Origin: a virus
Lineage: Duplodnaviria > Heunggongvirae > Uroviricota > Caudoviricetes
Strand: one strand, 5' to 3'
IMG/VR virus record: IMGVR_UViG_2923334124_000002
DNA length: 56,113 nucleotides
The translations under genes were made by a program, and so were the position numbers. Below the pieces are notes generated by a model. The model made no database searches and had not been told where the DNA came from. It worked only from the letters and a program-made list of their open reading frames with translations. Shown here one piece after another: positions 1-56,113 of this stretch (positions within the stretch are counted from its first letter, which is position 1; the number at the start of each line of letters is the position of its first letter).

Positions 1-558
1 ATGAATACAGCTATAACTTTTTCTAACGAGTCACCAAAAGTCTTTTTCAAAGATGGTCGCCTGGTTACCACCTCTCAAGCTGTTGCCGACTACTTCGATA
101 AACAACATAAACACGTTTTAGCTAAGATTGACACACTCGACTGCTCTCCCGAATTTACATCAGCCAACTTTTCGGCCGATGTTCAGACTGTCGAAATTGG
201 CAACGGCGCAGAACGTGAATCACGATGCTACCTGATCACAAAAGACGGCTTCATGTTCCTCGTAATGGGATTTACTGGCAAAAAAGCAGCCAGACTAAAA
301 GAAGCTTACATTGAAAAATTTAACGCAATGGAAGAAGAACTCCACAAACGTCCTCCTGCAGCACAAAACTCCCCCGCCCCAAATAATGGATGCGCATTAC
401 TGATCCACTTCGATAAACACGGTCAGGTCGAGTTCACAGAAAAAGTCCCCGCCGATGCGATGGTATGCACGCTGGAACGGTTTAAATTTTATCTGGAGCA
501 ACATGGGTGGATCGTTGCCCGTAAAGAACAATTGGTGGAAAGGTTGATGCGGTTTTAA
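1..558 (+). CDS. rha: Rha-family phage regulatory protein (antirepressor-like)
   Basis: 185-aa ORF; N-terminal KDGRLVTTSQAVADYF...KHVLAKID block typical of the phage Rha domain; hairpin terminator just downstream. Confidence 0.7.
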   Translation: MNTAITFSNESPKVFFKDGRLVTTSQAVADYFDKQHKHVLAKIDTLDCSPEFTSANFSADVQTVEIGNGAERESRCYLITKDGFMFLVMGFTGKKAARLKEAYIEKFNAMEEELHKRPPAAQNSPAPNNGCALLIHFDKHGQVEFTEKVPADAMVCTLERFKFYLEQHGWIVARKEQLVERLMRF

Positions 559-565
559 TGAATGC

Positions 566-598
566 AAAACCCCGGATGATCACCGGGGTTAATTTTAT
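566..598. terminator. GC-rich hairpin (aaaaccccgg...ccggggtt) followed by a T-run; likely terminator for rha, possibly bidirectional
   Basis: inverted repeat read directly from the sequence. Confidence 0.4.
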
Positions 599-684
599 CG
601 AGCGTGATTGCCGCTAATCGCCATCGCTCTGATTGAGCGTAAATCATTCAGGTTATTCAGTTCTTCCTTCTGCTCTCGCTGACG

Positions 685-831
685 TCAATAAATCCCATCA
701 TTGCGATCAACCTCATCCTTAACCATTGATGCGAGCAGTTCTTCCAGTTTCTGCGCTGACAGCTTTACCTGGTGATCTTCAGCATCTTCCCGGGCTATTG
801 TGGTTCGCGCAGTGGCTGATTTTGCTGACAT
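685..831 (-). CDS. hypothetical small protein (about 48 aa, MSAKSATARTTIARED...)
   Basis: short ORF inside track ORF 685..966; no recognisable SD; no family recognised. Confidence 0.2.
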   Translation of the reverse strand: MSAKSATARTTIAREDAEDHQVKLSAQKLEELLASMVKDEVDRNDGIY

Positions 832-919
832 CACCACAGGGGGCAGACGGACCATTGAACCATGGCCTCCGGAACAAATAAGGGCAAAAATAACAACCAC
901 TATCGAAAGCTCACAAACT

Positions 920-1058
920 AACCGCAGCACGTTCCTGCATACGACGTGTCTGCGGCATAATCCCAATGATTACTCCCTGACAGGATTTGCAGGCCACTCA
1001 ATATCAGGTGCAGTTGATGTATCAACACGATTCAACAATACCCGATATTTATTCCATG
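920..1058. repeat. direct repeat copy 1 (3' end of a tfa-like gene plus following stem-loop)
   Basis: about 90% identical to 1970..2103 by manual alignment. Confidence 0.8.
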
Positions 1059-1239
1059 CCTCCAGCAACGATCTTTCTTCCTCCGTTGCGATTTCCAGAT
1101 CTACAGCATCCTGCAGTGGCGCAATATACTCACTGAATTCCTGGATGTAGAACTGTGTGGTGACGGTCTTCCAGCCATTCGGCTCCTGCTGTATCGAAGC
1201 ATACCAGGCTATTTCAATATCGCTATGCTGCGGCAGCAT
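970..1239 (-). CDS. tail fiber assembly protein-like, C-terminal domain only (probable remnant)
   Basis: 89 aa; C-terminus ...[27 protein letters not shown] resembles the C-termini of the two full-length Tfa proteins in this window. Confidence 0.5.
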
Positions 1240-1295
1240 TTAACCCCTTGTAATTCATCGCCATAATTGATTTAATTCACAAATAAAACTATAAC

Positions 1296-1964
1296 ATGGT
1301 GAAATCAATGAAAAAAAACACAGATGATGGGGCTAAAATTTACACACCACTTACCCTAAAGCTTTATGACTGGTGGGTTTTGGGAGTATCAAATCGGCTT
1401 GCATGGGGATGTCCTACAAAGGAACACCTTCTTCCACACTTTCTGGAACATGTAGGTAACAACCATCTGGATATTGGTGTTGGAACTGGGTTTTACCTTA
1501 CTCACGTACCTGAGAGTAGTCTGATATCTTTAATGGATTTGAACGAAGCTAGCCTGAACGCGGCATCTACAAGGGCTGGGGAATCAAAAATTAAACATAA
1601 AATTAGCCATGATGTTTTTGAACCTTATCCCGCGGCGTTACATGGTCAATTTGATTCCATTTCCATGTTTTACCTTCTTCACTGCCTGCCTGGAAATATA
1701 TCTACAAAAAGCTGTGTAATACGCAATGCGGCGCAGGCCTTAACTGACGATGGAACTCTATACGGAGCCACAATTCTTGGCGATGGAGTTGTGCACAATA
1801 GCTTCGGTCAAAAACTGATGCGCATTTACAATCAGAAAGGCATCTTTTCAAACACAAAAGATTCCGAAGAAGGCTTAACACATATACTCTCAGAGCATTT
1901 CGAGAATGTTAAAACCAAGGTTCAAGGTACTGTAGTAATGTTTTCCGCTTCAGGGAAAAAATAG
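1296..1964 (+). CDS. class I SAM-dependent methyltransferase (cargo/moron gene; substrate unknown)
   Basis: 222 aa; glycine-rich motif I LDIGVGTG; AT-rich relative to flanks; second ATG at 1308 has a GGTGA SD-like sequence. Confidence 0.7.
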   Translation: MVKSMKKNTDDGAKIYTPLTLKLYDWWVLGVSNRLAWGCPTKEHLLPHFLEHVGNNHLDIGVGTGFYLTHVPESSLISLMDLNEASLNAASTRAGESKIKHKISHDVFEPYPAALHGQFDSISMFYLLHCLPGNISTKSCVIRNAAQALTDDGTLYGATILGDGVVHNSFGQKLMRIYNQKGIFSNTKDSEEGLTHILSEHFENVKTKVQGTVVMFSASGKK

Positions 1965-1969
1965 CATCC

Positions 1970-2103
1970 AACCGCAGCACGTTCTTGCTTAAGACGTGCT
2001 GCGGCATAATCCCAATGATTACTCCCTGACAGGGTTCGTAGGCCACTCAATATCAGGTGCAGTTGATGTATCAACACGGTTCAGTAACACCCGATACTTT
2101 TTC
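1970..2103. repeat. direct repeat copy 2 (tfa 3' remnant with an 11-bp-stem hairpin ccgcagcacgt/acgtgctgcgg)
   Basis: manual alignment with 920..1058; minus-strand translation gives ...[27 protein letters not shown] preceded by a stop. Confidence 0.8.
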
Positions 2104-2162
2104 TAGGCTTCCACCACCAGCACGACAAGATGCCGCATACAGTGAACCAGTCAGTCCAGTTT

Positions 2163-2369
2163 TCAGACAACCAGTGCGTCACCTTTTTGAAGGCGCTTTA
2201 AAGCACGTTTTAATCCAGGTCGGCCTGTCCTTGTTCCGCTTAATTTATCTTCAAATATTTGTTCATATCCTGCACAAACAAGAGCGTTTCGTTGCAGATC
2301 TGTATTCTGGTCATTTGTTGATACCCTTACATAGCCAATCAGCACGCTGAATCTCCCGTCCAAAAGCAC
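2163..2369 (-). pseudogene. pin: DNA invertase (Pin/Gin/Hin serine recombinase), N-terminal fragment of about 65 aa
   Basis: LIGYVRVSTNDQNTDLQRNAL...GTRTGRPGLKRALKRLQKGDALVV matches the invertase N-terminus including the catalytic-serine region; reading frame stops after ...LVV where intact invertases continue. Confidence 0.8.
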
Positions 2370-2398
2370 AAATCATGCCATGCAGGCCAGAAACCGCC

Positions 2399-2426
2399 AT
2401 TATCTAAAACCTCGGTTTACAGGAAA
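2399..2426. other. gix/pix-like inversion crossover site (ttatctaaaacctcggtttacaggaaac)
   Basis: matches the remembered gix consensus TTATCCAAAACCTCGGTTTACAGGAA; inverted copy at 5478..5505. Confidence 0.6.
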
Positions 2427-3439
2427 CGGTAAACAAGGCTGGTAACGCCGTTCAGCGTTCCGGCGATAAAATGACCGGAGAACTGAAAATTGGCACGGTG
2501 AATGCGCTGCGAATTTTCAATGATGCCTTCGGTCTTATTTTCCGTCGTTCAGAAGATTTTCTTCATTTCATTCCGACGGCTGAAGGACAAGGCGAAAACG
2601 GTGATATCGGCCCATTAAGGCCATTCGCTATAAATCTGAGAACAGGTGCTATATCTGTCAGCCACGGGGCCAAAATTGATGGTGGGCTGGCGCTTGGTAC
2701 AGATAACGCACTGGGCGGTAATTCCATTACTCTCGGAGATAACGACACTGGTATTAAACAGGGCGGCGACGGTGTCCTTTTATTCTATTCAAATGGACAA
2801 CTGGCATTTGGGCTTCAACCCGCATCTGCTGATTTTTATAAGCGGGTTGCATATATTCATCAGGGAATAATTCCTGATGGAAGTGGCGCATTTGCAGACC
2901 AGTTGAATAATGCCACCGCGCCTTTTGTTCAGACGCAGTTTGCCTGGAATCCCACTCCTGGTGGTCTTTACGTGCCGATAGTTAAGGGCTTGTCCATTCG
3001 CAATGGACAGGGCTATCCCGGCGCGGTCAGCTTTGGGTATTTACTGACAGAACAGTATGGATTTCCGGTTCCATGTATTCATATGCGTGGCGATGGCGGT
3101 AATGATGCTTTATGGCAGTTTAACCCGAACGATAAATCCTTTATTTCACCGGGTGCTCTTATTGCGGGTGGCGTCCGTTATAACACCGATGGAAATATAT
3201 TTGGTGGGTGCTGGGGGTCAAACTTAAATGATTACCTGAATAGTTCTTTTATCAGAAATGTGCGTCTGGGAGGCAGACGTTCTGACACATTATATCGCGG
3301 AGGACTTTGCGAACCAGGTAATGGTCATGTGACAACAGGATTGCAAATTATTGGTGAGGTTGATGGAGATGACTGGATGGTGTCACGACCACTACAAAAA
3401 TACATTTCTGGTAACTGGTATAACGTTGAACAGGCATAG
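2427..3439 (+). CDS. silent alternative tail-fiber C-terminal cassette (Sv'-like, promoterless in this orientation)
   Basis: shares the ALGGNSIxLGDNDTGxKQxGDG block with the C-terminal part of Stf; starts at the crossover site; followed by its own tfa. Confidence 0.6.
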
Positions 3440-3454
3440 CCATCAGGAGAATAT

Positions 3455-3982
3455 ATGCAACATCTGAAAAATATTACCGCCGGAAACCCCAAAACCATTG
3501 AGCAGTATCAGCTTACGAAAAAAGCTGGCGTTATCTGGCTATATACAGAAGACGGTAAAAACTGGTATGACGAATTAAAAAACTTTCAGGATGATACTTT
3601 AAAAATAGCTTATGACCAGAAGGGGATTATTCGTTGTATTGAGAAAGACGTATCAACACTTAACCCTGACGGGTTAAGTGTTGTTGAGTTACCGAATATA
3701 ACAGCCAACCGTCGCGCCGATATCTCGGGAAACTGGAAGTTTCTGGATGGTAAAGTAGTAAAGCGGGAATATACAAAACAGGAACTGCAACAGCAGGCAG
3801 AGTTACAAAAAGCCGCTTTGCTTTCCGAAGCGGAGTCTGTGATTCAACCGCTGGAACGTGCTGTCAGACTGAATATGGCAACTGATGAGGAACGCACACG
3901 ACTGGAATCATGGGAACGCTACAGCGTTATGGTCAGCCGTGTGGATACTGCAAAGCCTGAATGGCCACAGAAACCAGAATAA
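3455..3982 (+). CDS. tfa: tail fiber assembly protein (alternative copy, U'-like)
   Basis: 175 aa; [14 protein letters not shown]... N-terminus and ...[10 protein letters not shown]-terminus typical of Tfa. Confidence 0.8.
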
Positions 3983-4012
3983 CAACAAATTAAGGCCCGT
4001 ACGGGCCTTTTC

Positions 4013-4546
4013 TTATTCTGGTGGTTCCGGGAATGTTACAGGAAGAACCGAGGTATCAGTTGTCTCAACCTGTTGCACGTATCGCATCCAGTTCATCAGT
4101 TGCTGTCTGTCTGAATCAGTGATAATCCCCAAAGTAAGCTGTGTTTGCCAGAACTGCGTTTTTTCTCTGGCCTGCTGTAATAATATTTTTTTCTGGTTTT
4201 CCGTCTGTAGGCGCAACTCTTCTTCGGTATATACACGTTTAATGACTGCGCCATCTTTAAACATCCATTTACCTGAGTCGTCAGCACGCCGGTTGGCGGT
4301 AATATCAGGAATCTCAACGACGCTATAACCTTCAGGGTTAAGTGTGGAGGCATCTTTGGTTATGGCAACAATAATATTATTTTCATCGTAAACAATCTTT
4401 ATGGTGTCTGGCTGAAAGTTTTTCACTTCCTCATACCAGTTTTTTCCGTCCTCAGAGTAAAGCCAGATAACTCCGTGTTTCTTTGTTAACTCATACTGTT
4501 CCAGTGTTTTAGCATTACCCGCTTTTATGTTCTTTAAGTGCATCAT
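4013..4546 (-). CDS. tfa: tail fiber assembly protein (expressed copy)
   Basis: 177 aa; paralogous to 3455..3982; immediately downstream of stf. Confidence 0.85.
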
Positions 4547-4547
4547 A

Positions 4548-7373
4548 TTAAACGCTCGCTACATTATACCAGGTGCCATTTATATACTTTTGAACGGGTC
4601 TGTAATAAACGCCCGCTATATTATCGGCAGAGTTAGACCCTGTATCCTGAACATTAATACCAGACAATACATGACCTGAAGGGCACTGGAAATTCCATGT
4701 TTGCCAGTTGTTCACTCCATAATATTGCTGTGAACCAAGTCGAACATCTTTCACATAACGGGAATCAAAGTTACCGTAATCCGAGGGGTTAACACGCCCT
4801 GTAATATTTATGGTTTTATTACTTTGAATGCTTCCGGAGACAAAGCGCATAACATGGACGTTATTAGCATAAACATCCAGATTACCATCGCCATTTTGTT
4901 TAAAGCCCGTGTCATTATCACCCAATACAATCGAATTACCGCCAAGAGCACTGGATGTTCCGATACCCAGTGCACCATTCAGTTGACCACCAGATAACGG
5001 CAGTGCACCAACATCTCCTGCTGAAGGCTTTCTGGTGGTGGTGTAAAATTCGGACCAGTCGGCTTCAAAACCATAACCATCACGGGCTGAACGATAAAAA
5101 ATACCGCCATTTTTATAATTAATCCGAAACTGAGCTGCAGGACAACTTCCTTCTCCCATATAAAAATGAATAATTAACGTTGATGCACCACTAATAGTTG
5201 CGTTATAGGCTCCGCTACTCCAGTTCCATCCAACTGCTTTATCATTCGCAACGGTGCTTCCTGTTTTCCCTAAGGCAAACGCACCAACATGACTTGCTTT
5301 TAATGTGATATCGGAGGAACCATCAAAAGCCACATTGCTTATTTTCCTGGCAGTTTTTAATTTTGCAGCTGTAGAAGCATTGCCGGATAGTTCACCAGAA
5401 AGGCCACCGCTGAATGTTTGTCGATTAGTCCAGGTATTCGCTGTACTGAGTAACGGTATTTTCTCCCCGCTTGTGCCGAGTTCTCGTAAACCGAGGTATT
5501 CGATAACGGCGGCAACGGTCGATTTCGCAAGAATATCCCGCCCAACTTTTGTCAGGGTTGCCAGACTGGCAACATCATTCCCCGTAAAATACGGAAACCT
5601 GTCTGCCGCAGTAGCAAGCCCGGCCAGCGCCGTCAGGGTGGCATCTTTCGGTTGCTTACCCGCAAGCGCGCTAGTCATGGTGGTCGCAAAATTCGGGTCG
5701 TTGCCCAACGCCGCAGCCAGCTCGTTCAGCGTATTCAGTGCGTCAGGCGACGAGTCCACGAGGGCAGCGATCGCAGCCATAACATAAGCCGTGCTTGCGA
5801 TTTGGGTATTATTCGTTCCCTGTCGCGCAGTTGGTGTTGTTGGCGTTCCGGTCAGTGCAGGACTATTTAAGGGCGCTTTCTTGTTCGTTTCACCCATTAC
5901 CGCCTTAACCGCTTTTGGCGTTGCCGCCAGTGACTCGGAAGTGCTGTTGGTCGCACTGCTGAGCTGTACTATCCCCTTTTTCGTCGTGCTCGCATCCTCA
6001 AGCGCCACGGCGGATGCAATATCCTCTGCCCGTTTTGCCGCTGTCTCGGCGCGCGTTGCCGCGGATTCCGCCGTACTTTTGCTCTGAGCTGCCGCCGTCG
6101 CACTGCCAGCTGCCTCTGTCGCCTTCGTGGATGCCGTCGTGGCGCTGCCCTTTGCTGCTGACGCCTGTCTGGTCGCCTCATCTTTTGAAGCAGACGCAGA
6201 TGATGCCGATGACGCCGCTGAACTGGCTGACGATGCGGCTGCCGCCTTAGAGGAAGCAGCATTGTCTGCTGAAGTCTTTGCATTTGTTTCAGAGGTTTTT
6301 GCTGCAGAAGCAGACCTCGCTGCTGCAGTGGCTTGCTCAGTGGCTTTGCCAGCCTTCGTTGTGGCTGTTGAAGCGGATGATGCGGCGCTTTCTGCCGATT
6401 TTCCGGCGGCGGTGGCACTGGCTGAGGCCTGCCCGGCACTTGTTGACGCGGCACTGGCAGATAATGCAGCCGCTGTTTTTGAACCTGCCGCAGCTGAGGC
6501 GCTCTGTCCCGCTGCTGTTTCAGAAGACTTAGCGTTCGTCTCGGACGTTTTTGCCGCCTTCGCGGAATTTCCTGCCGCCGTTGCCGAGGAAGCTGCACTA
6601 CTGGCACTTGATGATGCATTCGTTTCTGAAGATTTCGCTGCCTCTTTTGAGGCCGCCGCACCCCGTGCCGAGGTGGCAGCTTCTGACGCCTTCGTGGTCG
6701 CTGTGGATGCAGAAGTGGCTGCCGATTTTTGTGATGCTGCGGCATTCGTTTCTGACGTTTTCGCGGCACTGGCGCTGGTAGCTGCCGCGCTTTTTGATGA
6801 CTCTGCAGCAGCAGCACTTTTTGCTGCTTCACGGGCCTTTGTCGATGCCGTTCCTGCGCTGGAAGACGCTGACTGAGCCGACGACGCGGCCTGTCCGGCT
6901 GACGTGCTGGCGGCACGTGATGAGGCTGCAGCATCGGTTGCATGAGTTGCCGCCTCGCTGGCTGATGCACTGGCATCGCTGGCTGATTTTTTCGCGGCTG
7001 CCGTATTCTGTGCAACCGCGGAGGCGTTACGTGACACCTCTTCTACCATCTGCTCAAAGCGGCGCAGTGCCTCCGGTCGTACATCATCCTCCGTCATGGC
7101 ACCGAGAAAATCATTCAGCGTACCTGGTCTGGAACCTTCATAGACGGTAATGGTCCCGGCATGTGAAGGCGGAAAACCTTCAACCAGCAGGGTGACGCTG
7201 TACTGACCATGCTCAACATCCATGCTGTAACGTCCGGCTTCATCCGGATTTTCAGAGGCCACCGTGTTCACCACCACCGTGCTGCTGGTTCGTCTGGCCT
7301 TCAGCACAATGGTGCAGTTCTGTACTGGTTTTCCTGTGCCATCTTTAAGCACGCCAGAAATTTTTACTGTCAT
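4548..7373 (-). CDS. stf: side tail fiber protein (lambda Stf-like) with long Ala/Ser/Thr-rich low-complexity region
   Basis: 941 aa; N-terminus [22 protein letters not shown]... closely matches remembered lambda Stf; C-terminal about 310 aa lie inside the invertible segment. Confidence 0.85.
5478..5505. other. gix/pix-like inversion crossover site inside stf (inverted relative to 2399..2426)
   Basis: reverse complement ttatcgaatacctcggtttacgagaac matches site at 2399..2426 with about 4 mismatches. Confidence 0.6.
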
Positions 7374-7525
7374 ACTTTTCCACCAATAAAAAAAGCCCGC
7401 AGCAGTGACGCCACGGGCTTCAGGACAGTGTAACTTTACGTTTCCTCAAACGCAGTTCACCCCATAAGGTGGATGAACCTGCGTATCATAACAATATTTA
7501 CAGAAGATAAATCGGCGTCTGTTGT

Positions 7526-7749
7526 CAGAAACGGTATCCGATACCAACAATAAATGCATCCGTTCGCCAGTCGCCACTACCGGAACCTTCATAAGCAAGG
7601 TCAATGGTCACGGATTCGGTCGGGTTAAACTGCACGCCAGCCCCCCACGCCAGAGACGTGTTGCTGTGGCGACCGTCATCACTTCCGGTCAGCACATCGT
7701 GCGTTTTCCCCTTGTTGTCAGTTACGCGGAGATAATCCCCGGAGAAAGT
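7526..7749 (-). pseudogene. lom: lom outer-membrane protein, C-terminal fragment
   Basis: minus-strand translation ...SGDYLRVTDNKGKTHDVLTGSDDGRHSNTSLAWGAGVQFNPTESV...GYRF matches Lom C-terminus. Confidence 0.75.
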
Positions 7750-7834
7750 TGCGTATTACCGTGAAGGAGATCGGTGAGTAACATCGATGGAGATCGGTTC
7801 GTGTCACTTTCACAGAACCGTTTTTAAATTACCT

Positions 7835-8584
7835 TCACTGATCTCCTTCGGTCAACGGAGATTGTATTTTCCGCATTGATTCTCCTTTAAGTTCGATCTT
7901 GATACTGCCATGAACCAGTCGATCTAGGATGGCATCCGCATGTGTGGAGTCTCCGATCATTTTGTACCAGTTTTCCACCGGCAACTGGCTCACTACGATG
8001 ATTGAGCCTCGTTGGTACATCAGATCCACTATTTCCAGCAGGTCGCTACGCTGTTCTGATGAGAGAGGTTCCAGCCCCCAGTCATCCAGAAGCAGCAGAT
8101 CGCTATTATTCAGCCTGGTCAAAAGTTTGCTGTATCTTCCATCAGCATGCCCCTGATAGCACTGTTCCATCAGCGCTTTAAGGCGATAATAGTAGACCTT
8201 GTATCCCTGTCGGCAGGCATTATGACCAAGTGCACATGCCAGGAACGTTTTACCGCTGCCGGTGGCCCCGGTCAGTAAAATATTTTGTTTCAGGGTTAAC
8301 CAGTTTCCCTGACTGAGTGAACGGATGAGGGCCCTGTCCAGCCCTCTATTGTTACGATAATCCAGCTTTGATAACTCAGCATTAAGTCTGAACCGTGCAT
8401 GTTTGATCAGACGCTCTGCCTTCCTGTTTTCACGGCAGGTTAGTTCTTCTGCTGTCAGTAATGACAGGCGTTCTTCGAAGCCCAGCTCCTGGTATGTGCC
8501 CGGTTGAGCAAGTTGCTTTTTAAGCGCATCACGGAAGCCGGTGAGTTTAAGTGCGGTCAGTTGTTCGTAAAGATGATTCATCAT
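7835..8584 (-). CDS. istB: IS21-family helper ATPase IstB
   Basis: 249 aa; Walker A GATGSGKT; DnaC-like. Confidence 0.9.
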   Translation of the reverse strand: MMNHLYEQLTALKLTGFRDALKKQLAQPGTYQELGFEERLSLLTAEELTCRENRKAERLIKHARFRLNAELSKLDYRNNRGLDRALIRSLSQGNWLTLKQNILLTGATGSGKTFLACALGHNACRQGYKVYYYRLKALMEQCYQGHADGRYSKLLTRLNNSDLLLLDDWGLEPLSSEQRSDLLEIVDLMYQRGSIIVVSQLPVENWYKMIGDSTHADAILDRLVHGSIKIELKGESMRKIQSPLTEGDQ

Positions 8585-8595
8585 TGGATCCCGTA

Positions 8596-10137
8596 TCAGT
8601 GGTAATACTCACTGCCGCGTACGTTTTCGTGTTCCATCGTGGATAACAGATCTGGTTTTGGATCCTGAACAGGTTGTTTATCCAGACCTTTTTCCAGGAT
8701 CGATTTAATACCTGACAGACGCCATACCTTTGTTTTCAGAGCTCTTGCACATGCTGCATTAAGTCTGGCTTTACTGTATTTTTTATGAAGGTTCAGGAGT
8801 CCAAGGCAGAAGCGATAGCTTTGTTCCGGATGTGGACGAGAGTTCAGTATATGAAGCACATAACTATGAGTTTCACTGCCTATGTGCCCCGCCCATTCCA
8901 GAAGACGCTCTGGCGTCCAGGTGGCATGCTGTCGATGAGCTTCAGGCATGTGCTCGTTGCGGGTACTGTAGCCATAAGTACGCTTGCGCGGGTGCACAGC
9001 AACCTCCTGCCCCTGATTGAAGAGTCTTACCAGTTCTCCGGAGATCCATGCTTCCAGTTGCTGGCCTAACAGCGAACATGGAACCGAGTAGTAATGTTTG
9101 TCGATTTCCACGTGGTAATCGGCATGAACTCTGACTTTCTTCACCAGGGTGTAACTGTAACTGGCTTCAGGAAGAGGCTTCAGTGCGGGTTTATCAAGCT
9201 GGATGAAGAGTTCTGCACGTGAATAACCCAACTTCTGCATTATTTTGTTATTCAGTCTTTCCAGCAACTCCCGAATGCGCTGATTAAGCGATGCAAGGCT
9301 GTAGAAGATCTCATGCCTGATTCGGGCCATGATCCAGCGTTCAACAACCTGAACGCCAACTTCAGCTTTGGCTTTATCTTTCGGTTTACGTGGCCGCGCA
9401 GGCAAAACTGCGACATTATAATGCTCAAGCATCTGCTGGTAGGTAGGGTTAACGTCAGGATCATACTTACATGCCCTGGATGTGGCGCTTTTCAGATTGT
9501 CCGGAACAACAAGTTCAGGAACGCCACCCAACCACTGGAAGCAGCGAACATGACTCATCACCCAGTCTTCAAGCTGCTGAGACCAGGTGGCCTCTGCCCA
9601 TGTGTAACTTGATGCCCCGAGAACAGCTACGATGACCTGAGCAGTTCTTATTTCTCCGGTCTCAGGGTCGGTAACGCCAACGGTAGGTCCACAGTAATCA
9701 ACGAAAAGTTTTTCGCCAGCTTTATGTACCTGACGCATTGATGGTGAAGTGGTTTTGAGCCATTCACGGTACATCCGGCAGTAATGGTTATAGCTGTAAA
9801 AACCGCCTGGATTACGCTCACAGTATTCTTCCCAGAGTAGCTGCAGCGTCACGCATTTATTACGCAGTTCCCGGTGTACTGTAGCCCAGTCAGGCAGAGA
9901 GTGCTTCTTCATCTTAACCTGGGTCTGAAGGAACGCATGTTTTAGTTTTGTATCATCCCATCCTGTAGGTAAGGGCCACTGCTTTATGCCAAGTTGAGCC
10001 GCCCGATTAGCATATCTGGATACAACGGAAGGGGAGATTGCAAGACTACGACCAATTTGTCGATGGCTGAGTCCAACACCGTATTTAAGCCTAAGAATTT
10101 CTTTAAGTTTTCTCATAGAAATTGGAACTGTTGGCAT
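8596..10137 (-). CDS. istA: IS21-family transposase IstA
   Basis: 513 aa; N-terminal HTH and DDE-type core characteristic of IstA. Confidence 0.9.
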   Translation of the reverse strand: MPTVPISMRKLKEILRLKYGVGLSHRQIGRSLAISPSVVSRYANRAAQLGIKQWPLPTGWDDTKLKHAFLQTQVKMKKHSLPDWATVHRELRNKCVTLQLLWEEYCERNPGGFYSYNHYCRMYREWLKTTSPSMRQVHKAGEKLFVDYCGPTVGVTDPETGEIRTAQVIVAVLGASSYTWAEATWSQQLEDWVMSHVRCFQWLGGVPELVVPDNLKSATSRACKYDPDVNPTYQQMLEHYNVAVLPARPRKPKDKAKAEVGVQVVERWIMARIRHEIFYSLASLNQRIRELLERLNNKIMQKLGYSRAELFIQLDKPALKPLPEASYSYTLVKKVRVHADYHVEIDKHYYSVPCSLLGQQLEAWISGELVRLFNQGQEVAVHPRKRTYGYSTRNEHMPEAHRQHATWTPERLLEWAGHIGSETHSYVLHILNSRPHPEQSYRFCLGLLNLHKKYSKARLNAACARALKTKVWRLSGIKSILEKGLDKQPVQDPKPDLLSTMEHENVRGSEYYH

Positions 10138-10330
10138 AGGTATCCTTTACCGGAATGGCAAAAGATACAGATCAACACACCTGTGAAGTTCCAATAACAT
10201 TGATGGAGATCACTGAATAACAAAATGAGTCAAAAGTGATCTCCATCGATGTTATTCAGCGATCTGTTCAAATGTTATTACCCGATCTCGATGGAAGTTA
10301 TTGAGTGATCTCCTTTCATGAAAATACGCA

Positions 10331-10710
10331 AAAGTCGACACACGGCTGTAAGCCACACCCGCCATCGCATACGCGCTGAACCATTCATTCACGCGTACAG
10401 ACGGCCCCGCCATCACGCTGAACCAGCGGTTACGCACGGAATCTTCATGCCAGCGGGTATCGCTGTAGCGCGTTTTTTGCTCATCCTCAGCATTGGCATA
10501 ACTGAAGGACGTAATCAGCCCCAGCGCGTCCGTAAACTCATAACGGTATTTCACGTTAATCCCGTTCAGATCATCACTACCGGGAACGTTCGTCGAGGCA
10601 TGGAGATACCCCGCGCTCAGCGTGGACTGATGTTCTGCTGCACTCGCTGGCGTAGCAGCGGCGACCTGCCAGACTACTGCGGACAAAATAACAGCACATA
10701 ATTTACGCAT
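10331..10710 (-). pseudogene. lom: lom N-terminal fragment (signal peptide to ...AYSRVSTF)
   Basis: MRKLCAVILSAV...EHQSTLSAGYLHA... matches Lom; reading frame runs into IS sequence after STF. Confidence 0.8.
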
Positions 10711-10777
10711 AATTACCTCTCGCTTTTCTGCAATAAAAAAGGCGCCATTTCTGGCGCCCGTATCTGGGTTATAAAAT

Positions 10778-13700
10778 TCAGCTAATCGTGATGCCTGCAG
10801 TGGCTTTCTTCATCACCACAACCAGCAAATCGCTGATACTTGCTGTGGGATACCAGTTATTTACCAGCCATGCTGACACCGAAAACTCCAGTGTCATGTG
10901 ACCGTGACCGGCAGGCATATCAATAACACCACTGTAAATCAGCGTATTATCCAGCGCGGTACGGTTATAAATTTCAGCACCGTTTTTCCGCACTATCAGA
11001 CGGCATGAGGAGTAAATATCAGTATGCTCTTTCTCATGTTTAGCGCCGCTGAATGCCACCGCCGGAATAACAATCTGCCGGTCAAACGGCTGATCGTCAT
11101 AAACCCTGACGGTAATGGTTCCTGATGGCCACCGCTCCGGTGCACGGGAGTCCCGGGGGAAAGCTTTGCCCACTGTTTTAACGAGATCGCCTTCAATCTG
11201 GTTCGCGGACAATTTTCCCAGAACCCGACAGTTCTCGTTAATCGTGACGTTGTTGAGCGTCCCGGAGTTCGCATTCACGTTACCGCTGATATCGGCATTT
11301 TTCGCCGTCAGCCGCCCGTCCGGTGTCAGGGAAAATGCCGGAGGATTACCGCCGCTGGTAATGGTGGGAGCCGTCAGATATTTCAGGAACACTTCATTCA
11401 TAAATATCTGATCGCCCTGACCAACAAACATCGGCTTTGTGTTGCCATTCGCAGGATTAATCATCGCAATCCTGTCTGCCGCCAGCAGCACCTGACTCTG
11501 CATTCCTGCTGGCGTATTCTCAATACCGGCACCGATACCCGCAATATAAAGGCGTCCGTCCTGCATCTGCTGCAGTTTCACGGCCCACATGCTGTTCAGG
11601 TTATTATTTGTATCAACCTGAACTTTCTGTATCTGCTGGATTGCCGCACTCTGATTTTCCAGTTTTTTATTGACGGTCTGCGTGATTTCATTGCTGACAT
11701 TCGTAATGGACGTCCTGATTTCAGCCAGGTCCGGCGCAAGCTGACCGTTATCAATCTGCGTCCACAGCTCCTGGGCCAGATGTGTTTTCCCGATTTCTCC
11801 TTTGAAAAAATCCAGGTAACCTTCCGCATCATCGCTCGCCCGACCGACAGCCTCCACGAATGCCGATTTGCCAACAGTATTCACACTGCGGATATAAAAA
11901 TAATAATCATGGCCCGGTTTGATATTGATACTGGCAGCTATCCAGTACAGCGCCGAGCCAAGATAGCGGGCTGCGGTTTCAACCTGCCTGATATCCGCAA
12001 TCCGCTTTTCCGAGAACCAGAACTCAAACTGTACCGTCGGGTCATAAACGGCAAGATGTGGCGTTGCGGTTATCTGAAAATAGCCCGGCGTCAGCTCAAT
12101 CCGCGACGGTGCTGCCGGTGCGGCAATCCGGAAGGTGGTGGTGGCAGGTTCACCCTGCTGGCCATAGCTGTTTATCGCCCGCACCGTCAGGGTGTATTCC
12201 CCGAGCGGCAGGCCGCTGAAACGGTGCTCCGTGTCTGCGGTGATGGCGGTGGTCACCAGTCTGGCATCCGTTCCCTTACCACTGGTCAGGCGCAGACTGA
12301 AGCGCACACCCTTCACCACCCGCGGCGTGTCCCATTTCGCCTGCGCCAGATACTGGCCGTCAGCTGCGCTCACCTCCACCGTCAGGTGCTGCACTGCCGG
12401 TGGGATGACGCTGTTCAGGGAACCTGACTGCGGCTCAAAGCGGGCACCGTTATCCACGATGGCTTCTTTTTCCGGTACGTGCTGCACCGCCGTGATGGCA
12501 AAGGTGCCGTCCGTGTTTTCCCGGATGGAGACACAGCGGAACAGGCGACGGCGCAGTGACGGCAGGGAGAGTCCCCACACCCCGTATGTCTCCACACCAT
12601 CAGGCAGGGTACTGACCTGTATCCGGTCCGGCGCGGGGTGTGCGGTGATGTCCACACTCACCGGCTTACCGCTGCCGTTAATCAGGTTCACCGCCGATGT
12701 ACCTGTCTCCGGCAGGGTAACCTCACGGTCCAGCGTCAGGGTGCGGGTGGCAGCATCAATGGACAGGACACGTCCGCCGGTCAGGGTCCCGGCATAGTCA
12801 TTATCACAGATTTCAATAATGTCACCGGGTGTGTGCCGCAGCCCCTGAGACCCGAGCGTGAAATCCACCGTCTGCGTTTCCAGCAGTTCGGTCTTTATCA
12901 CCCACAGTCCGGCACGGTGGGCCTGACCGCGGCTGGTACAGCCGAACGCGTCCATCTTCAGCAGGTTGCGTCCGTAGCGCAGTATGGCTTCCGGGTCTTC
13001 CACCAGTTCCGTGGAGGTCTGCCAGCCGTTCTGCGGGTCGGTGTAATTCACCTCCACCGCCGTGTGCCGGTCCTTCAGGGCACTGAAGCTGTAGCGGAAT
13101 CCCACGCCGTTATCATCCACCACCACATCGCTGTTGGTGTACGGCCACACCACATCCGACGGGCGGTCCTGAACGAACGTCAGCGTCTGACCGTTCCATA
13201 CCGGCATACAGCGCATCGCAGAGCAGAAATCACTGAGAACGTCCCACGCCTTACGCTGTTGTGCCAGGTACGCATTAAAGGTCATCCGCGGCTCGGTCCC
13301 CCCGAAACCATCCGGGACCGTCTGGTCGCAGTACTGCCCGATGGCATACAGCGCCCACTTGTCCACATCCGCCGCCCCCAGACGTTTTCCCATGCCGTAG
13401 CGCGGGTGAGTCAGCATGTCCCACAGACACCAGGCCGGGTTGTTGCTGTATGCCGGTTTCAGACTGCCGTCCCAGATACCACTATACGTGCGTTTTTCCG
13501 GGTCATAGTTTGACGGCACCTGGATGATGCGACCGCGGATATGGTAGTTCACCGTCATCTGCTGGCCGCCGAACTGCTCCGCATCCACCTGCAGCCCCAC
13601 AATGGCCGTGTTCGGGTAGCACTGTTTCACATCGATGATTTCGGTGTATGACGACCACAGCGTCTTATTCTGCAGCTGGTCCGTGGTGCTGTCCGCCGTC

Positions 13701-14251
13701 TCCCTGACCATCCGGATGTTAAAGGGCCGGGGAGGCAGATTATCCAGAATCACCGAGGCCAGGAACTGTGAGGTGGTCTTGCCGTTAATGGTGACGTCCT
13801 TTTCTGTCACCCAGTTACCGTTACGCTGTAACTGAATCAGCAGGCGGACGGATGCCGGGTTACGGTCACCCTTTGAGGTGGTCTCCACCAGTGACTGCAC
13901 CCCGAAGGTAACCCGCAGGCGGTCAATGTTCGCGGACGTAATGGTGCGCGTCACCGGTTTTGCCTTCGTCACTTCCACGCCCAGTCCGGTTTCAGCTCCG
14001 GAGGACTCAAAGCCTTCCGGTGGTGTCTGCTCCTGCTCCCCGGCGCGCCAGACCGCCGTCACACCGTGTATCACGGGATTGCCGTCCGTGTCCGTCAGTG
14101 GGGTTTTGTTCACCAGAATACTCTGCAGTCCCTTCACCGGACCTTCTATCGGTCCCTCACCAATCGCATCAATCACGCTCATCATCTGCGTGGATTTGAG
14201 ATTATCCTTCGCCTCACGAGGCGTGTGTGCCTTACCGCCACCTTTTCCCAT
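10778..14251 (-). CDS. J: host specificity protein J (central tail fiber / tip attachment protein)
   Basis: 1157 aa; colinear with remembered lambda J along its whole length. Confidence 0.9.
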
Positions 14252-14352
14252 ACAGCCTTCCCCTGAATAAATTAACCGCCACTTGCCATTCCGTACAGAA
14301 GTCGGATATCCTTCGCCCGAAAAGCATGAAACACATTTCTGCCATGCTAAAG

Positions 14353-14385
14353 AGAAACCCCGGTATCAGCAGATACCGGGGTTTT
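14353..14385. terminator. bidirectional hairpin (aaaccccggtatc...gataccggggttt) with U-rich flanks in the I-J intergenic insert
   Basis: perfect 12-bp inverted repeat read from sequence. Confidence 0.4.
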
Positions 14386-14554
14386 CTTTCATGCCCACCG
14401 ATAATCCTGTTGGTTAAAACCGGTAATGGCATAAAAATTCTGAATATCTTCACATTTTCACACACTGACTGTGGCGCTTATAATTTCGCTGCGTTAGTGT
14501 TTTTTTGCCCGAGTAACAAAAACAACTCCTTAACATTGATCTTCATTTGTCTGT

Positions 14555-14589
14555 CCCCGCAGCTCCGCGATCACTGCGGGATTTTTTTA
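14555..14589 (+). terminator. rho-independent terminator on the plus strand (ccccgcag...ctgcggg + TTTTTTT), antisense to the tail operon
   Basis: GC stem followed by 7 T; lies about 70 nt downstream of a TTCACA-N16-TATAAT promoter-like element. Confidence 0.45.
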
Positions 14590-14593
14590 TGTT

Positions 14594-15274
14594 TTATCCC
14601 TGTCGCCCGATAACCACGACCGTTCCGCCCCCGCCTTCATCACGGGTGCTGATGTCCTGGGATATACGGCGGGAGCCAACCAGCATTTCCCCGTAAGGCA
14701 CCGGCATCGGGTTCCCCTGGGCAATCATGTTATCCAGCGAGGAAAAGTACGTGTTCTGTCTGCCGTTATCCGTTGCGCGGTAATCCGGTGTTTTTGCCTT
14801 CGGGGCCAGCATCTGGGCCACACCGCCCAGAATCATGCTGGCTCCAAGTGAAAACAGCATCGTGGTGGCAGAAAAACCACCGGCTGCCAGGGCTGAACCC
14901 CATAACGCCATTGATGCCCCGGCAGTGAAGAAAGAGCCCACGATGGCTGCCGCCCCCAGCACAATCTGCAGTCCACCCTTTCCGGCCCCGGCCAGTCGCG
15001 GCACAATATGGATGACCGTTCCCTCACCCAGCTGTTCGTGAAGACGGGCGTACACCGCCTCCGGTGCCGTGTCATAACCGGCAATACGTATCTGGTACCA
15101 GCCTTCGTTCATCTGACGGCGAAAGCCCGGCACCTGTAACGACAGCGCCCGGATGGCTTCCGCTGCCGTGTTCACATACAGGCTGAGGCGGCGGCCAAAT
15201 CGTTGTAAATCCCCGTGAAGGCAGATGCGTGCCAGTGGCGGTGACGCCAGACAGAATGCGTTCGTCGTTGCCAT
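14594..15274 (-). CDS. I: tail assembly protein I
   Basis: 226 aa; matches remembered lambda I (ARICLxGDLQRFGRR..., Gly/Ala-rich hydrophobic segment). Confidence 0.85.
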   Translation of the reverse strand: MATTNAFCLASPPLARICLHGDLQRFGRRLSLYVNTAAEAIRALSLQVPGFRRQMNEGWYQIRIAGYDTAPEAVYARLHEQLGEGTVIHIVPRLAGAGKGGLQIVLGAAAIVGSFFTAGASMALWGSALAAGGFSATTMLFSLGASMILGGVAQMLAPKAKTPDYRATDNGRQNTYFSSLDNMIAQGNPMPVPYGEMLVGSRRISQDISTRDEGGGGTVVVIGRQG

Positions 15275-15915
15275 TTTTCGGAATACCTCTCCCGTTTACT
15301 CAGTTGTTCAGGCAGATGGTGAAGCAGCTCACCGTTGCCGCAGTAAATGGCGGCATGGTTCGGTACCGAAGCACCAAAGCAGCACAGCAGAATATCGCCC
15401 GCCTGTGCAGAGGACAGGGGCACCCGGTAAAAGCCGGTGACCGCCATATTGTCCAGGTAAAGGTTCTGACCGTTGCGCCACCAGTCATCCTCGCGATGAA
15501 AATCCGGCATTTCAGTCCCCGCCAGATGATAAGCATCCCGGAACAGCGTGTAACAGTCCGTCACCCCGTGCTCAAAGCGCCGTCCTGTCAGATGTGGCAC
15601 ACAGCGGAATTTGTGAATGTCACCCCGGCAGACCAGCCACCAGGGCAGTGCGCTTTTTATCTGCAGCCGCCGGTCAGCCTCGCTCAGCCAGGGCAGCCCA
15701 CCGGGATGACTGTGGACCAGTGCCACAATCTCCCCCTGCATCTCTGCCCGCAGCCAGTCTTCCGGTGCGATACGAAAATACGCCTCCGGCTCTGCAGAAA
15801 TATTCACACAAGGGATATACCACTCCCCCTCCGACGTGCTTATCACGAAGCCGCACGACTCCGCAGGCGCACACCGCCGGGCATGCGCCAGAATCGCTGA
15901 TTCAGTCTGTGTCAT
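15172..15915 (-). CDS. K: tail assembly protein K (JAB/MPN + NlpC/P60-like)
   Basis: starts MTQTESAILAHARRC...; HSHPGG motif; overlaps I by about 100 nt as in lambda. Confidence 0.85.
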   Translation of the reverse strand: MTQTESAILAHARRCAPAESCGFVISTSEGEWYIPCVNISAEPEAYFRIAPEDWLRAEMQGEIVALVHSHPGGLPWLSEADRRLQIKSALPWWLVCRGDIHKFRCVPHLTGRRFEHGVTDCYTLFRDAYHLAGTEMPDFHREDDWWRNGQNLYLDNMAVTGFYRVPLSSAQAGDILLCCFGASVPNHAAIYCGNGELLHHLPEQLSKRERYSEKWQRRTHSVWRHRHWHASAFTGIYNDLAAASACM

Positions 15916-15925
15916 AAACCGGGAT

Positions 15926-16624
15926 TTACTGCGAAAGTTTATTAATGGAAAGGAAACCGCCAAAATTGCCGACATTCCTGCGCAGTTCACACCCGCGCAT
16001 GCACTTGCTGCATCTGTCCTTACGGATATCCGTGGTGGGGTTGTCGAACTCATCCGCCACCGCAGGACCGTTATACCCGCATTCATCTCCCCGGTAATCC
16101 CACATACAGGTGTTCGCCAGCATGATGCGACCGGGAAACAGCGCCCCATCCGTCTCGGTCGGTGTAGCCAGCACAAACGAGGCCGTCATGGCTGTCAGCT
16201 GCGACATCTGCTCCACCACCCAGCGGTCACTCAGCTCCTGCTCCGGGTCCGCCTCCGGATTGCCCGCAACGAAATTCACCGCATCCAGAAAACGGGCATA
16301 CACCCGGCGGCGGACCACCGTGGCCCCCACCAGACTCTGCAGGTCTTCCGCCATCCCGGTGACCAGACCGAACAGATTGGACACCGTCAGCGACGGTCTG
16401 GCACTGCTGCCCTTCCCGCTCATCTCAAAACCGCTGCCGTCAATCGGGTATGCCTGATATTGCCGCCCCTGCCAGGTGACCGGCTCCCCTTTTTCATTCA
16501 GCTCATTACAGAAAAAATACCGCTCACCGCCCTGTACCGTCAGGTCGATTTCCCAGAGTACCACCCGCGGTGACTGCTCTGACTTAACCGACTCGTTCAG
16601 ACTTTCTTCGCGAATATCCTGCAT
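15926..16624 (-). CDS. L: tail tip assembly protein L
   Basis: 232 aa; MQDIREESL...VVLWEIDL... near-colinear with lambda L. Confidence 0.9.
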   Translation of the reverse strand: MQDIREESLNESVKSEQSPRVVLWEIDLTVQGGERYFFCNELNEKGEPVTWQGRQYQAYPIDGSGFEMSGKGSSARPSLTVSNLFGLVTGMAEDLQSLVGATVVRRRVYARFLDAVNFVAGNPEADPEQELSDRWVVEQMSQLTAMTASFVLATPTETDGALFPGRIMLANTCMWDYRGDECGYNGPAVADEFDNPTTDIRKDRCSKCMRGCELRRNVGNFGGFLSINKLSQ

Positions 16625-16965
16625 CAGTTCACCACCTGCTCAATCGTACAACTGAAATCACTGTGCCTGGCGTTATCTGTGACGCTCCACTCCCGGCACA
16701 CCACCCTCACCGTCAGGTTATGTTTCGGCGGTCGCCACAAAAAGGCACGGTAACCACCATGCCACGATAAAAATTCATCCAGCCAGCGCCGGGTTGGTTC
16801 ATCCGTCACCCGGAACACCGCCTGAAACGTCTTCAGTCTGGCATTAAGTCCCGTCGGTCGGCGCTGTTCATAACCGTCACCAAACCGAACCCTCACCACC
16901 GACGGTTTCTCACTCACCTGCATCCCTTCACGCGGGACCAGATGCAGCGTTTTTATCTCAGCCAC
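16624..16965 (-). CDS. M: minor tail protein M
   Basis: 113 aa; position and similarity to lambda M. Confidence 0.85.
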   Translation of the reverse strand: MAEIKTLHLVPREGMQVSEKPSVVRVRFGDGYEQRRPTGLNARLKTFQAVFRVTDEPTRRWLDEFLSWHGGYRAFLWRPPKHNLTVRVVCREWSVTDNARHSDFSCTIEQVVN

Positions 16966-19900
16966 TCAGCATTCCTCCGTCACGTCGCATGGACAGCATC
17001 ACCGCCTGCACCCGCTGGTCAATCAGCTGCACAAGACTGCCTGCCGCCTCCGCCCCTATCTGTCCGTTAGCCCCGTCATTCTGAATGGCGATGTGGTAGA
17101 CCGGGGAATACACCAGACCGGCACTGCCGTTCATACTGCCCACCGCGCGTACGCCCAGCGAGCCATCCGCCGCCCGGGTCAGGGGCATAATGGCTTCAGG
17201 TCCGGCTTCCCCCATCAGCCCGGCCCCTTTTGCAAACGCAAAGTACGTGGGCGTGTCCACAATGCTGTTGCTGTACGCACTCAGGTTTGCCGAGGTATAC
17301 ACGCCGCCTTTTGCATTGGCCACCGCACCGCCCAGCCAGTCACCAATGCTGCCAATAAATCCTCCCGCACCGGACATACCGTTTGCCGCCGTCTTAATTC
17401 CGTTGACAATCGCAGCATTCATAAGAACTTTTGAGATTTCCTGCAGTACGGATGAGGCCCAGTTGCGCCATTCCACTTTGTTTCCGTTCAGCATCTCCGT
17501 GATGTTATTCACCATCCCTGAGATACCCTCCGTCGCAAGCTGTGCTGCCTGTGAGGCGTAATCGGATGCATTGTCCACCCAGTTACTGAGCCCCTCCTGC
17601 AAGCCTTTCTGCCAGTCCGCACGCTGCGCATCCGATTCGGCATAAAAGGCTGCCTGGTCCTTAAGGCGTTCGCTCAGATACTGCGCGTTCTGTGCCCGTG
17701 CCTGTCTGTAAAAATCCTCACTGATATCCCCGGTCTGATACTGAGACTGAAGGTCCGCATCCTTCTGGCGGAAGCTGTCACGGATCTGCTGCAACTCCCG
17801 CATGCGTTCCCTGGCTCGTTCTCCCTGCCCGTATCCCAGCAGTTCGGCTTCATTTGATGCACGCGCAGCCACATTATCATTCTTCAGGGTCTCTTCCCGG
17901 GATCGCAACTGTTCCCGGATTTTTTGCTGGTCAATCAGGGCCGCGTTACGCAGCAGTTCCTGCTTCTGCATCTCCGTCAGGGTTTTCAGTTCGCCCTGCG
18001 CAGTCTGGTACTTCAGCTTCGCCAGCTCTGTATTCTGACCCGCCAGTGCCAGTTGCTCTTTCTGCTGCTTCAGTAGCCGGGAAAAACTGTCTTCCGCTTT
18101 TTCCGTCTCTGATTTTCCACCCCGGGATTTAGGTTTGTTCGCCTCGTTATTACGCCAGGCTTCCAGAGCATTACTGATATAACGCTGTCTCGCCTCCTGA
18201 TACGAATCCCCCACAAAACCAAGGTCATCCGCCGCATACCCCAGCCGGGCACGCTCTTTTTCCTCCCCCTTCAGTCGGGACAGGGCCAGCTCACGTTCTG
18301 TTTTTGTCAGGGCGCTCTGCTGTTTATCATCCAGGGTGGCCTGCGGCAGCCGTAACGGTACATTCACCAGTCCCTGACGCTGCTGAAGCAGTTCATTCCC
18401 CAGCCCCAGCAGACGGTTGAATTCCGTATGCTGACCGTTCATAACCAGCATGGACTGGTACACCTTATTCTGCTCTGCCGCCTGCTGACGAATTAACGCC
18501 ACACGACGGTCTTCCAGCCCGGCAAGCACATCCTGAATGGACTGCGCTTTTTCCTGCATCTGTGCCAGACGGGACTGCTCAACGGCAAGCTGCTCTGTTG
18601 CCTGAGAAAGCCCTTCCGTCACGGTCTTCACCGATGTCAGATGGTTTATCATGAATCCGTCACCGGTTGTCCAGCCAGGGTTAGCCAGAACATACTGATA
18701 TCCAGCGATTTTTTCCTGCAGGGATTTCACCCGGCTGGCCTGTTCATCAATCAGCCGGTTCTGCTCTGCCAGCGCCGCCCGTGTTCGTCCTTCATTATCT
18801 GAGGCTTCAGGCAAAGACATTGACGGCGTTTTATGCGCGATTTCATCTATCGTCAGTGCATACTGGCGCGCTGACTCCCTGGCCTGCTCCTGATTCTGGT
18901 ACAGCGTATACCATGCTGCTGCCCCCAGCATCACCAGTCCGGGTACGCCACCAACCAGTCCCAACGCACCAGTCATCAGACGTGAGCCCACCGCCGTTGT
19001 ACTGTTCAGCTCATTCTGGGCTGCGGTTCTGGCAGCAATATTTCTGTTCAGGCGTTCCTGTGTGGCCGCCAGACGGGCTTCTGCAGCAATCTGCATCTCC
19101 GTCCCGCGGGCTGCCGCCACAGCCTGCTGTGCACGGTACACGGCTGCCCTTGCCCGCGCCGTGGCAATCTGCGTCCCCCTGAGCTGTGCTTCCGCCAGTG
19201 CCACTTCATTACGTGCTGCCGTCACAAGTCCTGCCGTGGCAGACACCGCTCCGGAGGCCATATTGCCAAAGTACCGGGCAACCCCGACGGCAACCAGCGC
19301 CCCCGCGGCTGTTGCCACATTATCAATATTACCGGCAACACCGTTCAGCACGCCGGAGAGCGTTTTCGTCGCTCCGCTGGCTTCATTCGCGCCACCCACC
19401 CAGGCCATAAAGGCGTTTTCCACCTTTGTGATCCCGTCAGAGACCGTTTCCGGCATGGCGGCATATTCATCACGCAATACCCCCAGCTGGCTGATTAACG
19501 CAGGAACGACTTTATCCGCCGTCAGTTTGCCGTCGTCCGCCATCGCCTTAAGGTCTTTACGGGCCACGCCCATACCCGCAGCCAGTGCACGTACGATCCG
19601 GTCTCCGCTTTCATTGACCGAATTAAATTCCTCACCGCGTAACACACCCTGTGCCAGCGCCTGGCTGAACTGGGTGATCACCGAGCCCGCCTCTGCCGTA
19701 CTGGCACCGGAGATTTTCAGCCCCGTGGAAATGGCCTCCGTCACCTTCAGCACATCATCAGCACTGTAACCATATTCACGCATTGAGGCTGCCGAGCGGG
19801 CAAACAGGGCCGCATTATCTGAAAATGCCGTGCCCGTCCGCTGGCTGATATCCATCAGCACTTTCTGTGATGACGAAAATTCATCGGATGACTGCGACGC

Positions 19901-20200
19901 CTGTTTCAGTCGGGCATTCACGGAACTCCATTCATCGGCCAGAGAAATCAGGTGTCCGGTGGCAAAGGCACCTGCAAATGCCCCCGCCGTTCCGGCAGCT
20001 GAAGCGCGGATTTCCGTCAACTGGCTGTTCAGCTCAGCCAGGGCGCGTCGCTGCACCCGGGCGACTGCGGCAGCCTGACGCCCGCCATTCTGCAGGGTCC
20101 GGTAATATTCACTGCCCATGCGGGAAGCCCGCTGGATCTCCGACTGGAATGACTGCGAATTTGCCGAAATTTTGATAATCAGTTCACGTAACGTCGCCAT
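16958..20200 (-). CDS. H: tail tape measure protein (lambda H-like)
   Basis: 1080 aa; Ala/Gln-rich coiled-coil protein between G/T and M. Confidence 0.9.
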   Translation of the reverse strand: MATLRELIIKISANSQSFQSEIQRASRMGSEYYRTLQNGGRQAAAVARVQRRALAELNSQLTEIRASAAGTAGAFAGAFATGHLISLADEWSSVNARLKQASQSSDEFSSSQKVLMDISQRTGTAFSDNAALFARSAASMREYGYSADDVLKVTEAISTGLKISGASTAEAGSVITQFSQALAQGVLRGEEFNSVNESGDRIVRALAAGMGVARKDLKAMADDGKLTADKVVPALISQLGVLRDEYAAMPETVSDGITKVENAFMAWVGGANEASGATKTLSGVLNGVAGNIDNVATAAGALVAVGVARYFGNMASGAVSATAGLVTAARNEVALAEAQLRGTQIATARARAAVYRAQQAVAAARGTEMQIAAEARLAATQERLNRNIAARTAAQNELNSTTAVGSRLMTGALGLVGGVPGLVMLGAAAWYTLYQNQEQARESARQYALTIDEIAHKTPSMSLPEASDNEGRTRAALAEQNRLIDEQASRVKSLQEKIAGYQYVLANPGWTTGDGFMINHLTSVKTVTEGLSQATEQLAVEQSRLAQMQEKAQSIQDVLAGLEDRRVALIRQQAAEQNKVYQSMLVMNGQHTEFNRLLGLGNELLQQRQGLVNVPLRLPQATLDDKQQSALTKTERELALSRLKGEEKERARLGYAADDLGFVGDSYQEARQRYISNALEAWRNNEANKPKSRGGKSETEKAEDSFSRLLKQQKEQLALAGQNTELAKLKYQTAQGELKTLTEMQKQELLRNAALIDQQKIREQLRSREETLKNDNVAARASNEAELLGYGQGERARERMRELQQIRDSFRQKDADLQSQYQTGDISEDFYRQARAQNAQYLSERLKDQAAFYAESDAQRADWQKGLQEGLSNWVDNASDYASQAAQLATEGISGMVNNITEMLNGNKVEWRNWASSVLQEISKVLMNAAIVNGIKTAANGMSGAGGFIGSIGDWLGGAVANAKGGVYTSANLSAYSNSIVDTPTYFAFAKGAGLMGEAGPEAIMPLTRAADGSLGVRAVGSMNGSAGLVYSPVYHIAIQNDGANGQIGAEAAGSLVQLIDQRVQAVMLSMRRDGGMLSG

Positions 20201-20247
20201 TCACCTTTCTCCGGGCGTAAAAAAACCGCCTCAGCGGTTCTCATCAT

Positions 20248-20529
20248 TCATGACTGTGCTGCGAAGCTCAGCGCGTCTTCCAGCGCCGCAAACGGATCCA
20301 CCTCCGGCTTATCCTCATCCTCGCCCCAGCAGAGCATGGCGTCCTTCAGTGCAACATTCATCCCCTGTGCCCCAAAAACCGCTTTCACGATCTGTGCATT
20401 ACGGATATCCCCGCGCTCATCACCCAGCGGGGATACCCTGTCGAACTCCATCCACATCATCGCCTCGCTCACACTCAGGCTGTGCCGCAGTTCGGATAAG
20501 GTGCGCCCCAGACGGAGCGCAAGTCGCAT
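20248..20529 (-). CDS. T: T portion of the G-T tail assembly chaperone (expressed by -1 frameshift from G)
   Basis: ORF in alternate frame immediately after G; slippery heptamer A AAA AAG at the end of G (plus coordinates 20556..20562). Confidence 0.6.
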   Translation of the reverse strand: MRLALRLGRTLSELRHSLSVSEAMMWMEFDRVSPLGDERGDIRNAQIVKAVFGAQGMNVALKDAMLCWGEDEDKPEVDPFAALEDALSFAAQS

Positions 20530-20552
20530 CAGAAAGCGAATTTCCGGGCGGG

Positions 20553-20927
20553 CTACTTTTTTCTGGCCGACTCTGCATCAGCGATCAGTTCCAGTGCCTG
20601 ACGCAGCAACCGGGCATGTACCGGACCATAGACGGCCAGCACCTGCTCACGGTCGTCCGGAGCGAACACCCGCTGCAGATCCGTATCACACAGGACATCG
20701 CAGAACAGCGTCACATCCGCTTCTAGGTTACGGCGGGTTTTCGCCACCACCGACAGGGTATCGTCATCCTCTCCATCACCATTGAGCACTTCCTGCCACA
20801 GATACCAGGCCTCTGCCGAAGGCTCCCGCAGCACCACGCTGACATTACCCCATTCCGGCACCTTCACCGTTTTATGACGAAACCCTGACAGTCTGGCCAG
20901 CGCCAGCGTTTTCAGATCCTTTTTCAT
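20553..20927 (-). CDS. G: tail assembly chaperone G-like
   Basis: 124 aa acidic protein between the major tail and tape measure genes; ends in a canonical slippery site. Confidence 0.6.
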   Translation of the reverse strand: MKKDLKTLALARLSGFRHKTVKVPEWGNVSVVLREPSAEAWYLWQEVLNGDGEDDDTLSVVAKTRRNLEADVTLFCDVLCDTDLQRVFAPDDREQVLAVYGPVHARLLRQALELIADAESARKK

Positions 20928-20941
20928 GATGACCCATCCCC

Positions 20942-21658
20942 TTATCCGGCGGCTGCGCTCACTGTCACGGTGCATTCAACAGACGTCACACTCTGTGCTT
21001 TCTCTGCCGAATCGGTCACCACGCAGGTATATTTCCCCGCATCAGCGGACTGCGCACCTGGCTTACTGAAGGTGTCTGTCGTCTGCCCGTCAACCGGCTG
21101 ACCATCCTTCTTCCAGGCGTATTTATACGGCGGCGTTCCCCCGTTGGCACTGACTGACATTGTCAGCAGCGCACCTGTATTCACGGTAAGTGTTTTATCC
21201 AGATTTTTCACAAACGCCAGCGGTACCACAAAGGACACCGGTTTGCCTTTCATACGCAGTGAAAACGTTGCTGCCACCACGCCGTTGGTACCGGATGACC
21301 AGGTGTGCTGACGCACTTCCGCCAGGAACTTAAAGCCCTTACCGGACGGAAACAGCACCTTAAACGCATACAACGCGTCATTGTCATAGGCATCACGCAG
21401 GGCGTTCTGGGCCTGATTCAGATAAAAATTACCCGACATGGAAATCTCAGACGACGCCCCCAGACCGTTGATGTTCTCCTGCTCGGTGGAGCAGAGCGTG
21501 GTCACATCAATATCCTGTTTCTGACCAGCGGTGAACTGGACTTCCTTGATGGTGCAGTCCAGGCGCAGATATTCCGCCTTATCCATAGTTTCAGCAGTCG
21601 CCGGGGCAGATGAAATCATCACCTGCGTCAGCTGTGAGCGTTCATACAAAGCAGACAT
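20942..21658 (-). CDS. major tail protein with C-terminal Ig-like (Big_2-type) domain
   Basis: 238 aa; position upstream of G/T; C-terminal ...TVNTGALLTMSVSANGGTPPYKYAWKKDGQPV... Ig-like pattern; true start may be an internal Met. Confidence 0.7.
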   Translation of the reverse strand: MSALYERSQLTQVMISSAPATAETMDKAEYLRLDCTIKEVQFTAGQKQDIDVTTLCSTEQENINGLGASSEISMSGNFYLNQAQNALRDAYDNDALYAFKVLFPSGKGFKFLAEVRQHTWSSGTNGVVAATFSLRMKGKPVSFVVPLAFVKNLDKTLTVNTGALLTMSVSANGGTPPYKYAWKKDGQPVDGQTTDTFSKPGAQSADAGKYTCVVTDSAEKAQSVTSVECTVTVSAAAG

Positions 21659-21724
21659 TCTGCCTCCTGATAATAAAAAACCCGCACGCGGCGGGGTATG
21701 GGTTTTGTAGAAAAAAAGAAAAAG

Positions 21725-31523: not shown

Positions 31524-32014
31524 GTATCCTCCGGATAATAAAAAGCCAGCTTAGTGCACTGAGTGCGGATATATTCCTGCGCCCCTTCCAGCTGCTTCTG
31601 CATTGTCATCAACCGTTCTCTGAGGATGAAATAATCCCGTTCAGCGGTGTCTGCCAGTCGGGGGCCGGTTGCATTATCCACGCTGGAGGTGCCGGTGGCT
31701 TCACGCACGGTACCGGGGCAGGTGGCGTTGACCCGCAGGCGCTTACGACCAGCGGCAACATCAGCGCGCAGAGTTTCATTTTCAGCTCTCGCATCGGCTA
31801 ATTCCTTCGTGTATCTGGCATCAAGCGCAGCGACATCTCGCTGGCGCTGCTGCATGTCAGTAATAGTGGCATTCGCCAGTTTCAGCTCACTGACTTTTTT
31901 ATCGCGCTGCGCTTTGTAGGTGATGGCGTTATCGCGGTAATGATTCAGCCCCAGACTAAGCACACCACAGGCTACCAGCATGACAATAATCACCACACAC
32001 AGAACACGGTTCAT
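31520..32014 (-). CDS. Rz: i-spanin Rz
   Basis: N-terminal TM segment, coiled coil, periplasmic Cys; contains embedded Rz1 frame. Confidence 0.8.
31609..31779 (-). CDS. Rz1: o-spanin Rz1 (lipoprotein embedded in Rz, +1 frame)
   Basis: [17 protein letters not shown] lipobox followed by Pro-rich segment. Confidence 0.65.
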
Positions 32015-32229
32015 ATCACCACCAACGGATTGCCCAGACCAGAACAGCAATGGCCACAATACGAATGGCAAATGCCATTGCCCGAATAAGTTCAGCACTC
32101 ATCTTTTTAAAGTTCACGATTTCAGCGCAATGACCAGTTTTGCCAGCCCATACAGCATCGGAGACACAGCAATACCAACAGCCACCCACTTAATAGCAAA
32201 AGCCAGCGCTCTGCTGATGTCATCAGTCA

Positions 32230-32364
32230 CTGTCACCCCAGCAGCCCCGACGAAGACAACATCACCCAGGCGAGGGACAGAAAAAGAGCAACCAGCATTA
32301 GTGAAAATGAAATACCGACAATCACACACAGGACCTTTGCCGGCGTTATGAGTTTGTCTGACAT
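32230..32364 (-). CDS. hypothetical small membrane peptide (44 aa)
   Basis: MSDKLITPAKVLCVIVGISFSLMLVALFLSLAWVMLSSSGLLG; SD AAGGGG 6 nt upstream; one predicted TM helix. Confidence 0.3.
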
Positions 32365-32366
32365 AG

Positions 32367-32462
32367 CTACCCCTTAATTGCCACAATTAACTGGGATACT
32401 ACCCATAAAAAAGGGATGCTCCAGACCAGCAAAAATTTCCAGTTTGGTAATTGACTAATCAT
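32367..32462 (-). CDS. hypothetical small membrane peptide (31 aa)
   Basis: MISQLPNWKFLLVWSIPFLWVVSQLIVAIKG; SD GGGAG upstream; hydrophobic. Confidence 0.3.
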   Translation of the reverse strand: MISQLPNWKFLLVWSIPFLWVVSQLIVAIKG

Positions 32463-32533
32463 GAGTCGCAACTCCCTAATCAGTTTGCTAAAATCAATCA
32501 AGGCAGCCTCCCATAGCTTACTGCCATAAAAAC

Positions 32534-32566
32534 AAAACCCCGCTTGCTGCCAACAAACGGGGTTTT
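32534..32566. terminator. bidirectional hairpin terminator (aaaaccccgcttgctgccaacaaacggggtttt) immediately after endolysin gene
   Basis: 9-bp GC stem with U-runs on both sides. Confidence 0.5.
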
Positions 32567-32656
32567 TACTTTTATTCACTTAGGTTTTGCCAGTTCACAG
32601 GACTTCGTGTTATCCGCCCGCGTTGGCCAACCTCATTTTTCAGCAAAATATTCTGC

Positions 32657-33190
32657 TTATCTGTCGATTCCCCAGCACGCCAGCGCGCTCTCCTGGTCAC
32701 GACGGAATACCTGACCGTAACAGTTATTTGAGCGAATACGGCAGTCTCTGCCACCGTCCTTAATCCACCAGCGAATCGCTTCGCATGCTCCCCTGCGATC
32801 ACCTGCATTAATTCGTCTGTAAAACGTCGACGGGAAACACTTACCGGGACCAATGTTGTACGGACAGAATGACGCGATCCCCGCTTTCTGGGGTTCGGTC
32901 AATGGCACTTTGATGTTTTTCTCCACCCATGCCAGCGCCTTATCACGCTCAATGGCGTTAACCCGGTCGCATTTTTCCTTCGACAACTTCATGCCCGGAA
33001 CGACAGGTTTGCCATCCACCAGGATGGCACCGCGGCAGATGGTCCAGATACCCGCGCCATCACGGTATGCCGTGGTGTGGTTACCTTCCTTTTCATCCAG
33101 AAACTGGTCGAGAATGTCAGGCGCAGGCGCACCAGCGGCAATCAGCGCCAGAACGGCAGCCGACAGGCCGTATCTGATTTTTGCGTTCAT
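32657..33190 (-). CDS. R: SAR endolysin (phage-21 R-type lysozyme with signal-anchor-release N-terminus)
   Basis: 177 aa; hydrophobic Gly/Ala-rich N-terminal segment LSAAVLALIAAGAP; lysozyme motifs E..EG...TAYRD.AG.WTIC.G. Confidence 0.85.
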   Translation of the reverse strand: MNAKIRYGLSAAVLALIAAGAPAPDILDQFLDEKEGNHTTAYRDGAGIWTICRGAILVDGKPVVPGMKLSKEKCDRVNAIERDKALAWVEKNIKVPLTEPQKAGIASFCPYNIGPGKCFPSTFYRRINAGDRRGACEAIRWWIKDGGRDCRIRSNNCYGQVFRRDQESALACWGIDR

Positions 33191-33358
33191 GGATATTTAT
33201 CAGGATTTATCGGTTTCTGAGCCCTGGATATGTTTATCAGTTCCAGCCTGTTGCCTCAGGCTGCTAACAGGTCGTAAGCGTAAACTGACCGCCGTATGTA
33301 GCCATCAGACGAGAATTGGTAACTTAGACGCCCATCTGATATAGACGGACATCTAAGT

Positions 33359-33784
33359 ATGGAATTACAGGACTGGCGAAAAGAACCTCGTAAAAACTAT
33401 TCGAATGAATTCAAACTTCGTATGGTGGAACTGGCATCACAACCTGGAGCTTGTGTTGCACAGATTGCACGTGAAAATGGCGTCAATGATAATGTTATTT
33501 TCAAATGGCTCAGGCTCTGGCAGAACGAAGGGCGTGTTTCGCGGCGTCTTCCGGTAACGACCTCTTCTGACACTGGCGTTGAATTATTACCTGTAGAAAT
33601 AACGCCGGATGAGCAGAAAGAACCTGTGGCGGCCATTGCGCCGTCTTTATCCACTTCCACTCAGACCAGAGTCAGTGCCAGTTCCTGCAAGGTGGAATTC
33701 CGTCACGGTAACATGACGCTGGAAAATCCATCGCCAGAGCTGCTCACAGTGTTGATCCGTGAACTGACCGGGAGGGGAAGATGA
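33359..33784 (+). CDS. tnpA: IS66-family accessory protein TnpA (orf1)
   Basis: 141 aa; HTH; first ORF of IS66-type element. Confidence 0.8.
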   Translation: MELQDWRKEPRKNYSNEFKLRMVELASQPGACVAQIARENGVNDNVIFKWLRLWQNEGRVSRRLPVTTSSDTGVELLPVEITPDEQKEPVAAIAPSLSTSTQTRVSASSCKVEFRHGNMTLENPSPELLTVLIRELTGRGR

Positions 33785-34131
33785 TCTCACTCCCATCAGG
33801 TACCCGTATCTGGCTCGTTGCCGGCGTTACCGATATGCGTAAATCCTTCAACGGACTGGGAGAACAGGTACAACATGTGCTGAATGATAATCCCTTCTCC
33901 GGTCACCTGTTTATCTTCCGTGGCCGACGGGGTGACACCGTCAAAATTCTTTGGGCTGATGCTGATGGTCTGTGCCTGTTCACCAAACGCCTGGAGGAAG
34001 GCCAGTTTATCTGGCCTGCGGTACGTGACGGCAAGGTATCCATTACCCGCTCGCAACTGGCAATGCTCCTCGATAAGCTGGACTGGCGTCAGCCAAAAAC
34101 ATCCAGCCGTAACTCACTGACAATGTTGTAA
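33781..34131 (+). CDS. tnpB: IS66-family accessory protein TnpB (orf2)
   Basis: 116 aa; conserved IS66 Orf2 pattern; overlapping stop/start with orf1. Confidence 0.85.
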   Translation: MISLPSGTRIWLVAGVTDMRKSFNGLGEQVQHVLNDNPFSGHLFIFRGRRGDTVKILWADADGLCLFTKRLEEGQFIWPAVRDGKVSITRSQLAMLLDKLDWRQPKTSSRNSLTML

Positions 34132-34161
34132 AAAACTCCTGACCGCATTATAAAAACGGTC

Positions 34162-35775
34162 ATGAGTCAGAAATACCTCATTCGCATCGCAGAGCTGGAA
34201 AGGTTGCTCTCTGAGCAGGCTGAAGCCCTCCGTCAGAAAGACCAGCAACTGAGTCTGGTTGAAGAGACGGAAGCCTTCCTGCGCTCTGCACTGACACGTG
34301 CCGAAGAAAAGATCGAAGAAGATGAACGGGAAATAGAACATCTGCGGGCTCAGATAGAAAAACTGCGCCGGATGCTGTTCGGTACCCGTTCTGAAAAACT
34401 GCGTCGTGAAGTTGAACTGGCTGAGGCTCTGCTGAAACAACGTGAACAGGACAGCGATCGTTACAGTGGGCGGGAAGACGATCCTCAGGTTCCCCGCCAG
34501 TTGCGACAGTCGCGCCATCGTCGTCCGTTACCGGCACACCTTCCCCGTGAAATACACCGCCTGGAGCCAGAAGAAAGCTGTTGCCCGGAGTGTGGCGGTG
34601 AGCTGGATTATCTGGGGGAAGTCAGCGCTGAACAGCTGGAACTGGTGAGCAGTGCCCTGAAAGTGATCCGCACAGAACGGGTAAAAAAAGCCTGTACAAA
34701 ATGTGACTGTATTGTTGAAGCACCGGCGCCGTCCCGCCCGATAGAGCGTGGTATCGCGGGCCCCGGATTACTTGCCCGCGTGTTAACGGGAAAATACTGC
34801 GAACATCTGCCACTGTATCGTCAGAGTGAAATCTTTGCCCGCCAGGGTGTCGAACTGAGCCGGGCCTTACTCTCCAACTGGGTTGACGCGTGCTGCCAGT
34901 TAATGACACCGGTGAATGATGCCCTGTACCGTTATGTAATGAACACCCGCAAGGTTCACACTGATGACACACCGGTAAAGGTACTGGCACCGGGTCAGAA
35001 AAAGGCGAAAACAGGGCGTATCTGGACGTATGTCCGGGATGATCGCAATGTGGGTTCGTCATCTCCTCCAGCGGTCTGGTTCGCGTACTCGCCGAACCGG
35101 CAGGGGAAACACCCGGAGCAACACCTCCGCCCCTTCCGGGGTATCCTGCAGGCGGATGCGTTCACAGGTTACGACAGGTTGTTCAGTGCAGAACGTGAAG
35201 GTGGTGCACTGACAGAAGTTGCGTGCTGGGCCCATGCCCGGCGAAAAATCCACGATGTATACATCAGCAGCAAAAGTGCGACGGCAGAAGAAGCCCTGAA
35301 GCGAATCAGTGAACTGTACGCCATCGAGGATGAAATACGGGGATTACCGGAGTCAGAGCGTCTTGCCGTCAGGCAGCAGCGAAGCAAAGTGTTACTGACG
35401 TCGCTGCATGAATGGATGGTGGAGAAGAATGGTACGCTGTCGAAAAAATCCAGACTGGGCGAAGCGTTCAGCTATGTACTGAATCAGTGGGATGCCCTCT
35501 GTTATTACAGTGATGACGGTCTGGCGGAGGCGGATAATAATGCTGCGGAAAGAGCGCTTCGTGCAGTCTGTCTCGGAAAGAAAAACTTTATGTTCTTTGG
35601 CAGCGATCACGGCGGCGAGCGTGGAGCACTGTTGTACGGGCTGATCGGCACCTGCCGTCTGAACGGTATCGATCCGGAAGCGTATCTGCGCCATATCCTG
35701 AGCGTACTGCCGGAATGGCCTTCCAACCGAGTTGACGAACTCCTGCCATGGAACGTAGTACTCACCAATAAATAA
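34162..35775 (+). CDS. tnpC: IS66-family transposase (TnpC)
   Basis: 537 aa; leucine-zipper N-terminus, zinc-ribbon CPECGG, DDE core. Confidence 0.9.
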   Translation: MSQKYLIRIAELERLLSEQAEALRQKDQQLSLVEETEAFLRSALTRAEEKIEEDEREIEHLRAQIEKLRRMLFGTRSEKLRREVELAEALLKQREQDSDRYSGREDDPQVPRQLRQSRHRRPLPAHLPREIHRLEPEESCCPECGGELDYLGEVSAEQLELVSSALKVIRTERVKKACTKCDCIVEAPAPSRPIERGIAGPGLLARVLTGKYCEHLPLYRQSEIFARQGVELSRALLSNWVDACCQLMTPVNDALYRYVMNTRKVHTDDTPVKVLAPGQKKAKTGRIWTYVRDDRNVGSSSPPAVWFAYSPNRQGKHPEQHLRPFRGILQADAFTGYDRLFSAEREGGALTEVACWAHARRKIHDVYISSKSATAEEALKRISELYAIEDEIRGLPESERLAVRQQRSKVLLTSLHEWMVEKNGTLSKKSRLGEAFSYVLNQWDALCYYSDDGLAEADNNAAERALRAVCLGKKNFMFFGSDHGGERGALLYGLIGTCRLNGIDPEAYLRHILSVLPEWPSNRVDELLPWNVVLTNK

Positions 35776-35835
35776 GCGTCAATACGGTGCTCCGTTGACG
35801 CTTACAACAGGTCAATACAATCATGAGGATTATTT

Positions 35836-36108
35836 ATGGACAATAACACCATTTCTCTACAGGAGTTGCTCGACAGCATTTCCAGGCTTCGGGAAGACGT
35901 GAATACCCTTACCGTCGCCTTCTCATATCTGGCATTCTCAATTCCAAGGGAACAGATGCAATCAACGCTGGCATCAATCCAGTTTGAATCATGCAATCCC
36001 AAATGGTCTCAGGAACAACAAGACTCTTTCAGGCGGCTTGCTGTATTACTGGATGAAAAATATGCTGGTAAAATTACCATTTCGGCGGACTCTTCAGAGA
36101 ACCCGTAA
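35836..36108 (+). CDS. hypothetical protein (90 aa), convergent with and overlapping the 3' end of 36074..36418
   Basis: good SD GAGGA 5 nt upstream of ATG; no family recognised. Confidence 0.4.
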   Translation: MDNNTISLQELLDSISRLREDVNTLTVAFSYLAFSIPREQMQSTLASIQFESCNPKWSQEQQDSFRRLAVLLDEKYAGKITISADSSENP

Positions 36109-36418
36109 TTATTCCCGGTAGTTTTCCTCTGTAGGTTATCAACACATCCTGCGCCTCTAAAATTACGGGGCGCTTTTCCGGCGACTGCTCATCCCCTTCA
36201 CATAACCCGGCAGCAACATCCAGGAAGACCTGTCTGATGCTCCTTCTGGCTGCTGCCTCATAAAACTCCAGCGCGGCACCTTCAACACGGTCCAGCGAGA
36301 TGTCCAGGTCAAAAATTTCACCGTCAAAGCGTTTTTTGTCCCGTAACGCTAAAGTTACCGTAACTTTATTCTCAAAATTGCGGATCCCTTTCACAATCAG
36401 TTCATAGTTTTGAGTCAT
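36074..36418 (-). CDS. hypothetical protein (114 aa) translationally coupled to holin; occupies the position of ydfR in Qin
   Basis: ATG 7 nt after holin stop with SD GGGGAGAG; soluble, no motif recognised. Confidence 0.5.
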   Translation of the reverse strand: MTQNYELIVKGIRNFENKVTVTLALRDKKRFDGEIFDLDISLDRVEGAALEFYEAAARRSIRQVFLDVAAGLCEGDEQSPEKRPVILEAQDVLITYRGKLPGIITGSLKSPPKW

Positions 36419-36422
36419 TGAA

Positions 36423-36638
36423 TTACTCTCCCCGTGCCGCCTTACGACGGTCCTCTCTGATTTTGAAATACAGGTTAGTCAGATATGTCAGCAGCCCAAA
36501 CAGCAGACTCCCCAGCACGCCTATTGCCGCCCACTGAGACGGGGAAACCCTGTCCAGCAACTGCAGGAACCAGTAGCCCGTTCCCACCGCTGACGTGGTG
36601 TATGACACACCTGTTGTGATTTTTTCCATCTGGTACAT
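36423..36638 (-). CDS. S: class II holin / pinholin (phage 21 S21-like) with dual start
   Basis: 71 aa; ...[51 protein letters not shown] closely matches remembered S21. Confidence 0.8.
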
Positions 36639-36788
36639 ACCCCGTCTCCCGTTATCCGGAAGCTGACAACAATAAAAAAAGCCACCAGTTAAGTACTGAT
36701 GGCTCTGATAACTCATGCAGGCATCTCAGACGACCCACTGACACTACCGGTGAGTTTAACGATACCTTCCATTTGACTGGCTCACTTT

Positions 36789-38657
36789 TTATGATGATGC
36801 CGGTGCATTTATCTCCAGCACCAGACTTTCTATCTCAACGCCATACGTTGCATTTTTGGTAATATCCGTCAGCGTCAGCGCATTCAGCCCCAGTGTCAGA
36901 CTGTCTTTTATGACCTGGAATGCCGGGCCAGCCACTCCATTCAGTTTCGGAGTAACCGTGGCACTGCCGGCGGTGAACACCAGCTCCAGCGTCTGCCAGT
37001 CGTTACTGTAATTCCCGAACTCGCCCAACTTTGTGTTTCCTGCTTTCTTGTGATGCATCAGATTCAGTTTGCCGTCTGTGGTCTGGGTGAAGAACGACAT
37101 CAGGAACGGGTTACCAGTCCCGGTCATCGCCACGACGTCAGGTAACGCTACATCGGTATACAGATAAATTCCCAGACCGAACTGATTGTTGGTCAGTGCG
37201 CCTGACAGTCGAAACTTACAGCTCAGTCTGCCACCCCGTGTCAGCAGGGAGACTGCGTCATCCACCGGGCGCGTCAGGGACCAGGCTTTATTGCTCTGCT
37301 TGGTGATCTTAAATACACCATCTGACAACTGAATTCCGCCATTCTTAATGCTCCAGCCCTGCGCAGCAGCATCTCCGGCTGTCGGCAACAGGGAGATTGT
37401 GCGTACGGATGCATCTTCAGACGGCCCCGATGGCGTGTCGCCGCCGGGCGAGGGTTTGATTTCCGGTGCCTTACCACTAATGAAGGCTAAGGTGCGACCG
37501 GCTACGTTCAGAATAGCAGTTGCCATACGATCGGGAATAATGCCACGACGCGCCCATGAGCTGAAATGCGTCGGGCGATTTGATGATACCCAGTTTTTGT
37601 TCGTTCGGGATGCCGAACCGTAATAACCAGACCCGGCAATATCAGGATCTTCTGACGGGTTGTTTGTCGGTGTATTAACTCCGCTACCATCGGTCATAAA
37701 GGGAACAAAATAAATCTGCTGGGATTCTTTACCTTTATATGCACCATATACCACTTCATATTGCGTACCGTGTTCTTGTTTCCACGCGTATGTCGTGTCG
37801 CCACAAATCCAGGGGACTGATGCCGGACTTCCACCGTGACACTGCGCCGCCAGCCCGGCAAGGTCAGCACGGAACTGCTGTACCATTGCAAGAAATGCTG
37901 CTGGCTGCTGGGCGTAACTGGCATTCGTCATATCGAATTCCCCCTGCATCCAGCATATCGCCAGCAAAACGTTTTTCGGGTTTTTCTGCAATGCTGCCTT
38001 CGTGCGGAAAAGCAGATCCTGATATAACGGCTTACCCACTCCCCAGCGAGCCGAATCCTGACTGGCCCCCGTGGACTCGCTGAATGTCCCCTCCGTGCCC
38101 TGGGTGAATGCCGAACCACCACGACAGCATGGTACCAGCAGGATCCCCGCATTATTAGGGATATACGGAAGCAGTTTTTTGGCAATATGTAAGCCCTGTC
38201 CGACACAGCCGTACTGCCCTTTGCTCAGGTCAGCCCGGGGATGGTTAATCGTACTCATATCCTGAACATCATGCAGACAATGGTCAGCAGGAATGATGTC
38301 GTTAAATACGCATACTTCACCACCGGGAGTCACTGTGTTACGACGGGCCAGTTGCTTAATGCGCGGATGGGGCGCATCGTATGAATCCGGAAGCGGAAGC
38401 CCTTCACCGTAAGCCATGGCATTGGATTGCCCGGCCAGTACGATGACGTAGTACCACTCCGGCTCAGTTGCACCACTGACGACCACATCACCTTCTGCTG
38501 CAATCGCCTGCATCAGGGTATAAGGGGTTATGGCCACCGGACTACCAAACGGCTGCCAGCCCTCTTTCAGTTTATGTGTCAGCTTTTCCGCAAGATCTGA
38601 CGGCGACGCCGCCCTGACAACATCATAGTGTTTAAATGCCATGGTTCTTTCCACCAT
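36789..38657 (-). CDS. nanS-p: NanS-p-type sialate O-acetylesterase (SGNH hydrolase) typical of Stx-phage late regions
   Basis: 622 aa; GQSN catalytic block; sits immediately upstream of the holin, as the esterase gene does downstream of stx in Stx phages. Confidence 0.75.
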   Translation of the reverse strand: MVERTMAFKHYDVVRAASPSDLAEKLTHKLKEGWQPFGSPVAITPYTLMQAIAAEGDVVVSGATEPEWYYVIVLAGQSNAMAYGEGLPLPDSYDAPHPRIKQLARRNTVTPGGEVCVFNDIIPADHCLHDVQDMSTINHPRADLSKGQYGCVGQGLHIAKKLLPYIPNNAGILLVPCCRGGSAFTQGTEGTFSESTGASQDSARWGVGKPLYQDLLFRTKAALQKNPKNVLLAICWMQGEFDMTNASYAQQPAAFLAMVQQFRADLAGLAAQCHGGSPASVPWICGDTTYAWKQEHGTQYEVVYGAYKGKESQQIYFVPFMTDGSGVNTPTNNPSEDPDIAGSGYYGSASRTNKNWVSSNRPTHFSSWARRGIIPDRMATAILNVAGRTLAFISGKAPEIKPSPGGDTPSGPSEDASVRTISLLPTAGDAAAQGWSIKNGGIQLSDGVFKITKQSNKAWSLTRPVDDAVSLLTRGGRLSCKFRLSGALTNNQFGLGIYLYTDVALPDVVAMTGTGNPFLMSFFTQTTDGKLNLMHHKKAGNTKLGEFGNYSNDWQTLELVFTAGSATVTPKLNGVAGPAFQVIKDSLTLGLNALTLTDITKNATYGVEIESLVLEINAPASS

Positions 38658-38902
38658 CTGAAAAATGATTCTTTAAAATACCTGACATGTAATACAGAAA
38701 AAACACAAAACCATACCTTAAATAAAAACCTCATCATCAAGCAGATATGCATGGATAAACTACAAGACGAGATATAAACCACCCTGCATTTAAATAAACA
38801 ATAAACAACATCAGAAAAATAATTCTGCTCTATGGTTTACAATCAAAAATATCATTTATACTTTTCAGAACATCACCAGCAAGGCATAAACAAGGAAACT
38901 AA

Positions 38903-39238
38903 ATGAAGTGGATTGTGATTGATACAGTTATCCAGCCATCATGCGGAATATCTTTTTCAGTCATATGGAGTAAAATAAAATTAATAATCTGGTATCAATC
39001 GGATGCTTTCTTACCTCCTGAAAGTATATTTACACTGACTCACACAGGCATCATGCTCAATAACAAAGTGCTACCTGTAACCATTTACAACGTAGTACCA
39101 TTCAATAAAACATTCTGGAATTTAATCAAAAACAGCCAGGAATGCCCTACAAATACAGATAACGTATTGAATGAATGCTTTAATAACCGTTGCACTCTGC
39201 AAATATGTCCTTATGGACTAAAACAACAAAGTCCATAA
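38903..39238 (+). CDS. hypothetical AT-rich cargo ORF (111 aa, Cys-rich C-terminus)
   Basis: SD AAGGAAA 7 nt upstream; low GC versus flanks; no family recognised. Confidence 0.35.
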
Positions 39239-39685
39239 GGAGTTTACTCACATCTGACAAAATCAATATAAACAGCCCCTCCGGAGAGGGGCTGGAGAGT
39301 GGCGCTATGTGCCATTGCATGGTGCCGGGTGCCTCCCGGTGAATTCAGTACCAGCACCTGAATCCGCGATTATCCCATATACCTACTCGCTGATTGCCCC
39401 TCCGCACAGGGGGATTCACCATGCCAGTTTCTTTTAACAAACTCCCCGCAAACCAGACAACAATCAACCGCCTGAATTGTGAAGTATTTAAAAATTTCTC
39501 CCGCTAACTGATACCCGGCTAACAGTCTGGCGTTTTCTTTTTCAGCAACGGGAAAGCAACAACCACCACACCCGCCACCAGCACACCGTCAGCCAGCACT
39601 GACATTATCCGGCTGCAGCAATGCCATTCACAAAAACAGTAAGCAATCACTTTTTACCGTAACCGGTGATAATCCAGATATGTAT

Positions 39686-40042
39686 CTACCCCAGATGAGT
39701 AATCCGAAGTTCATCCATACCACAGGTCCTGGCTATTCTGTTGTACTCCTGAACAAGAGTAAATAATTCTGAATTAGCCACCATGAACTCATCGCAAACC
39801 CTCTGTATAGCATCACTATTCAGAATAATAACGTCTCTTCCCGAAAGACGATCAGGAGTACAGAACAAAACTGTCAAACGGCTGAAGGCCTTTGCTCGTG
39901 CTGCATTGACTATATCAATACGCTGCCTAAGGATGAAACACCCCGACGCCTCATCAATATTCACTCTACCCACACCATATGAATGATAAATATTTAATGC
40001 TGAAAAAACCATTAGACCGTATAACAAACACTCAATCAACAC
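39686..40042 (-). CDS. hypothetical ORF (GTG start in track; possible ATG start at 40012)
   Basis: ORF only; weak translation signals. Confidence 0.2.
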   Translation of the reverse strand: MLIECLLYGLMVFSALNIYHSYGVGRVNIDEASGCFILRQRIDIVNAARAKAFSRLTVLFCTPDRLSGRDVIILNSDAIQRVCDEFMVANSELFTLVQEYNRIARTCGMDELRITHLG

Positions 40043-40149
40043 TTAACAGAACTTTTATTTTTGACAAACATATAATATTTTCAACAATATCCTGAGCCAG
40101 GTATATTTCAGTATAAGGCTCTGCCGGAAGGAATCTGGAAGAATGAATA

Positions 40150-40226
40150 TGGCGCGCTGTACTGGATTCGAACCAGTGACCGATTGCTTAGAAGGCAATT
40201 GCTCTGTCCGGCTGAGCTAACAACGC
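40150..40226 (-). tRNA. argO: tRNA-Arg (anticodon TCT)
   Basis: cloverleaf-compatible 77-nt sequence gcgttgttagctcagc...ccttCTaagc...ttcgaatcc...gcgcgcca read on minus strand. Confidence 0.8.
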
Positions 40227-40326
40227 TGAATACCGATAATGGACCGCCATCGGGGACCCGCCCCCGCACCAACAACCCTGTTATCGTGTCGTCTGCTCTT
40301 CCTGATAAGCTAATGGCGGTTTGTGA

Positions 40327-40402
40327 TGGTGGCCCTTGCTGGATTTGAACCAGCGACCTGGCGATTATGAGTCGCTCGCTCTCACCACTGAGCTAAAGGG
40401 CC
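40327..40402 (-). tRNA. ileZ: tRNA-Ile2 (anticodon CAT, lysidine-type) or tRNA-Met
   Basis: ggccctttagctcagtggtgagagc...actCATaatcg...ggttcaaatcc...gggccacca; closely resembles remembered ileX/ileZ. Confidence 0.8.
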
Positions 40403-40451
40403 GGGAGCAGAATAATAATGGTGCGTAATTAATTCTGCAATCTCATCCGTT

Positions 40452-41501
40452 TCAAACGATTAAACCCTGAACTTCCCTGACTGTCTGCTCAAAACGTCCG
40501 GTCTCCAGCTCAACGCCAATCGCACGACGCCCGAGCGCCAGTGCCGCTTTTACCGTTGAACCTGAGCCCATAAAAAAATCTGCAACCAGGTCACCCGGAC
40601 GACTGCTTGCGCTGATTATCTGCTGCAGCATTTCTGCCGGTTTTTCGCACGGATGTTTCCCGGGATAGAACTGCACCGGTTTATGTGTCCACACATCCGT
40701 GTACGGCACCTGCGCCGTCACACCAAAATACCGCCGCAGATGCTTATATTCACTCTGCAGCTCCACATACTGCCGGTTCAGTGACGTATACGTATCCACC
40801 AGCTGGTGGTGGGGCTTTTCCAGTTCACCGCGCTGATGTTTCTCTTCTGCCACCCGGGCAAACAGCGACTGTAATTTCAGATAATCGCTTTCGTTCGGTA
40901 GCTGCCACTGACTGGCACTGAACCAGTGCGACACCATGTTTTTCTTTCCTGTGGCATCTGCAATCTGTTTTGCCGTTATCCCCAGGGCCGCGCGCGCATC
41001 ACGAAAGTAAGAAATCAGCGGGGCCATCACATGCTGTTTCAGTGCACTGCCCTTCGCCGCATACCCGGCATCTTTCGGACGATACGGCCCCTGATAATGT
41101 TCCGCGAACAGAATGCGCTCTGTGGCGGGGAAATACGCCCGCAGGCTTTCCTTGTTGCATCCGTTCCAGCGTCCGGACGGCTTCGCCCAGATAATATGGT
41201 TCAGCACACTGAAGCGTTCACGCATCATGATTTCGATATCAGATGCCAGGCGATGACCACAGAACAGGTAAAGACTTCCGGCAGGTTTCAGCACCCGCCA
41301 GAACTGCGCCAGACACTGGTCCAGCCACTTCAGGTAATCATCGTCGCCCTTCCACTGGTTATCCCAGCCCTCAGGCTTCACTTTAAAGTACGGCGGGTCC
41401 GTGACTATCAGGTCAACAGAATTTTCGGGTAACGACCGGATAAATTCCAGGCAGTCGGCGTTGATTAACTCACAACTGGATATTTTTACAGTATTAGCCA
41501 T
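40452..41501 (-). CDS. DNA methyltransferase (N6-adenine/N4-cytosine class, DPPY motif), orphan
   Basis: 349 aa; VTDPPYF motif IV and C-terminal FxGSGST AdoMet motif; position between Q and tRNAs as in Stx phages. Confidence 0.85.
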   Translation of the reverse strand: MANTVKISSCELINADCLEFIRSLPENSVDLIVTDPPYFKVKPEGWDNQWKGDDDYLKWLDQCLAQFWRVLKPAGSLYLFCGHRLASDIEIMMRERFSVLNHIIWAKPSGRWNGCNKESLRAYFPATERILFAEHYQGPYRPKDAGYAAKGSALKQHVMAPLISYFRDARAALGITAKQIADATGKKNMVSHWFSASQWQLPNESDYLKLQSLFARVAEEKHQRGELEKPHHQLVDTYTSLNRQYVELQSEYKHLRRYFGVTAQVPYTDVWTHKPVQFYPGKHPCEKPAEMLQQIISASSRPGDLVADFFMGSGSTVKAALALGRRAIGVELETGRFEQTVREVQGLIV

Positions 41502-41652
41502 AGATCAATAAGCACTTCTCTGATAGGCTCATACCGCTTTTGCGCAAAGCAGATGGGCCTGAGGTTTGCTTGTGACCCCAACGCATGAGCAGATGGCTGG
41601 TGGGTGCCCCTAACACCCACCAGCCGCCCATTTACCACAAATAAAAAAGCCT

Positions 41653-41850
41653 TCACTGCGGAAGGCGTCTGTAACAACCGAACTGATAGTCTGCCAGACC
41701 CGCCATAACCAGCTGGGTCAGTATTAACTGGCAGCGTTCGCGTGAAAGGTAAGTATTCTGCGCAATCTCCCCGGCTGTCGCCGGTTCGGTGACGCTTAAT
41801 TCATTAAACACCACTCTGGCGGTTTCTGTCATATCCTGCTGTTTCAGCAT
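41653..41850 (-). CDS. hypothetical small protein (65 aa) between Q and methyltransferase
   Basis: internal start MLKQQDMTE with SD AAGGGA; followed by hairpin terminator. Confidence 0.4.
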   Translation of the reverse strand: MLKQQDMTETARVVFNELSVTEPATAGEIAQNTYLSRERCQLILTQLVMAGLADYQFGCYRRLPQ

Positions 41851-42076
41851 GTCTTTTTCCCTTTTCCGGTTAACGTGACACACCAATAACTCTTGTCGAA
41901 AAAGCCAGCAAGCTGAAAGACAGGTATTCACCGCCACCAGCGCGTTTACTGTACTGACGCGATTTCAGTCATAAAAAACCCGCCAGGCGGCGGGGTGTAA
42001 AAAATCTTCTAACGTCAGGCATAAAACGCCCATCGTTAGAGCAAATTTACCACAGATTCGGGAAAAATCAACAACA

Positions 42077-42898
42077 CTATCGCGTTACCCTCTTTAACTG
42101 CCGCTCCGCCCATGCCTCTTCAATGTCAAACCGAACCACCAACGTATCGTAAAAGCGTTTCACTGATTTTTTCCACGTATCAAGCGTGATAGCACTCGTC
42201 ACTTTGCATATGGCATTAAATGCCTCCGTTGATGGTAGTCTTTCACAGCCACGACCACCACAACGCTGGCAGTCTCTGATAACAGGCATACCACGTTTTA
42301 CCGACTCTTCACGATGAATGGCGACACCACGCCCACGGCAGTCTTTACAGGCAGTGGAAATCTCCCCCTTCCCTTTACATTCAGGACAAGAAACTTTCAC
42401 CACCTCCCGAATTTTTTTCCATTCTTCCCAGTAAGACGGATACACACCTTTCGTACACTTTGCCCATACTGGCGGCTTGCCATCCGGATACTGAACCTTG
42501 TTTGTAAAAACTTCGCCTTCAATAAATTTTTCCCCTCGGCAACAGGGGCACTGCTTTTTACTCGCTGCGCTGCGGGCATAATCCTCAAAAGCGTACGAAG
42601 CCATAATGCGCATCACTACCGGTTTTATTTCTGCCGGAAGTTTTCTCAACGCCGCCACACGATCGCACCGACTGAGTGCATAATCTGCCAGTAATTCTGT
42701 TGCCCGCGCCCTGTCATTCATACTGATGCCCATTTTCCCCAGGAACGCAGAAAACCCCATCTCAGCCCGATTCTGTGTCATGCCCTGCGCGGCCATCACA
42801 TCAGTGATACTCAGCGCATCTTTCGACGTTGAGGCCGATGCATCAGTCAGGCCGGGGGATTTTGGGGAGTAGTATTTCGGTAAATCTTCCAGTTTCAT
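42077..42898 (-). CDS. Q: late-gene antiterminator Q (zinc-binding type)
   Basis: 273 aa with several CxxC pairs; located between rusA and the late/lysis region. Confidence 0.7.
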   Translation of the reverse strand: MKLEDLPKYYSPKSPGLTDASASTSKDALSITDVMAAQGMTQNRAEMGFSAFLGKMGISMNDRARATELLADYALSRCDRVAALRKLPAEIKPVVMRIMASYAFEDYARSAASKKQCPCCRGEKFIEGEVFTNKVQYPDGKPPVWAKCTKGVYPSYWEEWKKIREVVKVSCPECKGKGEISTACKDCRGRGVAIHREESVKRGMPVIRDCQRCGGRGCERLPSTEAFNAICKVTSAITLDTWKKSVKRFYDTLVVRFDIEEAWAERQLKRVTR

Positions 42899-43275
42899 TT
42901 TTTGACCTGCTCTTCATGCATTATGGGGTAAATCTTCACCCCCAGACGTCCACCAGATACTGGCTGACCACGAACGATATTGATTTCATCAAACTGCTCA
43001 TCGTCCATTAGCAACCCCGCATGCGTCAGCGCATCCAGCGGCGCTTTCAGAATATTGTCCAGATCACGGCGGCGCTTATCCGGTGGTTCTGCAATAATTT
43101 TTATTGCCAACCTTCCGGACAGGCTTAATTTCAGCCGCTGCTGGCGAACAATAAGCGCCACTGCCCGGCGATAACGCTCCCCGGCTTTTGATACAAAATA
43201 TGTGCTGCCACGACGACGCCAGTAAGTGTTCACCGTTGGCGGGTAAGGCAAAACAAATTCTATGCGTTCAGTCAT
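42895..43275 (-). CDS. rusA: Holliday junction resolvase RusA
   Basis: 126 aa; ...YPPTVNTYW...DLDNILKAPLDALTHAGLLMDD... RusA signature. Confidence 0.9.
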   Translation of the reverse strand: MTERIEFVLPYPPTVNTYWRRRGSTYFVSKAGERYRRAVALIVRQQRLKLSLSGRLAIKIIAEPPDKRRRDLDNILKAPLDALTHAGLLMDDEQFDEINIVRGQPVSGGRLGVKIYPIMHEEQVKK

Positions 43276-44331
43276 TTATGCTTTCCACTTCAGAACACCC
43301 GAATTTCTCGCGTGCATTAAAAAACGAATCAGCAACAACAGCTGGCTGCCGTGTTTTTCTTCAAAATCTTTTACCCCGGCGTGTAGTTCGCTATGGCATT
43401 TACGGCACAGCGGAATAACAAACAAATCATCAGCCTTTGTTCCCATCCCTCCCAGTCCATGACCAATGATGTGATGCGGATCATCTGCCTGATTGCCACA
43501 CGTCATGCATTTCTGCGTTTTTACCCAACGCGTGTATACAGGCATCTCTTCCCGTTGTGATTTCTGGCGCTGGAGATACTGAGCCGGTGACTCCGGATCA
43601 ACGGCAATGCTGACCACCGTCTTTTCCTGTGGCGGGTTTTGCTGGTGGGCGTGAGGCAGCGGCGCAAGATTTTTTGTGCGCTGCTTCAGTATGCTGGTGG
43701 CGGTCTGCTCTCCCGGTACGATGTCGCTTTCACGGTACATTGAGCGGATTTTTTCCGCACGCAACCCCAGCGAACGACGTAATACCGCTTCCGGTAGCGC
43801 GTCCGCCACCTGATTGCGGACCGCCCACCAGGATAATTCAGCCAGCGATAATTCCCGTTCCTGCGAGCCATTCATTGCATGGCGTATGACGTCAATCATC
43901 CATGCAAACAGGTTTTGGTGAGCAAGTTGCCCGAGTGATTCGGAGGTCTGGTCGCGCAGCTGGTTGTCGCAGTGCCAGCACAACACCATTGCGCCGGTAC
44001 CATAACGGTGAATGACGGTTTCACTGTGGTGATAATCGCCGTGTGGCCACTGGCAGGATTTAACATGGCGCAGTAACCAGTCAGACAATGCGCCAGCGCC
44101 ACCAGCAGCACGAATCACTCGTTCGTCGCTGAAAAATGGCAGTAATGATTTATCCTCCGCCAGCGGCTGGCGAACGGCAGGAACGACCCCGGACGGCAGA
44201 TTACGCATGCTTTTCGGTTCCGGCTCCACCAGTACCCGGGTATTGTGGAATACCGGCATGGATTCACGGCCCGGCTTAACGATCACCAGCCCGAGTTCCG
44301 GTACCAGAACAGGTCGAAGTAATACCCGCAC
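43276..44331 (-). CDS. DUF968-domain protein (YdfU-like)
   Basis: 351 aa; C-terminal Cys/His cluster CMTCGN...HHIIGHGLGG...CRKCH; synteny with rusA and Q as in Qin. Confidence 0.7.
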   Translation of the reverse strand: MRVLLRPVLVPELGLVIVKPGRESMPVFHNTRVLVEPEPKSMRNLPSGVVPAVRQPLAEDKSLLPFFSDERVIRAAGGAGALSDWLLRHVKSCQWPHGDYHHSETVIHRYGTGAMVLCWHCDNQLRDQTSESLGQLAHQNLFAWMIDVIRHAMNGSQERELSLAELSWWAVRNQVADALPEAVLRRSLGLRAEKIRSMYRESDIVPGEQTATSILKQRTKNLAPLPHAHQQNPPQEKTVVSIAVDPESPAQYLQRQKSQREEMPVYTRWVKTQKCMTCGNQADDPHHIIGHGLGGMGTKADDLFVIPLCRKCHSELHAGVKDFEEKHGSQLLLLIRFLMHARNSGVLKWKA

Positions 44332-44332
44332 G

Positions 44333-44605
44333 TTACCTCCAGATGCGTTGCTGGAATGTGCGGGACGGACGCGGTGGGCGTTCAGAGTAAGGAAGCCTGA
44401 CGGAGATTATCCAGTGACGATAATCGAGGCTGAGGGCTTTCTTAATCTCGTATCCGCGTCTGCGGTAGTTATGAATTAGCCATTCGGCCTGTTCTTCAGT
44501 ACATGGTGGGTGTTGGTACCAGTCGGTTTTAAATGCGTGTGAACGCCGCCCATGCCGGATGGCAAGGTCGGTATCAGAATTGTGAAATTTGGTTTTGTGC
44601 GCCAT
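44333..44605 (-). CDS. hypothetical protein (90 aa; occupies position of rem in Qin)
   Basis: ORF with overlapping stop/start to DUF968 gene. Confidence 0.4.
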   Translation of the reverse strand: MAHKTKFHNSDTDLAIRHGRRSHAFKTDWYQHPPCTEEQAEWLIHNYRRRGYEIKKALSLDYRHWIISVRLPYSERPPRPSRTFQQRIWR

Positions 44606-44772
44606 CTGTTTTCTCTGCTGGCGCAGCAGGTGTCAGGTGTTCAGGCTGACGTGCGAATTGTAAACCAGAATGCCAGAAAAAAACAAAACCCGCCGAACCG
44701 GGTTAAGTGCGGGTGCGTTGAGGATGCCTGACACATCAGAGGTGGCGAGGGATTTCTCCCCCGCCGGGTCTC

Positions 44773-44928
44773 TTACTCCTCAGGTTCGTAAGCTGTGAAG
44801 ACAGCGACCTCCGTCTGGCCGGTTCGGAGTCGTACCTCGCAGAGGTCTTTCCTCGTTACCAGTGCCGTCACTATGACGGTTAAACAGATGACGATCAGGG
44901 CGATTAACATCGCCTTTTGCTGCTTCAT
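44773..44928 (-). CDS. hok: Hok-family type I toxin (HokD/RelF-like)
   Basis: MKQQKAMLIALIVICLTVIVTALVTRKDLCEVRLRTGQTEVAVFTAYEPEE is near-identical to remembered HokD. Confidence 0.85.
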   Translation of the reverse strand: MKQQKAMLIALIVICLTVIVTALVTRKDLCEVRLRTGQTEVAVFTAYEPEE

Positions 44929-45165
44929 AGCCTGCTTCCCCTTGCCTTTCGGCACGTAAGAGGCTAACCTACATTTGTGAGACATAGATTGGGCCTCAGA
45001 TTAATGTTAAGCGTCTTGCAGGACGCGAAATGTTAACTGGGGCTTTTCTCTATCTGCCTTTCAGTGTTCATGCCTGAGACAGATAGCCTCAAGCACCCGC
45101 AGCCATTCTACTTAACTCACGTCACCTCGCCAATATGAAATCAATCAGAAAGGTGATCCATAAAA

Positions 45166-45852
45166 TCACTCCTTCTCTTCTTTTCCGTAGTGGAGTTGGC
45201 CAATTTTGATAAGAGGGCGTCCCTGAGATTTGCGGTGTAGATTGGTATCGCGCAGAGAATACACACAGCCACAATATTCCTGCTGATAGAATTTTTCGCG
45301 CTTGCTGATTTCAATCATACGGGACGAGCCGCCCTGCTTGCGCCAGTTATAATCCCAGTACACCATACCCGGATAATGCGCAACAGCTCGCCGCCCACAC
45401 TCGTTAACCTGCTGCATATTTTTCCAGCGTGAAATGCCCAGTGAACTGCTGATCACACTGAAACCATTTTCAGCAGCGTACAACGCTGTCCGCTCAAAAC
45501 GCATGTCAAAACACATGGTACAACGGATCCCCCTCTCAGGCTCCCATTCCATTCCTTTGGCACGTTCAAACCAGTTGTCGGTGTCGTAATCAGCATCGAT
45601 AAACGGCACGCCGTGTTGTTCAGCAAAGCGAATATTTTCATCCTTACGAATTAAATACTCTTTCTGAGGATGAATGTTCGGGTTGTAGAAAAAGATGGTG
45701 TAGTCGATTCCCGAGGCCTGAAGCGCCTCCATCACTTCACCGGAACATGGAGCACAGCAAGAGTGCAGTAGTAGTTTGTTTGCCCCGTTTGGGAGCTCCA
45801 ATTTAGGCCGTTTGAAATCAGCAATAGTCATAAATATTTTTATTGGGGTCAT
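45166..45852 (-). CDS. queH: DUF208 / epoxyqueuosine reductase QueH-like protein
   Basis: 228 aa; [39 protein letters not shown] motifs match remembered DUF208/QueH signature. Confidence 0.7.
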
Positions 45853-46005
45853 GAAAATAGCACAGAGTGTAGCATCAGAGCAGGGCTATCGGGAATATAT
45901 GTCTAAATCTGGTAATATCTGGTTTTGACGCAAAGCGGACAACCACGCTGGCTCTACCCTGCGCCATGAAAATGTCAATTCACATCTGAACTAATGCTCT
46001 TTAAT

Positions 46006-46446
46006 CTAGTAACGTCTAAAATACCTAACATTTCCTTGATAAAATGCCAGTACACGCTGCATAGCTTCGCTCTTCCGGCACTCGCGACAGATTATATTCA
46101 GGCGCCTGTCGTAGCGGCGTATTTCGCCGTCTGGTAACGACCAGATAAGGTCCGGATCAACCACTGCAGGTTTCTTCACCTTTGCCCTTGAGAGTTTTTT
46201 GCGAGCATTTTGCCAGTCCTTACGCGCCTGTTCAGACGGGAATAACCCGTAACCAGAGTTGTATACATCGCCACTGGCAACCAGCTCTCTGGCGAGAACA
46301 CTCATCAGATATCTTGTCGCACCTGTCTTGGCTTCCAGTTGCCGCAACGTCTCGCGACCGCTCAGACGTACAAGTTCAACAACCTGCCCTTTAATTTTTT
46401 CCCGCTCTTCTTGTGTAAATACTTTTGCCATAAGCGCCTCCGGCAA
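46006..46446 (-). CDS. hypothetical protein (146 aa), basic C-terminus with CxxC
   Basis: ORF; stop/start abuts upstream gene. Confidence 0.45.
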   Translation of the reverse strand: MPEALMAKVFTQEEREKIKGQVVELVRLSGRETLRQLEAKTGATRYLMSVLARELVASGDVYNSGYGLFPSEQARKDWQNARKKLSRAKVKKPAVVDPDLIWSLPDGEIRRYDRRLNIICRECRKSEAMQRVLAFYQGNVRYFRRY

Positions 46447-47217
46447 TCACTTTTCCGATACAACACGGCGGGAAGAATCAGTAATCTGTCGAACAATATC
46501 CCGGTGCTTGTTCAGCTCCCGCAGCGCGGCGCAGACTCGCTCCCACTTCTGAACATCACTTTTCGCCCTGCGCAGCGCCAGGTTTGCCCTGCGAAGGGAC
46601 GGAAAAATCAGCTCATCTGCTTGCGTTTCGGTAAACGATGGCAACGGCTGCACAATGTCCGCCACAGTTTCTGTTTTAATTTCTTCCTGTGTTGCGGCTT
46701 CCCGGACTGGTAACGCAGCACCTGCTGGCTGAGGAAAGGCCTTACCATCACTTTCCGTTACCAGCGCGGCTTTCGGCTCTGCTGGTAAATTATCGCCCGG
46801 CATGCAGTAACGAAATTTACCGTTCTGATTAACGCGTGCCAGCCGCCCCGTTGCGGTTACCACCGCCAGCGTGGAAGCAACCTTGCGAGTACTGACACCG
46901 AACTTACCCGCCAGTTCCTCACACGTTTTAGCCCCATCCTGACCGATAAACTCAATCATCATGTCTGCGGTAACTTTTTGTTCGACCTCCCCGGTCAGCA
47001 TATCCTGTGCTTCAGATTTTACTGGCCGCTCTTCGGTTACCCGGGATTCACCTTCGCCAGCCAGAAACCAGGTGTGACCAGTTTTATCAACGACGCCTTT
47101 TCTTTTGAGTTCCCACAGCTCGTTGACAGCCTCTTCACGACTGATTCCAAGGCGAGCTGCCACCACATGTGAAGAGGCTTTTTTCAGTGCTTTCAGTGCG
47201 TCAGATACGGTTTCCAT
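46447..47217 (-). CDS. hypothetical protein (256 aa) with two winged-helix-like segments
   Basis: ORF; two N-terminal HTH-like stretches (AARLGISREEAVNELWELKRKG; GKFGVSTRKVASTL). Confidence 0.45.
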   Translation of the reverse strand: METVSDALKALKKASSHVVAARLGISREEAVNELWELKRKGVVDKTGHTWFLAGEGESRVTEERPVKSEAQDMLTGEVEQKVTADMMIEFIGQDGAKTCEELAGKFGVSTRKVASTLAVVTATGRLARVNQNGKFRYCMPGDNLPAEPKAALVTESDGKAFPQPAGAALPVREAATQEEIKTETVADIVQPLPSFTETQADELIFPSLRRANLALRRAKSDVQKWERVCAALRELNKHRDIVRQITDSSRRVVSEK

Positions 47218-47238
47218 TAAAATTTCCTCCGGACAAAA

Positions 47239-47985
47239 TTACTTCACAACCCTCATATTGCTGACATTTGGACGCCAGCTATCCCAGTTAAACGTCACCC
47301 ATCGACCACCGTTCATGGTCATGCGGTCCATAATCCTCTCACCAAGAAGCGTACTCATTGCGGCATGATTCAGGTTTGTTAACATCCCGACACTGCACAG
47401 TGATGCTGTCCGGCGATCAATTATCTGGTGCAATACCACCTGCTCGTTTTTCGTCTCCCGCTGAACGCCTATTTCATCCAGGACCAGCAAATCAACCCCG
47501 CAAAGCTCCTGTAAAAATTTTTCCCCGGATTTGCCGTTGTCGTAGCTGTCATGCAACACGCTCATGACGTCAGACACGGTGACGATAATCACGCTGCGCC
47601 CCTTCACCATCAGCCGGTTGCCCATCGCCGCTGCAAGGTGATTTTTCCCGGTGCCGGTTTTACCGCTGAACACAAAATTCGTGCACCCGGTCATCAGTTC
47701 GTCAGCTATGGATTTGGCCTGGCTCAGCGCGTATTTTTGCCCGTCGTTCTGCACCTGATAATTTGCAAACGAGCATTTGCTGTGCAGAGGCTGGATGCCC
47801 GAACGATTCAGGATTTTTTCCACCCGCAACTGGCGATTCTGGCGGTTAATCTCCTCGCTGCGTTTTCGTCCTTCAGCAAGTTGCCATTCCCGCCACTCCT
47901 CCACCGTCCGGTACGGTGGAACCGACCCCTGTGGTGCAAGTCTGCGAATACGTTCAAGAACCCCAACTGCCGCAATGTTTTTCAT
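47239..47985 (-). CDS. DnaC-like replicative helicase loader (P-equivalent)
   Basis: 248 aa; Walker A GKTGTGKNHLAAA and Walker B LLVLDEIG. Confidence 0.85.
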   Translation of the reverse strand: MKNIAAVGVLERIRRLAPQGSVPPYRTVEEWREWQLAEGRKRSEEINRQNRQLRVEKILNRSGIQPLHSKCSFANYQVQNDGQKYALSQAKSIADELMTGCTNFVFSGKTGTGKNHLAAAMGNRLMVKGRSVIIVTVSDVMSVLHDSYDNGKSGEKFLQELCGVDLLVLDEIGVQRETKNEQVVLHQIIDRRTASLCSVGMLTNLNHAAMSTLLGERIMDRMTMNGGRWVTFNWDSWRPNVSNMRVVK

Positions 47986-47991
47986 GACACG

Positions 47992-48969
47992 TCACCCCCT
48001 GAATCCCGGCGGTATTTCAGTGTCCGGTTCAGAAATGTGATTCACGCAACGCTGCGCAGGCGAACGCCCCAGGCGGATAACCAGTTCATCCCATTTTTCC
48101 CGGAGTTTTGCCGGACTCATGATGTTTTTTACCCAGAACGAATCCCGCTGGAGACGCCCAAACATTTCACAAATTTGTCTGTGAGTTCTGCCATCCAGCA
48201 TCCGCATTGTGCGAACGTCATTGGCCCATGCTGTCCAGTTGGGTTCTTTCGGTCTAGTGATCTCGCCATCATAGCTGGCCGCCTGCTCGTAAAGACTCAC
48301 GATTCGTCCCCAGATCCACTGTGCGCACACCAAATCTTCCTGACTTCCCCACTGGCGTTTTTTCGCACTGAACACAACCGCGTCAGGGTGTCGGGTTAAA
48401 AAATCCTGTTCAGCCGTCTGCGGGTCCGGTTGCGAAGCGTCCGGACAAGAAGATCTTTTATCTGACGGATCAGGTTTTAATACTGACGGATCGGGGTCAA
48501 TCATCGGCCCCCTAATCGGCAGTTTTTTATCAACAGTTGATCCATCAAAATTTGACGGGTCAACCGTTGAGGGGTCAATATTTGACGGGTCAACTGTTAA
48601 CGGGTCATTTTTTGCCGGGCTAATTTTTCTTTTCGGTTTATATGACTCACGCGCCGCCGCCGCAGCTGCTTCGAGTTTTTCCACATTAAGCCGATAGATA
48701 TTGCTTACATTACGCCCACCGACCTTACGCTCTTCCTTCGTCAGCCAGCCCTCTTTCGCCAGTTCTGCAATAGCCGATTTCACTGTGGATTCACTTCTTG
48801 CACCGATCTGACGCCGGATAGTTTCAATGGCAGGCCATGACACGCCCTCGTCATTGCTGTAGTCTGCAAGACGGGCCATAACCGCCACCCTGGATAAGAT
48901 CATGCCGGTGAAGGCGCACCCTTCCCAGACAAGACCATGAAGCTTGCTGCTCATAAAACCCCCGAACAC
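47992..48969 (-). CDS. replication initiator (lambda O-like) containing the iteron-type origin
   Basis: 325 aa; N-terminal HTH; internal peptide repeats TVDPSNIDPSTVDPSNFDGSTVD encoded by DNA iterons. Confidence 0.75.
   Translation of the reverse strand: MFGGFMSSKLHGLVWEGCAFTGMILSRVAVMARLADYSNDEGVSWPAIETIRRQIGARSESTVKSAIAELAKEGWLTKEERKVGGRNVSNIYRLNVEKLEAAAAAARESYKPKRKISPAKNDPLTVDPSNIDPSTVDPSNFDGSTVDKKLPIRGPMIDPDPSVLKPDPSDKRSSCPDASQPDPQTAEQDFLTRHPDAVVFSAKKRQWGSQEDLVCAQWIWGRIVSLYEQAASYDGEITRPKEPNWTAWANDVRTMRMLDGRTHRQICEMFGRLQRDSFWVKNIMSPAKLREKWDELVIRLGRSPAQRCVNHISEPDTEIPPGFRG
48545..48612. repeat. ori iterons: four copies of about 17-bp TTGACGGGTCAA-like repeat followed by an AT-rich stretch
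   Basis: tttgacgggtcaacc gttgaggggtcaata tttgacgggtcaact gttaacgggtca read from sequence. Confidence 0.6.
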
Positions 48970-48976
48970 CGTGCTT

Positions 48977-49402
48977 TTAGTGCATCACCACAGCATTCCC
49001 TGCCGGGCCGCCGCGATTCATCTGGTCATACAAAACAACCGCTGACGCAACAAAATCATCGACATCCTTCACCAGCCGATCCCGCCGTTCGACGATCTCA
49101 CGGTAATATTCAGAACTGTGGCTGCGCATACGGGCCACCAGCAAAGGCGGCATCGCCTTTTCGATCGCCGGTAACAGAGCCTGCATTTTTTCAACAGCAT
49201 CAGGGGTGTCTTTATCCAGCCAACGGAAAATTTTCTGGGTATTACGGGCCAGGGCTTCCGGATGGCTGTCGTCATACAGTTCCGGGAACGTCATTCCCAG
49301 CTCGAAATACGCTTTGGTAATTTTCGCAGCCGGCACTTTTTCGCCGTCCGGATGCGCCCAGGCATTCATCGCCATGCGGATGTGTTCATGCTTGATTTTC
49401 AT
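48977..49402 (-). CDS. YdaT-like / CII-position early regulator
   Basis: 141 aa; immediately downstream of cro-like gene; family assignment by synteny only. Confidence 0.4.
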   Translation of the reverse strand: MKIKHEHIRMAMNAWAHPDGEKVPAAKITKAYFELGMTFPELYDDSHPEALARNTQKIFRWLDKDTPDAVEKMQALLPAIEKAMPPLLVARMRSHSSEYYREIVERRDRLVKDVDDFVASAVVLYDQMNRGGPAGNAVVMH

Positions 49403-49614
49403 GAATCATTCTTTCCTTCGTTCGAGGTGCTATCCTGCTTCTTGTAAAGTTCTGGGTTGTATTTCAATTCACCGTTAGTAATTTCATCCAGTTCCATTGC
49501 GCGAAGTTTGGGAATAACTGCTTTCCACCGCACAACAGCCACATGTGAAATTCCAAGAGCCTCAGCTACTAGTCGCTTTTTTTTGAAATAGCGCAGAACA
49601 TCATCTTTGAACAT
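49399..49614 (-). CDS. cro: Cro/DicC-like HTH repressor
   Basis: 71 aa; HTH KKKRLVAEALGISHVAVVRW; SD AGGAGAG; divergent from cI. Confidence 0.65.
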   Translation of the reverse strand: MFKDDVLRYFKKKRLVAEALGISHVAVVRWKAVIPKLRAMELDEITNGELKYNPELYKKQDSTSNEGKNDS

Positions 49615-49643
49615 AAAACTCTCCTGTTATTTCGAGCAGAAGG

Positions 49644-49705
49644 GTAACAATAGTTACATAACAATGTCAACCATAGCAACATCACTTGGTAGTAACATTG
49701 GTTAC
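49644..49705. promoter_or_regulatory. operator region OR: palindromes GTAACAATAGTTAC (49644..49657) and GTAACATTGGTTAC (49692..49705) between cro and cI
   Basis: two 14-bp GTAAC-N4-GTTAC palindromes; third copy GGTAACTCTTGTTACC downstream of cI. Confidence 0.5.
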
Positions 49706-50380
49706 ATGAAAAACACTATCAGCGAACGTATTCGGAATCGTCGAAAAGACGTTGGATTAACCCAACAGCAGGTTGCGAAAGCAATCGGCATATCTCGTGT
49801 ATCCGTAACAAAATGGGAAAATGGCTCTTCAAAACCTGACGGTGAGAATTTGTATCTACTGTCAAAATTGCTTTCCAAATCTCCTGAATGGATTCTTTAT
49901 GGAAAGGACGGTCACGATAAAACCGATGATCTGCGTCTGAATCAGTACCCTTACATTAGTGACAACATCGCCCGGTTGCCCGTTTTAACGTGGGAACAGG
50001 CTGGTTATTGGGATATGAGTTGTCCAGTAACCAAGATTCCTGGTATTAAGAACTGGGTTGATGTCATGACAAAAACCGCTGAAAACTCTTTTTTATTGCA
50101 TGTTGAGGGAGATGCGATGACAAACTCTAACGGCCTCCCAACCATCCCCGACGGATCTACCGTGCTGATCACACCATGCTCAAGTAACATTAGAGAACTG
50201 GTGGGAAAAATAATCTTAATCCAATTGGAAGGAACGCCAAACGTAACACTAAAAAAAGTTGCGATTGACGGACCAAACATCTATCTGTTGTCACTGAATC
50301 CGCTTTACAAACCCATCGAACTGAATGGTGGTTACACCATTAAAGGTAAAGTTTCACAAATACATCAATACTTAGACTGA
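49706..50380 (+). CDS. cI: CI-type prophage repressor (HTH_XRE + S24 LexA-like peptidase domain)
   Basis: HTH QQQVAKAIGISRVSVTKWENG; C-terminal S24-like domain; ATG at 49706 abuts the operator (leaderless-type); alternative start at 49664. Confidence 0.8.
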   Translation: MKNTISERIRNRRKDVGLTQQQVAKAIGISRVSVTKWENGSSKPDGENLYLLSKLLSKSPEWILYGKDGHDKTDDLRLNQYPYISDNIARLPVLTWEQAGYWDMSCPVTKIPGIKNWVDVMTKTAENSFLLHVEGDAMTNSNGLPTIPDGSTVLITPCSSNIRELVGKIILIQLEGTPNVTLKKVAIDGPNIYLLSLNPLYKPIELNGGYTIKGKVSQIHQYLD

Positions 50381-50384
50381 GTCA

Positions 50385-50412
50385 GAACCCGCATTCATTG
50401 CGGGTTTTTTAT
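50385..50412 (+). terminator. rho-independent terminator after cI
   Basis: aacccgcattcattgcgggtt + TTTTTT. Confidence 0.6.
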
Positions 50413-50453
50413 GCCCTCAAATGTACCTTTTGCAACATTGTATTGACTCGAAA

Positions 50454-50469
50454 GGTAACTCTTGTTACC
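50454..50469. promoter_or_regulatory. operator OL-like palindrome GGTAACTCTTGTTACC near a TTGACT -35-like hexamer (early-left promoter region)
   Basis: palindrome of same family as OR sites. Confidence 0.45.
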
Positions 50470-50652
50470 TTAACAACATACCAACCCACCCCGCCCCACA
50501 GAACGCCGGGCAATACTTCGAGTTACCAAGCAGTGGTCAGGGGGTAAGTAGCCAGCCCGAGGCGTAAGAACATGACGGCAGGGTTCAACTTTAATAACTA
50601 TGCAGCAGGTTTTTGTTCCGCTCCCCCGGCGTTAAGGGGAAATGAGGTCAGC

Positions 50653-50808
50653 ATGGATACTATCGATCTTGGCAACAGCGAATCTCTGGTATGTGGCGTG
50701 TTCCCCAACCAGGACGGCACGTTCACCGCAATGACGTATACCAAAAGCAAAACGTTTAAAACCGAAAATGGTGCCCGTCGCTGGCTGGAAAGAAACTCAG
50801 GTGAGTGA
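50653..50808 (+). CDS. ydfA: YdfA-like small protein (51 aa)
   Basis: SD GAGG; synteny with dicB operon. Confidence 0.5.
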   Translation: MDTIDLGNSESLVCGVFPNQDGTFTAMTYTKSKTFKTENGARRWLERNSGE

Positions 50809-50809
50809 T

Positions 50810-50938
50810 ATGGATTTCGACACAATCATGGAAAAGGCTTACGAAGAATACTTCGAAGGCCTTGCCGAAGGCGAAGAAGCTCTCAGCTTCAGTGAGTTTA
50901 AACAGGCGCTTTCCAGCTCGGCAAAATCTAACGGCTGA
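50810..50938 (+). CDS. ydfB: YdfB-like small acidic protein (42 aa)
   Basis: MDFDTIMEKAYEEYFEGLAEGEEALSFSEFKQALSSSAKSNG; below track threshold, found by manual translation. Confidence 0.45.
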   Translation: MDFDTIMEKAYEEYFEGLAEGEEALSFSEFKQALSSSAKSNG

Positions 50939-50967
50939 TAAGCGAAGCAGCACCGCGAGGAATCAGT

Positions 50968-51186
50968 ATGCAGAAACGAGAACCCGTCATCATCGCGCCA
51001 GACTATACCGATGATGAACTTTATGAGTGGATGCGCCAGAAAATTAATGCAGCGCAGGATCTGAAATGGGCCAATGAAGCCAGGACTAAGCAGGCTGAAA
51101 ATCTGTCCGCTCTGGAGCAGGATATCACCAGGCTGGAAAAAGCAGCGGCATTAAGCATTGCCAGAATGGTTACATACCCGCGTTAA
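50968..51186 (+). CDS. ydfC: YdfC-like protein (72 aa)
   Basis: ORF; synteny. Confidence 0.5.
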   Translation: MQKREPVIIAPDYTDDELYEWMRQKINAAQDLKWANEARTKQAENLSALEQDITRLEKAAALSIARMVTYPR

Positions 51187-51524
51187 TAGCTAACCAACGA
51201 AGCTAAGGTTGGTAATTAAGGAGTTCTCCACGGGTCAGGTGGAGTGCGTGCGCCGGACACGGGTGAACATCCGGCACTGACAGTTTACTGAAAGGATATG
51301 TCCCTGAAAAGTCAGGGCATAAAGCGAAAGCGCACGGCGAAATTGGTCTCTCTGTACGGTGTCGTTAAATTTAGTTCGACCGTGCGCTTCCGGTTGTGGC
51401 ACTCCGCGAAATGGCGCGGCGGTAAGTATGGCGGGGTTATTCCTTCCTCCGTTGAGGACACCGGGTTGTCAGGTTGACCATACGCTTAAGTGACAACTCC
51501 GCTGCAACGCCCTCTGTTATCAAT

Positions 51525-51582
51525 TTTCTGGTGACGTTTGGCGGTATCAGTTTTACTCCGTGACTGCTCTGCCGCCCTTTTT
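51525..51582 (+). ncRNA. dicF: DicF sRNA (ftsZ-targeting, processed from the dicB operon transcript)
   Basis: tttctggtgacgtttggcggtatcagttttactccgtgactgctctgccgcccttttt matches remembered DicF including terminator-like 3' end; preceded by about 340 nt ORF-free structured leader and followed by dicB. Confidence 0.6.
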
Positions 51583-51751
51583 AAAGTGAATTTTGTGATG
51601 TGGTGAATGCGGCTGAGCGCACGCGGAACAGTTAAAACCAAAAACAGTGTTATGGGTGGATTCTCTGTATCCGGCGTTAATTGTTAACTGGTTAACGTCA
51701 CCTGGAGGCACCAGGCACCGCATCACAAAATTCATTGTTGAGGACGCGATA

Positions 51752-51940
51752 ATGGAAACGTTATTACCAAACGTTAATACGTCTGAAGGTTGTTTTGAAA
51801 TTGGTGTCAATATCAGTAACCCTGTATTTACTGAAGATGCCATTAACAAGAGAAAACACGAACGGGAGCTATTAAATAAAATATGCATTCTTTCAATGCT
51901 GGCCCGTTTACGTCCGATACAAAAAGGATGCTGGCAATGA
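51752..51940 (+). CDS. dicB: cell division inhibitor DicB
   Basis: 62 aa METLLPNVNTSEGCFEIGVNISNPVFTEDAINKRKHERELLNKICILSMLARLRPIQKGCWQ, near-identical to remembered DicB. Confidence 0.8.
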   Translation: METLLPNVNTSEGCFEIGVNISNPVFTEDAINKRKHERELLNKICILSMLARLRPIQKGCWQ

Positions 51941-52128
51941 ATACAGCATTTGCACTTGTTCTGACAGTTTTTCTTGTTTCCGGAGAGCCAGTTGATATTG
52001 CAGTCAGTGTTCACAGGACAATGCAGGAGTGTGTGACTGCAGCAACCGAACAGAAAATTCCCGGTAACTGTTACCCGGTCGATAAAGTTATTCACCAGGA
52101 TAATAACGAAATCCCGGCAGGTCTTTAA
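51937..52128 (+). CDS. ydfD: YdfD (small membrane/lysis-associated protein)
   Basis: 63 aa MNTAFALVLTVFLVSGEP...; ATGA overlap with dicB stop. Confidence 0.65.
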   Translation: MNTAFALVLTVFLVSGEPVDIAVSVHRTMQECVTAATEQKIPGNCYPVDKVIHQDNNEIPAGL

Positions 52129-52220
52129 AACAGTTCCGTAATAAATATCCGGTTTCATTCTTATATGCCAGCAATGGCAGGGATTTGTTCACCCTTAAAT
52201 CTGTAATGAGGTAAAACAAA

Positions 52221-54692
52221 ATGAGTAAAGTCTTTATTTGCGCCGCCATTCCGGACGAACAGGCAATAAAGGAAGAAGGTGCCGTCGCTGTAGCCACTGC
52301 CATTGAAGCCGGTGATGAACGTCGCGCCCGCGCAAAATTTCACTGGCAATTCCTGGAACATTATCCGGCTGCTCAGGACTGCGCTTATAAATTTCTTGTC
52401 TGCGAGGATAAACCCGGTATACCCCGCCCTGCCCTCGATTCCTGGGATGCTGAATATATGCAGGAAAACCGCTGGGATGAGGAGTCTGCTTCCTTTGTCC
52501 CGGTTGAGACTGAATCCGATCCGATGAACGTCACTTTTGACAAGCTGGCCCCTGAAGTACAGAACGCTGTCATGGTTAAGTTCGACACATGTGAAAACAT
52601 CACCGTTGATATGGTTATTAGCGCACAGGAATTGTTGCAGGAAGACATGGCAACATTCGACGGACATATCGTTGAAGCGTTGATGAAAATGCCAGAAGTT
52701 AACGCCATGTATCCGGAGCTTAAGCTGCATGCCATCGGGTGGGTTAAGCATAAATGTAAGCCTGGTGCCAAATGGCCCGAAATTCAGGCAGAGATGCGCA
52801 TCTGGAAAAAACGTCGTGAAGGTGAACGCAAGGAAACCGGAAAATACACGTCTGTTGTTGATCTCGCCCGCGCCAGAGCCAATCAACAGTACACTGAAAA
52901 TTCAACAGGAAAAATCAGCCCGGTCATTGCTGCCATTCATCGCGAATACAAGCAGACATGGAAAACACTGGATGACGAACTGGCCTACGCTCTCTGGCCT
53001 GGTGATGTGGATGCCGGAAACATTGACGGCAGCATCCATCGCTGGGCAAAAAATGAAGTTATCGACAACGACCGCGAAGACTGGAAGCGTATCTCGGCAT
53101 CAATGCGCAAACAGCCTGATGCCCTTCGCTACGACCGCCAGACTATTTTTGGCCTTGTCCGTGAACGTCCGATCGACATTCACAAAGACCCTGTGGCACT
53201 GAACAAATACATTACTGAATACCTGACTACAAAGGGCGTGTTTGAAGATGAAGGAAGAAATCAGAGCGCAACTGATACTCTCTCGTCGCCAGTACCAGAA
53301 ACTGATGCAGTGGAAACGGCAATTCCGGACAACGAAAAAACCGAATGCAAAGTGGAAGTCGAACCATCTGTAGAGCGTGAGGGGCCGTTCTACTTCCTCT
53401 TCACCGACAAGGATGGCGAAAAATACGGTCGCGCAAACAAACTTTCTGGTCTGGATAAGGCGCTGGCTGCCGGGGCAACTGAAATCACGAAAGAAGAATA
53501 TTTTGCCCGCAAAAACGGCACATACACAGGTTCACAACAAAATACTGATGCATCTGACACGACCGCACAACCAGACCTGGTAAAAGTTACCGCTGACGAA
53601 GTAAACAAAATTATGCAGGCAGCCAGTATCAGCCAGCCTGACGCTAATAAGTTGCTCGCTGCATCACGTGGTGAATTTGTTGAAGGGATTAGCGACCCGA
53701 ATGATCCGAAATGGGTGAAGGGGATTGAAACCCGCGATTCTGTGCACCAGAACCAGTCAGAAACGGAACAGTACGACCAAAAAGCGGAACAAAACAGCCA
53801 AAATGCGTTACAAAACGAGCCAGAAACGAAACAACCTGAACCAGTCGTGCAACAGGAAGAGGAAAAAGTTTGTACCGCATGCAATCAGACTGGTGGTGGT
53901 AACTGCCCTGATTGTGGCGCAGTGATGGGTGACGCAACCTACCAGGAGACATTCAACGAAGAAAGCCAGGATGAAGCCCGGGAAAAAGATCCAGAGGAAA
54001 TAGAAAATGCCGGACTCCCGAACAAGGAGTGCACCGAAGGCGATCAACATGCCAATGACAATAATGAAATAGGCGAGACAGCAAATCCCTTAATTAAGGT
54101 GAACAGTCATCGTAAAAGCACATCCACCAGCAGGTTGTGGCACCATCTGATGATTGACCTTGAAACCATGGGAAAAAATCCTGATGCCCCGATTATCTCA
54201 ATAGATGCAATATTTTTCGATCCGCAAACCGGAGATATGGGACCGGAATTTAGTAAGACTATCGATCTGGAAACTGCTGGCGGAGTCATTGATCGTGACG
54301 TCATTAAAAGGTGGCTGAAGCAATCACGTGAAGCGCAGTCTGCCATTATGACCGATGAAATCCCGTTAGATGATGCACTGTTACAATTGCGGGAATTTAT
54401 CGACGAAAACTCCGGTGAATTTTTTGTTCAGGTCTGGGGAAATGGAGCCAACTTCGAAAACACGATTTTGCGCCGTTCATACGAACGGCAGGGGATCCCC
54501 TGCCCATGGCGTTACTACAACGATCGCGATGTACGCACAATCGTTGAGCTGGGGAAAGCCATAGACTTCGATGCCAGAACGGCTATTCCATTCGAAGGTG
54601 AGCGCCATAATGCACTTGATGACGCCCGTTACCAGGCAAAATACGTTTCAGTTATCTGGCAAAAACTGATCCCGAATCAGGCTGATTTTTAA
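52221..54692 (+). CDS. large early protein with C-terminal DEDDh-type 3'-5' exonuclease domain (intact YdfE-like)
   Basis: 823 aa; C-terminus has MIDLETMG, VWGNGANFEN, HNALDDARYQ exonuclease-like motifs; central acidic linker with CxxC...CxxC. Confidence 0.65.
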   Translation: MSKVFICAAIPDEQAIKEEGAVAVATAIEAGDERRARAKFHWQFLEHYPAAQDCAYKFLVCEDKPGIPRPALDSWDAEYMQENRWDEESASFVPVETESDPMNVTFDKLAPEVQNAVMVKFDTCENITVDMVISAQELLQEDMATFDGHIVEALMKMPEVNAMYPELKLHAIGWVKHKCKPGAKWPEIQAEMRIWKKRREGERKETGKYTSVVDLARARANQQYTENSTGKISPVIAAIHREYKQTWKTLDDELAYALWPGDVDAGNIDGSIHRWAKNEVIDNDREDWKRISASMRKQPDALRYDRQTIFGLVRERPIDIHKDPVALNKYITEYLTTKGVFEDEGRNQSATDTLSSPVPETDAVETAIPDNEKTECKVEVEPSVEREGPFYFLFTDKDGEKYGRANKLSGLDKALAAGATEITKEEYFARKNGTYTGSQQNTDASDTTAQPDLVKVTADEVNKIMQAASISQPDANKLLAASRGEFVEGISDPNDPKWVKGIETRDSVHQNQSETEQYDQKAEQNSQNALQNEPETKQPEPVVQQEEEKVCTACNQTGGGNCPDCGAVMGDATYQETFNEESQDEAREKDPEEIENAGLPNKECTEGDQHANDNNEIGETANPLIKVNSHRKSTSTSRLWHHLMIDLETMGKNPDAPIISIDAIFFDPQTGDMGPEFSKTIDLETAGGVIDRDVIKRWLKQSREAQSAIMTDEIPLDDALLQLREFIDENSGEFFVQVWGNGANFENTILRRSYERQGIPCPWRYYNDRDVRTIVELGKAIDFDARTAIPFEGERHNALDDARYQAKYVSVIWQKLIPNQADF

Positions 54693-54756
54693 TGTTCAAC
54701 CCCGGTCGTTGCCCACCAGCTATAGTGGCGGCGACCATGATTAGCGAACGACGCTC

Positions 54757-55005
54757 ATGGCAAGACTTATTCTGCTCACTGAGTGGGCAAAAGAGGAATT
54801 CAGTGAACCGGTCCCAACTCCGAGTACGTTAAGTAAATACGCTAAAGCCGGAATGATATTTCCTCTCCCCAAAAAAGTTGGAAGACGCTGGCGAGTGGAT
54901 CCGCAAGCTCGCTTTGTCGGAATGGTAAACAAGCCGGAGGTGATCGCCACAGATCACCCTGCTTTGAAGAGGATACTGGAAGATGGCGCGCCCGCGAAAA
55001 TATAA
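54757..55005 (+). CDS. xis: excisionase-like DNA-binding protein
   Basis: 82 aa; overlaps int start; HTH-like segment PSTLSKYAKAGMIFPLPKKVGRRWRV. Confidence 0.6.
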   Translation: MARLILLTEWAKEEFSEPVPTPSTLSKYAKAGMIFPLPKKVGRRWRVDPQARFVGMVNKPEVIATDHPALKRILEDGAPAKI

Positions 55006-56113
55006 AACCAATGTTCCGGGATTATCTCCGTATTTTGACAAAAGAAATAACAAAGTTTACTGGCGTTACAGGCATCCCATAACAGGCAAAAATCACGGTC
55101 TCGGCAGTATTGACCAGAAACTGGCAGAAACTATTGCAGCAGAAGCGAACAGCCGTCTTGCCCGGCAGCAAATGGAACAAATGCTCAGTCTGCAGGAGAA
55201 AATTATTAGTGATACCGGCGGTTCATCAACCGTTACCATTTTTCTGAATAATTACAGAAAAATTCAACAGGAAAGATATGAAAACGGCGAGATCAAACTC
55301 AACACGCTGAAACAGAAAGCGGCCCCTCTCAGGGTATTTGATGAACGTTTTGGCACCAGACCGTTAGATGCCATAACCGTAAAAGATGTGGTATCAGTAC
55401 TGGAAGAGTACAAGGCCAGAGGACATAACAGAATGGGACAAATTTTCAGGAAGGTACTGATCGATGTTTTCCGGGAAGCTCAGCAAACGGGCGATGTCCC
55501 GCCAGGCTTTAACCCTGCAGAATCGGCAAAAAAACCGCAGGTGCGGATATCAAGACAGCGACTGACTTTTGATGAGTGGATGATGATTTATAACGCAGCG
55601 GAAAAGGATGGTTACTTTTTACAGCGCGGTATGCTGCTGGCACTGATGACAGGCCAGCGCCTTTCAGATATTTGCAAAATGCAATTTTCGGATATCCGGG
55701 ATGGTTATCTTCATGTCGAACAGCAAAAAACAGGAACCCGGATTGCCATCCCTCTGGCTCTGCGTTGCGATAAATTAAATCTCACCCTAGATGATGTGGT
55801 GTCATCCTGCCGCGATTGCGTTCTTAGTCCGTGGCTATTGCACCACCATCACGCGAAAGGGACAGCTAAGCGCGGCGGGATGGTTAAGCCAGCAACATTA
55901 ACCGTTGCATTTAAAAAAGCCCGGGATTCTGTGGATTACAACTGGCGTGCTAATGGCACCCCACCCTCTTTCCATGAGCAGAGATCTTTATCAGAGCGAT
56001 TGTTCAGAGAGCAGGGGGTTGATACCAAAATTTTGCTGGGCCATTCGAATCAAAAAATGACCGATATTTACAACGACGCACGCGGTAAGGAATGGAAAAA
56101 ACTGGTCATTTGA
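54983..56113 (+). CDS. int: lambda-type tyrosine integrase
   Basis: 376 aa; catalytic-domain blocks ...LALMTGQRLSDICKMQFSDIRDGYLHVEQQKTGTRIAIPL... and ...FHEQRSLSERLF...LLGHSNQKMTDIYNDARGKEW... match remembered lambda Int; stop at window end. Confidence 0.9.
   Translation: MARPRKYKTNVPGLSPYFDKRNNKVYWRYRHPITGKNHGLGSIDQKLAETIAAEANSRLARQQMEQMLSLQEKIISDTGGSSTVTIFLNNYRKIQQERYENGEIKLNTLKQKAAPLRVFDERFGTRPLDAITVKDVVSVLEEYKARGHNRMGQIFRKVLIDVFREAQQTGDVPPGFNPAESAKKPQVRISRQRLTFDEWMMIYNAAEKDGYFLQRGMLLALMTGQRLSDICKMQFSDIRDGYLHVEQQKTGTRIAIPLALRCDKLNLTLDDVVSSCRDCVLSPWLLHHHHAKGTAKRGGMVKPATLTVAFKKARDSVDYNWRANGTPPSFHEQRSLSERLFREQGVDTKILLGHSNQKMTDIYNDARGKEWKKLVI

Follow-up and report, generated by a model that had tools for sequence, protein, structure and literature searches.

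In phages Mu and D108, the G segment is arranged as a constant fibre part, a crossover site, an exon with its chaperone gene, a mirrored exon with its own chaperone gene, a second site and the invertase gene, and the order at the locus described here is the same. The Hin/hix system of Salmonella and the Cin/cix system of P1 resemble this locus in the 26-bp length of their sites and in a conserved consensus of the half-sites; their enhancer sits near the start of the invertase gene, roughly 100 bp away from the closer site, a position that the putative enhancer at this locus would share. The Hin enhancer measures 65 bp, carries a Fis site at either end and is ~100 bp away from hixL (PMC3798978). 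PinE inverts the P segment of e14, and PinQ, encoded by prophage Qin, can do so in trans (Kirigo et al. 2025, NAR, PMC12529663). The closest system is prophage Phi4 of Escherichia coli EC958, for which Forde et al. 2014 (PLoS One 9:e104400, PMC4134206) recovered both orientations of a 3106-bp segment in the assembly of a single culture, pointed out that the invertase EC958_1582 is truncated and suggested that the Phi1 invertase acts in trans. PCR-confirmed switching in other ST131 isolates has been described in a bioRxiv preprint. The segment, the truncated invertase and inversion in trans have thus been in print since 2014, and mechanistically the system follows textbook Gin/Hin biology.

The sequence analyzed here, referred to as the window, is the whole 56,113-nucleotide stretch of IMG/VR record IMGVR_UViG_2923334124_000002. 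We conclude, with a probability of roughly 0.9, that the window is Phi4 of E. coli ST131 and that its 3.1-kb Mu-G-type segment is still flipped in trans by a Gin-family invertase encoded elsewhere. Phi4, a lambdoid prophage that is close to complete, is inserted in ompW, and the window shares with the EC958 copy the trpA/ompW flanks, the truncated invertase, the 26-bp sites and the 3.1-kb segment. ST131 genomes match the locus at 100% identity. Strain JJ1886 is not the exact source of the window, as its sequence follows the window to position ~7705 and is out of register beyond it. Orientation alone separates it from the EC958 reference, in which the segment lies the opposite way: inversion of the window in silico at the site centres reproduces EC958 Phi4 at 8911 of 8911 positions. 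The half-sites of the two crossover sites are exchanged in EC958 relative to the window and have thus recombined differently in the two sequences. The features of the locus are listed in Table 1.

Table 1 Features of the invertible tail-fibre locus, in window coordinates
Feature	Coordinates	Strand	Details
Gin/pin-type serine invertase stub	2156-2347	-	codons 1-64; GTG start 2345-2347; premature TGA 2163-2165
Putative Fis-dependent recombinational enhancer inside the stub	2261-2324	-	homology and position
Crossover site A, invertase side	2400-2425	-	TTCCTGTAAACCGAGGTTTTAGATAA as reverse complement; central dinucleotide GA; 26 bp
Silent alternative C-terminal fibre exon	2413-3439	+	phrog_454 E=6e-69; phrog_5454 E=1e-67
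tfa', silent assembly (chaperone) gene of the alternative exon	3455-3982	+	Caudo_TAP E=9e-35; phrog_136 E=7e-77
GC-rich hairpin GGCCCG..CGGGCC between the convergent tfa genes	3992-4009	.	sequence read
tfa, expressed tail-fibre assembly gene	4013-4546	-	Caudo_TAP E=6e-32; phrog_136 E=2e-70
stf, side tail-fibre gene	4548-7373	-	941 aa in window orientation; phage_tail_N E=5e-70
stf variable exon, expressed in the window state	4548-5493	-	
Crossover site B, inside stf	5481-5506	+	TTCTCGTAAACCGAGGTATTCGATAA; central dinucleotide GA; 26 bp
stf constant part	5494-7373	-	

The segment forms the terminal part of the Phi4 side tail-fibre operon. The stf product begins with a prophage tail-fibre N-terminal domain (Pfam), continues into a shaft of Ala-rich repeats and matches phrog_454 (E=9e-113). 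On the opposite strand, the silent 322-aa open reading frame matches tail-fibre PHROGs 454 and 5454 and reaches the C-terminal end of the phrog_5454 profile; conserved fibre motifs are common to the silent exon, the expressed exon and S of D108. When the segment is inverted in silico, the silent exon joins stf in frame to give a 968-aa fibre, which parts from the 941-aa fibre after ...IEYLGL, exactly at site B (stf residues ~623-631, IEYLGLRE). The locus thus has a site at the junction of constant and variable parts, as the first-pass annotation had placed it, and a mirrored in-frame exon, with a chaperone gene for each exon. This is the organization of a Mu-G-type segment, and it bears out the earlier description of an inverted silent cassette that carries an alternative fibre C-terminus and its own tfa. 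The hairpin between the two tfa genes is likely a bidirectional terminator, by analogy with D108, in which both strands carry annotated rho-independent terminators at the corresponding position. Just upstream of stf, ISEc12 is inserted in lom. This insertion might reduce fibre expression, and the phenotypic consequence of switching is for that reason uncertain.

Sites A and B are two inverted, imperfectly palindromic 26-bp sites with matching GA cores, as in Fis-dependent inversion systems of the Din type (Gin/Cin/Pin/Hin), and are embedded in a 32-nt inverted repeat (2394-2425 and 5481-5512) whose arms are 84% complementary. A search of the 56 kb with a degenerate consensus returned these two sites and no others, against 0.05 matches expected by chance, and site B has zero mismatches to the consensus pattern. 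Site A is identical to the gin-side gix of D108 at 26 of 26 positions. Resemblance of site A to gix, on which the proposal of intact crossover sites had hinged, is complete; both sites are present, and only their limits, previously given as 2399-2426 and 5478-5505, are corrected in Table 1. A candidate third crossover site at 4040-4059 was rejected, as it has no more than the 11-nt core AACCGAGGTAT in common with the sites and does not fit the 26-bp consensus with up to 3 mismatches.

The invertase gene next to site A is dead. Homology to intact gin/pin stops at 2155 and a TGG codon has become the TGA stop at 2163-2165, so the gene is deleted past codon ~64 and not merely interrupted. The first-pass annotation had correctly recognized an N-terminal remnant ending in a stop. 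The open reading frame at 2163-2369 matches the Resolvase N-terminal Pfam profile at positions 2-69 of 145 alone, and no HTH domain was found in the stub with Pfam. The oligomerisation helix and the HTH DNA-binding domain are lost, which leaves neither a functional serine recombinase (PF00239 plus HTH) nor the adjacent intact invertase gene of a Din system (catalytic domain, E helix and C-terminal HTH). RefSeq likewise annotates a partial recombinase without a C-terminus. What is left of the gene is closely related to known invertases: the stub is identical at 183 of 192 positions to D108 gin and at 181 of 192 to the EC958 Phi1 invertase gene, and the spacer upstream of it at 45 of 52 to D108 (95% overall for stub and spacer). 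A tblastn search of the 56-kb window with the intact 199-aa enzyme matched the stub alone. As the resident invertase is dead, action in trans is obligatory for the Phi4 segment.

The earlier note had also pointed out that the surviving stub is the part of the gene in which invertase enhancers lie, and the homology agrees with this. A Fis-binding enhancer probably survives within the stub, judging from the sequence: the putative enhancer interval is identical at 62 of 64 positions to D108 gin and likewise at 62 of 64 to the Phi1 invertase gene, and the stub contains two G-N13-C 15-mers whose centres are 95.5 and 144.5 bp away from that of site A. Enhancers of Din-type systems act in cis and have their two Fis sites about 48 bp apart. 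A literature search for the coordinates of the Mu sis enhancer found the Hin description alone. The interval showed no excess conservation, with 2 lineage-specific changes in 64 nt vs 7 in the 270 nt of the gin-homologous region 2156-2425, a comparison with too few sites to decide on selection. We tentatively suggest, at somewhat below even odds, that the stub persists in ST131 and other lineages as the carrier of a Fis enhancer required in cis, and that Phi4 is an "orphan" segment that borrows any co-resident Gin-family invertase, including alleles with different sites of their own, of which the U12A lineage is an example. If this is true, whether the fibre of one prophage switches would be under the control of a second prophage, through its presence and expression.

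Both orientations of the segment occur with the same stub. Among complete E. coli genomes, 142 carry it in the window orientation and 239 in the inverted one; the inverted left junction including the stub was matched at 100% identity and coverage, and the 239 genomes were counted at at least 80% coverage. The two orientations sum to 381, compared with 378 genomes that have the stub at at least 99% identity, which is a rough count and not an intersection of genome lists. Because the two orientations roughly cover the stub carriers, a common third arrangement, with site A joined to other prophages, is unlikely. Isolates from one patient also differ: U12A is in the window state and U13A-U15A are inverted, at no more than 27 core SNPs apart. 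In Din terms, these counts and isolates, the exact match of EC958 to the inverted window and the published mixed culture amount to actual inversion by precise reciprocal exchange.

The first-pass annotation had concluded that host range is locked in one orientation, which would make the locus a frozen relic with a dead pin. The truncation of the adjoining invertase is beyond doubt and the window holds no other invertase, both of which fit such a reading. It is refuted by the occurrence of both orientations with an identical stub, across genomes, among the clonal isolates of one patient and within one culture, and we give it practically no weight. The proviso attached to that conclusion, that an invertase elsewhere might act in trans, agrees with the trans action proposed for the same locus by Forde et al. 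2014 (PMC4134206). Inversion could instead be a product of RecA-dependent homologous recombination across the short repeats, with no site-specific invertase. Exchange anywhere in the 12-bp identical core would yield the same product, so a cut at the central dinucleotide cannot be read from the sequence by itself. However, the arms are perfectly identical over at most 12 bp, which is far below the length for efficient RecA recombination. Against this route there are also the roughly mixed populations within a single culture despite such short identity, and the 26 of 26 match of the arms to functional gix-type sites. In addition, the segment contains an inverted repeat that is longer, at 40 nt (3387-3426 and 4561-4600), and that did not produce the observed alternative arrangement. 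We thus regard RecA-dependent inversion as very improbable.

A site-specific invertase acting in trans is the reading that we retain, and candidates for it are available. A search for intact homologues found 199-aa Gin-family invertases in all three other ST131 genomes checked (EC958, 4/0 and U12A), in a P2-like prophage elsewhere in the chromosome (between serS and aroA; Phi1 in EC958). That of EC958 shares 84.5% identity with D108 Gin. The acting invertase may be another one, such as that of Phi2 or a plasmid or phage-plasmid enzyme of the Cin/Min type, and Gin, Cin, Pin and Hin are known to complement one another (Plasterk, van de Putte, Iino and others). EC958 harbours another active inversion system in Phi2 (Forde et al. 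2014, PMC4134206), two prophages of ST131 Bone isolates encode invertases (bioRxiv preprint), and two recombinase genes occupy the serS-aroA site of strain 4/0. Switching also occurs in the U12A lineage, which is unlike EC958 in its P2-like invertase allele (87% identical) and cognate site; the one cognate site detected there has an AA core, and the argument from near-identical sites in favour of Phi1 is therefore not general. On the other side, alignment of site B with the native stf-side site of Phi1 gives 26 of 26 identities and site A matches the pin-side site of Phi1 at 23 of 26, whereas the Phi2 sites are much more divergent (Forde et al. 2014 Table 3, PMC4134206). We consider an enzyme other than that of the serS-aroA prophage to be unlikely, although clearly less so than either a frozen locus or RecA-dependent exchange.

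Taken as inversion in trans, the history and operation of the segment would be as follows. An ancestral gin-like gene beside the segment was cut to its first 64 codons, with the two 26-bp sites kept. An intact Gin-family serine invertase from elsewhere in the chromosome, which we infer to come most likely from the P2-like serS-aroA prophage, would then flip the segment. Dimers of this enzyme would bind sites A and B and synapse with the Fis-bound enhancer, presumably that of the stub, and cleavage at the central GA dinucleotide would be followed by rotation and religation. In this way, stf codons 1-629 are fused alternately to either C-terminal exon (941 or 968 aa), each followed by its own tfa. 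Such fibre switching would be expected to alter host range.

These results bear on how similar loci are read. Invertible segments give rise to alternative contigs in long-read assemblies and to inconsistent annotation; RefSeq, for example, calls the inverted-state stf a pseudogene though its open reading frame is intact. Moreover, a dead neighbouring invertase is not proof that a phase-variable locus is frozen.

Compared with the known systems, the variable exon expressed in the window state is 86% identical to D108 S' over 93 aa (a partial match). Mu and D108 are Mu-like myoviruses with their own gin, whereas the window is a lambdoid siphovirus-type prophage whose invertase is cut after codon 64, and the enzyme for its segment must come from another element. 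The Hin system differs in that the inverted segment controls a promoter and not fibre exons. The e14/PinQ pair is alike in that a tail-fibre segment is inverted by the serine invertase of a different prophage in the same chromosome; e14, however, retains its own intact pin, which in Phi4 is dead.

The fibre region of the window is 100% identical to many Escherichia coli ST131 chromosomes and adjoins trpA and a split ompW. The window holds a nearly complete lambdoid prophage with Rha, stf, J, tail, head, lysis and regulatory genes, an integrase, and ISEc12 in lom. In strain EC958 the same element is known as prophage Phi4, described by Forde et al. (2014; PMC4134206). That work reported an invertible segment of 3106 bp, 26-bp crossover sites that equal those of the window except for swapped half-sites, a "severely truncated" invertase without HTH domain (EC958_1582), and both orientations assembled from PacBio reads of one culture. 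Based on near-identical sites in Phi1, the P2-like prophage of EC958, and in Phi4, the Phi1 invertase was suggested to act on Phi4 (PMC4134206). A later preprint confirmed by PCR that two prophages switch in other ST131 isolates, one of them a BP-4795-like prophage without an invertase gene that we assume to be Phi4. The feature is already known for exactly this locus, and its interest is therefore low. The first-pass annotation is confirmed in what it observed and partly supported in how it was interpreted.

Features of the invertible fibre segment in the window
Feature	Coordinates	Strand	Basis
stf, side tail-fibre gene, 941 aa	4548-7373	minus	ORF listing; Pfam prophage tail-fibre N-terminal domain
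tfa, assembly gene of stf	4013-4546	minus	ORF listing; Pfam Caudo_TAP
Silent ORF, 322 aa, facing stf/tfa	2471-3439	plus	ORF listing; PHROGs tail-fibre families
Second tfa, downstream of the silent ORF	3455-3982	plus	ORF listing; Pfam Caudo_TAP
68-aa ORF (invertase stub)	2163-2369	minus	ORF listing; Pfam resolvase, PHROGs DNA invertase families
Site A (invertase side), inside 32-nt repeat	2400-2425		reverse complement TTCCTGTAAACCGAGGTTTTAGATAA; fits invertase crossover consensus
Site B (inside stf), inside 32-nt repeat	5481-5506		TTCTCGTAAACCGAGGTATTCGATAA; fits invertase crossover consensus

The proposed Mu-G-type organization is borne out, with stf and tfa facing a silent exon and a second tfa. 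The silent ORF was proposed to be an alternative fibre C-terminus, and it falls with the expressed variable part of stf in phrog_454 and phrog_5454 (PHROGs, E about 1e-68 to 1e-113), the latter profile being matched through to its end. When the segment is inverted in silico with both sites cut at the centre, stf codons 1-629 (...AAVIEYLGL) join the silent exon in frame to give a 968-aa protein. In genomes carrying the opposite orientation to the window (the inverted state, as in the EC958 reference), RefSeq/PGAP calls stf an incomplete pseudogene and leaves ~1.4 kb without annotation (EC958 locus L005, 9978-11474 and 6566-7459; window 4548-7373), despite an intact ORF of 968 aa. The annotation of stf thus varies with segment orientation. 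Directly upstream of stf, ISEc12 (IS21-family, istA/istB; 7835-10137) interrupts lom, leaving lom fragments on both sides (e.g. 7525-7695), and may have a polar effect on late-operon transcription into stf/tfa and hence on fibre expression.

Repeat finding recovered a 32-nt inverted repeat (arms 2394-2425 and 5481-5512) that contains both 26-bp crossover sites, whose existence had been correctly recognized and whose coordinates are slightly corrected to those in the table. These are the only consensus matches in the 56-kb window, against a chance expectation of 0.05. They lie in inverted orientation to each other, and GA is the central dinucleotide of both. The claimed resemblance to functional gix sites is upheld: site A is identical at 26/26 positions to the gin-side gix of phage D108, and site B at 26/26 to the stf-side site of Phi1 in EC958. 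An 11-nt match to the core of site B, AACCGAGGTAT, occurs at 4040-4059 within the 3' end of the expressed tfa; it was rejected as a full crossover site because the outer half-site arms are missing, and could at most be a quasi-site. A 40-nt inverted repeat of 73% identity (3387-3426 and 4561-4600) was likewise rejected as a recombination site, since it encodes the conserved last codons shared by the two alternative fibre exons (RP[LV]QKYI[SN]G[NT]WYNV).

We aligned the invertase stub with the intact Phi1 invertase gene of EC958 and D108 gin. Across site A, the spacer of 52 bp and the 192 nt that open the coding sequence, identity to both is 95% (coding identity 181/192 to Phi1 and 183/192 to D108 gin). 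The stop at 2163-2165 arises from a TGG to TGA change and the homology breaks off sharply at 2155, so that the oligomerisation helix, the HTH domain and the remainder of the catalytic domain are all missing from the gene. The Pfam match to the resolvase catalytic domain is confined to its first half (positions 2-69 of the 145-position profile). Judged from its sequence, the stub invertase is certainly dead, as the first-pass annotation had it, and a search of the whole 56-kb window found no further invertase.

About 40 nt separate the stub from a 3' tfa fragment (1999-2116), an 89%-identical copy of 950-1067; a class I SAM-dependent methyltransferase gene (1296-1964) lies between the two fragments. 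On visual comparison, about half of the bases in the intervening 2117-2155 match, and the stretch, when translated in frame, looks like pin codons 65-80. Together these features hint that the region is a mosaic or has undergone repeated deletions. The junction of stub and tfa fragment also occurs at ~98% identity in unrelated E. coli lineages (seven non-ST131 matches, among O6:H16, bovine, pig and chicken isolates), indicating that the truncation is old and did not arise in ST131 but was spread together with the prophage module.

Wild-type invertases of the Gin/Hin kind require a Fis-bound enhancer in cis, and the Mu enhancer is reportedly located inside gin (Kahmann et al. 1985). Counted from the centre of site A, 257 bp of gin homology survive on the stub side, including two G-N13-C 15-mers (2310-2324 and 2261-2275) centred 95.5 and 144.5 bp from that centre, at codon positions that we take to be homologous to the hin Fis sites. 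The Hin enhancer is 65 bp long, with a Fis site at either end, ~100 bp from hixL (PMC3798978). The 64-nt putative enhancer interval is identical to D108 gin at 62/64 positions, in agreement with the earlier remark that enhancers usually lie in the part that is kept; within the alignment of the stub with the Phi1 gene and D108 gin, it carries no statistical sign of extra conservation. Retention of this enhancer-homologous part is a plausible reason why the segment would still work.

The segment is not locked, and the claim that host range is fixed in one orientation was wrong. EC958 Phi4 aligns with the in-silico inverted window at 8911/8911 positions without gaps, and with the window as is shows the 3.1-kb interval in reverse alignment. 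Using a 1012-nt query (Phi4-specific left flank, stub and junction) against complete genomes, we counted 239 in the inverted state and 142 in the window state at 100% identity, numbers that rest on coverage thresholds (>=80%) rather than explicit genome-by-genome classification. Their sum, 381, is near the 378 genomes with the stub at >=99% identity. U12A is in the window state and U13A, U14A and U15A are in the inverted state; these isolates come from one patient and are <=27 core SNPs apart, and U12A and U15A share a sub-cluster (Forde et al. 2019, PMC6692316). The segment therefore switches orientation over very short periods.

The counts and the clonal isolates together rule out a single ancient inversion as the source of this pattern, and the number of independent assemblies and the PCR evidence exclude an assembly artefact. 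RecA-mediated exchange between the repeat arms is unlikely: their perfect identity extends over only 12 bp, yet mixed populations occur within one culture. What holds of the locked-orientation reading is its caveat, an invertase acting in trans.

The suggested search for intact Pin/Gin/Hin-type homologues, made in three other ST131 genomes, was productive. In EC958 an intact 199-aa invertase, 84.5% identical to D108 Gin, lies in Phi1 between serS and aroA (locus L003, 4669-5268). Strain 4/0, in the window state, has two recombinase genes at this position; its P2-like prophage (locus L007, 22831-33406) is reduced to tail genes, with tail-fibre fragments between recombinases of 199 aa and 190 aa, a layout possibly produced by recombinase-mediated or other deletion. 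U12A carries a different 199-aa allele there (locus L009, 10134-10733), 87% identical to the EC958 enzyme, and the one gix-like site detected in its P2-like prophage (12391-12416) has an AA core. Invertase alleles of the serS-aroA prophage thus differ between ST131 clades (87% identical), and both Phi4 orientations occur in either background.

The identity of the enzyme at work in a particular strain is inferred. Because the U12A lineage switches too, the sites need not be nearly identical to those of Phi1. It is long established that Gin, Cin, Pin and Hin complement one another. Switching in the U12A lineage fits such cross-complementation, and also fits the recent demonstration that the P segment of e14 is inverted by PinQ of prophage Qin (PMC12529663).

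What the first reader, a model, noticed from the sequence alone, without database searches (positions are those of the whole stretch)
14252..14593. Roughly 280-bp insert between tail genes I and J with a candidate antisense small RNA
Lambda has about 60 bp between I and J; here there are 342 bp. On the plus strand (antisense to the tail operon) there is a near-consensus promoter TTCACA-N16-TATAAT (14457..14484) and, about 70 nt downstream, a strong rho-independent terminator (14555..14589), giving a predicted sRNA of about 95 nt. A second perfect hairpin with U-rich flanks on both sides lies at 14353..14385. A terminator-like hairpin inside the late tail operon and an antisense transcription unit are both unusual.
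Basis: seen in the sequence. Interest (0 to 1): 0.55.

Follow-up and report, generated by a model that had tools for sequence, protein, structure and literature searches.

The report
Known prophage small RNA PasB

Summary
The I-J spacer is 342 bp (14252..14593), against 60 bp in lambda. It carries a near-consensus promoter (14457..14484), a terminator with a U7 tract (14556..14588), and a second perfect hairpin (about 14355..14384).

The predicted antisense small RNA is real and already published. Window + strand 14506..14588 matches 82 of 83 nt of PasB. PasB is an Hfq-dependent sRNA validated by Northern blot and RIL-seq in EPEC E2348/69 (Pearl Mizrahi 2021; Zhu, Shabalina and Storz 2026). 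The published PasB Northern probe matches 23/23.

A roughly 74% identical version in the same slot of the O157 Sakai prophages Sp15, Sp14 and Sp11 is EcOnc22/23/24 (Tree 2014). None of the papers I read makes that link.

The cassette occurs in 1812 of 5426 complete E. coli genomes. In 108 of 120 IMG/VR loci it lies between recognisable I and J genes.

Things I found beyond the literature I read:
- An invariant CRP-like site (TCTGA-N6-TCACA, 14439..14454) lies upstream of every copy.
- Some genomes carry tandem arrays of up to four cassettes.
- A sense-strand terminator-like hairpin sits on the J side in both spacer types examined.

The J-proximal 179 bp remains unexplained. Verdict: already known, low to moderate interest.

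The parts
14252..14593 (.). I-J intergenic spacer, 342 bp against 60 bp in lambda. It has two modules joined near 14430.
   Evidence: the mosaic joint is seen
14506..14588 (+). PasB sRNA with the published 5' and 3' ends mapped onto the window (83 nt). It carries A at PasB position 27 (window 14532), where E2348/69 has C. Zhu et al. report a PasB/PasB-2 difference at this position.
14491..14588 (+). Possible longer primary transcript (98 nt) if the near-consensus promoter P1 is used. It would include the U-run 14500..14506.
   Evidence: This is inferred from P1. The Hfq-CRAC peak of the Sakai homologue starts before the P2-predicted start once a +128 coordinate offset is applied.
14457..14484 (+). 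Promoter P1, TTCACA-N16-TATAAT (11/12). Its -10 is kept as nATAAT in about 90% of 67 variants. Its -35 is variable.
14472..14500 (+). Candidate promoter P2: -35 TGGCGC (14472..14477), a 17-bp spacer and -10 TAGTGT (14495..14500). The predicted start at 14506-14508 coincides with the published PasB 5' end. T14472, G14474, T14495 and A14496 are invariant in 67 variants, and T14500 is kept in about 90%.
   Evidence: the match to the published end comes. Promoter function is inferred.
14431..14457 (+). Invariant upstream module ATAAAA-NN-TCTGA-N6-TCACATTT. The half-sites TCTGA (14439..14443) and TCACA (14450..14454) match 9 of 10 positions of the CRP core TGTGA-N6-TCACA. The centre of the site is at 14446.5.
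   Evidence: CRP binding itself is inferred
14525..14546 (+). Conserved single-stranded body motifs: ACUCCUUAA (14525..14533), which resembles an anti-Shine-Dalgarno sequence, and UUGAUCUUCAU (14536..14546). These are the likely seed region.
   Evidence: Zhu et al. place the PasB seed just upstream of the terminator.
14556..14588 (+). PasB intrinsic terminator and Hfq-binding module: a 7-bp stem CCCGCAG/CTGCGGG, an 11-nt loop and a U7 tract. There is no U-tract on the opposite strand.
   Evidence: A compensatory variant CCCACAG/CTGTGGG occurs in L083.
14252..14430 (.). J-proximal module. It is a single, nearly invariant allele found in 1445 of 5426 genomes. It is absent from E2348/69 and Sakai. 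It pairs with either of two PasB alleles that are about 80% identical to each other.
14349..14389 (.). Bidirectional terminator-like hairpin. On the tail-operon strand it is followed by UUUCUCUUU, and on the + strand by UUUUCUUUC.
14283..14394 (+). Speculative second small transcription unit. It would consist of a weak promoter TTGCCA-N18-TATCCT (14283..14312), a body of about 75 nt with a 5' hairpin and an AAAGAGAAA linker, and the hairpin above as its terminator.
   Evidence: There is no expression data and no sequence variation to test it.
14594..15274 (-). Tail assembly gene I
10778..14251 (-). Tail tip / host specificity gene J

Best explanation
The spacer holds a self-contained small-RNA gene, PasB, inserted between tail genes I and J and pointing against them.

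In the lysogen the late tail operon is silent, while PasB is transcribed from its own sigma-70 promoter region and ends at its own intrinsic terminator. The hairpin plus U7 tail, together with U-rich and A-rich stretches in the body, bind Hfq.

The unstructured body carries two conserved motifs, ACUCCUUAA and UU(G/A)AUCUUC. I propose that these pair in trans with ribosome-binding regions of host and island mRNAs and alter their translation or stability.

- **Shown here:** identity with PasB, its position and strand, the promoter and terminator, and conservation across the family.
- **Taken from the literature, for the allele that differs by 1 nt:** expression, Hfq dependence and many Hfq-mediated RNA partners.
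- **Inferred:** the seed, repression at ribosome-binding sites, and control of transcription by cAMP-CRP through the invariant TCTGA-N6-TCACA site.

The J-proximal 179 bp is a separate module. Its hairpin probably stops ordinary (not Q-modified) transcription from entering J, and stops antisense transcription from running into the PasB promoter.
For: **Identity**
- The alignment matches 82 of 83 nt of PasB, and identity continues from the I stop codon through the promoter to about 14430.
- The PasB probe matches 23/23, with the RNA on the + strand.
- In E2348/69 the gene also lies between the tail assembly gene and gpJ.

**Published behaviour of PasB**
- A Northern blot corroborated the size predicted from RNA-seq coverage (83 nt in Table S6) and showed Hfq-dependent stability. 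Levels are higher in overnight static LB than in DMEM.
- In the hfq deletion mutant, log2 fold change is -6.8 and -2.4 in the two conditions.
- PasB has 37 RIL-seq interactions and is almost always the second RNA in the chimeras.
- Expression level (baseMean) is 482 and 1082, against 4.8 for I and 15 for J.

**Homologue in EHEC**
- EcOnc22/23/24 lie in identical 240-bp I-J spacers of Sp15, Sp14 and Sp11.
- They are bound by Hfq, run at about 85 nt and are destabilised without hfq.
- The 3' 23 nt of the reverse-complemented probe match the Sakai spacer exactly.

**Family conservation**
- The cassette is in 1812 of 5426 genomes, at 5546 places.
- In 108 of 120 IMG/VR loci it has I and J on both sides.
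- The terminator stem is invariant and the rest of the RNA is predicted to be unpaired.
- The promoter module is invariant.

**CRP idea**
- The site matches 9 of 10 core positions of the CRP consensus and is the only match with at most one mismatch in the window.
- The half-sites are fixed while the 6-bp spacer between them varies.
- PasB is low in glucose-containing DMEM, where the sRNA Spf is about 5-fold higher than in LB. That cAMP-CRP represses Spf is established knowledge, not something that paper states.
Against: - No expression data exist for this strain or for this exact allele.
- The 5' end is unresolved. The published end (14506) fits the weak promoter P2. The near-consensus P1 predicts a start at 14491, and the Sakai CRAC peak favours a P1-like start.
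- The CRP-like site is centred at -44.5 from the P1 start and at about -60.5 from the P2 start. Neither is the canonical -41.5 or -61.5.
- One half-site carries C where CRP prefers G.
- A single consensus match of this quality is expected by chance about 1.75 times per window. The argument therefore rests on position and invariance.
- Overnight static LB also switches on sigma-S and FNR, so the growth-condition data are not specific to CRP.
- No PasB target has been validated, and the seed is only inferred from conservation.
- Nothing tests the proposed role of the J-proximal hairpin.
Confidence: 0.85

Rival explanations
1. PasB works mainly in cis. During lytic growth it pairs perfectly with the I-J junction of the late tail mRNA. 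The duplex is then cut by RNase III or otherwise uncouples J from I, which tunes J dosage or delays tail completion.
For: The RNA is fully complementary to 83-98 nt of the polycistronic tail mRNA by construction. The cassette is found only in this slot: 108 of 120 loci have I and J on both sides. Such strict positional fidelity hints at a local role.
Against: The RNA overlaps neither the I nor the J coding sequence, nor J's ribosome-binding site, which lies more than 250 nt away in this window. In E2348/69 it is abundant while I and J are silent. It makes many trans contacts on Hfq. Arrays hold up to four cassettes with different bodies, which fits diversifying trans-acting seeds better than a single cis target. 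The two roles are not mutually exclusive.
Confidence: 0.15
2. The J-proximal half encodes a second, undescribed small RNA on the + strand (about 14319..14394), in tandem with PasB. It would have a weak promoter and the strong hairpin as its terminator.
For: A promoter-like site TTGCCA-N18-TATCCT lies at 14283..14312. The 76-nt segment folds far better than shuffles, with z = -6.7. It has a 5' hairpin, an AAAGAGAAA linker and a hairpin followed by UUUUCUUUC. Tandem cassettes do occur in this slot in other genomes.
Against: The module is essentially one allele (at least 99% identical in 1441 of 1450 records), so conservation and covariation cannot be tested. It shows no similarity to the cassette family and lacks the invariant promoter module. 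There is no Rfam match and no literature match to the hairpin sequence. The same hairpin is at least as well explained as a sense-strand terminator, which the other spacer type also carries.
Confidence: 0.15
3. The spacer encodes a small protein or a type I toxin-antitoxin pair. In that case the conserved nucleotides would reflect a peptide on the tail-operon strand, for example MKINVKELF...
For: Several members have an ATG-initiated ORF of 22-39 codons on the sense strand opposite the PasB seed. One phage record annotates such an ORF.
Against: The ATG is missing in about half of the variants. Downstream frame and length differ between the variants that have it (22, 31, 32 and 39 codons). None of the peptides is hydrophobic. 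The long + strand ORF at 14227..14613 spans the promoter and the terminator and is not kept in other spacers.
Confidence: 0.03
4. The insert is a functionless remnant, and the promoter and terminator matches are coincidence.
For: Single consensus matches do occur by chance. The scan tool expects about one weak promoter-like site and one terminator-like site in a region of this size.
Against: The RNA has been detected by Northern blot, RNA-seq, RIL-seq and CRAC in two pathotypes. It is present in a third of complete E. coli genomes. The promoter module and the terminator stem stay invariant while the rest has diverged by about 25%.
Confidence: 0.02

Closest known systems
PasB (E2348CN_0006), a prophage PP6 sRNA of EPEC E2348/69 (Pearl Mizrahi et al. 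2021, PMC8550237; distribution study by Zhu, Shabalina and Storz 2026, bioRxiv 10.64898/2026.05.13.724894)
   Same: It matches 82 of 83 nt. The promoter region and terminator are identical. It sits in the same I-J slot and in the same antisense orientation. The published Northern probe matches exactly.
   Different: There is one substitution at PasB position 27 (window 14532, A instead of C), which lies inside the ACUCCUUAA motif. Zhu et al. report a PasB/PasB-2 difference at this position. The J-side half of the spacer is unrelated, giving 342 bp here against 240 bp in E2348/69.
EcOnc22/EcOnc23/EcOnc24, Hfq-bound sRNAs of O157:H7 Sakai prophages Sp15, Sp14 and Sp11 (Tree et al. 2014, PMC4104026)
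   Same: They share the I-J slot, the strand, the invariant upstream module, the terminator stem and a size of about 85-90 nt. They are also Hfq-dependent.
   Different: They are only about 74% identical over the cassette, with a different 5' body and a poor -35 element. None of the papers I read connects them to PasB: Zhu et al. never mention EcOnc, and the PasB row of Table S6 leaves the 'homologues in EHEC' column empty.
Phage morons (Juhala et al. 2000; the concept is cited in Tree et al. 2014)
   Same: This is extra DNA relative to lambda, inserted between two conserved late genes. It has its own promoter and terminator and is expressed in the lysogen while the flanking genes are silent.
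   Different: The cargo is a non-coding RNA. It points against the late operon, whereas classic morons encode proteins and usually share the operon's direction.
AgvB and AsxR, anti-sRNAs at the PR' moron site of lambdoid prophages (Rfam RF02702, RF02703)
   Same: They are short, prophage-encoded, Hfq-binding RNAs held at a fixed position in lambdoid prophages, with variable 5' parts and conserved 3' parts.
   Different: They occupy a different locus (downstream of Q and PR', not in the tail operon). There is no sequence or covariance-model match. They are 51-60 nt long, and their mode of action is to sponge core sRNAs.
Lambda OOP RNA and similar phage cis-antisense RNAs
   Same: A short RNA transcribed against a phage operon and ending at an intrinsic terminator.
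   Different: OOP overlaps the 3' end of the cII coding sequence and directs RNase III cleavage. PasB overlaps no coding sequence, and its documented contacts are in trans.

Membership tests
PasB sRNA | Sequence near-identical to the 83-nt PasB of E2348/69 | tested here: met
   82 of 83 nt match, covering window 14506..14588
PasB sRNA | Complementary to the published PasB Northern probe | tested here: met
   23/23 match at 14561..14583, with the RNA on the + strand
PasB sRNA | Lies between tail assembly gene I and gene J, antisense to them | tested here: met
PasB sRNA | [quoted passage not shown] | tested here: met
   A 7-bp stem followed by U7
PasB sRNA | Expressed, and stabilised by Hfq, in the host | not testable with these tools
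   Published only for E2348/69, whose allele differs by 1 nt
EcOnc22/23/24 (EHEC Sakai) | Homologous cassette in the I-J spacer of a lambdoid prophage | tested here: met
   74% identity over 166 bp. The slot is the same and the promoter module and terminator stem are shared. This makes it a homologue, not the same allele.
Rfam sRNA families (AgvB, AsxR, Esr41, DicF, STnc100 and all others in release 15) | Covariance-model match at or near the gathering score | tested here: not met
   Nothing credible in 13500..15500 at E<=1. Nothing in the E2348/69, Sakai or array loci at E<=0.1.
Phage moron | Extra DNA between conserved genes relative to lambda, with its own promoter and terminator | tested here: met
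   342 bp against 60 bp. Promoter and terminator confirmed.
Phage moron | Transcribed from the prophage while flanking late genes are off | not testable with these tools
   The literature value for E2348/69 is pasB baseMean 482/1082, against 4.8 for I and 15 for J.
Cis-antisense regulator of a coding gene (lambda OOP type) | Overlaps the coding sequence or ribosome-binding site of the opposite-strand gene | tested here: not met
   The RNA ends at 14588 and the I stop codon is at 14594..14596. J starts at 14251.
Type I toxin-antitoxin | Conserved small hydrophobic ORF opposite the sRNA | tested here: not met
   The start codon is absent in about half of the variants, and frames and lengths differ.
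CRP-dependent promoter | Match to TGTGA-N6-TCACA with conserved half-sites and a free spacer | tested here: met
   TCTGA-N6-TCACA matches 9 of 10 positions. The half-sites are invariant and the spacer varies in 18 BLAST-derived copies.
CRP-dependent promoter | Site centred at -41.5 (class II) or at -61.5 and similar positions (class I) | tested here: inconclusive
   The centre at 14446.5 is -44.5 from a P1 start at 14491. It is -60.5 or -61.5 from a start at 14507 or 14508. The true start site is unknown.
CRP-dependent promoter | Transcription depends on crp and cAMP | not testable with these tools
   There is only indirect support: PasB is higher in LB than in DMEM, the opposite of Spf.

The most novel reading that the evidence does not exclude
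The I-J junction of lambdoid prophages is a dedicated slot for a diversifying family of small-RNA cassettes. All cassettes share one portable promoter carrying an invariant CRP-type operator, so a third of E. coli strains would wire prophage sRNAs to the host's catabolite state. The cassettes can be stacked in arrays of up to four, with different seeds. They are always accompanied on the J side by a sense-strand intrinsic terminator, which would make J expression strictly dependent on Q antitermination. PasB (EPEC) and EcOnc22-24 (EHEC) would then be alleles of one system.
Probability: 0.35. Interest if true: 0.5.

Novelty: already known. Interest (0 to 1): 0.25.

Why it matters
For the scan, this is a clean positive control. 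A reader working from sequence alone correctly predicted a real, experimentally validated small RNA, including its strand, its terminator and roughly its size.

Biologically, PasB is one of the most highly connected accessory-genome sRNAs in the EPEC RIL-seq network (rank 15 by number of interactions). Its partners are reported to include type III secretion and bfp genes, and its function is still unknown.

Three points here could help specialists:
- PasB and EcOnc22-24 appear to be one family, which would let EPEC and EHEC data be pooled.
- An invariant CRP-like site gives a testable regulatory input.
- Cassette arrays with different bodies suggest how new prophage sRNAs arise.

None of this changes the verdict that the element in this window is already described.

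Tried and rejected
- **Rfam.** A whole-window scan at gathering scores and permissive scans of the region and of related loci gave no family for this RNA. The weak SSRC34_2 hit (27 bits against a threshold of 48) is driven only by the hairpin.
- **AgvB, AsxR and Esr41.** My first guess was one of these. I rejected it because they lie at the PR' moron site or in SpLE1 and show no model match.
- **Covariation in the sRNA.** RNAalifold on 15 variants predicts only the invariant 7-bp terminator stem, with no compensatory pairs. A compensatory variant appears only in one distant member, L083.
- **Covariation in the sense-strand hairpin of the 240-bp spacers.** 98.8% of cells are paired, with one compensatory pair and five G-U wobbles that would be mismatches on the other strand. 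With 8 sequences this is not significant (134 of 500 shuffles do as well).
- **Conserved small ORFs on either strand.** None found.
- **Homology between the J-proximal module and the cassettes.** None. It also has no distant relatives in phages or E. coli.
- **Full-text search for the hairpin sequence.** No paper contains it.
- **Genome-contig scan.** My gapped 19-base pattern was too loose. Most of the 56 hits are chance matches. Only E. albertii and two probable contaminant contigs are real.
- **PasA, PasC and PasD probes.** None matches the window within 5 mismatches.
- **PasB targets.** I could not list individual targets, because the stored supplementary table could not be enumerated within the look-up cap.

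Full report
**1. What is in the sequence**

The tail operon runs on the minus strand. The I ORF occupies 14594..15274 and J occupies 10778..14251, which leaves a 342-bp spacer at 14252..14593. A near-identical annotated phage, PPompW_132418, names the two genes phage tail assembly protein and phage host specificity protein.

On the plus strand, the scan finds TTCACA-N16-TATAAT at 14457..14484 (11 of 12 matches). It also finds a hairpin followed by a T-run at 14564..14580. The full stem is CCCGCAG (14556..14562) paired with CTGCGGG (14574..14580), followed by U7 at 14582..14588. The promoter is the only match of at least 11/12 on either strand of the 56-kb window, where 0.57 are expected.

The second hairpin has a perfect 12-13-bp stem and an AGCA loop. 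It is flanked by A-rich and U-rich runs on both sides. The segment containing it folds much better than shuffled sequence on both strands, with z = -6.7 and -5.7.

**2. What it is**

Rfam 15 has no family for this element. A literature search led to the Pas sRNAs of enteropathogenic E. coli.

Table S6 of Pearl Mizrahi et al. 2021 lists PasB (E2348CN_0006) at NC_011601.1 1466343..1466261 on the minus strand. It is 83 nt long, lies in prophage PP6 between E2348C_1436 and E2348C_1437, and was detected with the Northern probe AATCCCGCAGTGATCGCGGAGCT. That probe is the exact reverse complement of window + 14561..14583.

In E2348/69 the two flanking genes are the tail assembly protein (which ends at 1466255) and gpJ (which starts at 1466496). 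Aligning the two spacers shows identity from the I stop codon through the RNA and its promoter to about window 14430. There is a single mismatch inside the RNA.

The published ends map to window 14506..14588. The mismatch falls at PasB position 27 (window 14532, A here, C in E2348/69).

**3. What is known about PasB**

- A Northern blot corroborated the size predicted from RNA-seq coverage (83 nt in Table S6).
- Its stability depends on Hfq.
- It is more abundant in overnight static LB than in DMEM.
- In the hfq deletion mutant it falls by log2 6.8 and 2.4 in the two conditions.
- It has 37 RIL-seq interactions and is almost always the second RNA in chimeras, the signature of an sRNA.
- Its baseMean is 482 and 1082. 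The flanking I and J genes are essentially silent in the same data, at 4.8 and 15.

PasB is thus an independent transcription unit that is active in the lysogen. Its partners are reported to include core genes, type III secretion genes and bfp genes. No function has been established.

**4. A link I did not find in the papers I read**

A distant BLAST search shows that the I-proximal half of the spacer (window 14428..14593) has versions about 74% identical in many Stx phages, including VT1-Sakai.

In O157:H7 Sakai, the I-J spacers of Sp15, Sp14 and Sp11 are identical 240-bp sequences. Tree et al. 2014 list Hfq-CRAC peaks EcOnc22, EcOnc23 and EcOnc24 in exactly these prophages. They are on the strand opposite the tail genes, give a Northern band of about 85 nt, and are destabilised without hfq. 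The 3' 23 nt of the reverse complement of their shared probe match the Sakai spacer exactly, just upstream of the terminator.

Their coordinates refer to the older assembly. A constant shift of +128, which equals the length difference between the two assemblies, places all three peaks over the probe. This shift is my inference.

Zhu et al. never mention EcOnc. The PasB row of Table S6 leaves the 'homologues in EHEC' column empty. A 2021 review lists the function of EcOnc22 as unknown. As far as I can tell, PasB and EcOnc22-24 are alleles of one family.

**5. Family anatomy**

I collected I-J spacers from 13 further E. coli genomes and phages and aligned 18 copies. Those loci, together with the earlier ones, gave 67 distinct cassette variants.

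- **Distribution.** The cassette occurs in 1812 of 5426 complete E. coli genomes, at 5546 places, with up to 11 copies per genome.
- **Position.** In 108 of 120 IMG/VR loci it has recognisable I and J genes on both sides. Of the other 12, eleven have only one flanking gene recognisable and one has neither.
- **Host range.** Among species-representative genomes it appears only in Escherichia albertii and in two contigs that look like contamination.
- **RNA structure.** The body is predicted to be unpaired apart from an invariant 7-bp terminator stem. One distant member carries a compensatory CCCACAG/CTGTGGG stem.
- **Conserved body motifs.** These are ACUCCUUAA-like, resembling the anti-Shine-Dalgarno sequence, and UUAAUCUUC (UUGAUCUUC in this window). 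The second lies where Zhu et al. place a putative seed.
- **No peptide.** A sense-strand ORF opposite the seed is not conserved, so the conservation is not due to a peptide.

**6. The promoter region**

The 63 bp from 14428 to 14490 have no insertions or deletions in any of the 18 BLAST-derived copies. The most conserved block of the whole cassette is ATAAAA-NN-TCTGA-N6-TCACATTT at 14431..14457. It is invariant in the 18 copies that were gathered by BLAST rather than by motif, while the six bases between the half-sites vary freely.

TCTGA-N6-TCACA matches 9 of 10 positions of the CRP core consensus, and it is the only such match in the window. A lone match of that quality is expected by chance, so the weight lies in its position and its invariance.

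Two -10 elements are conserved downstream.
- **P1.** The TATAAT of P1 is kept as nATAAT in about 90% of variants, but its -35 is variable.
- **P2.** TAGTGT at 14495..14500 has T1 and A2 invariant and T6 at about 90%. The invariant T14472 and G14474 would then be positions 1 and 3 of a weak -35.

P2 predicts a start at 14506-14508, which is the published PasB 5' end. P1 predicts a start at 14491. The Sakai CRAC peak, after the +128 shift, begins 5 nt after the P1-type start and 11 nt before the P2-type start, which favours P1 there.

The CRP-like site is centred at -44.5 relative to P1 and at about -60.5 relative to P2. Neither is canonical, although the second is within 1 bp of the class I position.

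PasB is low in glucose-containing DMEM, where Spf is about 5-fold higher than in LB. It is higher in stationary LB. That cAMP-CRP represses Spf is established knowledge rather than a statement from that paper. The pattern fits CRP activation of PasB, but it would also fit control by sigma-S or FNR.

I rate CRP control as plausible but unproven. The papers I read do not discuss the promoter.

**7. Cassette arrays**

In E. coli O178:H19 2012C-4431 the I-J spacer is 915 bp and holds four tandem cassettes. Each has the same upstream module, a -10 element, a body of about 90 nt and a terminator. One of them has a different body and a different terminator stem (CTCCCGT...ACGGGAG).

IMG/VR loci L131 (four copies) and L126 (three copies, at a contig edge) show the same arrangement. 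One locus, L125, has an insertion sequence in the promoter.

The spacer size classes seen are 233-260, 338-344, 424-428, 917 and 1599 bp. The promoter module is therefore portable and better conserved than the RNA it drives.

**8. The J-proximal half and the second hairpin**

Window 14252..14430 is absent from E2348/69 and Sakai. It occurs in 1445 of 5426 genomes as essentially one allele: at least 99% identical in 1441 of 1450 records. It is combined with either the PasB allele of this window or one about 80% identical to it. The joint lies immediately upstream of the ATAAAA block.

It has no detectable relatives and no similarity to the cassettes.

Its hairpin is terminator-like on both strands. 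The 240-bp spacers carry, at the equivalent place, a different hairpin, CAGGCACCC-UCCG-GGGUGCCUG, followed by UUGUUUUU on the tail-operon strand only. That hairpin shows one compensatory pair and five G-U wobbles that would be mismatches on the other strand, but with 8 sequences the statistics are weak.

A sense-strand terminator-like hairpin between the sRNA promoter and J is thus common to both spacer types I examined.

I infer that it blocks ordinary transcription from entering J while Q-modified polymerase reads through it. In this window it would also shield the PasB promoter from antisense read-through. This is untested.

A second plus-strand sRNA at about 14319..14394 is possible, but it has no support beyond the fold and a weak promoter match.

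**9. Verdict**

The new items are:
- the PasB-EcOnc22 family link;
- the invariant CRP-like operator;
- the cassette arrays;
- the conserved sense-strand hairpin.

These are incremental, and most of them concern related loci rather than this window.

Noticed in passing
window 39264..39453 (-), 44923..45098 (-), 51526..51577 (+), 40153..40226 (-) and 40330..40402 (-): The same prophage carries Rfam-level matches to STnc100 (132 bits), sok (120 bits) and DicF (77 bits), plus two tRNA genes. Zhu et al. relate STnc100 structurally to PasD. The PasA, PasC and PasD probes do not match the window.
   Followed up: partly
L076 2245..3159 (E. coli O178:H19 2012C-4431); also L131 448..1144 and L126 98..578: These are I-J spacers holding three or four tandem sRNA cassettes. 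All share the invariant ATAAAA-NN-TCTGA-N6-TCACATTT module but have different RNA bodies. One body type has its own terminator, CTCCCGT...CGGGAG. I found no description of such arrays in the papers I read.
   Followed up: partly
L002 1192..1431, L074 823..1062, L075 873..1112 (Sakai Sp15, Sp14, Sp11): The three Sakai I-J spacers are identical 240-bp sequences. The EcOnc22/23/24 coordinates in Tree et al. 2014 refer to the older assembly. They need about +128 to fit NC_002695.2, judging from where the Northern probe lies.
   Followed up: yes
L001 about 1925..1946 and the equivalent place in L002-L004, L008-L011, L013-L015: A conserved hairpin CAGGCACCC-UCCG-GGGUGCCUG followed by UUGUUUUU lies on the tail-operon strand, between the sRNA promoter and J. 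It has one compensatory change and strand-specific G-U wobbles. Its function is unknown.
   Followed up: partly
L125 620..654: One IMG/VR prophage has an insertion-sequence end inserted into the cassette promoter, just after TCACATTTTCACAAACTGA. This gives the 1599-bp spacer.
   Followed up: no
L083 1170..1194: A diverged cassette has the terminator stem CCCACAG/CTGTGGG instead of CCCGCAG/CTGCGGG. This is the only compensatory change seen in the otherwise invariant stem.
   Followed up: no
L049 2115..2274 and L031 287..445: Short contigs filed under Streptomyces flavalbus (3408 bp) and Parendozoicomonas haliclonae (460 bp) carry the E. coli prophage cassette at 90% and 74% identity. These are most likely assembly contamination.
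   Followed up: no
L016 1..1225 (PPompW_132418, J-distal side): In the near-identical annotated phage, the type III effector genes espO and nleG lie a few kb beyond J. The sRNA cassette therefore sits next to an effector-carrying end of the prophage. I did not map these genes onto window coordinates.
   Followed up: no
window 14525..14533: The single difference from E2348/69 PasB (14532, A against C) falls inside the conserved ACUCCUUAA motif, which resembles the 3' end of 16S rRNA. The two alleles might therefore differ in target range.
   Followed up: no

Follow-up and report, generated by a model that had tools for sequence, protein, structure and literature searches.

Why should the endolysin gene R and the spanin gene Rz of a phage lie 642 bp apart when the homologous genes of the K-12 Qin prophage, rrrQ and rzpQ, overlap? 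The question is raised by the window analyzed here, a stretch of 56,113 nucleotides of caudoviricete DNA from an E. coli prophage (IMG/VR record IMGVR_UViG_2923334124_000002), in which the gap extends over 32015..32656, from the end of R (32657) to the start of Rz (32014), and in which the gap, the lysis genes and four small ORFs inside the gap are all read from the minus strand. An earlier sequence-only reading had put the separation at about 640 bp, which the measured length bears out, and had offered two explanations for the hydrophobic frames within it: a set of small membrane peptides, or a multi-TM membrane protein that had decayed and been split by frameshifts. Our results speak for the former, since each ORF has a PHROG match, an intact gene of its own elsewhere and one hydrophobic window. 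With a probability of about 0.9, these are genuine, mobile and selected genes for small membrane peptides, one of which (C') is possibly a relic.

The lysis cassette and the ORFs of the gap

The gene preceding the gap, R (32657..33190, minus strand), encodes a 177-aa endolysin of the lysozyme family (PF00959, E 9e-24; phrog_7, endolysin), and its Ala/Gly-rich, hydrophobic N-terminal window (LSAAVLALIAAGAPAPDI, 50% Ala/Gly/Ser) suggests an endolysin of the SAR type. Beyond the gap, Rz (31520..32014, minus strand; 164 aa) encodes the i-spanin (PF03245, E 4e-51; phrog_13) and contains the gene of the 61-aa o-spanin lipoprotein Rz1 (31609..31794, minus strand; PF06085, E 1.7e-21). The holin gene is a phage-21-type S (36423..36716; PF04971) with a DUF1327 gene next to it. 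The cassette is of the phage-21 type, comprising an S21-type holin, the DUF1327 gene, an endolysin with a SAR-like N-terminus, the gap and Rz/Rz1, and the R-Rz gap is a mosaic accessory slot in it. An IS66-family element lies in the window between R and the holin with the late promoter, and the whole cassette downstream of this insertion may be silenced in this window.

The four ORFs are closely packed: two nucleotides separate the stop codon of ORF-A from ORF-B, the stop of ORF-B and the start of ORF-C' overlap (GTGA), 11 nt lie between the stop of ORF-C' and ORF-D, and a single nucleotide lies between the stop of ORF-D and Rz, a spacing that suits translational coupling. Every peptide has one 18-residue hydrophobic window (mean Kyte-Doolittle hydropathy 1.86-2.82 for all four), and in the full-length forms of A, C and D the charge of the N-flank is +2 to +4. 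All four match PHROG families labelled 'unknown function', and three of them (B, C' and D) are present in RefSeq as CDSs of hypothetical proteins in strain JJ1887, the sequence of which is 100% identical to the window here and in which A is unannotated. Of 5426 complete E. coli genomes, 2067 contain part of the gap, and 586 have the exact 642-bp array covered to at least 80%. Because every ORF matches a PHROG family and the array recurs in those 586 genomes, the ORFs are not chance frames.

Three families under selection

Selection was estimated as pairwise Nei-Gojobori pN/pS, with frameshifted and misregistered sequences filtered out and with bootstrap intervals. For every family, the ratio was lowest in the proposed frame (0.18-0.54 in frame, 0.74-6.3 in the off-frames), and selection in these frames is purifying. 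The array is composed of three independent small-protein families, namely A, B and C/D.

ORF-A (32367..32501, minus strand; 44 aa, MIDFSKLIRELRLMISQLPNWKFLLVWSIPFLWVVSQLIVAIKG) starts with a TTG at 32501 behind GGGAGG (32512..32507). The 31-aa ORF that had been reported at 32367..32462 does exist, as the form beginning at a conserved internal ATG (32462), but the start of the family lies 13 codons earlier, at the TTG. The long form matches phrog_6632 with an E value of 1.4e-13 (positions 1-43 of 45), the 31-aa form with 6e-5. Homologs of 44-45 aa occur in five genera, with annotated examples in Providencia, Citrobacter, Enterobacter and Klebsiella. The pN/pS of A across E. coli, Salmonella and Enterobacter is 0.41 in frame vs 0.78 and 1.85 off-frame, and within E. 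coli subtypes 0.21-0.34 vs 0.74-2.21. The 13-codon N-terminal extension itself has a pN/pS of 0.44; its synonymous divergence is unusually low (pS 0.24 vs 0.75 in the remainder) and it contains an invariant rare CGA codon. The constrained extension, together with the annotated homologs of 44-45 aa, identifies the long form as the gene. The N-terminus of the family is highly conserved and predicted to be cytoplasmic and amphipathic (DFSKLIRELR.M), and it is carried on a variable anchor; the internal Met14 is likewise conserved, with GGAG/GAGG upstream of it.

A profile search of 1.84 billion representatives gave only 38 clusters of the family. ORF-A lies between the endolysin and i-spanin genes in E. 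coli phages such as H-19B and numerous Stx1 and Stx2 phages (where it is mostly unannotated), in Salmonella SPN3UB, and in prophages of the Enterobacter cloacae complex. The lysis genes of these Enterobacter prophages encode a GH19 endolysin without a TMD, holins of the Phage_holin_8 and Phage_holin_3_7 families, and an overlapped pair of 92-aa and 61-aa spanins; holins, endolysin and spanins are all unrelated to those of the window.

ORF-B (32233..32364, minus strand; 43 aa, MSDKLITPAKVLCVIVGISFSLMLVALFLSLAWVMLSSSGLLG; RefSeq WP_001280935.1) has its ATG two nucleotides past the stop of A, behind AAGGGG, and matches phrog_4906 (E 4.5e-21, positions 7-49 of 49). The earlier reading had recognized this ORF but placed it at 32230..32364 with 44 aa. 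The 103 relatives found in E. coli are almost all 43 aa long, and the length stays fixed at 43 codons in relatives with as little as ~62-65% identity. The pN/pS of B is 0.54 in frame (bootstrap interval 0.33-0.87) vs 0.77 and 1.15 off-frame, i.e., selection on B is weak. Family B is confined to phages of E. coli and Shigella; it is found immediately upstream of Rz in 276 phage records, mostly of Stx phages and mostly without annotation, and in one context it lies directly 5' of Rz beside an endolysin of the M15 peptidase type. A search for loci with family B, with which the survey of loci began, returned 80, almost all with the architecture of the window itself. We also considered B as a duplicate of the N-terminal TMD of Rz, with which it has VLCV...MLVA in common; the local alignment (z 3.2, p ~0.012 before correction for multiple comparisons) was not significant.

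ORF-C' (32114..32236, minus strand; 40 aa) corresponds to the hydrophobic frame of about 38 aa with a GTG start that had been noticed earlier: it starts at the GTG overlapping the TGA of B, and the next GTG gives 38 aa. C' represents the 60-aa C family in truncated form, and its region matches phrog_1115, phrog_4493 and phrog_3246 with E values of 1.7e-24 to 1.9e-27. The copy lacks the ribosome-binding site of the C family and its first 22 codons, including the basic N-terminal segment that gives full-length C its N-flank of +3, and in one phage it is frameshifted; since the native start is lost and a frameshifted copy exists, C' may be a relic. The pN/pS of the C family is 0.18 (0.10-0.35) in frame vs 0.88 and 6.3 off-frame, and in Salmonella C is located between lysozyme and Rz.

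Three longer frames in this region were rejected. The 51-aa version of C' annotated by PGAP (TTG at 32269) and a 90-aa ORF at 32114..32386, which has the length of phrog_3246, both extend over B in a frame in which pN/pS is ~1.1, so that the part overlapping B is non-coding in that frame. A 123-aa ORF on the plus strand (31980..32351), antisense to B, C' and D, was treated as an artefact; the antisense frame is open in all variants of B, probably because TTA, CTA and TCA codons are scarce on the sense side.

ORF-D (32016..32102, minus strand; RefSeq WP_032140280.1) matches phrog_4493 and phrog_3246 (E 3.8e-6) and, like C', falls into the group phrog_1115/4493/3246. It had been described as a 27-aa frame overlapping the start of Rz; the ORF is there, but it has 28 aa and its stop lies 1 nt ahead of the Rz ATG without overlap, the ribosome-binding site of Rz being located within the last codons of D. 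The pN/pS of D is 0.33 (0.17-0.56) in frame vs 0.81 and 1.46 off-frame. C and D are paralogs: the alignment of 60-aa C with 50-aa D has a z of 18 (5.2 with 28-aa D), and the two have the motif M.KYKR..LRL...AFAI(K/R).VA in common. The 28-aa D is a short form of the 50-aa paralog, and it looks like an established one because, with its ATG, it recurs in three upstream contexts: after C, after E and after B. The set of small membrane peptides proposed originally thus needs one correction: C' has lost the 5' part of a 60-aa gene, and D is the short form of a 50-aa paralog.

A mosaic of whole-gene modules

The ORFs are combined differently in different prophages. E. coli prophages show the arrangements R>A>B>Rz, R>C(60 aa)>B>Rz, R>D(37-50 aa)>Rz, R>C(47 aa)>E>D>Rz and R>A2>Rz, and Stx phages also R>Ant>B>Rz. 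Among 120 IMG/VR contigs carrying an 18-nt motif of the leader that follows R, 27 had R>A>Rz, 22 R>C>B>Rz, ~22 the window type R>A>B>C'>D>Rz, ~13 R>Ant>B>Rz, eight R>D>Rz and four R>C>E>D>Rz, besides rarer combinations. Of the 79 unique gaps, 70 have a TM-like ORF whose end lies within 30 nt of the start of Rz. A scan for the 18-nt leader in one genome per species gave 30 matches, of which 29 were chance matches in unrelated taxa and one was a relevant Escherichia contig.

Breakpoints of homology fall on the boundaries of the ORFs, exactly at the ATG (32364) and the stop (32233) of B. An R>A>B>Rz cassette matches the window without a break to the last base of the B stop (32233), an intact R>C>D>Rz cassette matches it at 97% from 32232 onward, and in other contexts homology to B starts at its ATG (32364). 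The array of the window is thus a recombinant: in an R>C>D>Rz cassette, the 5' end of C gave way to the A-B block of an R>A>B>Rz cassette. The stretch of C that was replaced comprises 88 nt with the ribosome-binding site and the first 22 codons, and this replacement left C' truncated at its N-terminus. The joint lies at a short common motif, ACTGATGA, which is also the native B-Rz junction. These comparisons show that the ORFs are swapped between prophages as whole-gene modules.

The modules are preceded by a terminator. A conserved leader of ~90 nt opens the gap, and an intrinsic terminator with a GC-rich stem of 15 pairs and a T-run (32524..32566, minus strand; stem 32566..32534, followed by TTTTGTTTTT) lies ~90 nt past the R stop and ~25 nt ahead of the ribosome-binding site of ORF-A. 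On the strand of the lysis genes it folds with -25 kcal/mol (z -4.4; none of 200 shuffles was as good) vs -15.6 kcal/mol (z -2.1) on the opposite strand; the terminator is thus bidirectional in form, as had been claimed, though by far the stronger of the two when read in sense. All variants of the gap have a hairpin with a T-run at the same position, with three different stem sequences among them. The same layout, i.e., a GC hairpin, a T-run, a leader ending in GGCAAGGGAGAAC and the start codon, was found upstream of A and C homologs in Salmonella SPN3UB, a Salmonella prophage and the Enterobacter prophages, and also in the baseplate operon of the Salmonella phage SEN34 and the tail region of the Pseudomonas phage YMC11/02/R656; a hairpin with a T-run and a conserved leader preceded A and C homologs in each context examined. 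The portable unit is thus terminator-leader-ORF.

No sense-strand match to a sigma-70 promoter of at least 9/12 was found in the window or in the common gap variants, so a promoter between the terminator and the first ORF was rejected. One type of gap (L009) has perfect TTGACA and TATAAT hexamers at a spacing of merely 13 nt. On the plus strand, a promoter-like site facing the terminator (32358..32387; 9/12 matches, with a TG) is confined to a single lineage of A>B cassettes (A1>B) and missing from the Enterobacter and SPN3UB homologs, and this one match compares with 2.3 per region expected by chance. A search of Rfam for antitoxin or antisense RNAs gave a chance-level match alone (E 0.96). 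The terminator would shield the peptide genes from stray transcription in the lysogen, and their expression would come from antiterminated late transcription; a layout with the terminator first suits a product required late, or one that would do harm at an earlier stage.

A possible role in lysis and its alternatives

Most likely, the ORFs encode inner-membrane peptides that are expressed late, insulated by the terminator, and modulate lysis; expression, membrane insertion and the effect on lysis are all features that we infer from the sequence, and to a role in lysis control we assign a probability of 0.4-0.5. In the lysogen, the terminator would hold the peptides silent; after induction, RNA polymerase modified by Q would read through it, and A to D and Rz would be translated off one late mRNA. 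The peptides would insert into the inner membrane with their N-termini inside, near the pinholin, the endolysin and the i-spanin, and would tune the timing or efficiency of envelope disruption. The recurrent position between endolysin and spanin argues for a role in lysis that is independent of one specific holin or endolysin, and because A accompanies unrelated holins, endolysins and spanins, its partner would more likely be a membrane or host factor than one particular phage lysis protein. Such peptides cannot be essential, because lambda lyses without such genes and K-12 Qin also has none.

The sequence-only reading had called the peptides holin/antiholin-like, a label that is plausible as an analogy only. 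In Pfam, including its holin families, the peptides and their full-length relatives had no match at E <= 1-10, and searches of Pfam, NCBIfam, PADLOC, Rfam and PDB sequences gave no informative match. Antiholins bind and inhibit their cognate holin and are usually either an N-terminally extended isoform or a dedicated protein (T4 RI, P1 LydB); the association of A with unrelated holins argues against such a holin-specific partner. Dual-start pairs, such as S107/S105 of lambda and S71/S68 of phage 21, are late regulators of lysis in the inner membrane. Like them, A has two in-frame start codons; both are conserved and follow a Shine-Dalgarno-like sequence, and the longer form of A adds a charged N-terminal segment. 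By analogy with holin/antiholin pairs, the conserved Met14 and the GGAG/GAGG upstream of it could give two isoforms of A, hypothetical as these are; however, the peptides have one TMD instead of two or three and no relation to these holins in sequence or Pfam family.

Accessory proteins of lysis cassettes offer further analogies. The 'releasin' gp25 of Mu (DUF2730) is a small accessory protein of this kind, tethered to the membrane with its functional part in the cytoplasm, and works with SAR endolysins, members of its family also occurring with cytoplasmic endolysins (PMC9239132). The peptides resemble gp25 in being small, membrane-tethered and located in a lysis cassette, but in gp25 the TMD is N-terminal and the cytoplasmic domain larger, whereas A, C and D, with 28-60 aa, have a predicted cytoplasmic N-terminus and a C-terminal TMD; the cassette here has its own pinholin-type holin, and DUF2730 was not matched in the Pfam search of the peptides. 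LydC and LydD of P1 are accessory holin-like small membrane proteins that act together with a SAR endolysin and adapt lysis to the host and the conditions; their effect on lysis was shown experimentally (PMC9025707). Theirs is the kind of role that we propose for the peptides, although there is no homology. The nearest functional analogies are Mu releasin, P1 LydC/LydD and the dual-start antiholins.

The alternative that survives best, which we regard as rather unlikely, is that the ORFs are moron-like cargo, i.e., portable genes in permissive joints of the late operon with a role other than lysis, such as superinfection exclusion at the inner membrane or another effect on the host membrane. 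Some homologs of A and C are indeed found away from lysis cassettes, namely in the SEN34 baseplate operon, in the tail region of YMC11/02/R656 (where another 38-aa TM peptide adjoins the homolog) and after a gene of the tail-fiber region on one Salmonella contig, so that the R-Rz position may be merely a permissive insertion site; the same joint accepts an antirepressor gene in Stx phages, and the module travels with its own leader. There is also a precedent in gp15 of HK97, which Cumby et al. reportedly described in 2012 as a membrane-protein moron in the tail operon that blocks DNA entry. As with morons, the units here are single genes inserted portably at late-operon joints between conserved genes, with a terminator hairpin, and some morons are likewise small inner-membrane proteins. 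However, the classic moron of lambdoid phages, which Juhala et al. are said to have described in 2000, has the order promoter-gene-terminator and is expressed in the lysogen, whereas the order here is terminator-leader-gene, with no promoter found. Exclusion genes need expression in the lysogen, but here a terminator lies directly upstream and no promoter follows it. The defense families of PADLOC gave no match at E <= 1 for A, A2, B, C60, D50 or E, and the endolysin-to-spanin position of A recurs in three genera with unrelated lysis genes, which also counts against this reading.

It is improbable that the ORFs are translated filler, kept mainly because continuous translation and coupling across foreign DNA maintain the expression of Rz/Rz1, with little activity of their own and with C' and D as remnants. 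The very tight spacing, the ribosome-binding site of Rz within the last codons of D, the identical ...IRWW-stop junction into which different upstream ORFs (A2, D) read, the truncation of C' and its frameshift in one phage, and the weak selection on B would all be expected of filler, but the constraint on amino acids (C 0.18, D 0.33, A 0.41), the motifs strongly conserved across genera and the recurrence of the 28-aa D with its ATG in three upstream contexts would not, and filler is unneeded, since R and Rz can abut.

Very improbable is a set of membrane-toxic peptides of the type I toxin kind, a label that the earlier reading had also suggested, each checked by a cis-encoded antisense RNA. 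The peptides are similar to Hok, Ldr, TisB and Ibs in size and hydrophobicity, and the plus-strand site at 32358..32387 could yield an RNA of ~180 nt antisense to ORF-A, but this motif is restricted to the one lineage and falls below the chance number, there was no toxin family in Pfam and no known antitoxin RNA in Rfam, and the genes have no promoter or long 5' UTR of their own in the sense direction and are packed into an operon coupled to Rz. The decayed multi-TM protein gene, for which four adjoining hydrophobic frames on one strand and the 90-aa frame joining part of them (catalogued as phrog_3246) might speak, is refuted: no related prophage fuses the frames and no larger fused gene was found among ~200 loci, 103 B matches, 121 C matches and 38 A clusters, the families are separate, their intact ORFs recur in other combinations and orders, and the 90-aa frame is without coding constraint over B.

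Small lysis-modulating peptides, our preferred reading, would bear on how lysis cassettes are described. By the usual view, S, R and Rz/Rz1 make up the whole of the lambdoid cassette. This is also how a recent survey of 279 Stx phages presents it, leaving the ORFs unmentioned (PMC8136144), and in literature searches by phrase, accession and peptide string we found no paper on them. Yet these peptide genes, mostly unannotated, are shuffled among thousands of prophages, including those of Shiga-toxin phages, and a gene module with the terminator in first place is unusual. A wider and doubtful proposal would be that a portable module of terminator, leader and tail-anchored peptide is an unrecognized regular component of the lysis cassette in enterobacterial temperate phages, setting the timing of lysis and of Shiga-toxin release; the module would be family A, with B and C/D at the same landing site, and would be present in a large proportion of E. 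coli prophages and in most Stx phages, where databases usually lack an annotation for it. Its conserved cytoplasmic amphipathic helix would act on a target in the host or the membrane, perhaps in the manner of a dual-start regulator with two isoforms. Even otherwise, the gap is a clear case of conserved genes for small membrane proteins that annotation pipelines have missed. If the peptides alter the timing of lysis, burst size and the release of toxin in pathogens would be affected, and they would constitute a new class of small lysis regulators.

The 5' end of family A genes and an antisense frame

The 44-aa single-TM peptide A, encoded on the minus strand between the endolysin gene R and the i-spanin gene Rz, belongs to a family in which the nucleotide sequence of codons 1-13 (32499..32462 in the window; homologs in L010, L247, L248, L249 and L252) is nearly invariant among Escherichia, Salmonella and Enterobacter and is so even in a Pseudomonas phage, and in which a rare CGA arginine codon is fixed within this segment. 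pS is 0.24 in the first 13 codons, whereas it reaches 0.75 in the remainder of the gene. Together, the near-invariant nucleotides, the fixed CGA and the low pS suggest that the segment carries an overlapping RNA-level or initiation signal, which possibly serves a conserved internal start at Met14. On the plus strand, a 123-aa open frame (31980..32351) runs antisense to the small ORFs D, C' (a truncated C) and B, and the antisense frame of B is without stops in all B variants; we did not regard this frame as a gene but as a by-product of the avoidance of TTA, CTA and TCA in the sense frame.

Homologs of A and C outside lysis cassettes

The module consisting of a hairpin terminator, a conserved leader and the family A ORF was found away from lysis cassettes, within a baseplate or tail operon, in Salmonella phage SEN34 (L247, 1995..2132) and Pseudomonas phage YMC11/02/R656 (L248, 1998..2287). 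In the latter, tiny hydrophobic ORFs again form a cluster, the second of its kind, because another single-TM ORF of 38 aa (gp057) directly follows the module. A homolog of family C lies 3' of a DUF4376 tail-region gene in Salmonella contigs (L245/L246, 2489..2701), and in one E. coli IMG/VR contig a C gene reads on in the same frame into a long non-C open frame, which we would guess to be tail-fibre-assembly-like.

Further cargo and insertions around R and Rz

Some cassettes encode a further single-TM peptide, E (49 aa, MIKAETTSQGADDAAKIIAVCRGIRHILTPVAWIICTALVAYTTIYLNR), between the paralogs C and D (the L009 gap, NZ_CP148583.1; IMG/VR loci L134, L144, L163 and L177), for which no match was found in PHROG, Pfam or PADLOC. 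Just 3' of the terminator, the L009-type gap contains a perfect TTGACA and a perfect TATAAT hexamer, separated by only 13 nt. Upstream of R, an IS66-family element (33274..35805, plus strand; three ORFs: HTH_Tnp_1, TnpB_IS66 and DDE_Tnp_IS66), flanked by an 8-bp target duplication, is inserted 76-83 bp 5' of the R start. With it in place, the DUF1327 gene, the S21-type holin (36423..36716, minus strand) and the late promoter lie on one side of the element, and R, the small ORFs and Rz/Rz1 on the other. In strain JJ1887 the same prophage lacks this insertion.

The window Rz (164 aa) has a C-terminal tail (31520..31560, minus strand) absent from its 153-156-aa relatives, and the match of the adjacent 71-aa ORF (31308..31523, minus strand) to phrog_2571 is confined to positions 100-165 out of 291, which suggests another recombination joint or a truncation just downstream of Rz. 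In two cassettes of the order R>Ant>B>D (IMG/VR loci L135 and L148; Ant, antirepressor gene), a 263-aa ORF is inserted between D and Rz, a further indication that cargo is tolerated at this joint.

Follow-up and report, generated by a model that had tools for sequence, protein, structure and literature searches.

RESULTS AND DISCUSSION

A complete ISEc23 element in the lysis cassette of a lambdoid prophage

The window, by which we mean the entire 56,113-nt stretch of DNA that was analysed, belongs to a lambdoid prophage that is integrated into the ompW gene of an E. coli strain of the ST131 type. The lysis genes of this prophage lie on the minus strand, and between those for the holin and the endolysin R there is an insertion sequence (IS) whose own genes lie on the plus strand, antiparallel to late transcription (Table 1). 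From one end to the other, all 2532 bp of the IS agree at 100% identity with copies in many genome and plasmid contexts, which carry the RefSeq/PGAP label 'IS66-like element ISEc23 family transposase'.

Table 1. Coordinates of the ISEc23 insertion and of the phage features discussed in the text
Feature	Coordinates	Strand	Evidence or remark
Rz (i-spanin)	31520..32014	-	PF03245, E 7e-51; coordinates per annotation of relatives
Rz1 (o-spanin), embedded in Rz	31609..31794	-	phrog_3198 Rz-like spanin, E 3e-31
Endolysin R (lysozyme), intact	32657..33190	-	PF00959; P21 lysozyme 3hde, E 2e-16
Left copy of 8-bp target-site duplication, AACAGGTC	33266..33273		Single copy in IS-free relatives
ISEc23 (IS66 family), complete, 2532 bp	33274..35805	+	Full-length 100% identity to copies annotated ISEc23
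Left terminal inverted repeat, GTAAGCGTAAACTGACCGCCGTAT	33274..33297		Matches right repeat at 20/24 positions
tnpA, 141 aa, helix-turn-helix accessory protein	33359..33784	+	PF01527 HTH_Tnp_1, E 5e-12
tnpB, 116 aa, IS66 Orf2-like accessory protein	33781..34131	+	PF05717 TnpB_IS66, E 1e-36
tnpC, 537 aa, IS66-family DDE transposase	34162..35775	+	PF03050 DDE_Tnp_IS66, E 9e-98
Terminator-like hairpin, 10+4 bp stem, then UUAUUGGU (U-rich)	35764..35805	-	Folding
Right terminal inverted repeat	35782..35805		Matches left repeat at 20/24 positions
Right copy of 8-bp target-site duplication, AACAGGTC	35806..35813		Perfect match to left copy
90-aa phage ORF, hypothetical protein in relatives	35836..36108	+	phrog_2411, full length, E 1e-58
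ydfR / DUF1327, between 90-aa ORF and holin	36074..36418	-	PF07041, E 7e-43
Class II (P21 S type) holin, 71 aa, pinholin-type	36423..36638	-	PF04971, E 2e-32; phrog_9876; coordinates per annotation of relatives
Late-gene antiterminator Q (Q82 type)	42077..42898	-	PF03589, E 6e-51

The terminal inverted repeats of the element, each of 24 nt (GTAAGCGTAAAC... versus GTAAGCGTCAAC...), agree at 20 positions; both open with GTAAGCG, and GTAAGCGT is seen at both ends. The inverted repeats of the IS66 family are reportedly ~20-30 bp long and open with 5'-GTAAGCG. The three-gene layout tnpA-tnpB-tnpC that has been described for the family (PMC6778807) is also present: the stop codon of tnpA and the start codon of tnpB overlap in the sequence ATGA, and tnpC begins 30 bp past the tnpB stop. 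Besides its DDE domain, TnpC carries the zf-IS66, LZ_Tnp_IS66 and IS66_C domains (PF13005, PF13007 and PF13817). The DNA of tnpA is identical to that of the gene annotated for WP_000422741.1 in L002, and annotated ISEc23 has three genes with DNA identical to those of the window (WP_000422741.1, WP_000624722.1 and WP_000080195.1). Moreover, the annotated copies, both on E. coli chromosomes and on plasmids, share the ends and the 8-bp target duplication of the window element, 8 bp being the length known for the family (PMC6778807, citing Machida et al. 1984). The element itself is without difference from annotated ISEc23, and the insertion site alone is new. Given that identical copies occupy many polymorphic sites, the copy in the window may, on this indirect support, be capable of transposition.

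The initial annotation of this DNA, made from the sequence alone, had described a complete three-ORF IS66-type element of 2532 bp with an 8-bp duplication; its coordinates prove to be exact, and all three proteins have Pfam matches. It had made the claim hinge on the terminal repeats and the target duplication, and both are confirmed, with 100% identity to the annotated ISEc23 copies.

Empty site and age of the insertion

An empty site was rebuilt from 500 bp of the left flank, one copy of AACAGGTC and 492 bp of the right flank, and it is matched at 100% across all 1000 bp in many E. coli ST131 genomes. In JJ1887, the flanks directly adjoin and AACAGGTC is present once; the comparison with IS-free relatives, which had been proposed as a check, thus upholds the insertion. 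Setting the IS aside, the window differs from the JJ1887 prophage only by one SNP (at position 20259) and by being without the ISEcp1-blaCTX-M-15 insertion of JJ1887; the insertion of the IS is, therefore, very recent. The exact left junction was sought in 5426 complete E. coli genomes, the GTDB representative genomes, JGI metagenomes, IMG/VR and GenBank phages, and occurs in none of these collections.

Some assemblies collapse or misplace copies of an IS, and this exact junction was found nowhere else; we therefore considered whether the insertion might be an assembly artefact or a chimera. Nothing positively supports such a reading, however, and the ends of the element are precise. The 8 bp that flank it on both sides without mismatch are present only once in the relatives; target duplications are not produced by misassembly. 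Additionally, six other genomes carry analogous insertions (described later), each with its own duplication. We regard an artefact as scarcely credible.

Position of the element within the lysis cassette

ISEc23 sits in the 105-bp spacer between R and a 90-aa ORF on the opposite strand, and breaks no coding sequence: it lies upstream of both, at a distance of 83 bp from R and of 22 bp from the start codon of the 90-aa plus-strand ORF. All of the lysis genes, their start codons and the 83-bp upstream region of R are unaltered by the insertion; what has been displaced is the upstream region of the 90-aa ORF (phrog_2411). The placement given in the initial annotation, between the holin region and the endolysin gene, thus holds, with the refinement that the immediate neighbours are R and the 90-aa ORF, and that ydfR also intervenes on the holin side. 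The antiparallel course of the IS genes and the displacement upstream of the 90-aa ORF are points that the annotation had not raised.

With regard to R, residues ~7-24 form an Ala/Gly-rich segment of moderate to weak hydrophobicity (Kyte-Doolittle ~1.6-1.8), preceded by K4 and R6, and the catalytic triad is spaced E35-8-D-5-T. Both features of the sequence fit a SAR endolysin, for which R is a candidate. The cassette shares with that of phage 21 a holin of the P21 S family, the E-8-D-5-T lysozyme triad, the weakly hydrophobic N-terminal segment, a match to the solved P21 lysozyme and the nesting of the spanin genes. Unlike the phage 21 cassette, that of the window is interrupted by ydfR, by the 90-aa opposite-strand ORF and now by the IS, and it has small ORFs between R and Rz.

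As the initial annotation had pointed out, R, Rz and Rz1 are separated by the element from the late promoter and the holin, such that transcription across the IS is now needed. The separation extends further than that annotation had it, since all of the late operon beyond R, ~33 kb with the genes for terminase (large subunit at 27990-29651), head and tail, is likewise cut off from the late promoter; any polar effect would abolish virion production, and not lysis alone.

Late transcription and the candidate obstacles in its path

The organization of the region is that of a Q-dependent lambdoid late operon: there is a Q gene followed by a putative promoter-proximal terminator, and the minus strand carries every gene for lysis and morphogenesis. 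Just downstream of Q there are GC-rich terminator-like hairpins with T runs (41994-41979 and 41666-41649), and a pattern scan finds approximately five terminator-like hairpins that the late transcript would form in the stretch from Q to the holin gene. Between Q and the first hairpin, the pattern scan gave no convincing candidate for the late promoter. In relatives without the IS, the late operon already contains genes on the opposite strand, namely, an iraM-like gene, the 90-aa ORF and a YlcI/YnfO gene. In the prophage of the window, late transcription has to pass two genes of opposite strand that lie ahead of the cassette or inside it.

Inside the IS, the pattern scan did not pick up any intrinsic terminator in the direction of late transcription, but folding later revealed a bulged hairpin at the right end (Table 1), the bulge in its stem presumably being the reason that the scan missed it. 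The hairpin is located where late transcription enters ISEc23, and its 86-nt context folds with -29.7 kcal/mol (z -4.5 versus shuffles); we treat this strong hairpin as a candidate obstacle to late transcription, and not as evidence of termination. Beyond it, the antisense transcript of the IS is untranslated, has 28% C versus 25% G and contains several C-rich, G-poor 80-nt windows that resemble Rho loading sites. Furthermore, the IS genes are transcribed toward the oncoming late transcript.

These features could make the IS a strong polar block, a reading that extends the view taken in the initial annotation. Late transcription would then end inside the element, and the holin would be made but R, Rz/Rz1 and the head and tail proteins would not. 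Induction would be lethal to the cell but would yield neither lysis nor virions, which in effect would disarm the prophage. Such an outcome is favoured by the hairpin with its U-rich tail at the IS end that faces the incoming polymerase, by 2.5 kb of untranslated antisense RNA with its Rho-loading-like windows, and by the convergence of the two transcripts. The prophage also carries a second IS, ISEc12 in lom; with both elements it is ~10% longer than the inferred IS-free genome, and the extra length could hamper cos packaging. Nevertheless, Q-loaded polymerase is processive across tens of thousands of nucleotides (PMC9388147), and it resists both intrinsic terminators and polarity when so modified (PMC9388147, PMC12360218). 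The same transcript has, moreover, already passed the hairpins that precede the holin gene, and the lysis genes and the sequences immediately upstream of them are all intact. On balance, we consider a strong polar block possible but unlikely.

The element might instead bring an outward promoter of its own, or form a hybrid promoter with the flank, such that R or the 90-aa ORF is expressed independently of the phage late promoter. There is one combination that would suit this, in which TTGACG in the right inverted repeat is separated by an 18-nt spacer from AATCAT in the flank (35795-35824, plus strand) and is directed toward the 90-aa ORF. However, promoter-like sites are about as frequent as in shuffled controls (4 found versus 3.0 +/- 1.9), the predicted start of this one falls past the ribosome-binding site of the 90-aa ORF, and none is directed at R near the left end of the IS. 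The host would also be expected to suffer if an endolysin that is secreted were made constitutively. We think an outward promoter very improbable.

The reading that we prefer, with a probability of roughly 0.6, is that ISEc23 recently transposed into the spacer between R and the opposite-strand ORF, that its effect is transcriptional and that it is mostly read through, such that late gene expression is reduced or delayed. The insertion would have followed the IS66-family route, in which the DDE transposase TnpC, with TnpA and TnpB as accessory proteins, would make staggered 8-bp cuts at the target; thereafter, its sole effect on the phage would be on transcription. After induction, polymerase from the late promoter, modified by the Q82-type antiterminator, would have to cross 2.5 kb of untranslated antisense IS sequence, and would reach R, Rz/Rz1 and the terminase, head and tail genes only beyond it. 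Read-through is plausible because of the Q82-type antiterminator and because some five terminator-like hairpins are already passed before the holin gene. For the same reason, namely, that Q-modified polymerase is terminator-resistant and already crosses several such hairpins upstream, expression of the genes downstream of the IS is most likely to be reduced or delayed rather than abolished, and we would expect lysis to be retained, or to be weakened, but not to disappear. The 90-aa opposite-strand ORF would be cut off by the IS from its upstream region. The interpretation given in the initial annotation is supported in part; its statement that the insertion probably makes lysis defective is not supported, given the intact lysis genes, the type of antiterminator and the hairpins already passed.

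ISEc23 is a known mobile element, and its insertion into the holin-endolysin interval of an ST131 prophage is an ordinary event. Its significance extends little beyond strain-level annotation, in that it marks a very recent transposition in an ST131-type prophage, and it may alter how well the prophage lyses or spreads. It does, however, offer a natural test case of how far Q82-type antitermination overrides an antisense IS in a late operon.

Other insertions in late regions

The interval between holin and endolysin genes has been hit independently by ISEc23 in no fewer than six further lambdoid prophages, and the element is found there both ways round. The strains with ISEc23 between a class II holin and a lysozyme gene are 884, 21714, F8704-2, RM14721, SCPM-O-B-7615 and EC931. 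As in the window, each of these insertions is flanked by a perfect 8-bp duplication, and the elements are 99.9-100% identical. Five of the six fall within ~45 bp at the 5' end of ydfR, which is disrupted or truncated as a consequence, and that of EC931 lies elsewhere in the interval; the insertion in the window, in contrast, is ~575 bp from the ydfR cluster, in an intergenic spacer, and disrupts no gene. Among the seven duplications (AACAGGTC, GGATCCCT twice, TCCCTTTA, AGTTACCG, CCAGTTCG and CCATTCCA), no target consensus is evident. An apparent orientation bias of the insertions in this interval was rejected as an artefact of query design, since a control query with the ends reversed gave three in the other orientation.

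Five independent insertions crowd into ~45 bp where ydfR begins (its 5' end), and the very same 8-bp target has been used both ways; the lambdoid holin-endolysin interval could, therefore, be a hotspot for ISEc23. Insertions there, including that in the window, are perhaps kept because the holin is no longer coupled to the genes for endolysin and virion, so that the prophage is disarmed and the host gains. We view this as improbable. Were it true that IS insertions in the interval recurrently silence prophages, our knowledge of prophage domestication would be extended modestly. A literature search on ISEc23 in prophage lysis regions, on the ST131 ompW prophage and on IS insertions between holin and endolysin genes found no experimental data on such insertions.

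In isolated lambda-like phages (among the GenBank phages), ISEc23 adjoins the side tail fibre gene, which we take to be at the far end of the lambda late operon; at that position, the element is uninformative on polarity.

IS elements are also found in the late regions of Stx2a phages and prophages, in which IS629/IS1203 and ISEc8, the latter of the IS66 family, occur in the region from Q to the holin gene; the paper establishes their occurrence there, and not that the phages concerned remain functional (PMC10462455). These elements likewise lie inside the Q-dependent late unit, upstream of lysis genes (PMC10462455). In the Stx2a prophages, however, the IS is upstream of the holin gene, in or beside nanS-p, whereas in the window it lies between the holin and endolysin genes, and there are no stx genes.

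Identity and recent origin of the insertion

The IS66-family element that interrupts the lysis region is enclosed by two copies of the 8-bp sequence AACAGGTC (33266–33273 and 35806–35813), which delimit exactly 2532 bp. It opens with GTAAGCGTAAAC and closes with GTAAGCGTCAAC in reverse complement; 20 of the 24 terminal positions match. Three genes lie on the plus strand: tnpA (141 aa; HTH_Tnp_1), tnpB (116 aa; IS66 Orf2-like), whose start overlaps the tnpA stop as ATGA, and tnpC (537 aa), which carries DDE_Tnp_IS66 (E 9e-98) together with the zinc-finger, leucine-zipper and C-terminal domains of the family. All defining features of the IS66 family that could be tested are present, and the initial annotation, which had described a complete IS66-type element, proved exact in its coordinates, three genes and 8-bp duplication. 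Among 5426 complete E. coli genomes, places spanning at least 80% of the element are present in 2488, and the entire 2532 bp recur, end to end and at 100% identity, on chromosomes and plasmids in many unrelated surroundings; for these full-length 100% matches the label is always 'IS66-like element ISEc23 family transposase', alongside TnpA and TnpB. Judged by these annotated copies, rather than by the ISfinder reference, the element is identical to ISEc23.

An artificial empty site of 1000 bp, comprising the left flank, one AACAGGTC and the right flank, gave 100% full-length matches in many genomes, many of them named ST131/O25b:H4 (e.g. JJ1887 and JJ2434). In a direct comparison with the prophage of JJ1887, positions 1–16766 and 35806–56113 are 100% identical, and 18175–33273 contain a single mismatch, at 20259. 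In JJ1887, both IS flanks overlap by exactly the 8 bp; IS-free relatives present an uninterrupted site with AACAGGTC once. On these comparisons, positions 33274–35805 represent a true insertion and a very young one: the sequence of the IS is that of other copies, its duplication is perfect, and on both sides it is flanked by sequence identical to IS-free relatives. The exact junction, as one aligned piece, was found neither in the complete E. coli genomes nor in GTDB representatives, JGI metagenomes, IMG/VR or GenBank phages; the insertion is a private, recent polymorphism, with both the IS and the type of prophage already known. IS insertions in prophages are commonplace.

Position within the late operon

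The window holds a lambdoid prophage, running from a Rha-family regulator gene to an integrase gene, with all late genes on the minus strand. Gene order (see table) is based on the ORF map, Pfam, PHROGs and the RefSeq annotation of the almost identical JJ1887 prophage.

Features of the prophage, listed along late transcription, and further ISEc23 copies
Feature	Coordinates	Strand	Remarks
Integrase gene	54983–56113		
Q antiterminator	42077–42898	−	PF03589, Q82 type
Small ORF, then DNA methyltransferase	40452–41501 (methyltransferase)		After Q
Two tRNA genes			After methyltransferase
iraM-like anti-adaptor gene	38903–39238	+	Against late genes; between tRNA genes and esterase
SASA/NanS-p-like esterase	36789–38642	−	
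Terminator-like hairpins	41994–41979, 41666–41649, 39850–39832, 39294–39273, 36706–36678	−	Late strand
Class II P21-type holin	36423–36638	−	
ydfR/DUF1327	36074–36418	−	
90-aa ORF	35836–36108	+	phrog_2411, function unknown
ISEc23	33274–35805	+	Between 90-aa ORF and R
Endolysin R	32657–33190	−	
Small ORFs	32016–32579	−	phrog_3246, phrog_6632, function unknown
Rz	31520–32014	−	
Rz1	31609–31794	−	Embedded in Rz
HNH endonuclease, terminase, head and tail genes		−	After Rz/Rz1
Tape-measure gene	16958–20200	−	Intact
istA	8596–10137	−	Second IS
istB	7835–8584	−	Second IS
Tail-fibre assembly gene	4013–4546	−	
Tail-fibre assembly gene	3455–3982	+	
Rha-family regulator gene	1–558		
ISEc23 in L002 (884)	5877–8408		
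ISEc23 in L006 (21714)	4377–6908		
ISEc23 in L003	4567–7098		
ISEc23 in L004	4468–6999		
ISEc23 in L007	4099–6630		
ISEc23 in L008	4104–6635		
Tape-measure region in L001 (JJ1887)	939–7427		Gene split by ISEcp1-blaCTX-M-15

The Q-to-holin region (36789–42898) has the Shiga-toxin-phage layout of Q, methyltransferase, tRNA genes, NanS-p-like esterase and holin, albeit without stx genes. R fits a SAR-type endolysin: Pfam assigns it a lysozyme fold (PF00959), the solved structure of phage 21 lysozyme is a match (3hde, E 2e-16), the triad is E35-8-D-5-T, and the N-terminus is an Ala/Gly-rich, moderately hydrophobic segment preceded by Lys and Arg. Several small ORFs, partly hydrophobic by eye and possibly encoding membrane proteins, separate R from Rz, at the place of an antirepressor gene in some Stx phages.

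The IS has entered the 105-bp spacer that separates R from the 90-aa ORF; its distance to the start codon is 83 bp for R and 22 bp for the ORF, in both cases on the upstream side. It breaks no coding sequence, and its genes are antiparallel to the lysis genes. The 90-aa ORF, itself within the lysis cassette, shares 35 bp with the 3' end of ydfR. As first proposed, the IS geometrically separates R, Rz and Rz1 from the holin and the late promoter, but that proposal omitted the downstream genes: ~33 kb of late-operon DNA, with the terminase, head and tail genes, likewise lies beyond the IS, and thus a genuine polar block would eliminate virion production together with lysis. The accompanying suggestion of defective or read-through-dependent lysis is plausible, although it was made without regard to strand orientation, Q dependence or these downstream genes.

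Late transcription across the IS

A bulged 10+4-bp hairpin occupies the initial 34 nt of the IS as read on the late strand and is followed by UUAUUGGU; the 86-nt hairpin context folds at −29.7 kcal/mol (z −4.5). The antisense IS transcript would be 2.5 kb long and untranslated, with 28% C versus 25% G and several 80-nt windows in which C reaches 30% or more and G stays at or below 18%; moreover, IS transcription converges with late transcription. These features would favour a complete block of late transcription, which we nevertheless consider the less likely outcome: the late operon is under a Q82-type antiterminator, five terminator-like hairpins are already present on the late strand between Q and the holin, and three opposite-strand genes are already embedded in the late operon of IS-free relatives, such that lysis-gene expression always needs a terminator-resistant polymerase. 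The hairpin nearest the holin, between it and the esterase gene, has 12 pairs followed by TTTTATTGTT and precedes the holin start codon by ~40 bp; the hairpin count for the Q-to-esterase region is 7, versus 3.1 ± 2.2 in shuffled controls. [quoted passage not shown] We favour, with a probability of about 0.6, late expression beyond the IS that is reduced or delayed rather than completely blocked. IS elements, including the IS66-family ISEc8, have been recorded in the Q-to-holin region of Stx2a (pro)phages, as occurrence only (PMC10462455).

That the IS drives expression of neighbouring genes is improbable. A hybrid promoter-like site at its right end (35795–35824; TTGACG from the inverted repeat, an 18-nt spacer and AATCAT from the flank) points at the 90-aa ORF, but a consensus scan found no excess of promoter-like sites over shuffled sequence, and none leading from the left end into R.

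Further ISEc23 insertions and other mobile elements

Junction searches revealed six further independent ISEc23 copies in the holin–endolysin interval of other lambdoid prophages, 99.9–100% identical and each with its own perfect 8-bp duplication. Strains 884 and 21714 carry theirs in the ST131 prophage that the window also represents, both at one 8-bp target (GGATCCCT; window 36382–36389) and in opposite orientations; the others are in O39:NM F8704-2 (TCCCTTTA), RM14721 (AGTTACCG; in Qin), SCPM-O-B-7615 (CCAGTTCG) and EC931 (CCATTCCA). Judged by the search table, three related farm isolates appear to share the RM14721 configuration. Flanking-sequence comparison places five of the six at the 5' end of ydfR, inside a stretch of ~45 bp where, from the listed insertions, there may be a local ISEc23 hotspot; no consensus is evident among the target duplications. 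An apparent orientation bias was an artefact of how the query was built; a reversed control query removed it.

A second IS, of the IS21 family and labelled ISEc12 in relatives, lies at ~7750–10320 and splits a lom-like outer-membrane protein gene; its insertion is older than that of ISEc23, as JJ1887 also has it. With both elements, the prophage is ~10% longer than the inferred IS-free genome. Besides ISEc23 and the single mismatch, the only difference from JJ1887 concerns the tape-measure gene, intact here and split by ISEcp1-blaCTX-M-15 there; sister strains thus show independent hits on the same prophage by different mobile elements. Finally, ~1900–4550 resembles the decayed remains of an invertible tail-fibre segment, with two tail-fibre assembly genes in facing orientation, adjoined, in the JJ1887 annotation, by a truncated recombinase gene and tail-fibre gene fragments.

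Follow-up and report, generated by a model that had tools for sequence, protein, structure and literature searches.

What are two small genes doing between the holin and the endolysin of a phage-21-type lysis cassette? The question is raised by a 56,113-nucleotide stretch of DNA from a virus of the Caudoviricetes, a prophage of Escherichia coli (hereafter the window). A preliminary description noted a 114-amino-acid (aa) open reading frame (ORF) directly behind the holin gene, together with a 90-aa ORF that runs toward it on the other strand. Both were regarded as extra material in the cassette, and it was proposed that they could form a lysis regulator or a toxin-antitoxin or abortive-infection-like pair that is co-expressed with lysis. 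We favor a different reading, to which we give a probability somewhat short of even (roughly 45%). According to this reading, a cassette of the phage 21 type (pinholin S, SAR-type endolysin R, and Rz) carries two separate accessory genes, neither of which would be a new lysis component or part of a toxin-antitoxin pair. The first is a late gene of the ydfR family, whose product possibly binds RNase E and RNA, and the second, ORF90, would be a reverse-oriented moron.

Layout of the lysis cassette

The features on which the argument draws are as follows.

31520..32014, minus strand: Rz-type spanin, final gene of the lysis cassette (PF03245, E = 7e-51)
32657..33190, minus strand: endolysin R, a 177-aa lysozyme (PF00959, E = 9e-24; phrog_7)
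33266..33273: 8-bp target-site duplication AACAGGTC, copy to the left of the IS66-family element
33274..35805, plus strand: IS66-family element, ISEc23-like, 2,532 bp (PF01527, PF05717, PF03050)
35806..35813: 8-bp target-site duplication AACAGGTC, copy to the right of the element, with the ORF90 ATG following 22 nt downstream
35816..35829, plus strand: putative -10 hexamer TACAAT (35816..35821) and Shine-Dalgarno sequence GAGGA (35825..35829) of ORF90
35836..36108, plus strand: ORF90 ("Ybl58"; phrog_2411, E = 1e-58), 90 aa, antisense to the late operon
36074..36108, both strands: convergent 3' overlap of ORF90 and ydfR, 35 bp
36074..36418, minus strand: ydfR-family late gene, 114 aa, DUF1327 (PF07041)
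36423..36638, minus strand: holin S, a phage-21-type class II pinholin of 71 aa (PF04971, "Bacteriophage P21 holin S", E = 9e-33)
36426..36433, minus strand: Shine-Dalgarno sequence GGGGAGAG of ydfR, read from the sequence, within the 3' end of the holin gene

All coordinates given earlier held when the sequence was read again, and both ORFs proved to be genuine genes sited in a cassette of the phage 21 type. The Pfam match bore out the identification of the holin, which has a Met1/Met4 dual start (MYQM) and whose identical sequence is labeled "class II holin family protein" in RefSeq. The strong Shine-Dalgarno sequence ascribed to the 114-aa ORF is present, reading from 36433 to 36426, and the ATG of this gene lies 4 nt past the holin TAA (7 nt counting the stop codon). 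This spacing implies coupling of its translation to that of the holin, as had been suggested. The 90-aa ORF likewise has a Shine-Dalgarno sequence of its own, and the convergent overlap, previously put at about 35 bp, is exactly that long. Within it, the ORF90 codons for ITISADSSENP* are antisense to the YdfR codons for TGSLKSPPKW*.

The description of the 114-aa product as soluble also agrees with its hydropathy. Using a 19-residue Kyte-Doolittle window, we detected no membrane-spanning segment in YdfR (maximum score, 0.69) or in ORF90 (0.75), compared to maxima of 1.70 for the holin and 1.74, at residue 9, for the signal anchor of the endolysin, whose N terminus is Gly/Ala-rich and resembles a signal-anchor-release sequence. 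Strain H105 has an identical prophage, in which the Rz-type spanin is annotated as "lysis protein." Searches for Rfam families returned none within 35.8 to 36.7 kb.

The pair does lie between holin and endolysin, as first described, but the intervening 2,532-bp IS66-family element had been missed. This element contains three ORFs (33359..33784, 33781..34131, and 34162..35775) that include a DDE_Tnp_IS66 transposase, and it is bounded by the ends GTAAGCG...CGCTTAC. The reconstructed empty site has a 100% match in many genomes, while no more than 1 of 5,426 genomes contains the insertion junction. The element separates ORF90, ydfR, and S from the endolysin gene, and it splits the likely promoter of ORF90. 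We suggest that a recent insertion into the spacer of this promoter uncoupled S-ydfR from R-Rz. The putative ORF90 promoter is also split by an insertion sequence in strain H105, and in ECC-1470 an ISEc52 element has deleted the N terminus of ORF90 and left ydfR intact.

The ydfR gene and its possible link to RNase E

The preliminary description had allowed that the 114-aa ORF might simply be a YdfR-family protein, and this is what the Pfam profiles indicated. The ORF matched PF07041 with an E value of 7e-43 and a score of 145.2 bits (cut-off, 25), covering model positions 1 to 91 of 93. The protein is also a member of phrog_406, and RefSeq lists an identical sequence as "YdfR family protein." Judged by these matches, the ORF is a plain DUF1327/YdfR protein. 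DUF1327 was its sole match in Pfam, and neither NCBIfam nor PADLOC yielded a match to YdfR.

The location of the gene is equally ordinary. The order S-ydfR-R also occurs in the Qin prophage of Escherichia coli K-12 and in the free phages mEp460 and PhiR40_1, and ydfR lies directly downstream of the holin gene in these three as well as in Chlobot and BL21. Among complete E. coli genomes, 4,304 of 5,426 (~80%) contain a stretch similar to the ydfR region. Since Qin and numerous viable lambdoid phages have YdfR flanked by holin and lysozyme, it does not count as unusual extra material; many lambdoid phages carry ydfR as one of their standard late genes. The label of extra material can be kept for ORF90, but not for ydfR, since S-ydfR-R is the ordinary order.

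The closest point of reference is the Qin protein of K-12 (b1555), which belongs to the same families (PF07041 and phrog_406) and is encoded at the same site, with a class II holin gene directly ahead of it and a lysozyme gene behind it. In Qin, however, ydfR overlaps the start of rrrQ, and there is no reverse gene. The YdfR protein of the window is predicted to consist of an N-terminal beta-beta-beta-alpha domain (aa 1 to 72), a linker, and a C-terminal beta-hairpin tail, with a mean AlphaFold confidence (pLDDT) of 64.7. Past residue 74 the two proteins are unrelated, the window protein ending in ...RGKLPGIITGSLKSPPKW and the K-12 protein in ...YLQHQYSFKIENPANKHERPHHKYL. We also considered whether YdfR variants of 176 to 196 aa arose by antisense read-through of ORF90, and rejected this origin; their extensions are an unrelated coiled-coil module.

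The single paper that our literature search found to bear on the function of DUF1327 or ydfR is a 2026 study of RNase E (PMC13232886). In two-hybrid and co-purification experiments, residues 1 to 72 of K-12 YdfR bound the N-terminal half of RNase E, and this segment pulled down nucleic acid that was resistant to DNase (PMC13232886). Overexpression of K-12 ydfR altered few transcripts, with minimal effect on RNA decay so far (PMC13232886). These RNase E and RNA assays used an overexpressed K-12 paralogue whose C terminus differs from that of the window protein. The segment reported to bind RNase E is conserved in the window, where 60 of residues 1 to 74 are identical to K-12 YdfR (81%) and 71 are similar (96%).

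From this conservation we infer that the N-terminal beta3-alpha domain of the 114-aa allele most likely binds both RNA and the RNase E of the host, the latter at its catalytic half. The gene would rely on the Q-dependent late promoter for transcription and on coupling to the holin for translation, giving a soluble, cytoplasmic product. Given the likely binding of RNA and RNase E by the N-terminal domain, the probable role of YdfR would be to modulate RNA decay late in infection, rather than to act on the envelope. Phages are known to encode modulators of RNase E, including Dip of phiKZ, gp0.7 of T7, and Srd of T4. None of the three is related to YdfR in sequence, and Dip targets the C-terminal scaffold of RNase E, whereas YdfR is reported to act on the catalytic N-terminal half.

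ORF90, a reverse-oriented insert

Both genes are already catalogued without a known function, ORF90 under the name "Ybl58" or as a hypothetical protein, and PHROGs places both solely in families of unknown function. ORF90 is present in 1,206 of 5,426 complete E. coli genomes (22%), and Citrobacter, Yersinia, and uncultured phages contain homologues. This distribution runs counter to the possibility, raised in the preliminary description, that the 90-aa ORF is not conserved. Among 1.84 billion protein clusters, 21 representatives were recovered. One candidate for a distant homologue (P0061) was rejected as a double-frameshifted copy.

The protein itself is acidic and soluble, and it is predicted to fold into a three-helix bundle (pLDDT of 70.8). 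Foldseek comparisons of this model with the PDB and BFVD returned nothing at an E value of ≤0.001, and sequence-profile searches of the PDB with the YdfR and ORF90 families gave no match. ORF90 had no match in Pfam or PADLOC, and its NCBIfam hits were below threshold and meaningless. We found nothing on function in the literature on ybl58 or on the RefSeq protein accessions.

Comparison to PhiR40_1 shows that ORF90 is a presence/absence cassette of ~290 bp. The two phages differ by a clean indel that runs from about codon 113 of YdfR to a point ~55 nt before the R ATG. The G+C content of ORF90 is 0.445, versus 0.537 to 0.551 for S, R, and Rz. The gene also occurs at other sites, namely beside iha, beside AIDA genes on a plasmid, at dinI-bssS, and beside IS110.

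A TAnAAT hexamer is found ~20 nt before the ORF90 ATG, at a position that is conserved in the alignment of homologues. The candidate -35 element (TTGCCT, 33251..33256) is weak, and the IS66-family element has come to lie between it and the -10 hexamer. Scans for consensus promoters at ORF90 called nothing convincing, which we attribute to the 19-nt spacing between the two hexamers. At the other end of the gene, a candidate terminator hairpin (36151..36176) was absent from the minimum-energy fold (z = -0.74).

Taken together, the compact size, the lower G+C content, and what may be its own short promoter and leader suggest that ORF90 is a moron in reverse orientation. It would probably be made in the lysogen and then shut off by antiterminated late transcription running antisense to it. 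The setting for such a shut-off would be the overlapping 3' ends, with no terminator between ORF90 and ydfR. Bor of phage lambda offers a precedent, as a reverse-oriented moron that lies next to the lysis genes and is expressed in the lysogen. ORF90 resembles lambdoid morons such as bor in being small, present or absent in otherwise collinear phages, lower in G+C than its neighbors, and opposed to the late operon at the lysis cassette. However, its predicted product is cytoplasmic and helical instead of a lipoprotein, its 3' end overlaps a late gene with no clear terminator found, and it is tied to a specific partner motif across phages.

The convergent pair and its alternative readings

This partner motif is the C-terminal tail of YdfR. 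In six phage contexts, homologues of ORF90 lie opposite a late-strand gene whose product carries the tail motif (GKLxxxITGSL) at its C terminus. The pattern [IL][TF]G[SDE][LI] occurs within the last 20 residues of the partner in E. coli, Citrobacter, Yersinia, and the viral contigs L095 and L101, and the partner in viral contig L103 has a related tail (GKLILRDGSL). Overall, the motif was found in five of seven partners and in none of 859 background ORFs. The orientation was the same in all six phage contexts, with the partner running along the late genes and ORF90 antisense to them, and the 3' ends overlapped by 7 to 47 nt in all seven paired contexts. Scans of viral contigs with four distant homologues (P0192, P0193, P0194, and P0197) gave no matches.

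Since the convergent pairing is conserved outside E. coli, the earlier treatment of the two genes as a unit was reasonable. The recurrence of the pair in other phages as a movable two-gene unit is the only new point to emerge here. Well away from lysis genes, the tail and ORF90 also occur together among tail genes, either between M and L or behind I. In Citrobacter and Salmonella, YdfR-like proteins are encoded just upstream of holins, and the pair adjoins HicAB. By eye, the N-terminal domains of the 238-aa Citrobacter partner and its Salmonella homologue resemble that of YdfR; this is an impression, because BLASTP and hhalign did not show a YdfR-like N-terminal domain in the Citrobacter partner and aligned the tail alone.

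ORF90 and the GKLxxxITGSL tail of its late-strand neighbor thus appear to travel as a convergent two-gene unit, which would have landed at differing late-operon sites in differing phages. The variety of these sites suggests that the products or the transcripts of the two genes interact. Alternatively, the conserved linkage could be the mere block inheritance of two tiny overlapping genes.

Several other readings make more of this linkage or of the position of ydfR. One is that YdfR regulates the timing of lysis from the cytoplasm, by way of the pinholin and antiholin or the release of the SAR endolysin, while ORF90 acts as an antisense brake on S-ydfR-R in the lysogen. The fixed place of ydfR between S and R and its coupling to S are in keeping with this idea, as are the YdfR-like proteins upstream of holins in other genera. 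There is also a possible parallel in phage Mu, which reportedly has an accessory regulator of its SAR endolysin. In addition, the RNase E study states that a genetic screen tied K-12 ydfR to envelope integrity (PMC13232886). Nevertheless, YdfR lacks a membrane segment and a signal sequence, and the unit of tail and ORF90 is not confined to the neighborhood of lysis genes. To our knowledge, the antiholins described so far are membrane proteins, as is the protein by which Mu regulates the release of its SAR endolysin, and S, R, and Rz suffice for lysis by phage 21. We consider a role in lysis timing unlikely.

It is similarly improbable, in our judgment, that ORF90 is a defense or exclusion factor expressed in the lysogen, for which the tail of the late-strand partner serves as the phage's antidote during its own lytic growth. 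Such a factor would fit the strict orientation rule, the conserved partner motif, the moron-like mobility and composition of the cassette, and the stand-alone copies of ORF90 that are kept in islands and plasmids. Yet ORF90 is a 90-aa helical protein without an enzymatic motif or any likeness to known defense proteins, and its putative promoter has been hit repeatedly by insertion sequences with no evident cost.

A more elaborate scheme, which we regard as speculative and no likelier than the preceding two, joins several of these elements. ORF90 and the GKLxxxITGSL protein would constitute an undescribed mobile convergent cassette of temperate Enterobacterales phages that acts as a toggle between lysogeny and lysis. 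ORF90 would be expressed from the repressed prophage, perhaps for exclusion or modification of the host, and then be both silenced by late antisense transcription and neutralized when the partner tail binds to it directly. This tail would, in E. coli, have become fused to the RNase E- and RNA-binding domain of YdfR.

The proposal that the pair is a toxin-antitoxin or abortive-infection module co-expressed with lysis found little support, and we consider it very unlikely. Like type II toxin-antitoxin modules, ORF90 and ydfR are two small adjacent genes on a mobile element, linked across genera in a conserved convergent overlap, and they occupy accessory positions in prophages, with HicAB as a neighbor in Citrobacter and Salmonella. 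In contrast to such modules, they are convergent and not co-transcribed in one operon. What disfavors the reading is that the two genes can each be found on their own and that neither has a match to a known family: no toxin, antitoxin, or defense model was matched in Pfam, NCBIfam, or PADLOC; ORF90 stands alone at its iha, AIDA, IS110, and dinI-bssS sites; and viable phages carry an ITGSL-tailed YdfR, as 116-aa alleles, without ORF90. Moreover, ydfR is intact where the ORF90 promoter is split (the window and H105) or the ORF90 N terminus lost (ECC-1470), and growth arrest was reported for YegJ and not for YdfR (PMC13232886).

Finally, the notion that ydfR alone is real and ORF90 a chance antisense frame, for which one could cite the missing Pfam family, the missing consensus promoter and terminator, and the position antisense within a strongly transcribed operon, is effectively refuted by pairwise dN/dS values of 0.23 to 0.41 over dS of up to 1.1, by the ORF90 frame being the sole stop-free one of six in 13 of 13 homologues down to 25% identity, by the motifs AFSYLAF and WS..QQ.SF kept among homologues, and by the occurrence of the gene independently of ydfR. 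On these patterns of conservation, ORF90 is a real gene and not a chance ORF.

In its original form the finding is for the most part ordinary, consisting of YdfR in its usual place and a catalogued hypothetical gene. Even so, DUF1327/YdfR proteins are among the commonest uncharacterized late genes of E. coli prophages, and the position of ydfR as the second, holin-coupled cistron of the late operon gives RNase E binding a biological setting. In ST131-type prophages, insertion sequences have independently struck within a few bases of one another in the interval from ORF90 to the endolysin gene, which bears on the uncoupling of lysis cassettes in resident prophages. In moving together between the lysis and tail modules of different phages, the reverse gene and the tail motif of YdfR would represent a moron of two genes that keeps to a strict rule of orientation. 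If the toggle between lysogeny and lysis were true, the YdfR fusion in E. coli would tie it to RNA decay.

The lysis cassette and its late-operon setting

The window is an E. coli lambdoid prophage whose late operon lies on the minus strand in the order Q, DNA methylase, STnc100 sRNA, sialate-esterase-like gene, lysis genes, and HNH and terminase genes. ST131-type genomes match the 636-bp region of interest at 100% identity. All features reported in the preliminary description were found where it had placed them. The 114-aa ORF directly after the holin (ydfR) starts at 36418, 4 nt past the holin TAA, and its Shine-Dalgarno sequence (GGGGAGAG) falls within the terminal part of the holin gene, which makes the proposed translational coupling reasonable. 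In the convergent 90-aa ORF (ORF90), GAGGA precedes the ATG by six nt; the ORF overlaps the 3' end of ydfR by exactly 35 bp. No membrane-like segment was seen in either product, whereas the holin and the N terminus of the endolysin do have one. However, the pair does not adjoin the endolysin; a 2,532-bp IS66-family element, overlooked in that description, intervenes.

Features of the late operon and lysis cassette in the window
42077..42898, antiterminator Q, late operon
39264..39453, minus strand, sRNA STnc100 (RF02076), full-length match, 132 bits, E = 8e-30
38903..39238, plus strand, reverse-oriented 111-aa gene upstream of the esterase gene, anti-adapter protein IraM by annotation of an identical prophage
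36789..38657, sialate-esterase-like gene, late operon
36678..36706, minus strand (late-operon strand), 12-bp stem-loop, then TTTTTATTGTT, just upstream of the holin start
36423..36638, minus strand, holin S, 71 aa, phage-21-type class II (PF04971, E = 9e-33)
36074..36418, minus strand, ydfR, 114 aa
35836..36108, plus strand, ORF90, 90 aa
33274..35805, IS66-family element (ISEc23-like), 2,532 bp, with GTAAGCG ends and an 8-bp target duplication
33266..33273 and 35806..35813, the 8-bp target duplications (AACAGGTC) flanking the element
32657..33190, endolysin R (PF00959)

The STnc100 match falls within the late leader, with the methylase/tRNA area on one side and the esterase gene on the other. 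The 111-aa gene, which had no Pfam match in this analysis, is another reverse-oriented moron in this leader. Between the esterase gene and S, the stem-loop looks like a terminator, through which late transcription would need to read. Endolysin and Rz genes usually abut, and here they are separated by about 640 bp (32015..32656). The RefSeq annotation of this interval in the identical H105 prophage has three tiny hypothetical ORFs only, and a 90-aa ORF within it (32114..32386) had no Pfam match. Within the lysis cassette, this interval could represent another accessory insert or a remnant.

YdfR as an accessory late gene

The two ORFs had been presented as unknown genes forming extra material between S and R. 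A Pfam profile check identified the 114-aa ORF unambiguously as DUF1327/YdfR (E = 7e-43; 145 bits versus a cut-off of 25); it is assigned to phrog_406 and carries the RefSeq name "YdfR family protein." The Qin prophage of K-12 has the order essQ-ydfR-rrrQ, where ydfR extends over the start of the lysozyme gene, and the order S-ydfR-R-Rz also occurs in the viable phages mEp460, PhiR40_1, Chlobot, and others. A related stretch is present in 4,304 of 5,426 complete E. coli genomes. Both ORFs belong to families of unknown function. An ordinary accessory late gene, ydfR is nothing out of the way between S and R.

The family is modular, and all members share an N-terminal domain some 72 residues long. 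Most alleles join this domain to a linker and the tail ...ILEAQ.V.ITY+GKLPGRITGSLKTPP, and end in KW* (114 aa), ESQP* (116 aa), or a coiled-coil extension of 60 to 80 residues (176 to 196 aa); the C termini are unrelated in YdfR of K-12 (103 aa) and mEp460 (104 aa). In the long variants (P0069, P0091, P0095, P0148, and P0154), the coiled coil (TALRSEKDDIESPIEKLEGRVADLNKKL...) follows ...ITGSLKTPP and resembles the N-terminal coil of short ORF90 partners (Yersinia and loci L095 and L101), and it may be a fused second module.

Residues 1 to 74 of the window's YdfR are 81% identical and 96% similar to those of K-12 YdfR, and an AlphaFold model (pLDDT 64.7) predicts a beta-beta-beta-alpha N-domain with a small C-terminal hairpin. 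In K-12, YdfR residues 1 to 72 bind the N-terminal half of RNase E in a two-hybrid assay, the protein copurifies with RNase E 1-598, its pull-down recovers DNase-resistant nucleic acid, and its overexpression alters few transcripts; growth arrest was reported only for YegJ, another protein in the same study (Göpel et al., RNA Biol 2026, PMC13232886). Our literature search on YdfR function found no other functional report. The best available lead is that YdfR would bind RNA or RNase E late in infection. The suggestion that YdfR is a lysis regulator is weakened, as the protein lacks any membrane segment and the cassette is also found among tail genes.

ORF90 as a mobile gene and target of insertions

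ORF90 is a real gene. Its frame is the sole stop-free one of six across all 13 homologs (identity down to 25%), pairwise dN/dS is 0.23 to 0.41 with dS up to 1.1, and the motifs AFSYLAF and WS..QQ.SF are conserved. The preliminary description had allowed that the 114-aa ORF might simply belong to the YdfR family and that ORF90 might not be conserved; the former holds, but three sequence classes of ORF90 together occur in 1,206 of 5,426 E. coli genomes. ORF90 aligns with phrog_2411 over the full length and is listed under no name other than "hypothetical protein" or "Ybl58"; the family is tiny (21 representatives among 1.84 billion protein clusters). The predicted structure is a three-helix bundle (pLDDT 70.8), and fold and sequence searches gave no informative match.

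Compared with phages that have the 116-aa YdfR, ORF90 shows as a clean, roughly 290-bp indel that begins right behind ...SLKTPP and stops about 55 nt short of the endolysin ATG; its G+C content is 0.445 versus 0.54 to 0.55 for S, R, and Rz. Diverged copies stand alone by iha, by plasmid AIDA autotransporter genes, and by an IS110, and distant relatives stand alone between dinI and bssS or adjoining a P-type ATPase. ORF90 therefore behaves as a moron. One such relative (P0197, 29% identity) is chromosomal and lies on a metagenome-assembled Enterobacterales contig (L097 3001..3279). It directly follows the SOS gene dinI, in the same orientation, and precedes bssS, which hints at a host-side, possibly damage-linked family member. 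In the Stx2k phage phiSTEC1575-Stx2k (L003 2315..4333), the S-ydfR-ORF90 trio is followed by two more holin-like genes and an M15 peptidase, with no lysozyme directly after it; thus two holin systems are carried, and the trio travels independently of endolysin type.

Some 20 nt ahead of the ORF90 ATG lies a conserved TACAAT hexamer (TATAAT in the iha copy), although the putative promoter has a poor -35 and a 19-nt spacer, and the consensus scan gave no convincing hit. A candidate hairpin with a T-run (36151..36176) is retained in the iha copy, but folding gives it no support as a terminator. ORF90 is a reverse-oriented moron whose expression in the prophage state is probable. With no clear terminator between the convergent genes, antiterminated late transcription crossing ORF90 would probably silence it.

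The IS66-family element splits this putative promoter (-35 at 33251..33256, -10 at 35816..35821) and separates S-ydfR from R-Rz by 2.5 kb of IS sequence in antisense orientation. The IS end supplies TTGACG, which the scan pairs with AATCAT, a match no better than chance. The rebuilt empty site, with the IS and one duplicate removed, has 100% identity in many genomes, and the junction occurs in at most 1 of 5,426 complete E. coli genomes, so the insertion is recent and private to the window's lineage. In strain H105 (L001 3761..4930), an IS3-family ISEc52 with a 3-bp duplication (ACA) lies 5 bp off the IS66 site, and in ECC-1470 (L008 1323..2492) an independent ISEc52 lies inside the ORF90 5' end, removing the N terminus. 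Taken together, these insertions suggest that IS elements repeatedly target the short stretch upstream of ORF90.

A conserved convergent pair

Each ORF90 homolog in a phage late region faces a convergent small late-strand gene (its partner), with a 3' overlap of 7 to 47 nt. In each of the six phage contexts, the partner runs in the direction of the late genes, with ORF90 antisense to these.

Partners of ORF90 homologs
Citrobacter, 238 aa, upstream of holin, ends ...IEGKIRNEKITGSLRVPMKL
Yersinia, 71 aa, after tail gene I, ends ...GELYSEKITGSLFAPLSAHPSE
Viral contig L095, 85 aa, between tail genes M and L, ends ...IKGNIFSEQIFGELKKPPSY
Locus L103, 60 aa, between tail genes M and L, ends ...REGKLILRDGSLVSF
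Locus L101, 62 aa, after Rz, ends ...IKGGQLRYKRLTGDILIPLES
Locus L099, 85 aa, convergent, YdfR tail motif absent

The motif [IL][TF]G[SDE][LI] lies within the last 20 residues of five of seven partners versus 0 of 859 other ORFs at the same loci, and hhalign picked out exactly the YdfR tail in each partner. In Citrobacter and L095 the motif falls outside the overlap with ORF90 coding sequence, and its conservation is therefore at the level of the protein sequence. The convergent pairing is conserved, an observation new here, and ORF90 with the ITGSL tail is a mobile two-gene unit whose products or transcripts may interact. Three findings speak against the toxin-antitoxin-type pair proposed earlier: neither gene matches a known toxin or antitoxin family in Pfam, NCBIfam, or PADLOC, the two are not in one operon, and either is kept without the other. 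In Citrobacter and Salmonella prophages (L010 5087..5770; L105 21..2412), a YdfR-like gene upstream of the holin adjoins one or two HicA/HicB toxin-antitoxin pairs.

The original observation is thus confirmed and its interpretation partly supported. As first stated, the finding is ordinary because both genes fall in function-unknown families that are already catalogued. As leads, the conserved convergent cassette and a possible connection to RNase E are of modest interest.

What the first reader, a model, noticed from the sequence alone, without database searches (positions are those of the whole stretch)
38658..40149. Unknown AT-rich cargo at the position where Stx phages carry stx
The late region has the Stx-phage layout (Q, DPPY methyltransferase, tRNA-Ile2/tRNA-Arg, then the nanS-p esterase and lysis genes), but the 1.5-kb slot between the tRNAs and nanS-p holds no stx. 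It holds two convergent ORFs of unknown function instead (38903..39238 plus, 111 aa with a Cys-rich C-terminus and a good SD; 39686..40042 minus), separated by a perfect hairpin cagcccctccggagaggggctg at about 39272..39293, plus a possible 28-aa hydrophobic peptide on the minus strand near 39600. GC content is clearly lower than in the flanks. This slot is the classic Q-dependent, lysis-coupled cargo site, so whatever sits here is expressed at induction.
Basis: partly seen in the sequence, partly recalled or inferred. Interest (0 to 1): 0.7.

Follow-up and report, generated by a model that had tools for sequence, protein, structure and literature searches.

The report
iraL, STnc100 and two small phage genes
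The "unknown cargo" is mostly catalogued prophage parts: the known stress-response regulator gene iraL, a known phage small RNA whose terminator is the hairpin, a DUF3927 mini-protein, and one conserved 92-residue phage protein whose function is still unknown. It is an ordinary locus.

Summary
The sequence features are real, but the interval is not unknown cargo.

- **iraL (38903..39238, +):** 100% nucleotide-identical to iraL of UPEC CFT073, a characterised RssB anti-adaptor that stabilises RpoS. Its published 5' end maps to 38870. It is transcribed against the late operon from its own sigma-70 promoter.
- **STnc100 (39453..39264, -):** the "perfect hairpin" (39273..39294) is the intrinsic terminator of this prophage sRNA (Rfam RF02076, 132 bits). 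The same sRNA lies 75 nt after stxB in phage 933W.
- **DUF3927 (39650..39519, -):** the "28-aa hydrophobic peptide" is the C-terminal part of a 43-aa DUF3927/TciB-like protein.
- **92-aa protein (39964..39686, -):** the 118-aa minus ORF has a conserved 92-aa core (phrog_2873). It is a helical hairpin with dN/dS of about 0.25. Its function is unknown, and RefSeq does not annotate it in this lineage.

Stx2a phage Stx2_EH1910 has the same Q-methyltransferase-tRNA backbone and the order stx2AB, STnc100, antisense iraM-like gene, nanS-p. So iraL accompanies stx rather than replacing it. Only the 92-aa gene and the DUF3927 gene occupy the stx-equivalent position.

The whole interval occurs in 863 of 5426 complete E. 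coli genomes. Verdict: already known, low interest.

The parts
38836..38870 (+). iraL promoter: -35 TTTACA (38836..38841), -10 TATACT (38857..38862), transcription start at 38870
   Evidence: The published 5' RACE sequence of iraL mRNA (ACATCACCAGCAAGGCATAAACAAGGAAAC...) matches from 38870. The upstream region aligns with CFT073 with only a few SNPs and is unrelated to the K-12 iraM upstream region. The hexamers are my reading of the sequence; the paper infers sigma-70 dependence.
38903..39238 (+). iraL, a 111-aa RssB anti-adaptor of the IraM/IraL family, transcribed against the phage late operon
   Evidence: 0 nucleotide differences from the CFT073 iraL CDS, and an identical protein. Same RefSeq protein WP_000871291.1 in CFT073 and in ST131 strain 4/1-1. 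NCBIfam NF007393 at 162 bits against a cutoff of 121. PDB 8twd IraM at E = 9e-32. 62% identity to K-12 IraM. phrog_4407.
39264..39453 (-). STnc100-family prophage sRNA on the late strand
   Evidence: Rfam RF02076 at 132.4 bits (gathering score 47), E = 4.9e-30, model positions 1-206 of 206. Homologous copies lie 75 nt after stxB in 933W and Stx2_EH1910. EDL933 copies are transcribed and one was confirmed by Northern blot (PMC5331693).
39273..39294 (-). Intrinsic terminator hairpin of STnc100 (9-bp stem, 7 GC pairs, 4-nt loop, then TTTATATTGATTTTG).
   Evidence: Terminator scan on the minus strand. It aligns to the terminal stem of the Rfam model. The plus strand has no T-run after the stem.
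39519..39650 (-). 43-aa DUF3927/TciB-like small hydrophobic protein.
   Evidence: Pfam PF13064 at 93.2 bits, E = 9.6e-27. phrog_1470 'TciB-like', E = 1.1e-12. PGAP annotates it as a DUF3927 family protein. In phage JLK-2012, tciB occupies the same position before STnc100 and yjhS.
39686..39964 (-). 92-aa conserved phage protein (phrog_2873), a helical hairpin of unknown function.
   Evidence: phrog_2873 at 193 bits, E = 1.7e-57. Three diverged lineages give dN/dS 0.25-0.28 with an excess of third-position changes. The sense frame is stop-free in all three lineages, while the antisense frame has stops in two. Distant relatives are 91-95 aa and start at this point. AlphaFold2 gives pLDDT 88 with two helices, 3-34 and 50-81. 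PGAP annotates the ETEC6333 homolog as a 92-aa hypothetical protein but annotates nothing in this lineage.
39965..40149 (-). AT-rich spacer (GC 0.319) between tRNA-Arg and the 92-aa gene. It includes the non-conserved N-terminal extension of the mechanical 118-aa ORF.
   Evidence: Composition. The extension is interrupted by stops or frameshifts in the other two lineages. Only weak promoter-like matches, no more than shuffled sequence gives.
40150..40402 (-). tRNA-Arg(TCT) and tRNA(CAT, Ile2-type), which mark the upstream edge of the slot
   Evidence: ARAGORN, Rfam tRNA matches, PGAP annotation of the identical sequence.

Best explanation
The 1.5-kb interval is a mosaic of four catalogued lambdoid-prophage accessory elements. 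It lies between the late-operon tRNAs and nanS-p.

**Order along the late (minus) strand**
- tRNA-Arg
- a 92-aa helical-hairpin protein (phrog_2873, function unknown)
- a 43-aa DUF3927/TciB-like membrane peptide
- the STnc100 sRNA, ending in its intrinsic terminator, which is the 'perfect hairpin'

Converging on that terminator from the other side is iraL, with its own sigma-70 promoter (transcription start 38870).

**Mechanism, and the basis of each step**
- *From the literature on the identical gene:* IraL is made in uninduced, log-phase lysogens. [quoted passage not shown] That makes it a lysogenic-conversion function, not an induction-coupled one.
- *Shown here by comparison with Stx2 phages:* STnc100 is the conserved element that follows the cargo. 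An IraM-family gene or the AsxR sRNA sits antisense between STnc100 and nanS-p. Only the 92-aa gene and the DUF3927 gene occupy the position that stxAB occupies.
- *Inferred:* those two genes, and STnc100, are transcribed by Q-modified RNA polymerase at induction. STnc100 is probably also made in the lysogen.
- *Not known:* the biochemical role of the 92-aa protein and of DUF3927.
For: **Identity of iraL**
- CDS with 0 nucleotide differences from CFT073; same WP accession.
- NCBIfam score above the curated cutoff; PDB IraM match.
- Published transcription start and 5' UTR found at 38870.
- Published function and RssB N-domain binding (PMC4045071). IraL levels rise in a CFT073 fur mutant (PMC7157518).

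**STnc100**
- Full-length Rfam match that includes the hairpin.
- Same element 75 nt after stxB in 933W and Stx2_EH1910 (PMC12370729).
- Transcribed in EDL933.

**DUF3927**
-.

**92-aa gene**
-.
- A homolog lies about 1 kb downstream of a Q-like antiterminator.

**Architecture and distribution**
- Shared with a Stx2a phage on the same backbone.
- IraM-family genes occur in at least 32 Stx2 phage records.
- The whole interval is present in 863 of 5426 complete E. coli genomes, and the best hits are ST131 strains at 100% identity.
Against: - Nothing here measures expression in this strain.
- The start codon of the 92-aa gene is a GTG with a weak Shine-Dalgarno sequence (UGGG) in this lineage. 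PGAP does not call the gene here.
- No promoter for STnc100 could be assigned from sequence.
- The prophage carries an IS66-family insertion inside its lysis cassette and an IS21-family element in lom. It may therefore be defective, and late expression may be abnormal.
- The hairpin has no U-tract on the plus strand, so how iraL transcripts end is unknown.
Confidence: 0.9

Rival explanations
1. The late-strand pair (92-aa protein plus DUF3927 peptide) is a functional, Q-dependent, induction-coupled cargo analogous to stx. It could be a toxin, a lysis-timing or membrane factor, or a superinfection-exclusion or anti-defence module released or active at lysis.
For: - Both genes lie exactly where stx2AB lies on the same backbone, and on the late strand.
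- The 92-aa gene is under purifying selection and is found again downstream of a Q-like gene.
- tciA/tciB occupy the same position in JLK-2012.
- PHROGs classes DUF3927 as a moron.
Against: - No similarity to any toxin, defence (PADLOC) or lysis family.
- Fold matches are generic helical hairpins.
- Weak ribosome-binding site; no expression data.
- The 'TciB' name derives from a P1 operon named by similarity, not from an experiment on this protein.
Confidence: 0.25
2. The 118/92-aa minus-strand ORF is not a gene. It would be a chance open frame in an AT-rich spacer, which is why PGAP leaves it out.
For: - RefSeq annotates nothing under it in the listed genomes that carry it.
- No Pfam or NCBIfam family.
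- The N-terminal 26 codons are not conserved, and the start context is weak.
Against: - dN/dS is 0.25-0.28 between three lineages that are 68-71% identical in DNA, with about twice as many changes at third positions.
- The frame is stop-free in all three lineages, where shuffles give P of about 0.002-0.003 each. The antisense frame that shares the wobble phase has internal stops in two lineages.
- Homologs at 32-40% identity have the same 91-95 aa length.
- phrog_2873 at 193 bits.
- Confident AlphaFold2 model, pLDDT 88.
- PGAP does annotate the ETEC6333 homolog.
Confidence: 0.08
3. The convergent STnc100/iraL arrangement is a regulatory switch. At induction, Q-modified polymerase ignores the STnc100 terminator and runs antisense across iraL, shutting off IraL and hence RpoS stabilisation. 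In the lysogen, iraL transcripts that pass the hairpin (no U-tract on that strand) are antisense to STnc100. This is compatible with the best explanation and would add to it.
For: - The iraL stop codon (39238) is 26 nt from the sRNA 3' end (39264). The hairpin has a U-run only on the minus strand.
- The same tight convergent pairing recurs in CFT073, vB_EcoS-640R1 and Stx2_EH1910, where the gap is 8 nt.
- In 933W, the AsxR sRNA takes the same antisense position.
Against: - Purely positional inference with no expression data.
- Convergent morons that share a terminator are common in phage genomes and need no regulatory meaning.
- K-12 iraM works without any STnc100 neighbour.
Confidence: 0.25

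Closest known systems
IraL of uropathogenic E. coli CFT073 (Hryckowian et al. 2014, mBio, PMC4045071)
   Same: Identical protein and identical CDS. The promoter and 5' UTR are nearly identical. The prophage context is the same: Q, tRNAs, DUF3927, STnc100 region, antisense iraL, then a nanS-p remnant and the holin.
   Different: In the window nanS-p is intact, a DNA methyltransferase lies between Q and the tRNAs, and there is one tRNA-Arg instead of two. The promoter region carries three SNPs.
IraM of E. coli K-12 (PDB 8twd; NCBIfam NF007393)
   Same: Homologous over the full length, at 62% identity. The four C-terminal cysteines are conserved. Same target, RssB.
   Different: The upstream region is different: there is no similarity to the K-12 iraM promoter region. 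According to the literature, K-12 iraM responds to Mg2+ starvation and binds both RssB domains, whereas IraL acts in log phase and binds only the N-terminal domain. K-12 iraM lies next to the end of e14 and has no STnc100 neighbour.
STnc100 (Rfam RF02076) and the related PasD prophage sRNAs (Zhu, Shabalina and Storz, bioRxiv 2026)
   Same: Full-length match to the covariance model, including the terminator. Prophage late-region location next to an esterase gene.
   Different: The central part (model positions about 60-90) is shorter and diverged compared with the 933W copy: 132 bits here against 208 bits there. Targets are unknown.
The stx2AB slot of Stx2 phages (933W; Stx2_EH1910, LC567834)
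   Same: Same order: Q, (methyltransferase), tRNA-Ile2/Arg, cargo, STnc100, an antisense element, nanS-p, lysis genes. The backbone is 92.7% identical to Stx2_EH1910.
   Different: The cargo is a 92-aa helical protein plus a 43-aa DUF3927 peptide instead of stx2A/stx2B. The antisense element is iraL here, an iraM-like gene in EH1910, and AsxR in 933W.
tciA/tciB of phage JLK-2012 and P1 (phrog_1470)
   Same: The DUF3927 peptide matches the TciB-like PHROG. In JLK-2012, tciB lies in the same place before STnc100 and yjhS.
   Different: The gene upstream here is not TciA; BLASTP finds no alignment. The 'tellurite/colicin/cell division' label comes from the similarity of P1 tciA to terB and is untested for this peptide.

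Membership tests
IraM/IraL anti-adaptor family (NCBIfam NF007393) | Score above the curated family cutoff over the full length | tested here: met
   162 bits against a cutoff of 121; residues 1-110 align to profile positions 1-113 of 114.
IraM/IraL anti-adaptor family (NCBIfam NF007393) | Sequence identity to an experimentally characterised member | tested here: met
   100% protein and nucleotide identity to CFT073 iraL. 62% to K-12 IraM. PDB 8twd at E = 9e-32.
IraM/IraL anti-adaptor family (NCBIfam NF007393) | The iraL-specific sigma-70 promoter and mapped 5' end | tested here: met
   30 of the 32 published 5' RACE bases match from 38870. The upstream region aligns with CFT073.
IraM/IraL anti-adaptor family (NCBIfam NF007393) | Binds RssB and stabilises RpoS | not testable with these tools
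   Shown for the identical protein in CFT073 (PMC4045071). Not measured for this strain.
STnc100 sRNA (Rfam RF02076) | Covariance-model score above the gathering threshold, full length | tested here: met
   132.4 bits against 47; model positions 1-206 of 206.
STnc100 sRNA (Rfam RF02076) | 3' Rho-independent terminator (GC-rich stem plus U-run) | tested here: met
   9-bp stem with 7 GC pairs, followed by TTTATATTGATTTTG on the minus strand.
STnc100 sRNA (Rfam RF02076) | Expressed as a discrete small transcript | not testable with these tools
   EDL933 copies have RNA-seq reads and one was confirmed by Northern blot (PMC5331693). No promoter could be assigned here.
DUF3927 (Pfam PF13064) / TciB-like phrog_1470 | Score above the Pfam gathering threshold | tested here: met
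   93.2 bits against 25, E = 9.6e-27. phrog_1470 at E = 1.1e-12.
phrog_2873 (phage protein of unknown function) | Profile match over the conserved core | tested here: met
   193 bits, E = 1.7e-57; residues 1-92 align to profile positions 17-108 of 108.
phrog_2873 (phage protein of unknown function) | Codon-level constraint showing that it is a real gene | tested here: met
   dN/dS 0.25-0.28. The frame is open in three lineages, while the antisense frame is interrupted in two.
Shiga toxin operon (stxA/stxB) | Presence of RIP A-subunit and B-subunit genes in the slot | tested here: not met
   No ORF in 38658..40149 matches a toxin family in Pfam or NCBIfam. Stx phages share only the sRNA segment of this interval.
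Known anti-phage defence systems (PADLOC) | Match of any slot protein to a defence-system model | tested here: not met
   0 families for IraL, the 92-aa protein, DUF3927 and three distant homologs.

The most novel reading that the evidence does not exclude
The 92-aa helical-hairpin protein (phrog_2873) and the DUF3927 peptide form an uncharacterised, Q-driven late cargo module at the exact stx position. In addition, the tight convergent STnc100/iraL pair acts as a switch. Late read-through of the sRNA terminator would silence iraL, and with it RpoS stabilisation, when the prophage commits to lysis. This would link the phage lytic decision to the host general stress response.
Probability: 0.15. 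Interest if true: 0.45.

Novelty: already known. Interest (0 to 1): 0.15.

Why it matters
The result matters mainly as a correction. An interval that looks like mystery cargo when read raw is a well-populated, modular accessory region of lambdoid prophages.

- **Host physiology.** IraL changes the host by raising sigma-S in growing cells of UPEC, ST131 and Shigella lineages.
- **Shared layout.** The same arrangement (cargo, STnc100, antisense IraM-family gene or AsxR, nanS-p) is found in Stx2 phages. Stx2 lysogens of that type therefore also carry an RpoS-stabilising gene beside the toxin genes.
- **Modest leads.**
  - One conserved phage gene is missing from RefSeq annotation of this lineage.
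  - The STnc100 element may act as the fixed boundary at which cargo is exchanged.
  - The convergent sRNA/iraL arrangement may be regulatory.

Tried and rejected
**Function of the 92-aa protein: nothing informative**
- No Pfam, NCBIfam or PADLOC match.
- A PDB profile search gave only non-significant hits: UPF0335/GapR at E = 0.05-0.25 and RAD23 UBA at E = 0.22. I rejected these as chance.
- An exhaustive HMM search of 1.84 billion representatives found only 22 relatives.
- TciA of JLK-2012 is not related to it.
- A more distant relative, P0033 (phrog_4827), lies in a Mu-like tail region, so its context does not help.

**The 118-aa reading of the ORF: rejected**
- The first 26 codons are out of frame or interrupted in other lineages.
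- AlphaFold2 gave them low confidence.

**Other negative or inconclusive checks**
- I looked for an STnc100 remnant beside K-12 iraM and found none.
- I tried to place a promoter for STnc100 from an alignment of six copies. A -10-like element aligns, but no convincing -35 does, so I left it open.
- The promoter and terminator scan of the slot gives counts no higher than shuffled sequence. Only the sRNA terminator is supported, and that support comes from the Rfam model.
- PGAP's partial 'hypothetical protein' pseudogene at 39309..39434 (+) lies antisense inside STnc100. I regard it as spurious.

Full report
**Observation**

The late region of this prophage runs on the minus strand:
- Q antiterminator, 42898..42077 (PF03589)
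- N6/N4 DNA methyltransferase with a DPPY motif, 41501..40452
- tRNA(CAT), 40402..40327
- tRNA-Arg(TCT), 40226..40150
- the 1.5-kb interval under study
- a nanS-p-type esterase, 38657..36789 (DUF1737 + SASA + DUF6645)

ARAGORN calls the CAT tRNA Met.

Both ORFs, the hairpin (39273..39294) and the small hydrophobic peptide are present.

GC is 0.395 for the interval against 0.52 for the window. The drop comes from two AT-rich blocks:
- the iraL promoter (0.294) and CDS (0.345)
- the spacer after tRNA-Arg (0.319), with ORF92 at 0.441

The centre is at or above the window average: the sRNA is 0.553 and the DUF3927 gene 0.508.

**The plus-strand ORF is iraL**

- It scores 162 bits against NCBIfam NF007393 'anti-adapter protein IraM', whose cutoff is 121.
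- It matches the solved IraM chain 8twd at E = 9e-32.
- It is 62% identical to K-12 IraM.
- The interval is 100% identical to many ST131 chromosomes. PGAP annotates WP_000871291.1 there. The same accession is annotated in the potB prophage of CFT073.
- The CDS has no nucleotide difference from CFT073.

This CFT073 gene is iraL, characterised by Hryckowian et al. 2014 (PMC4045071). In that paper:
- IraL stabilises RpoS in log phase.
- It lies on the potB island.
- Its mRNA 5' end was mapped by RACE.

That 5' sequence starts at window position 38870. It is preceded by TATACT (38857..38862) and TTTACA (38836..38841). The upstream region aligns with CFT073 and not with K-12 iraM.

iraL is therefore a self-promoted gene that points against the late operon.

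**The hairpin is the terminator of an sRNA**

- Rfam finds a full-length STnc100 (RF02076) at 39453..39264 on the minus strand: 132.4 bits against a gathering score of 47, E = 4.9e-30.
- STnc100 copies are transcribed in EDL933, and one was confirmed by Northern blot.
- A copy lies 75 nt after stx2B in Stx2 phages.
- STnc100 and PasD are described as related prophage sRNAs associated with esterase genes.

**The small peptide is a DUF3927 protein**

- The 43-aa ORF 39650..39519 matches PF13064 at 93 bits and the TciB-like phrog_1470.
- PGAP annotates it.
- The 'Tci' label comes from a P1 operon named by similarity to ter genes, not from an experiment on this protein.

**The minus-strand ORF is a real gene, but shorter than read**

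PGAP annotates nothing here in this lineage. The evidence that it is nevertheless a gene:
- Protein searches found diverged homologs.
- Three lineages (the window, ETEC6333 and isolate 07-4299) are 68-71% identical in DNA and 60-65% in protein.
- Third-position changes are about twice as frequent as changes at the other positions, and dN/dS is 0.25-0.28.
- The antisense frame that shares the wobble phase gives a similar ratio. However, it has internal stops in two lineages, while the sense frame is open in all three. Shuffles give P of about 0.002-0.003 for each open frame.
- Conservation begins at the GTG at 39964 (VNIDE...). The upstream 26 codons are interrupted elsewhere.
- More distant relatives are 91-95 aa.
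- PGAP calls the ETEC6333 copy as 92 aa.

The 92-aa core matches phrog_2873 at 193 bits, a family of unknown function. AlphaFold2 models two long antiparallel helices with pLDDT 88. Fold searches return only generic helical hairpins. There is no match in Pfam, NCBIfam, PADLOC or PDB. One homolog lies about 1 kb downstream of a Q-like gene.

**Comparison with Stx phages**

- **933W:** the order is tRNAs, stx2A/B, STnc100 (75 nt after stxB), AsxR on the opposite strand, nanS-p.
- **Stx2_EH1910:** it shares this window's Q-methyltransferase-tRNA segment at 92.7% identity over its whole length. Its order is tRNAs, stx2A/B, STnc100, an antisense iraM-like gene (73% identical to IraL, 8 nt from the sRNA end), nanS-p.
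- **Across phage records:** IraM-family genes occur in 46 records, and at least 32 of those are Stx2-converting phages.
- **JLK-2012:** tciA/tciB precede STnc100 and yjhS.

iraL therefore accompanies stx and does not replace it. The stx-equivalent cargo in this window is the 92-aa gene plus the DUF3927 gene. The 92-aa gene is rare in sequenced phages, found only in mEp460_ev081. Its DNA is nevertheless present in about 1200-1300 of 5426 complete E. coli genomes. The entire interval is present in 863 of them.

**Mechanism**

- *Established for the identical gene:* IraL blocks RssB, so RpoS escapes ClpXP in growing lysogens.
- *Inferred from position:* the late-strand genes and STnc100 are read by Q-modified polymerase at induction.
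- *Possible but untested:* that read-through crosses the sRNA terminator and runs antisense over iraL.
- *Caveat:* relative to the otherwise identical ST131 strain 4/1-1, this window carries an IS66-family insertion in the lysis cassette. Both carry ISEc12 in lom. The prophage may therefore be defective.

**Verdict**

The content, however, is catalogued. One element is a characterised gene, one is a curated sRNA family, and one is a Pfam DUF. The last is a PHROG family of unknown function that RefSeq misses in this lineage. Novelty: already known. Interest: low.

Noticed in passing
window 33274..35805: A 2.5-kb IS66-family element (ORFs of 141, 116 and 537 aa, the usual three-ORF IS66-type layout) is inserted in the lysis cassette, between the YdfR-family/hypothetical genes and the lysozyme gene. 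The otherwise identical prophage of ST131 strain 4/1-1 lacks it, and the flanks overlap by 8 bp, consistent with a target-site duplication. The insertion may uncouple holin from endolysin expression.
   Followed up: partly
window 2394..4332: This tail-fibre and tail-fibre-assembly segment matches strain 4/1-1 at 99.8% identity but in the opposite orientation to the rest of the prophage. That suggests an invertible host-range segment, or a rearrangement.
   Followed up: no
window about 7835..10137: An IS21-family element (ISEc12, istA/istB) splits the lom (Ail/Lom) gene. This comes from the annotation of the collinear strain 4/1-1 record.
   Followed up: no
L011 (Stx2a phage Stx2_EH1910) 9877..10200; 46 phage records: A third IraM-family variant lies antisense between STnc100 and nanS-p, directly beside stx2AB. 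It is 73% identical to IraL, has 107 residues, and keeps the four C-terminal cysteines. It occurs in many Stx2a and Stx2c phages, and most records leave it unannotated.
   Followed up: partly
L009 (933W) 3485..3537: The AsxR sRNA of 933W occupies the same antisense position, between the STnc100 3' end and nanS-p, that iraL occupies here. This position appears to be a recurrent insertion point for antisense accessory elements.
   Followed up: partly
L006 (E. coli 07-4299) 3665..6616; L002 4607..5264: STnc100 occurs in five copies in one prophage late region, four of them in tandem just before nanS-p. It occurs in two copies in phage vB_EcoS-640R1, each following a small cargo gene. This is consistent with STnc100 acting as a repeated module boundary.
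   Followed up: no
window 39309..39434 (+): PGAP annotates a partial 'hypothetical protein' pseudogene here in identical genomes. It lies entirely antisense within the STnc100 match and is probably an annotation artefact.
   Followed up: partly
window 41653..41937 (-): A small ORF between Q and the methyltransferase (PGAP calls a 65-aa version) has a weak TrmB-like winged-helix match (E = 0.0037). Its phiP27 counterpart is annotated as a TrmB family regulator. It could be a regulator sitting in the early part of the late transcript.
   Followed up: no
window about 45166..45831 (-) and 44773..44928 (-): The nin region carries a QueH (epoxyqueuosine reductase) homolog and a hokD toxin gene. This comes from the annotation of the identical strain 4/1-1 sequence.
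   Followed up: no
window 23658..24251: BLAST of the window against the collinear record shows extra self-matches offset by 162 nt, at 88-91% identity. This indicates tandem 162-nt repeats inside the gene annotated as portal protein.
   Followed up: no
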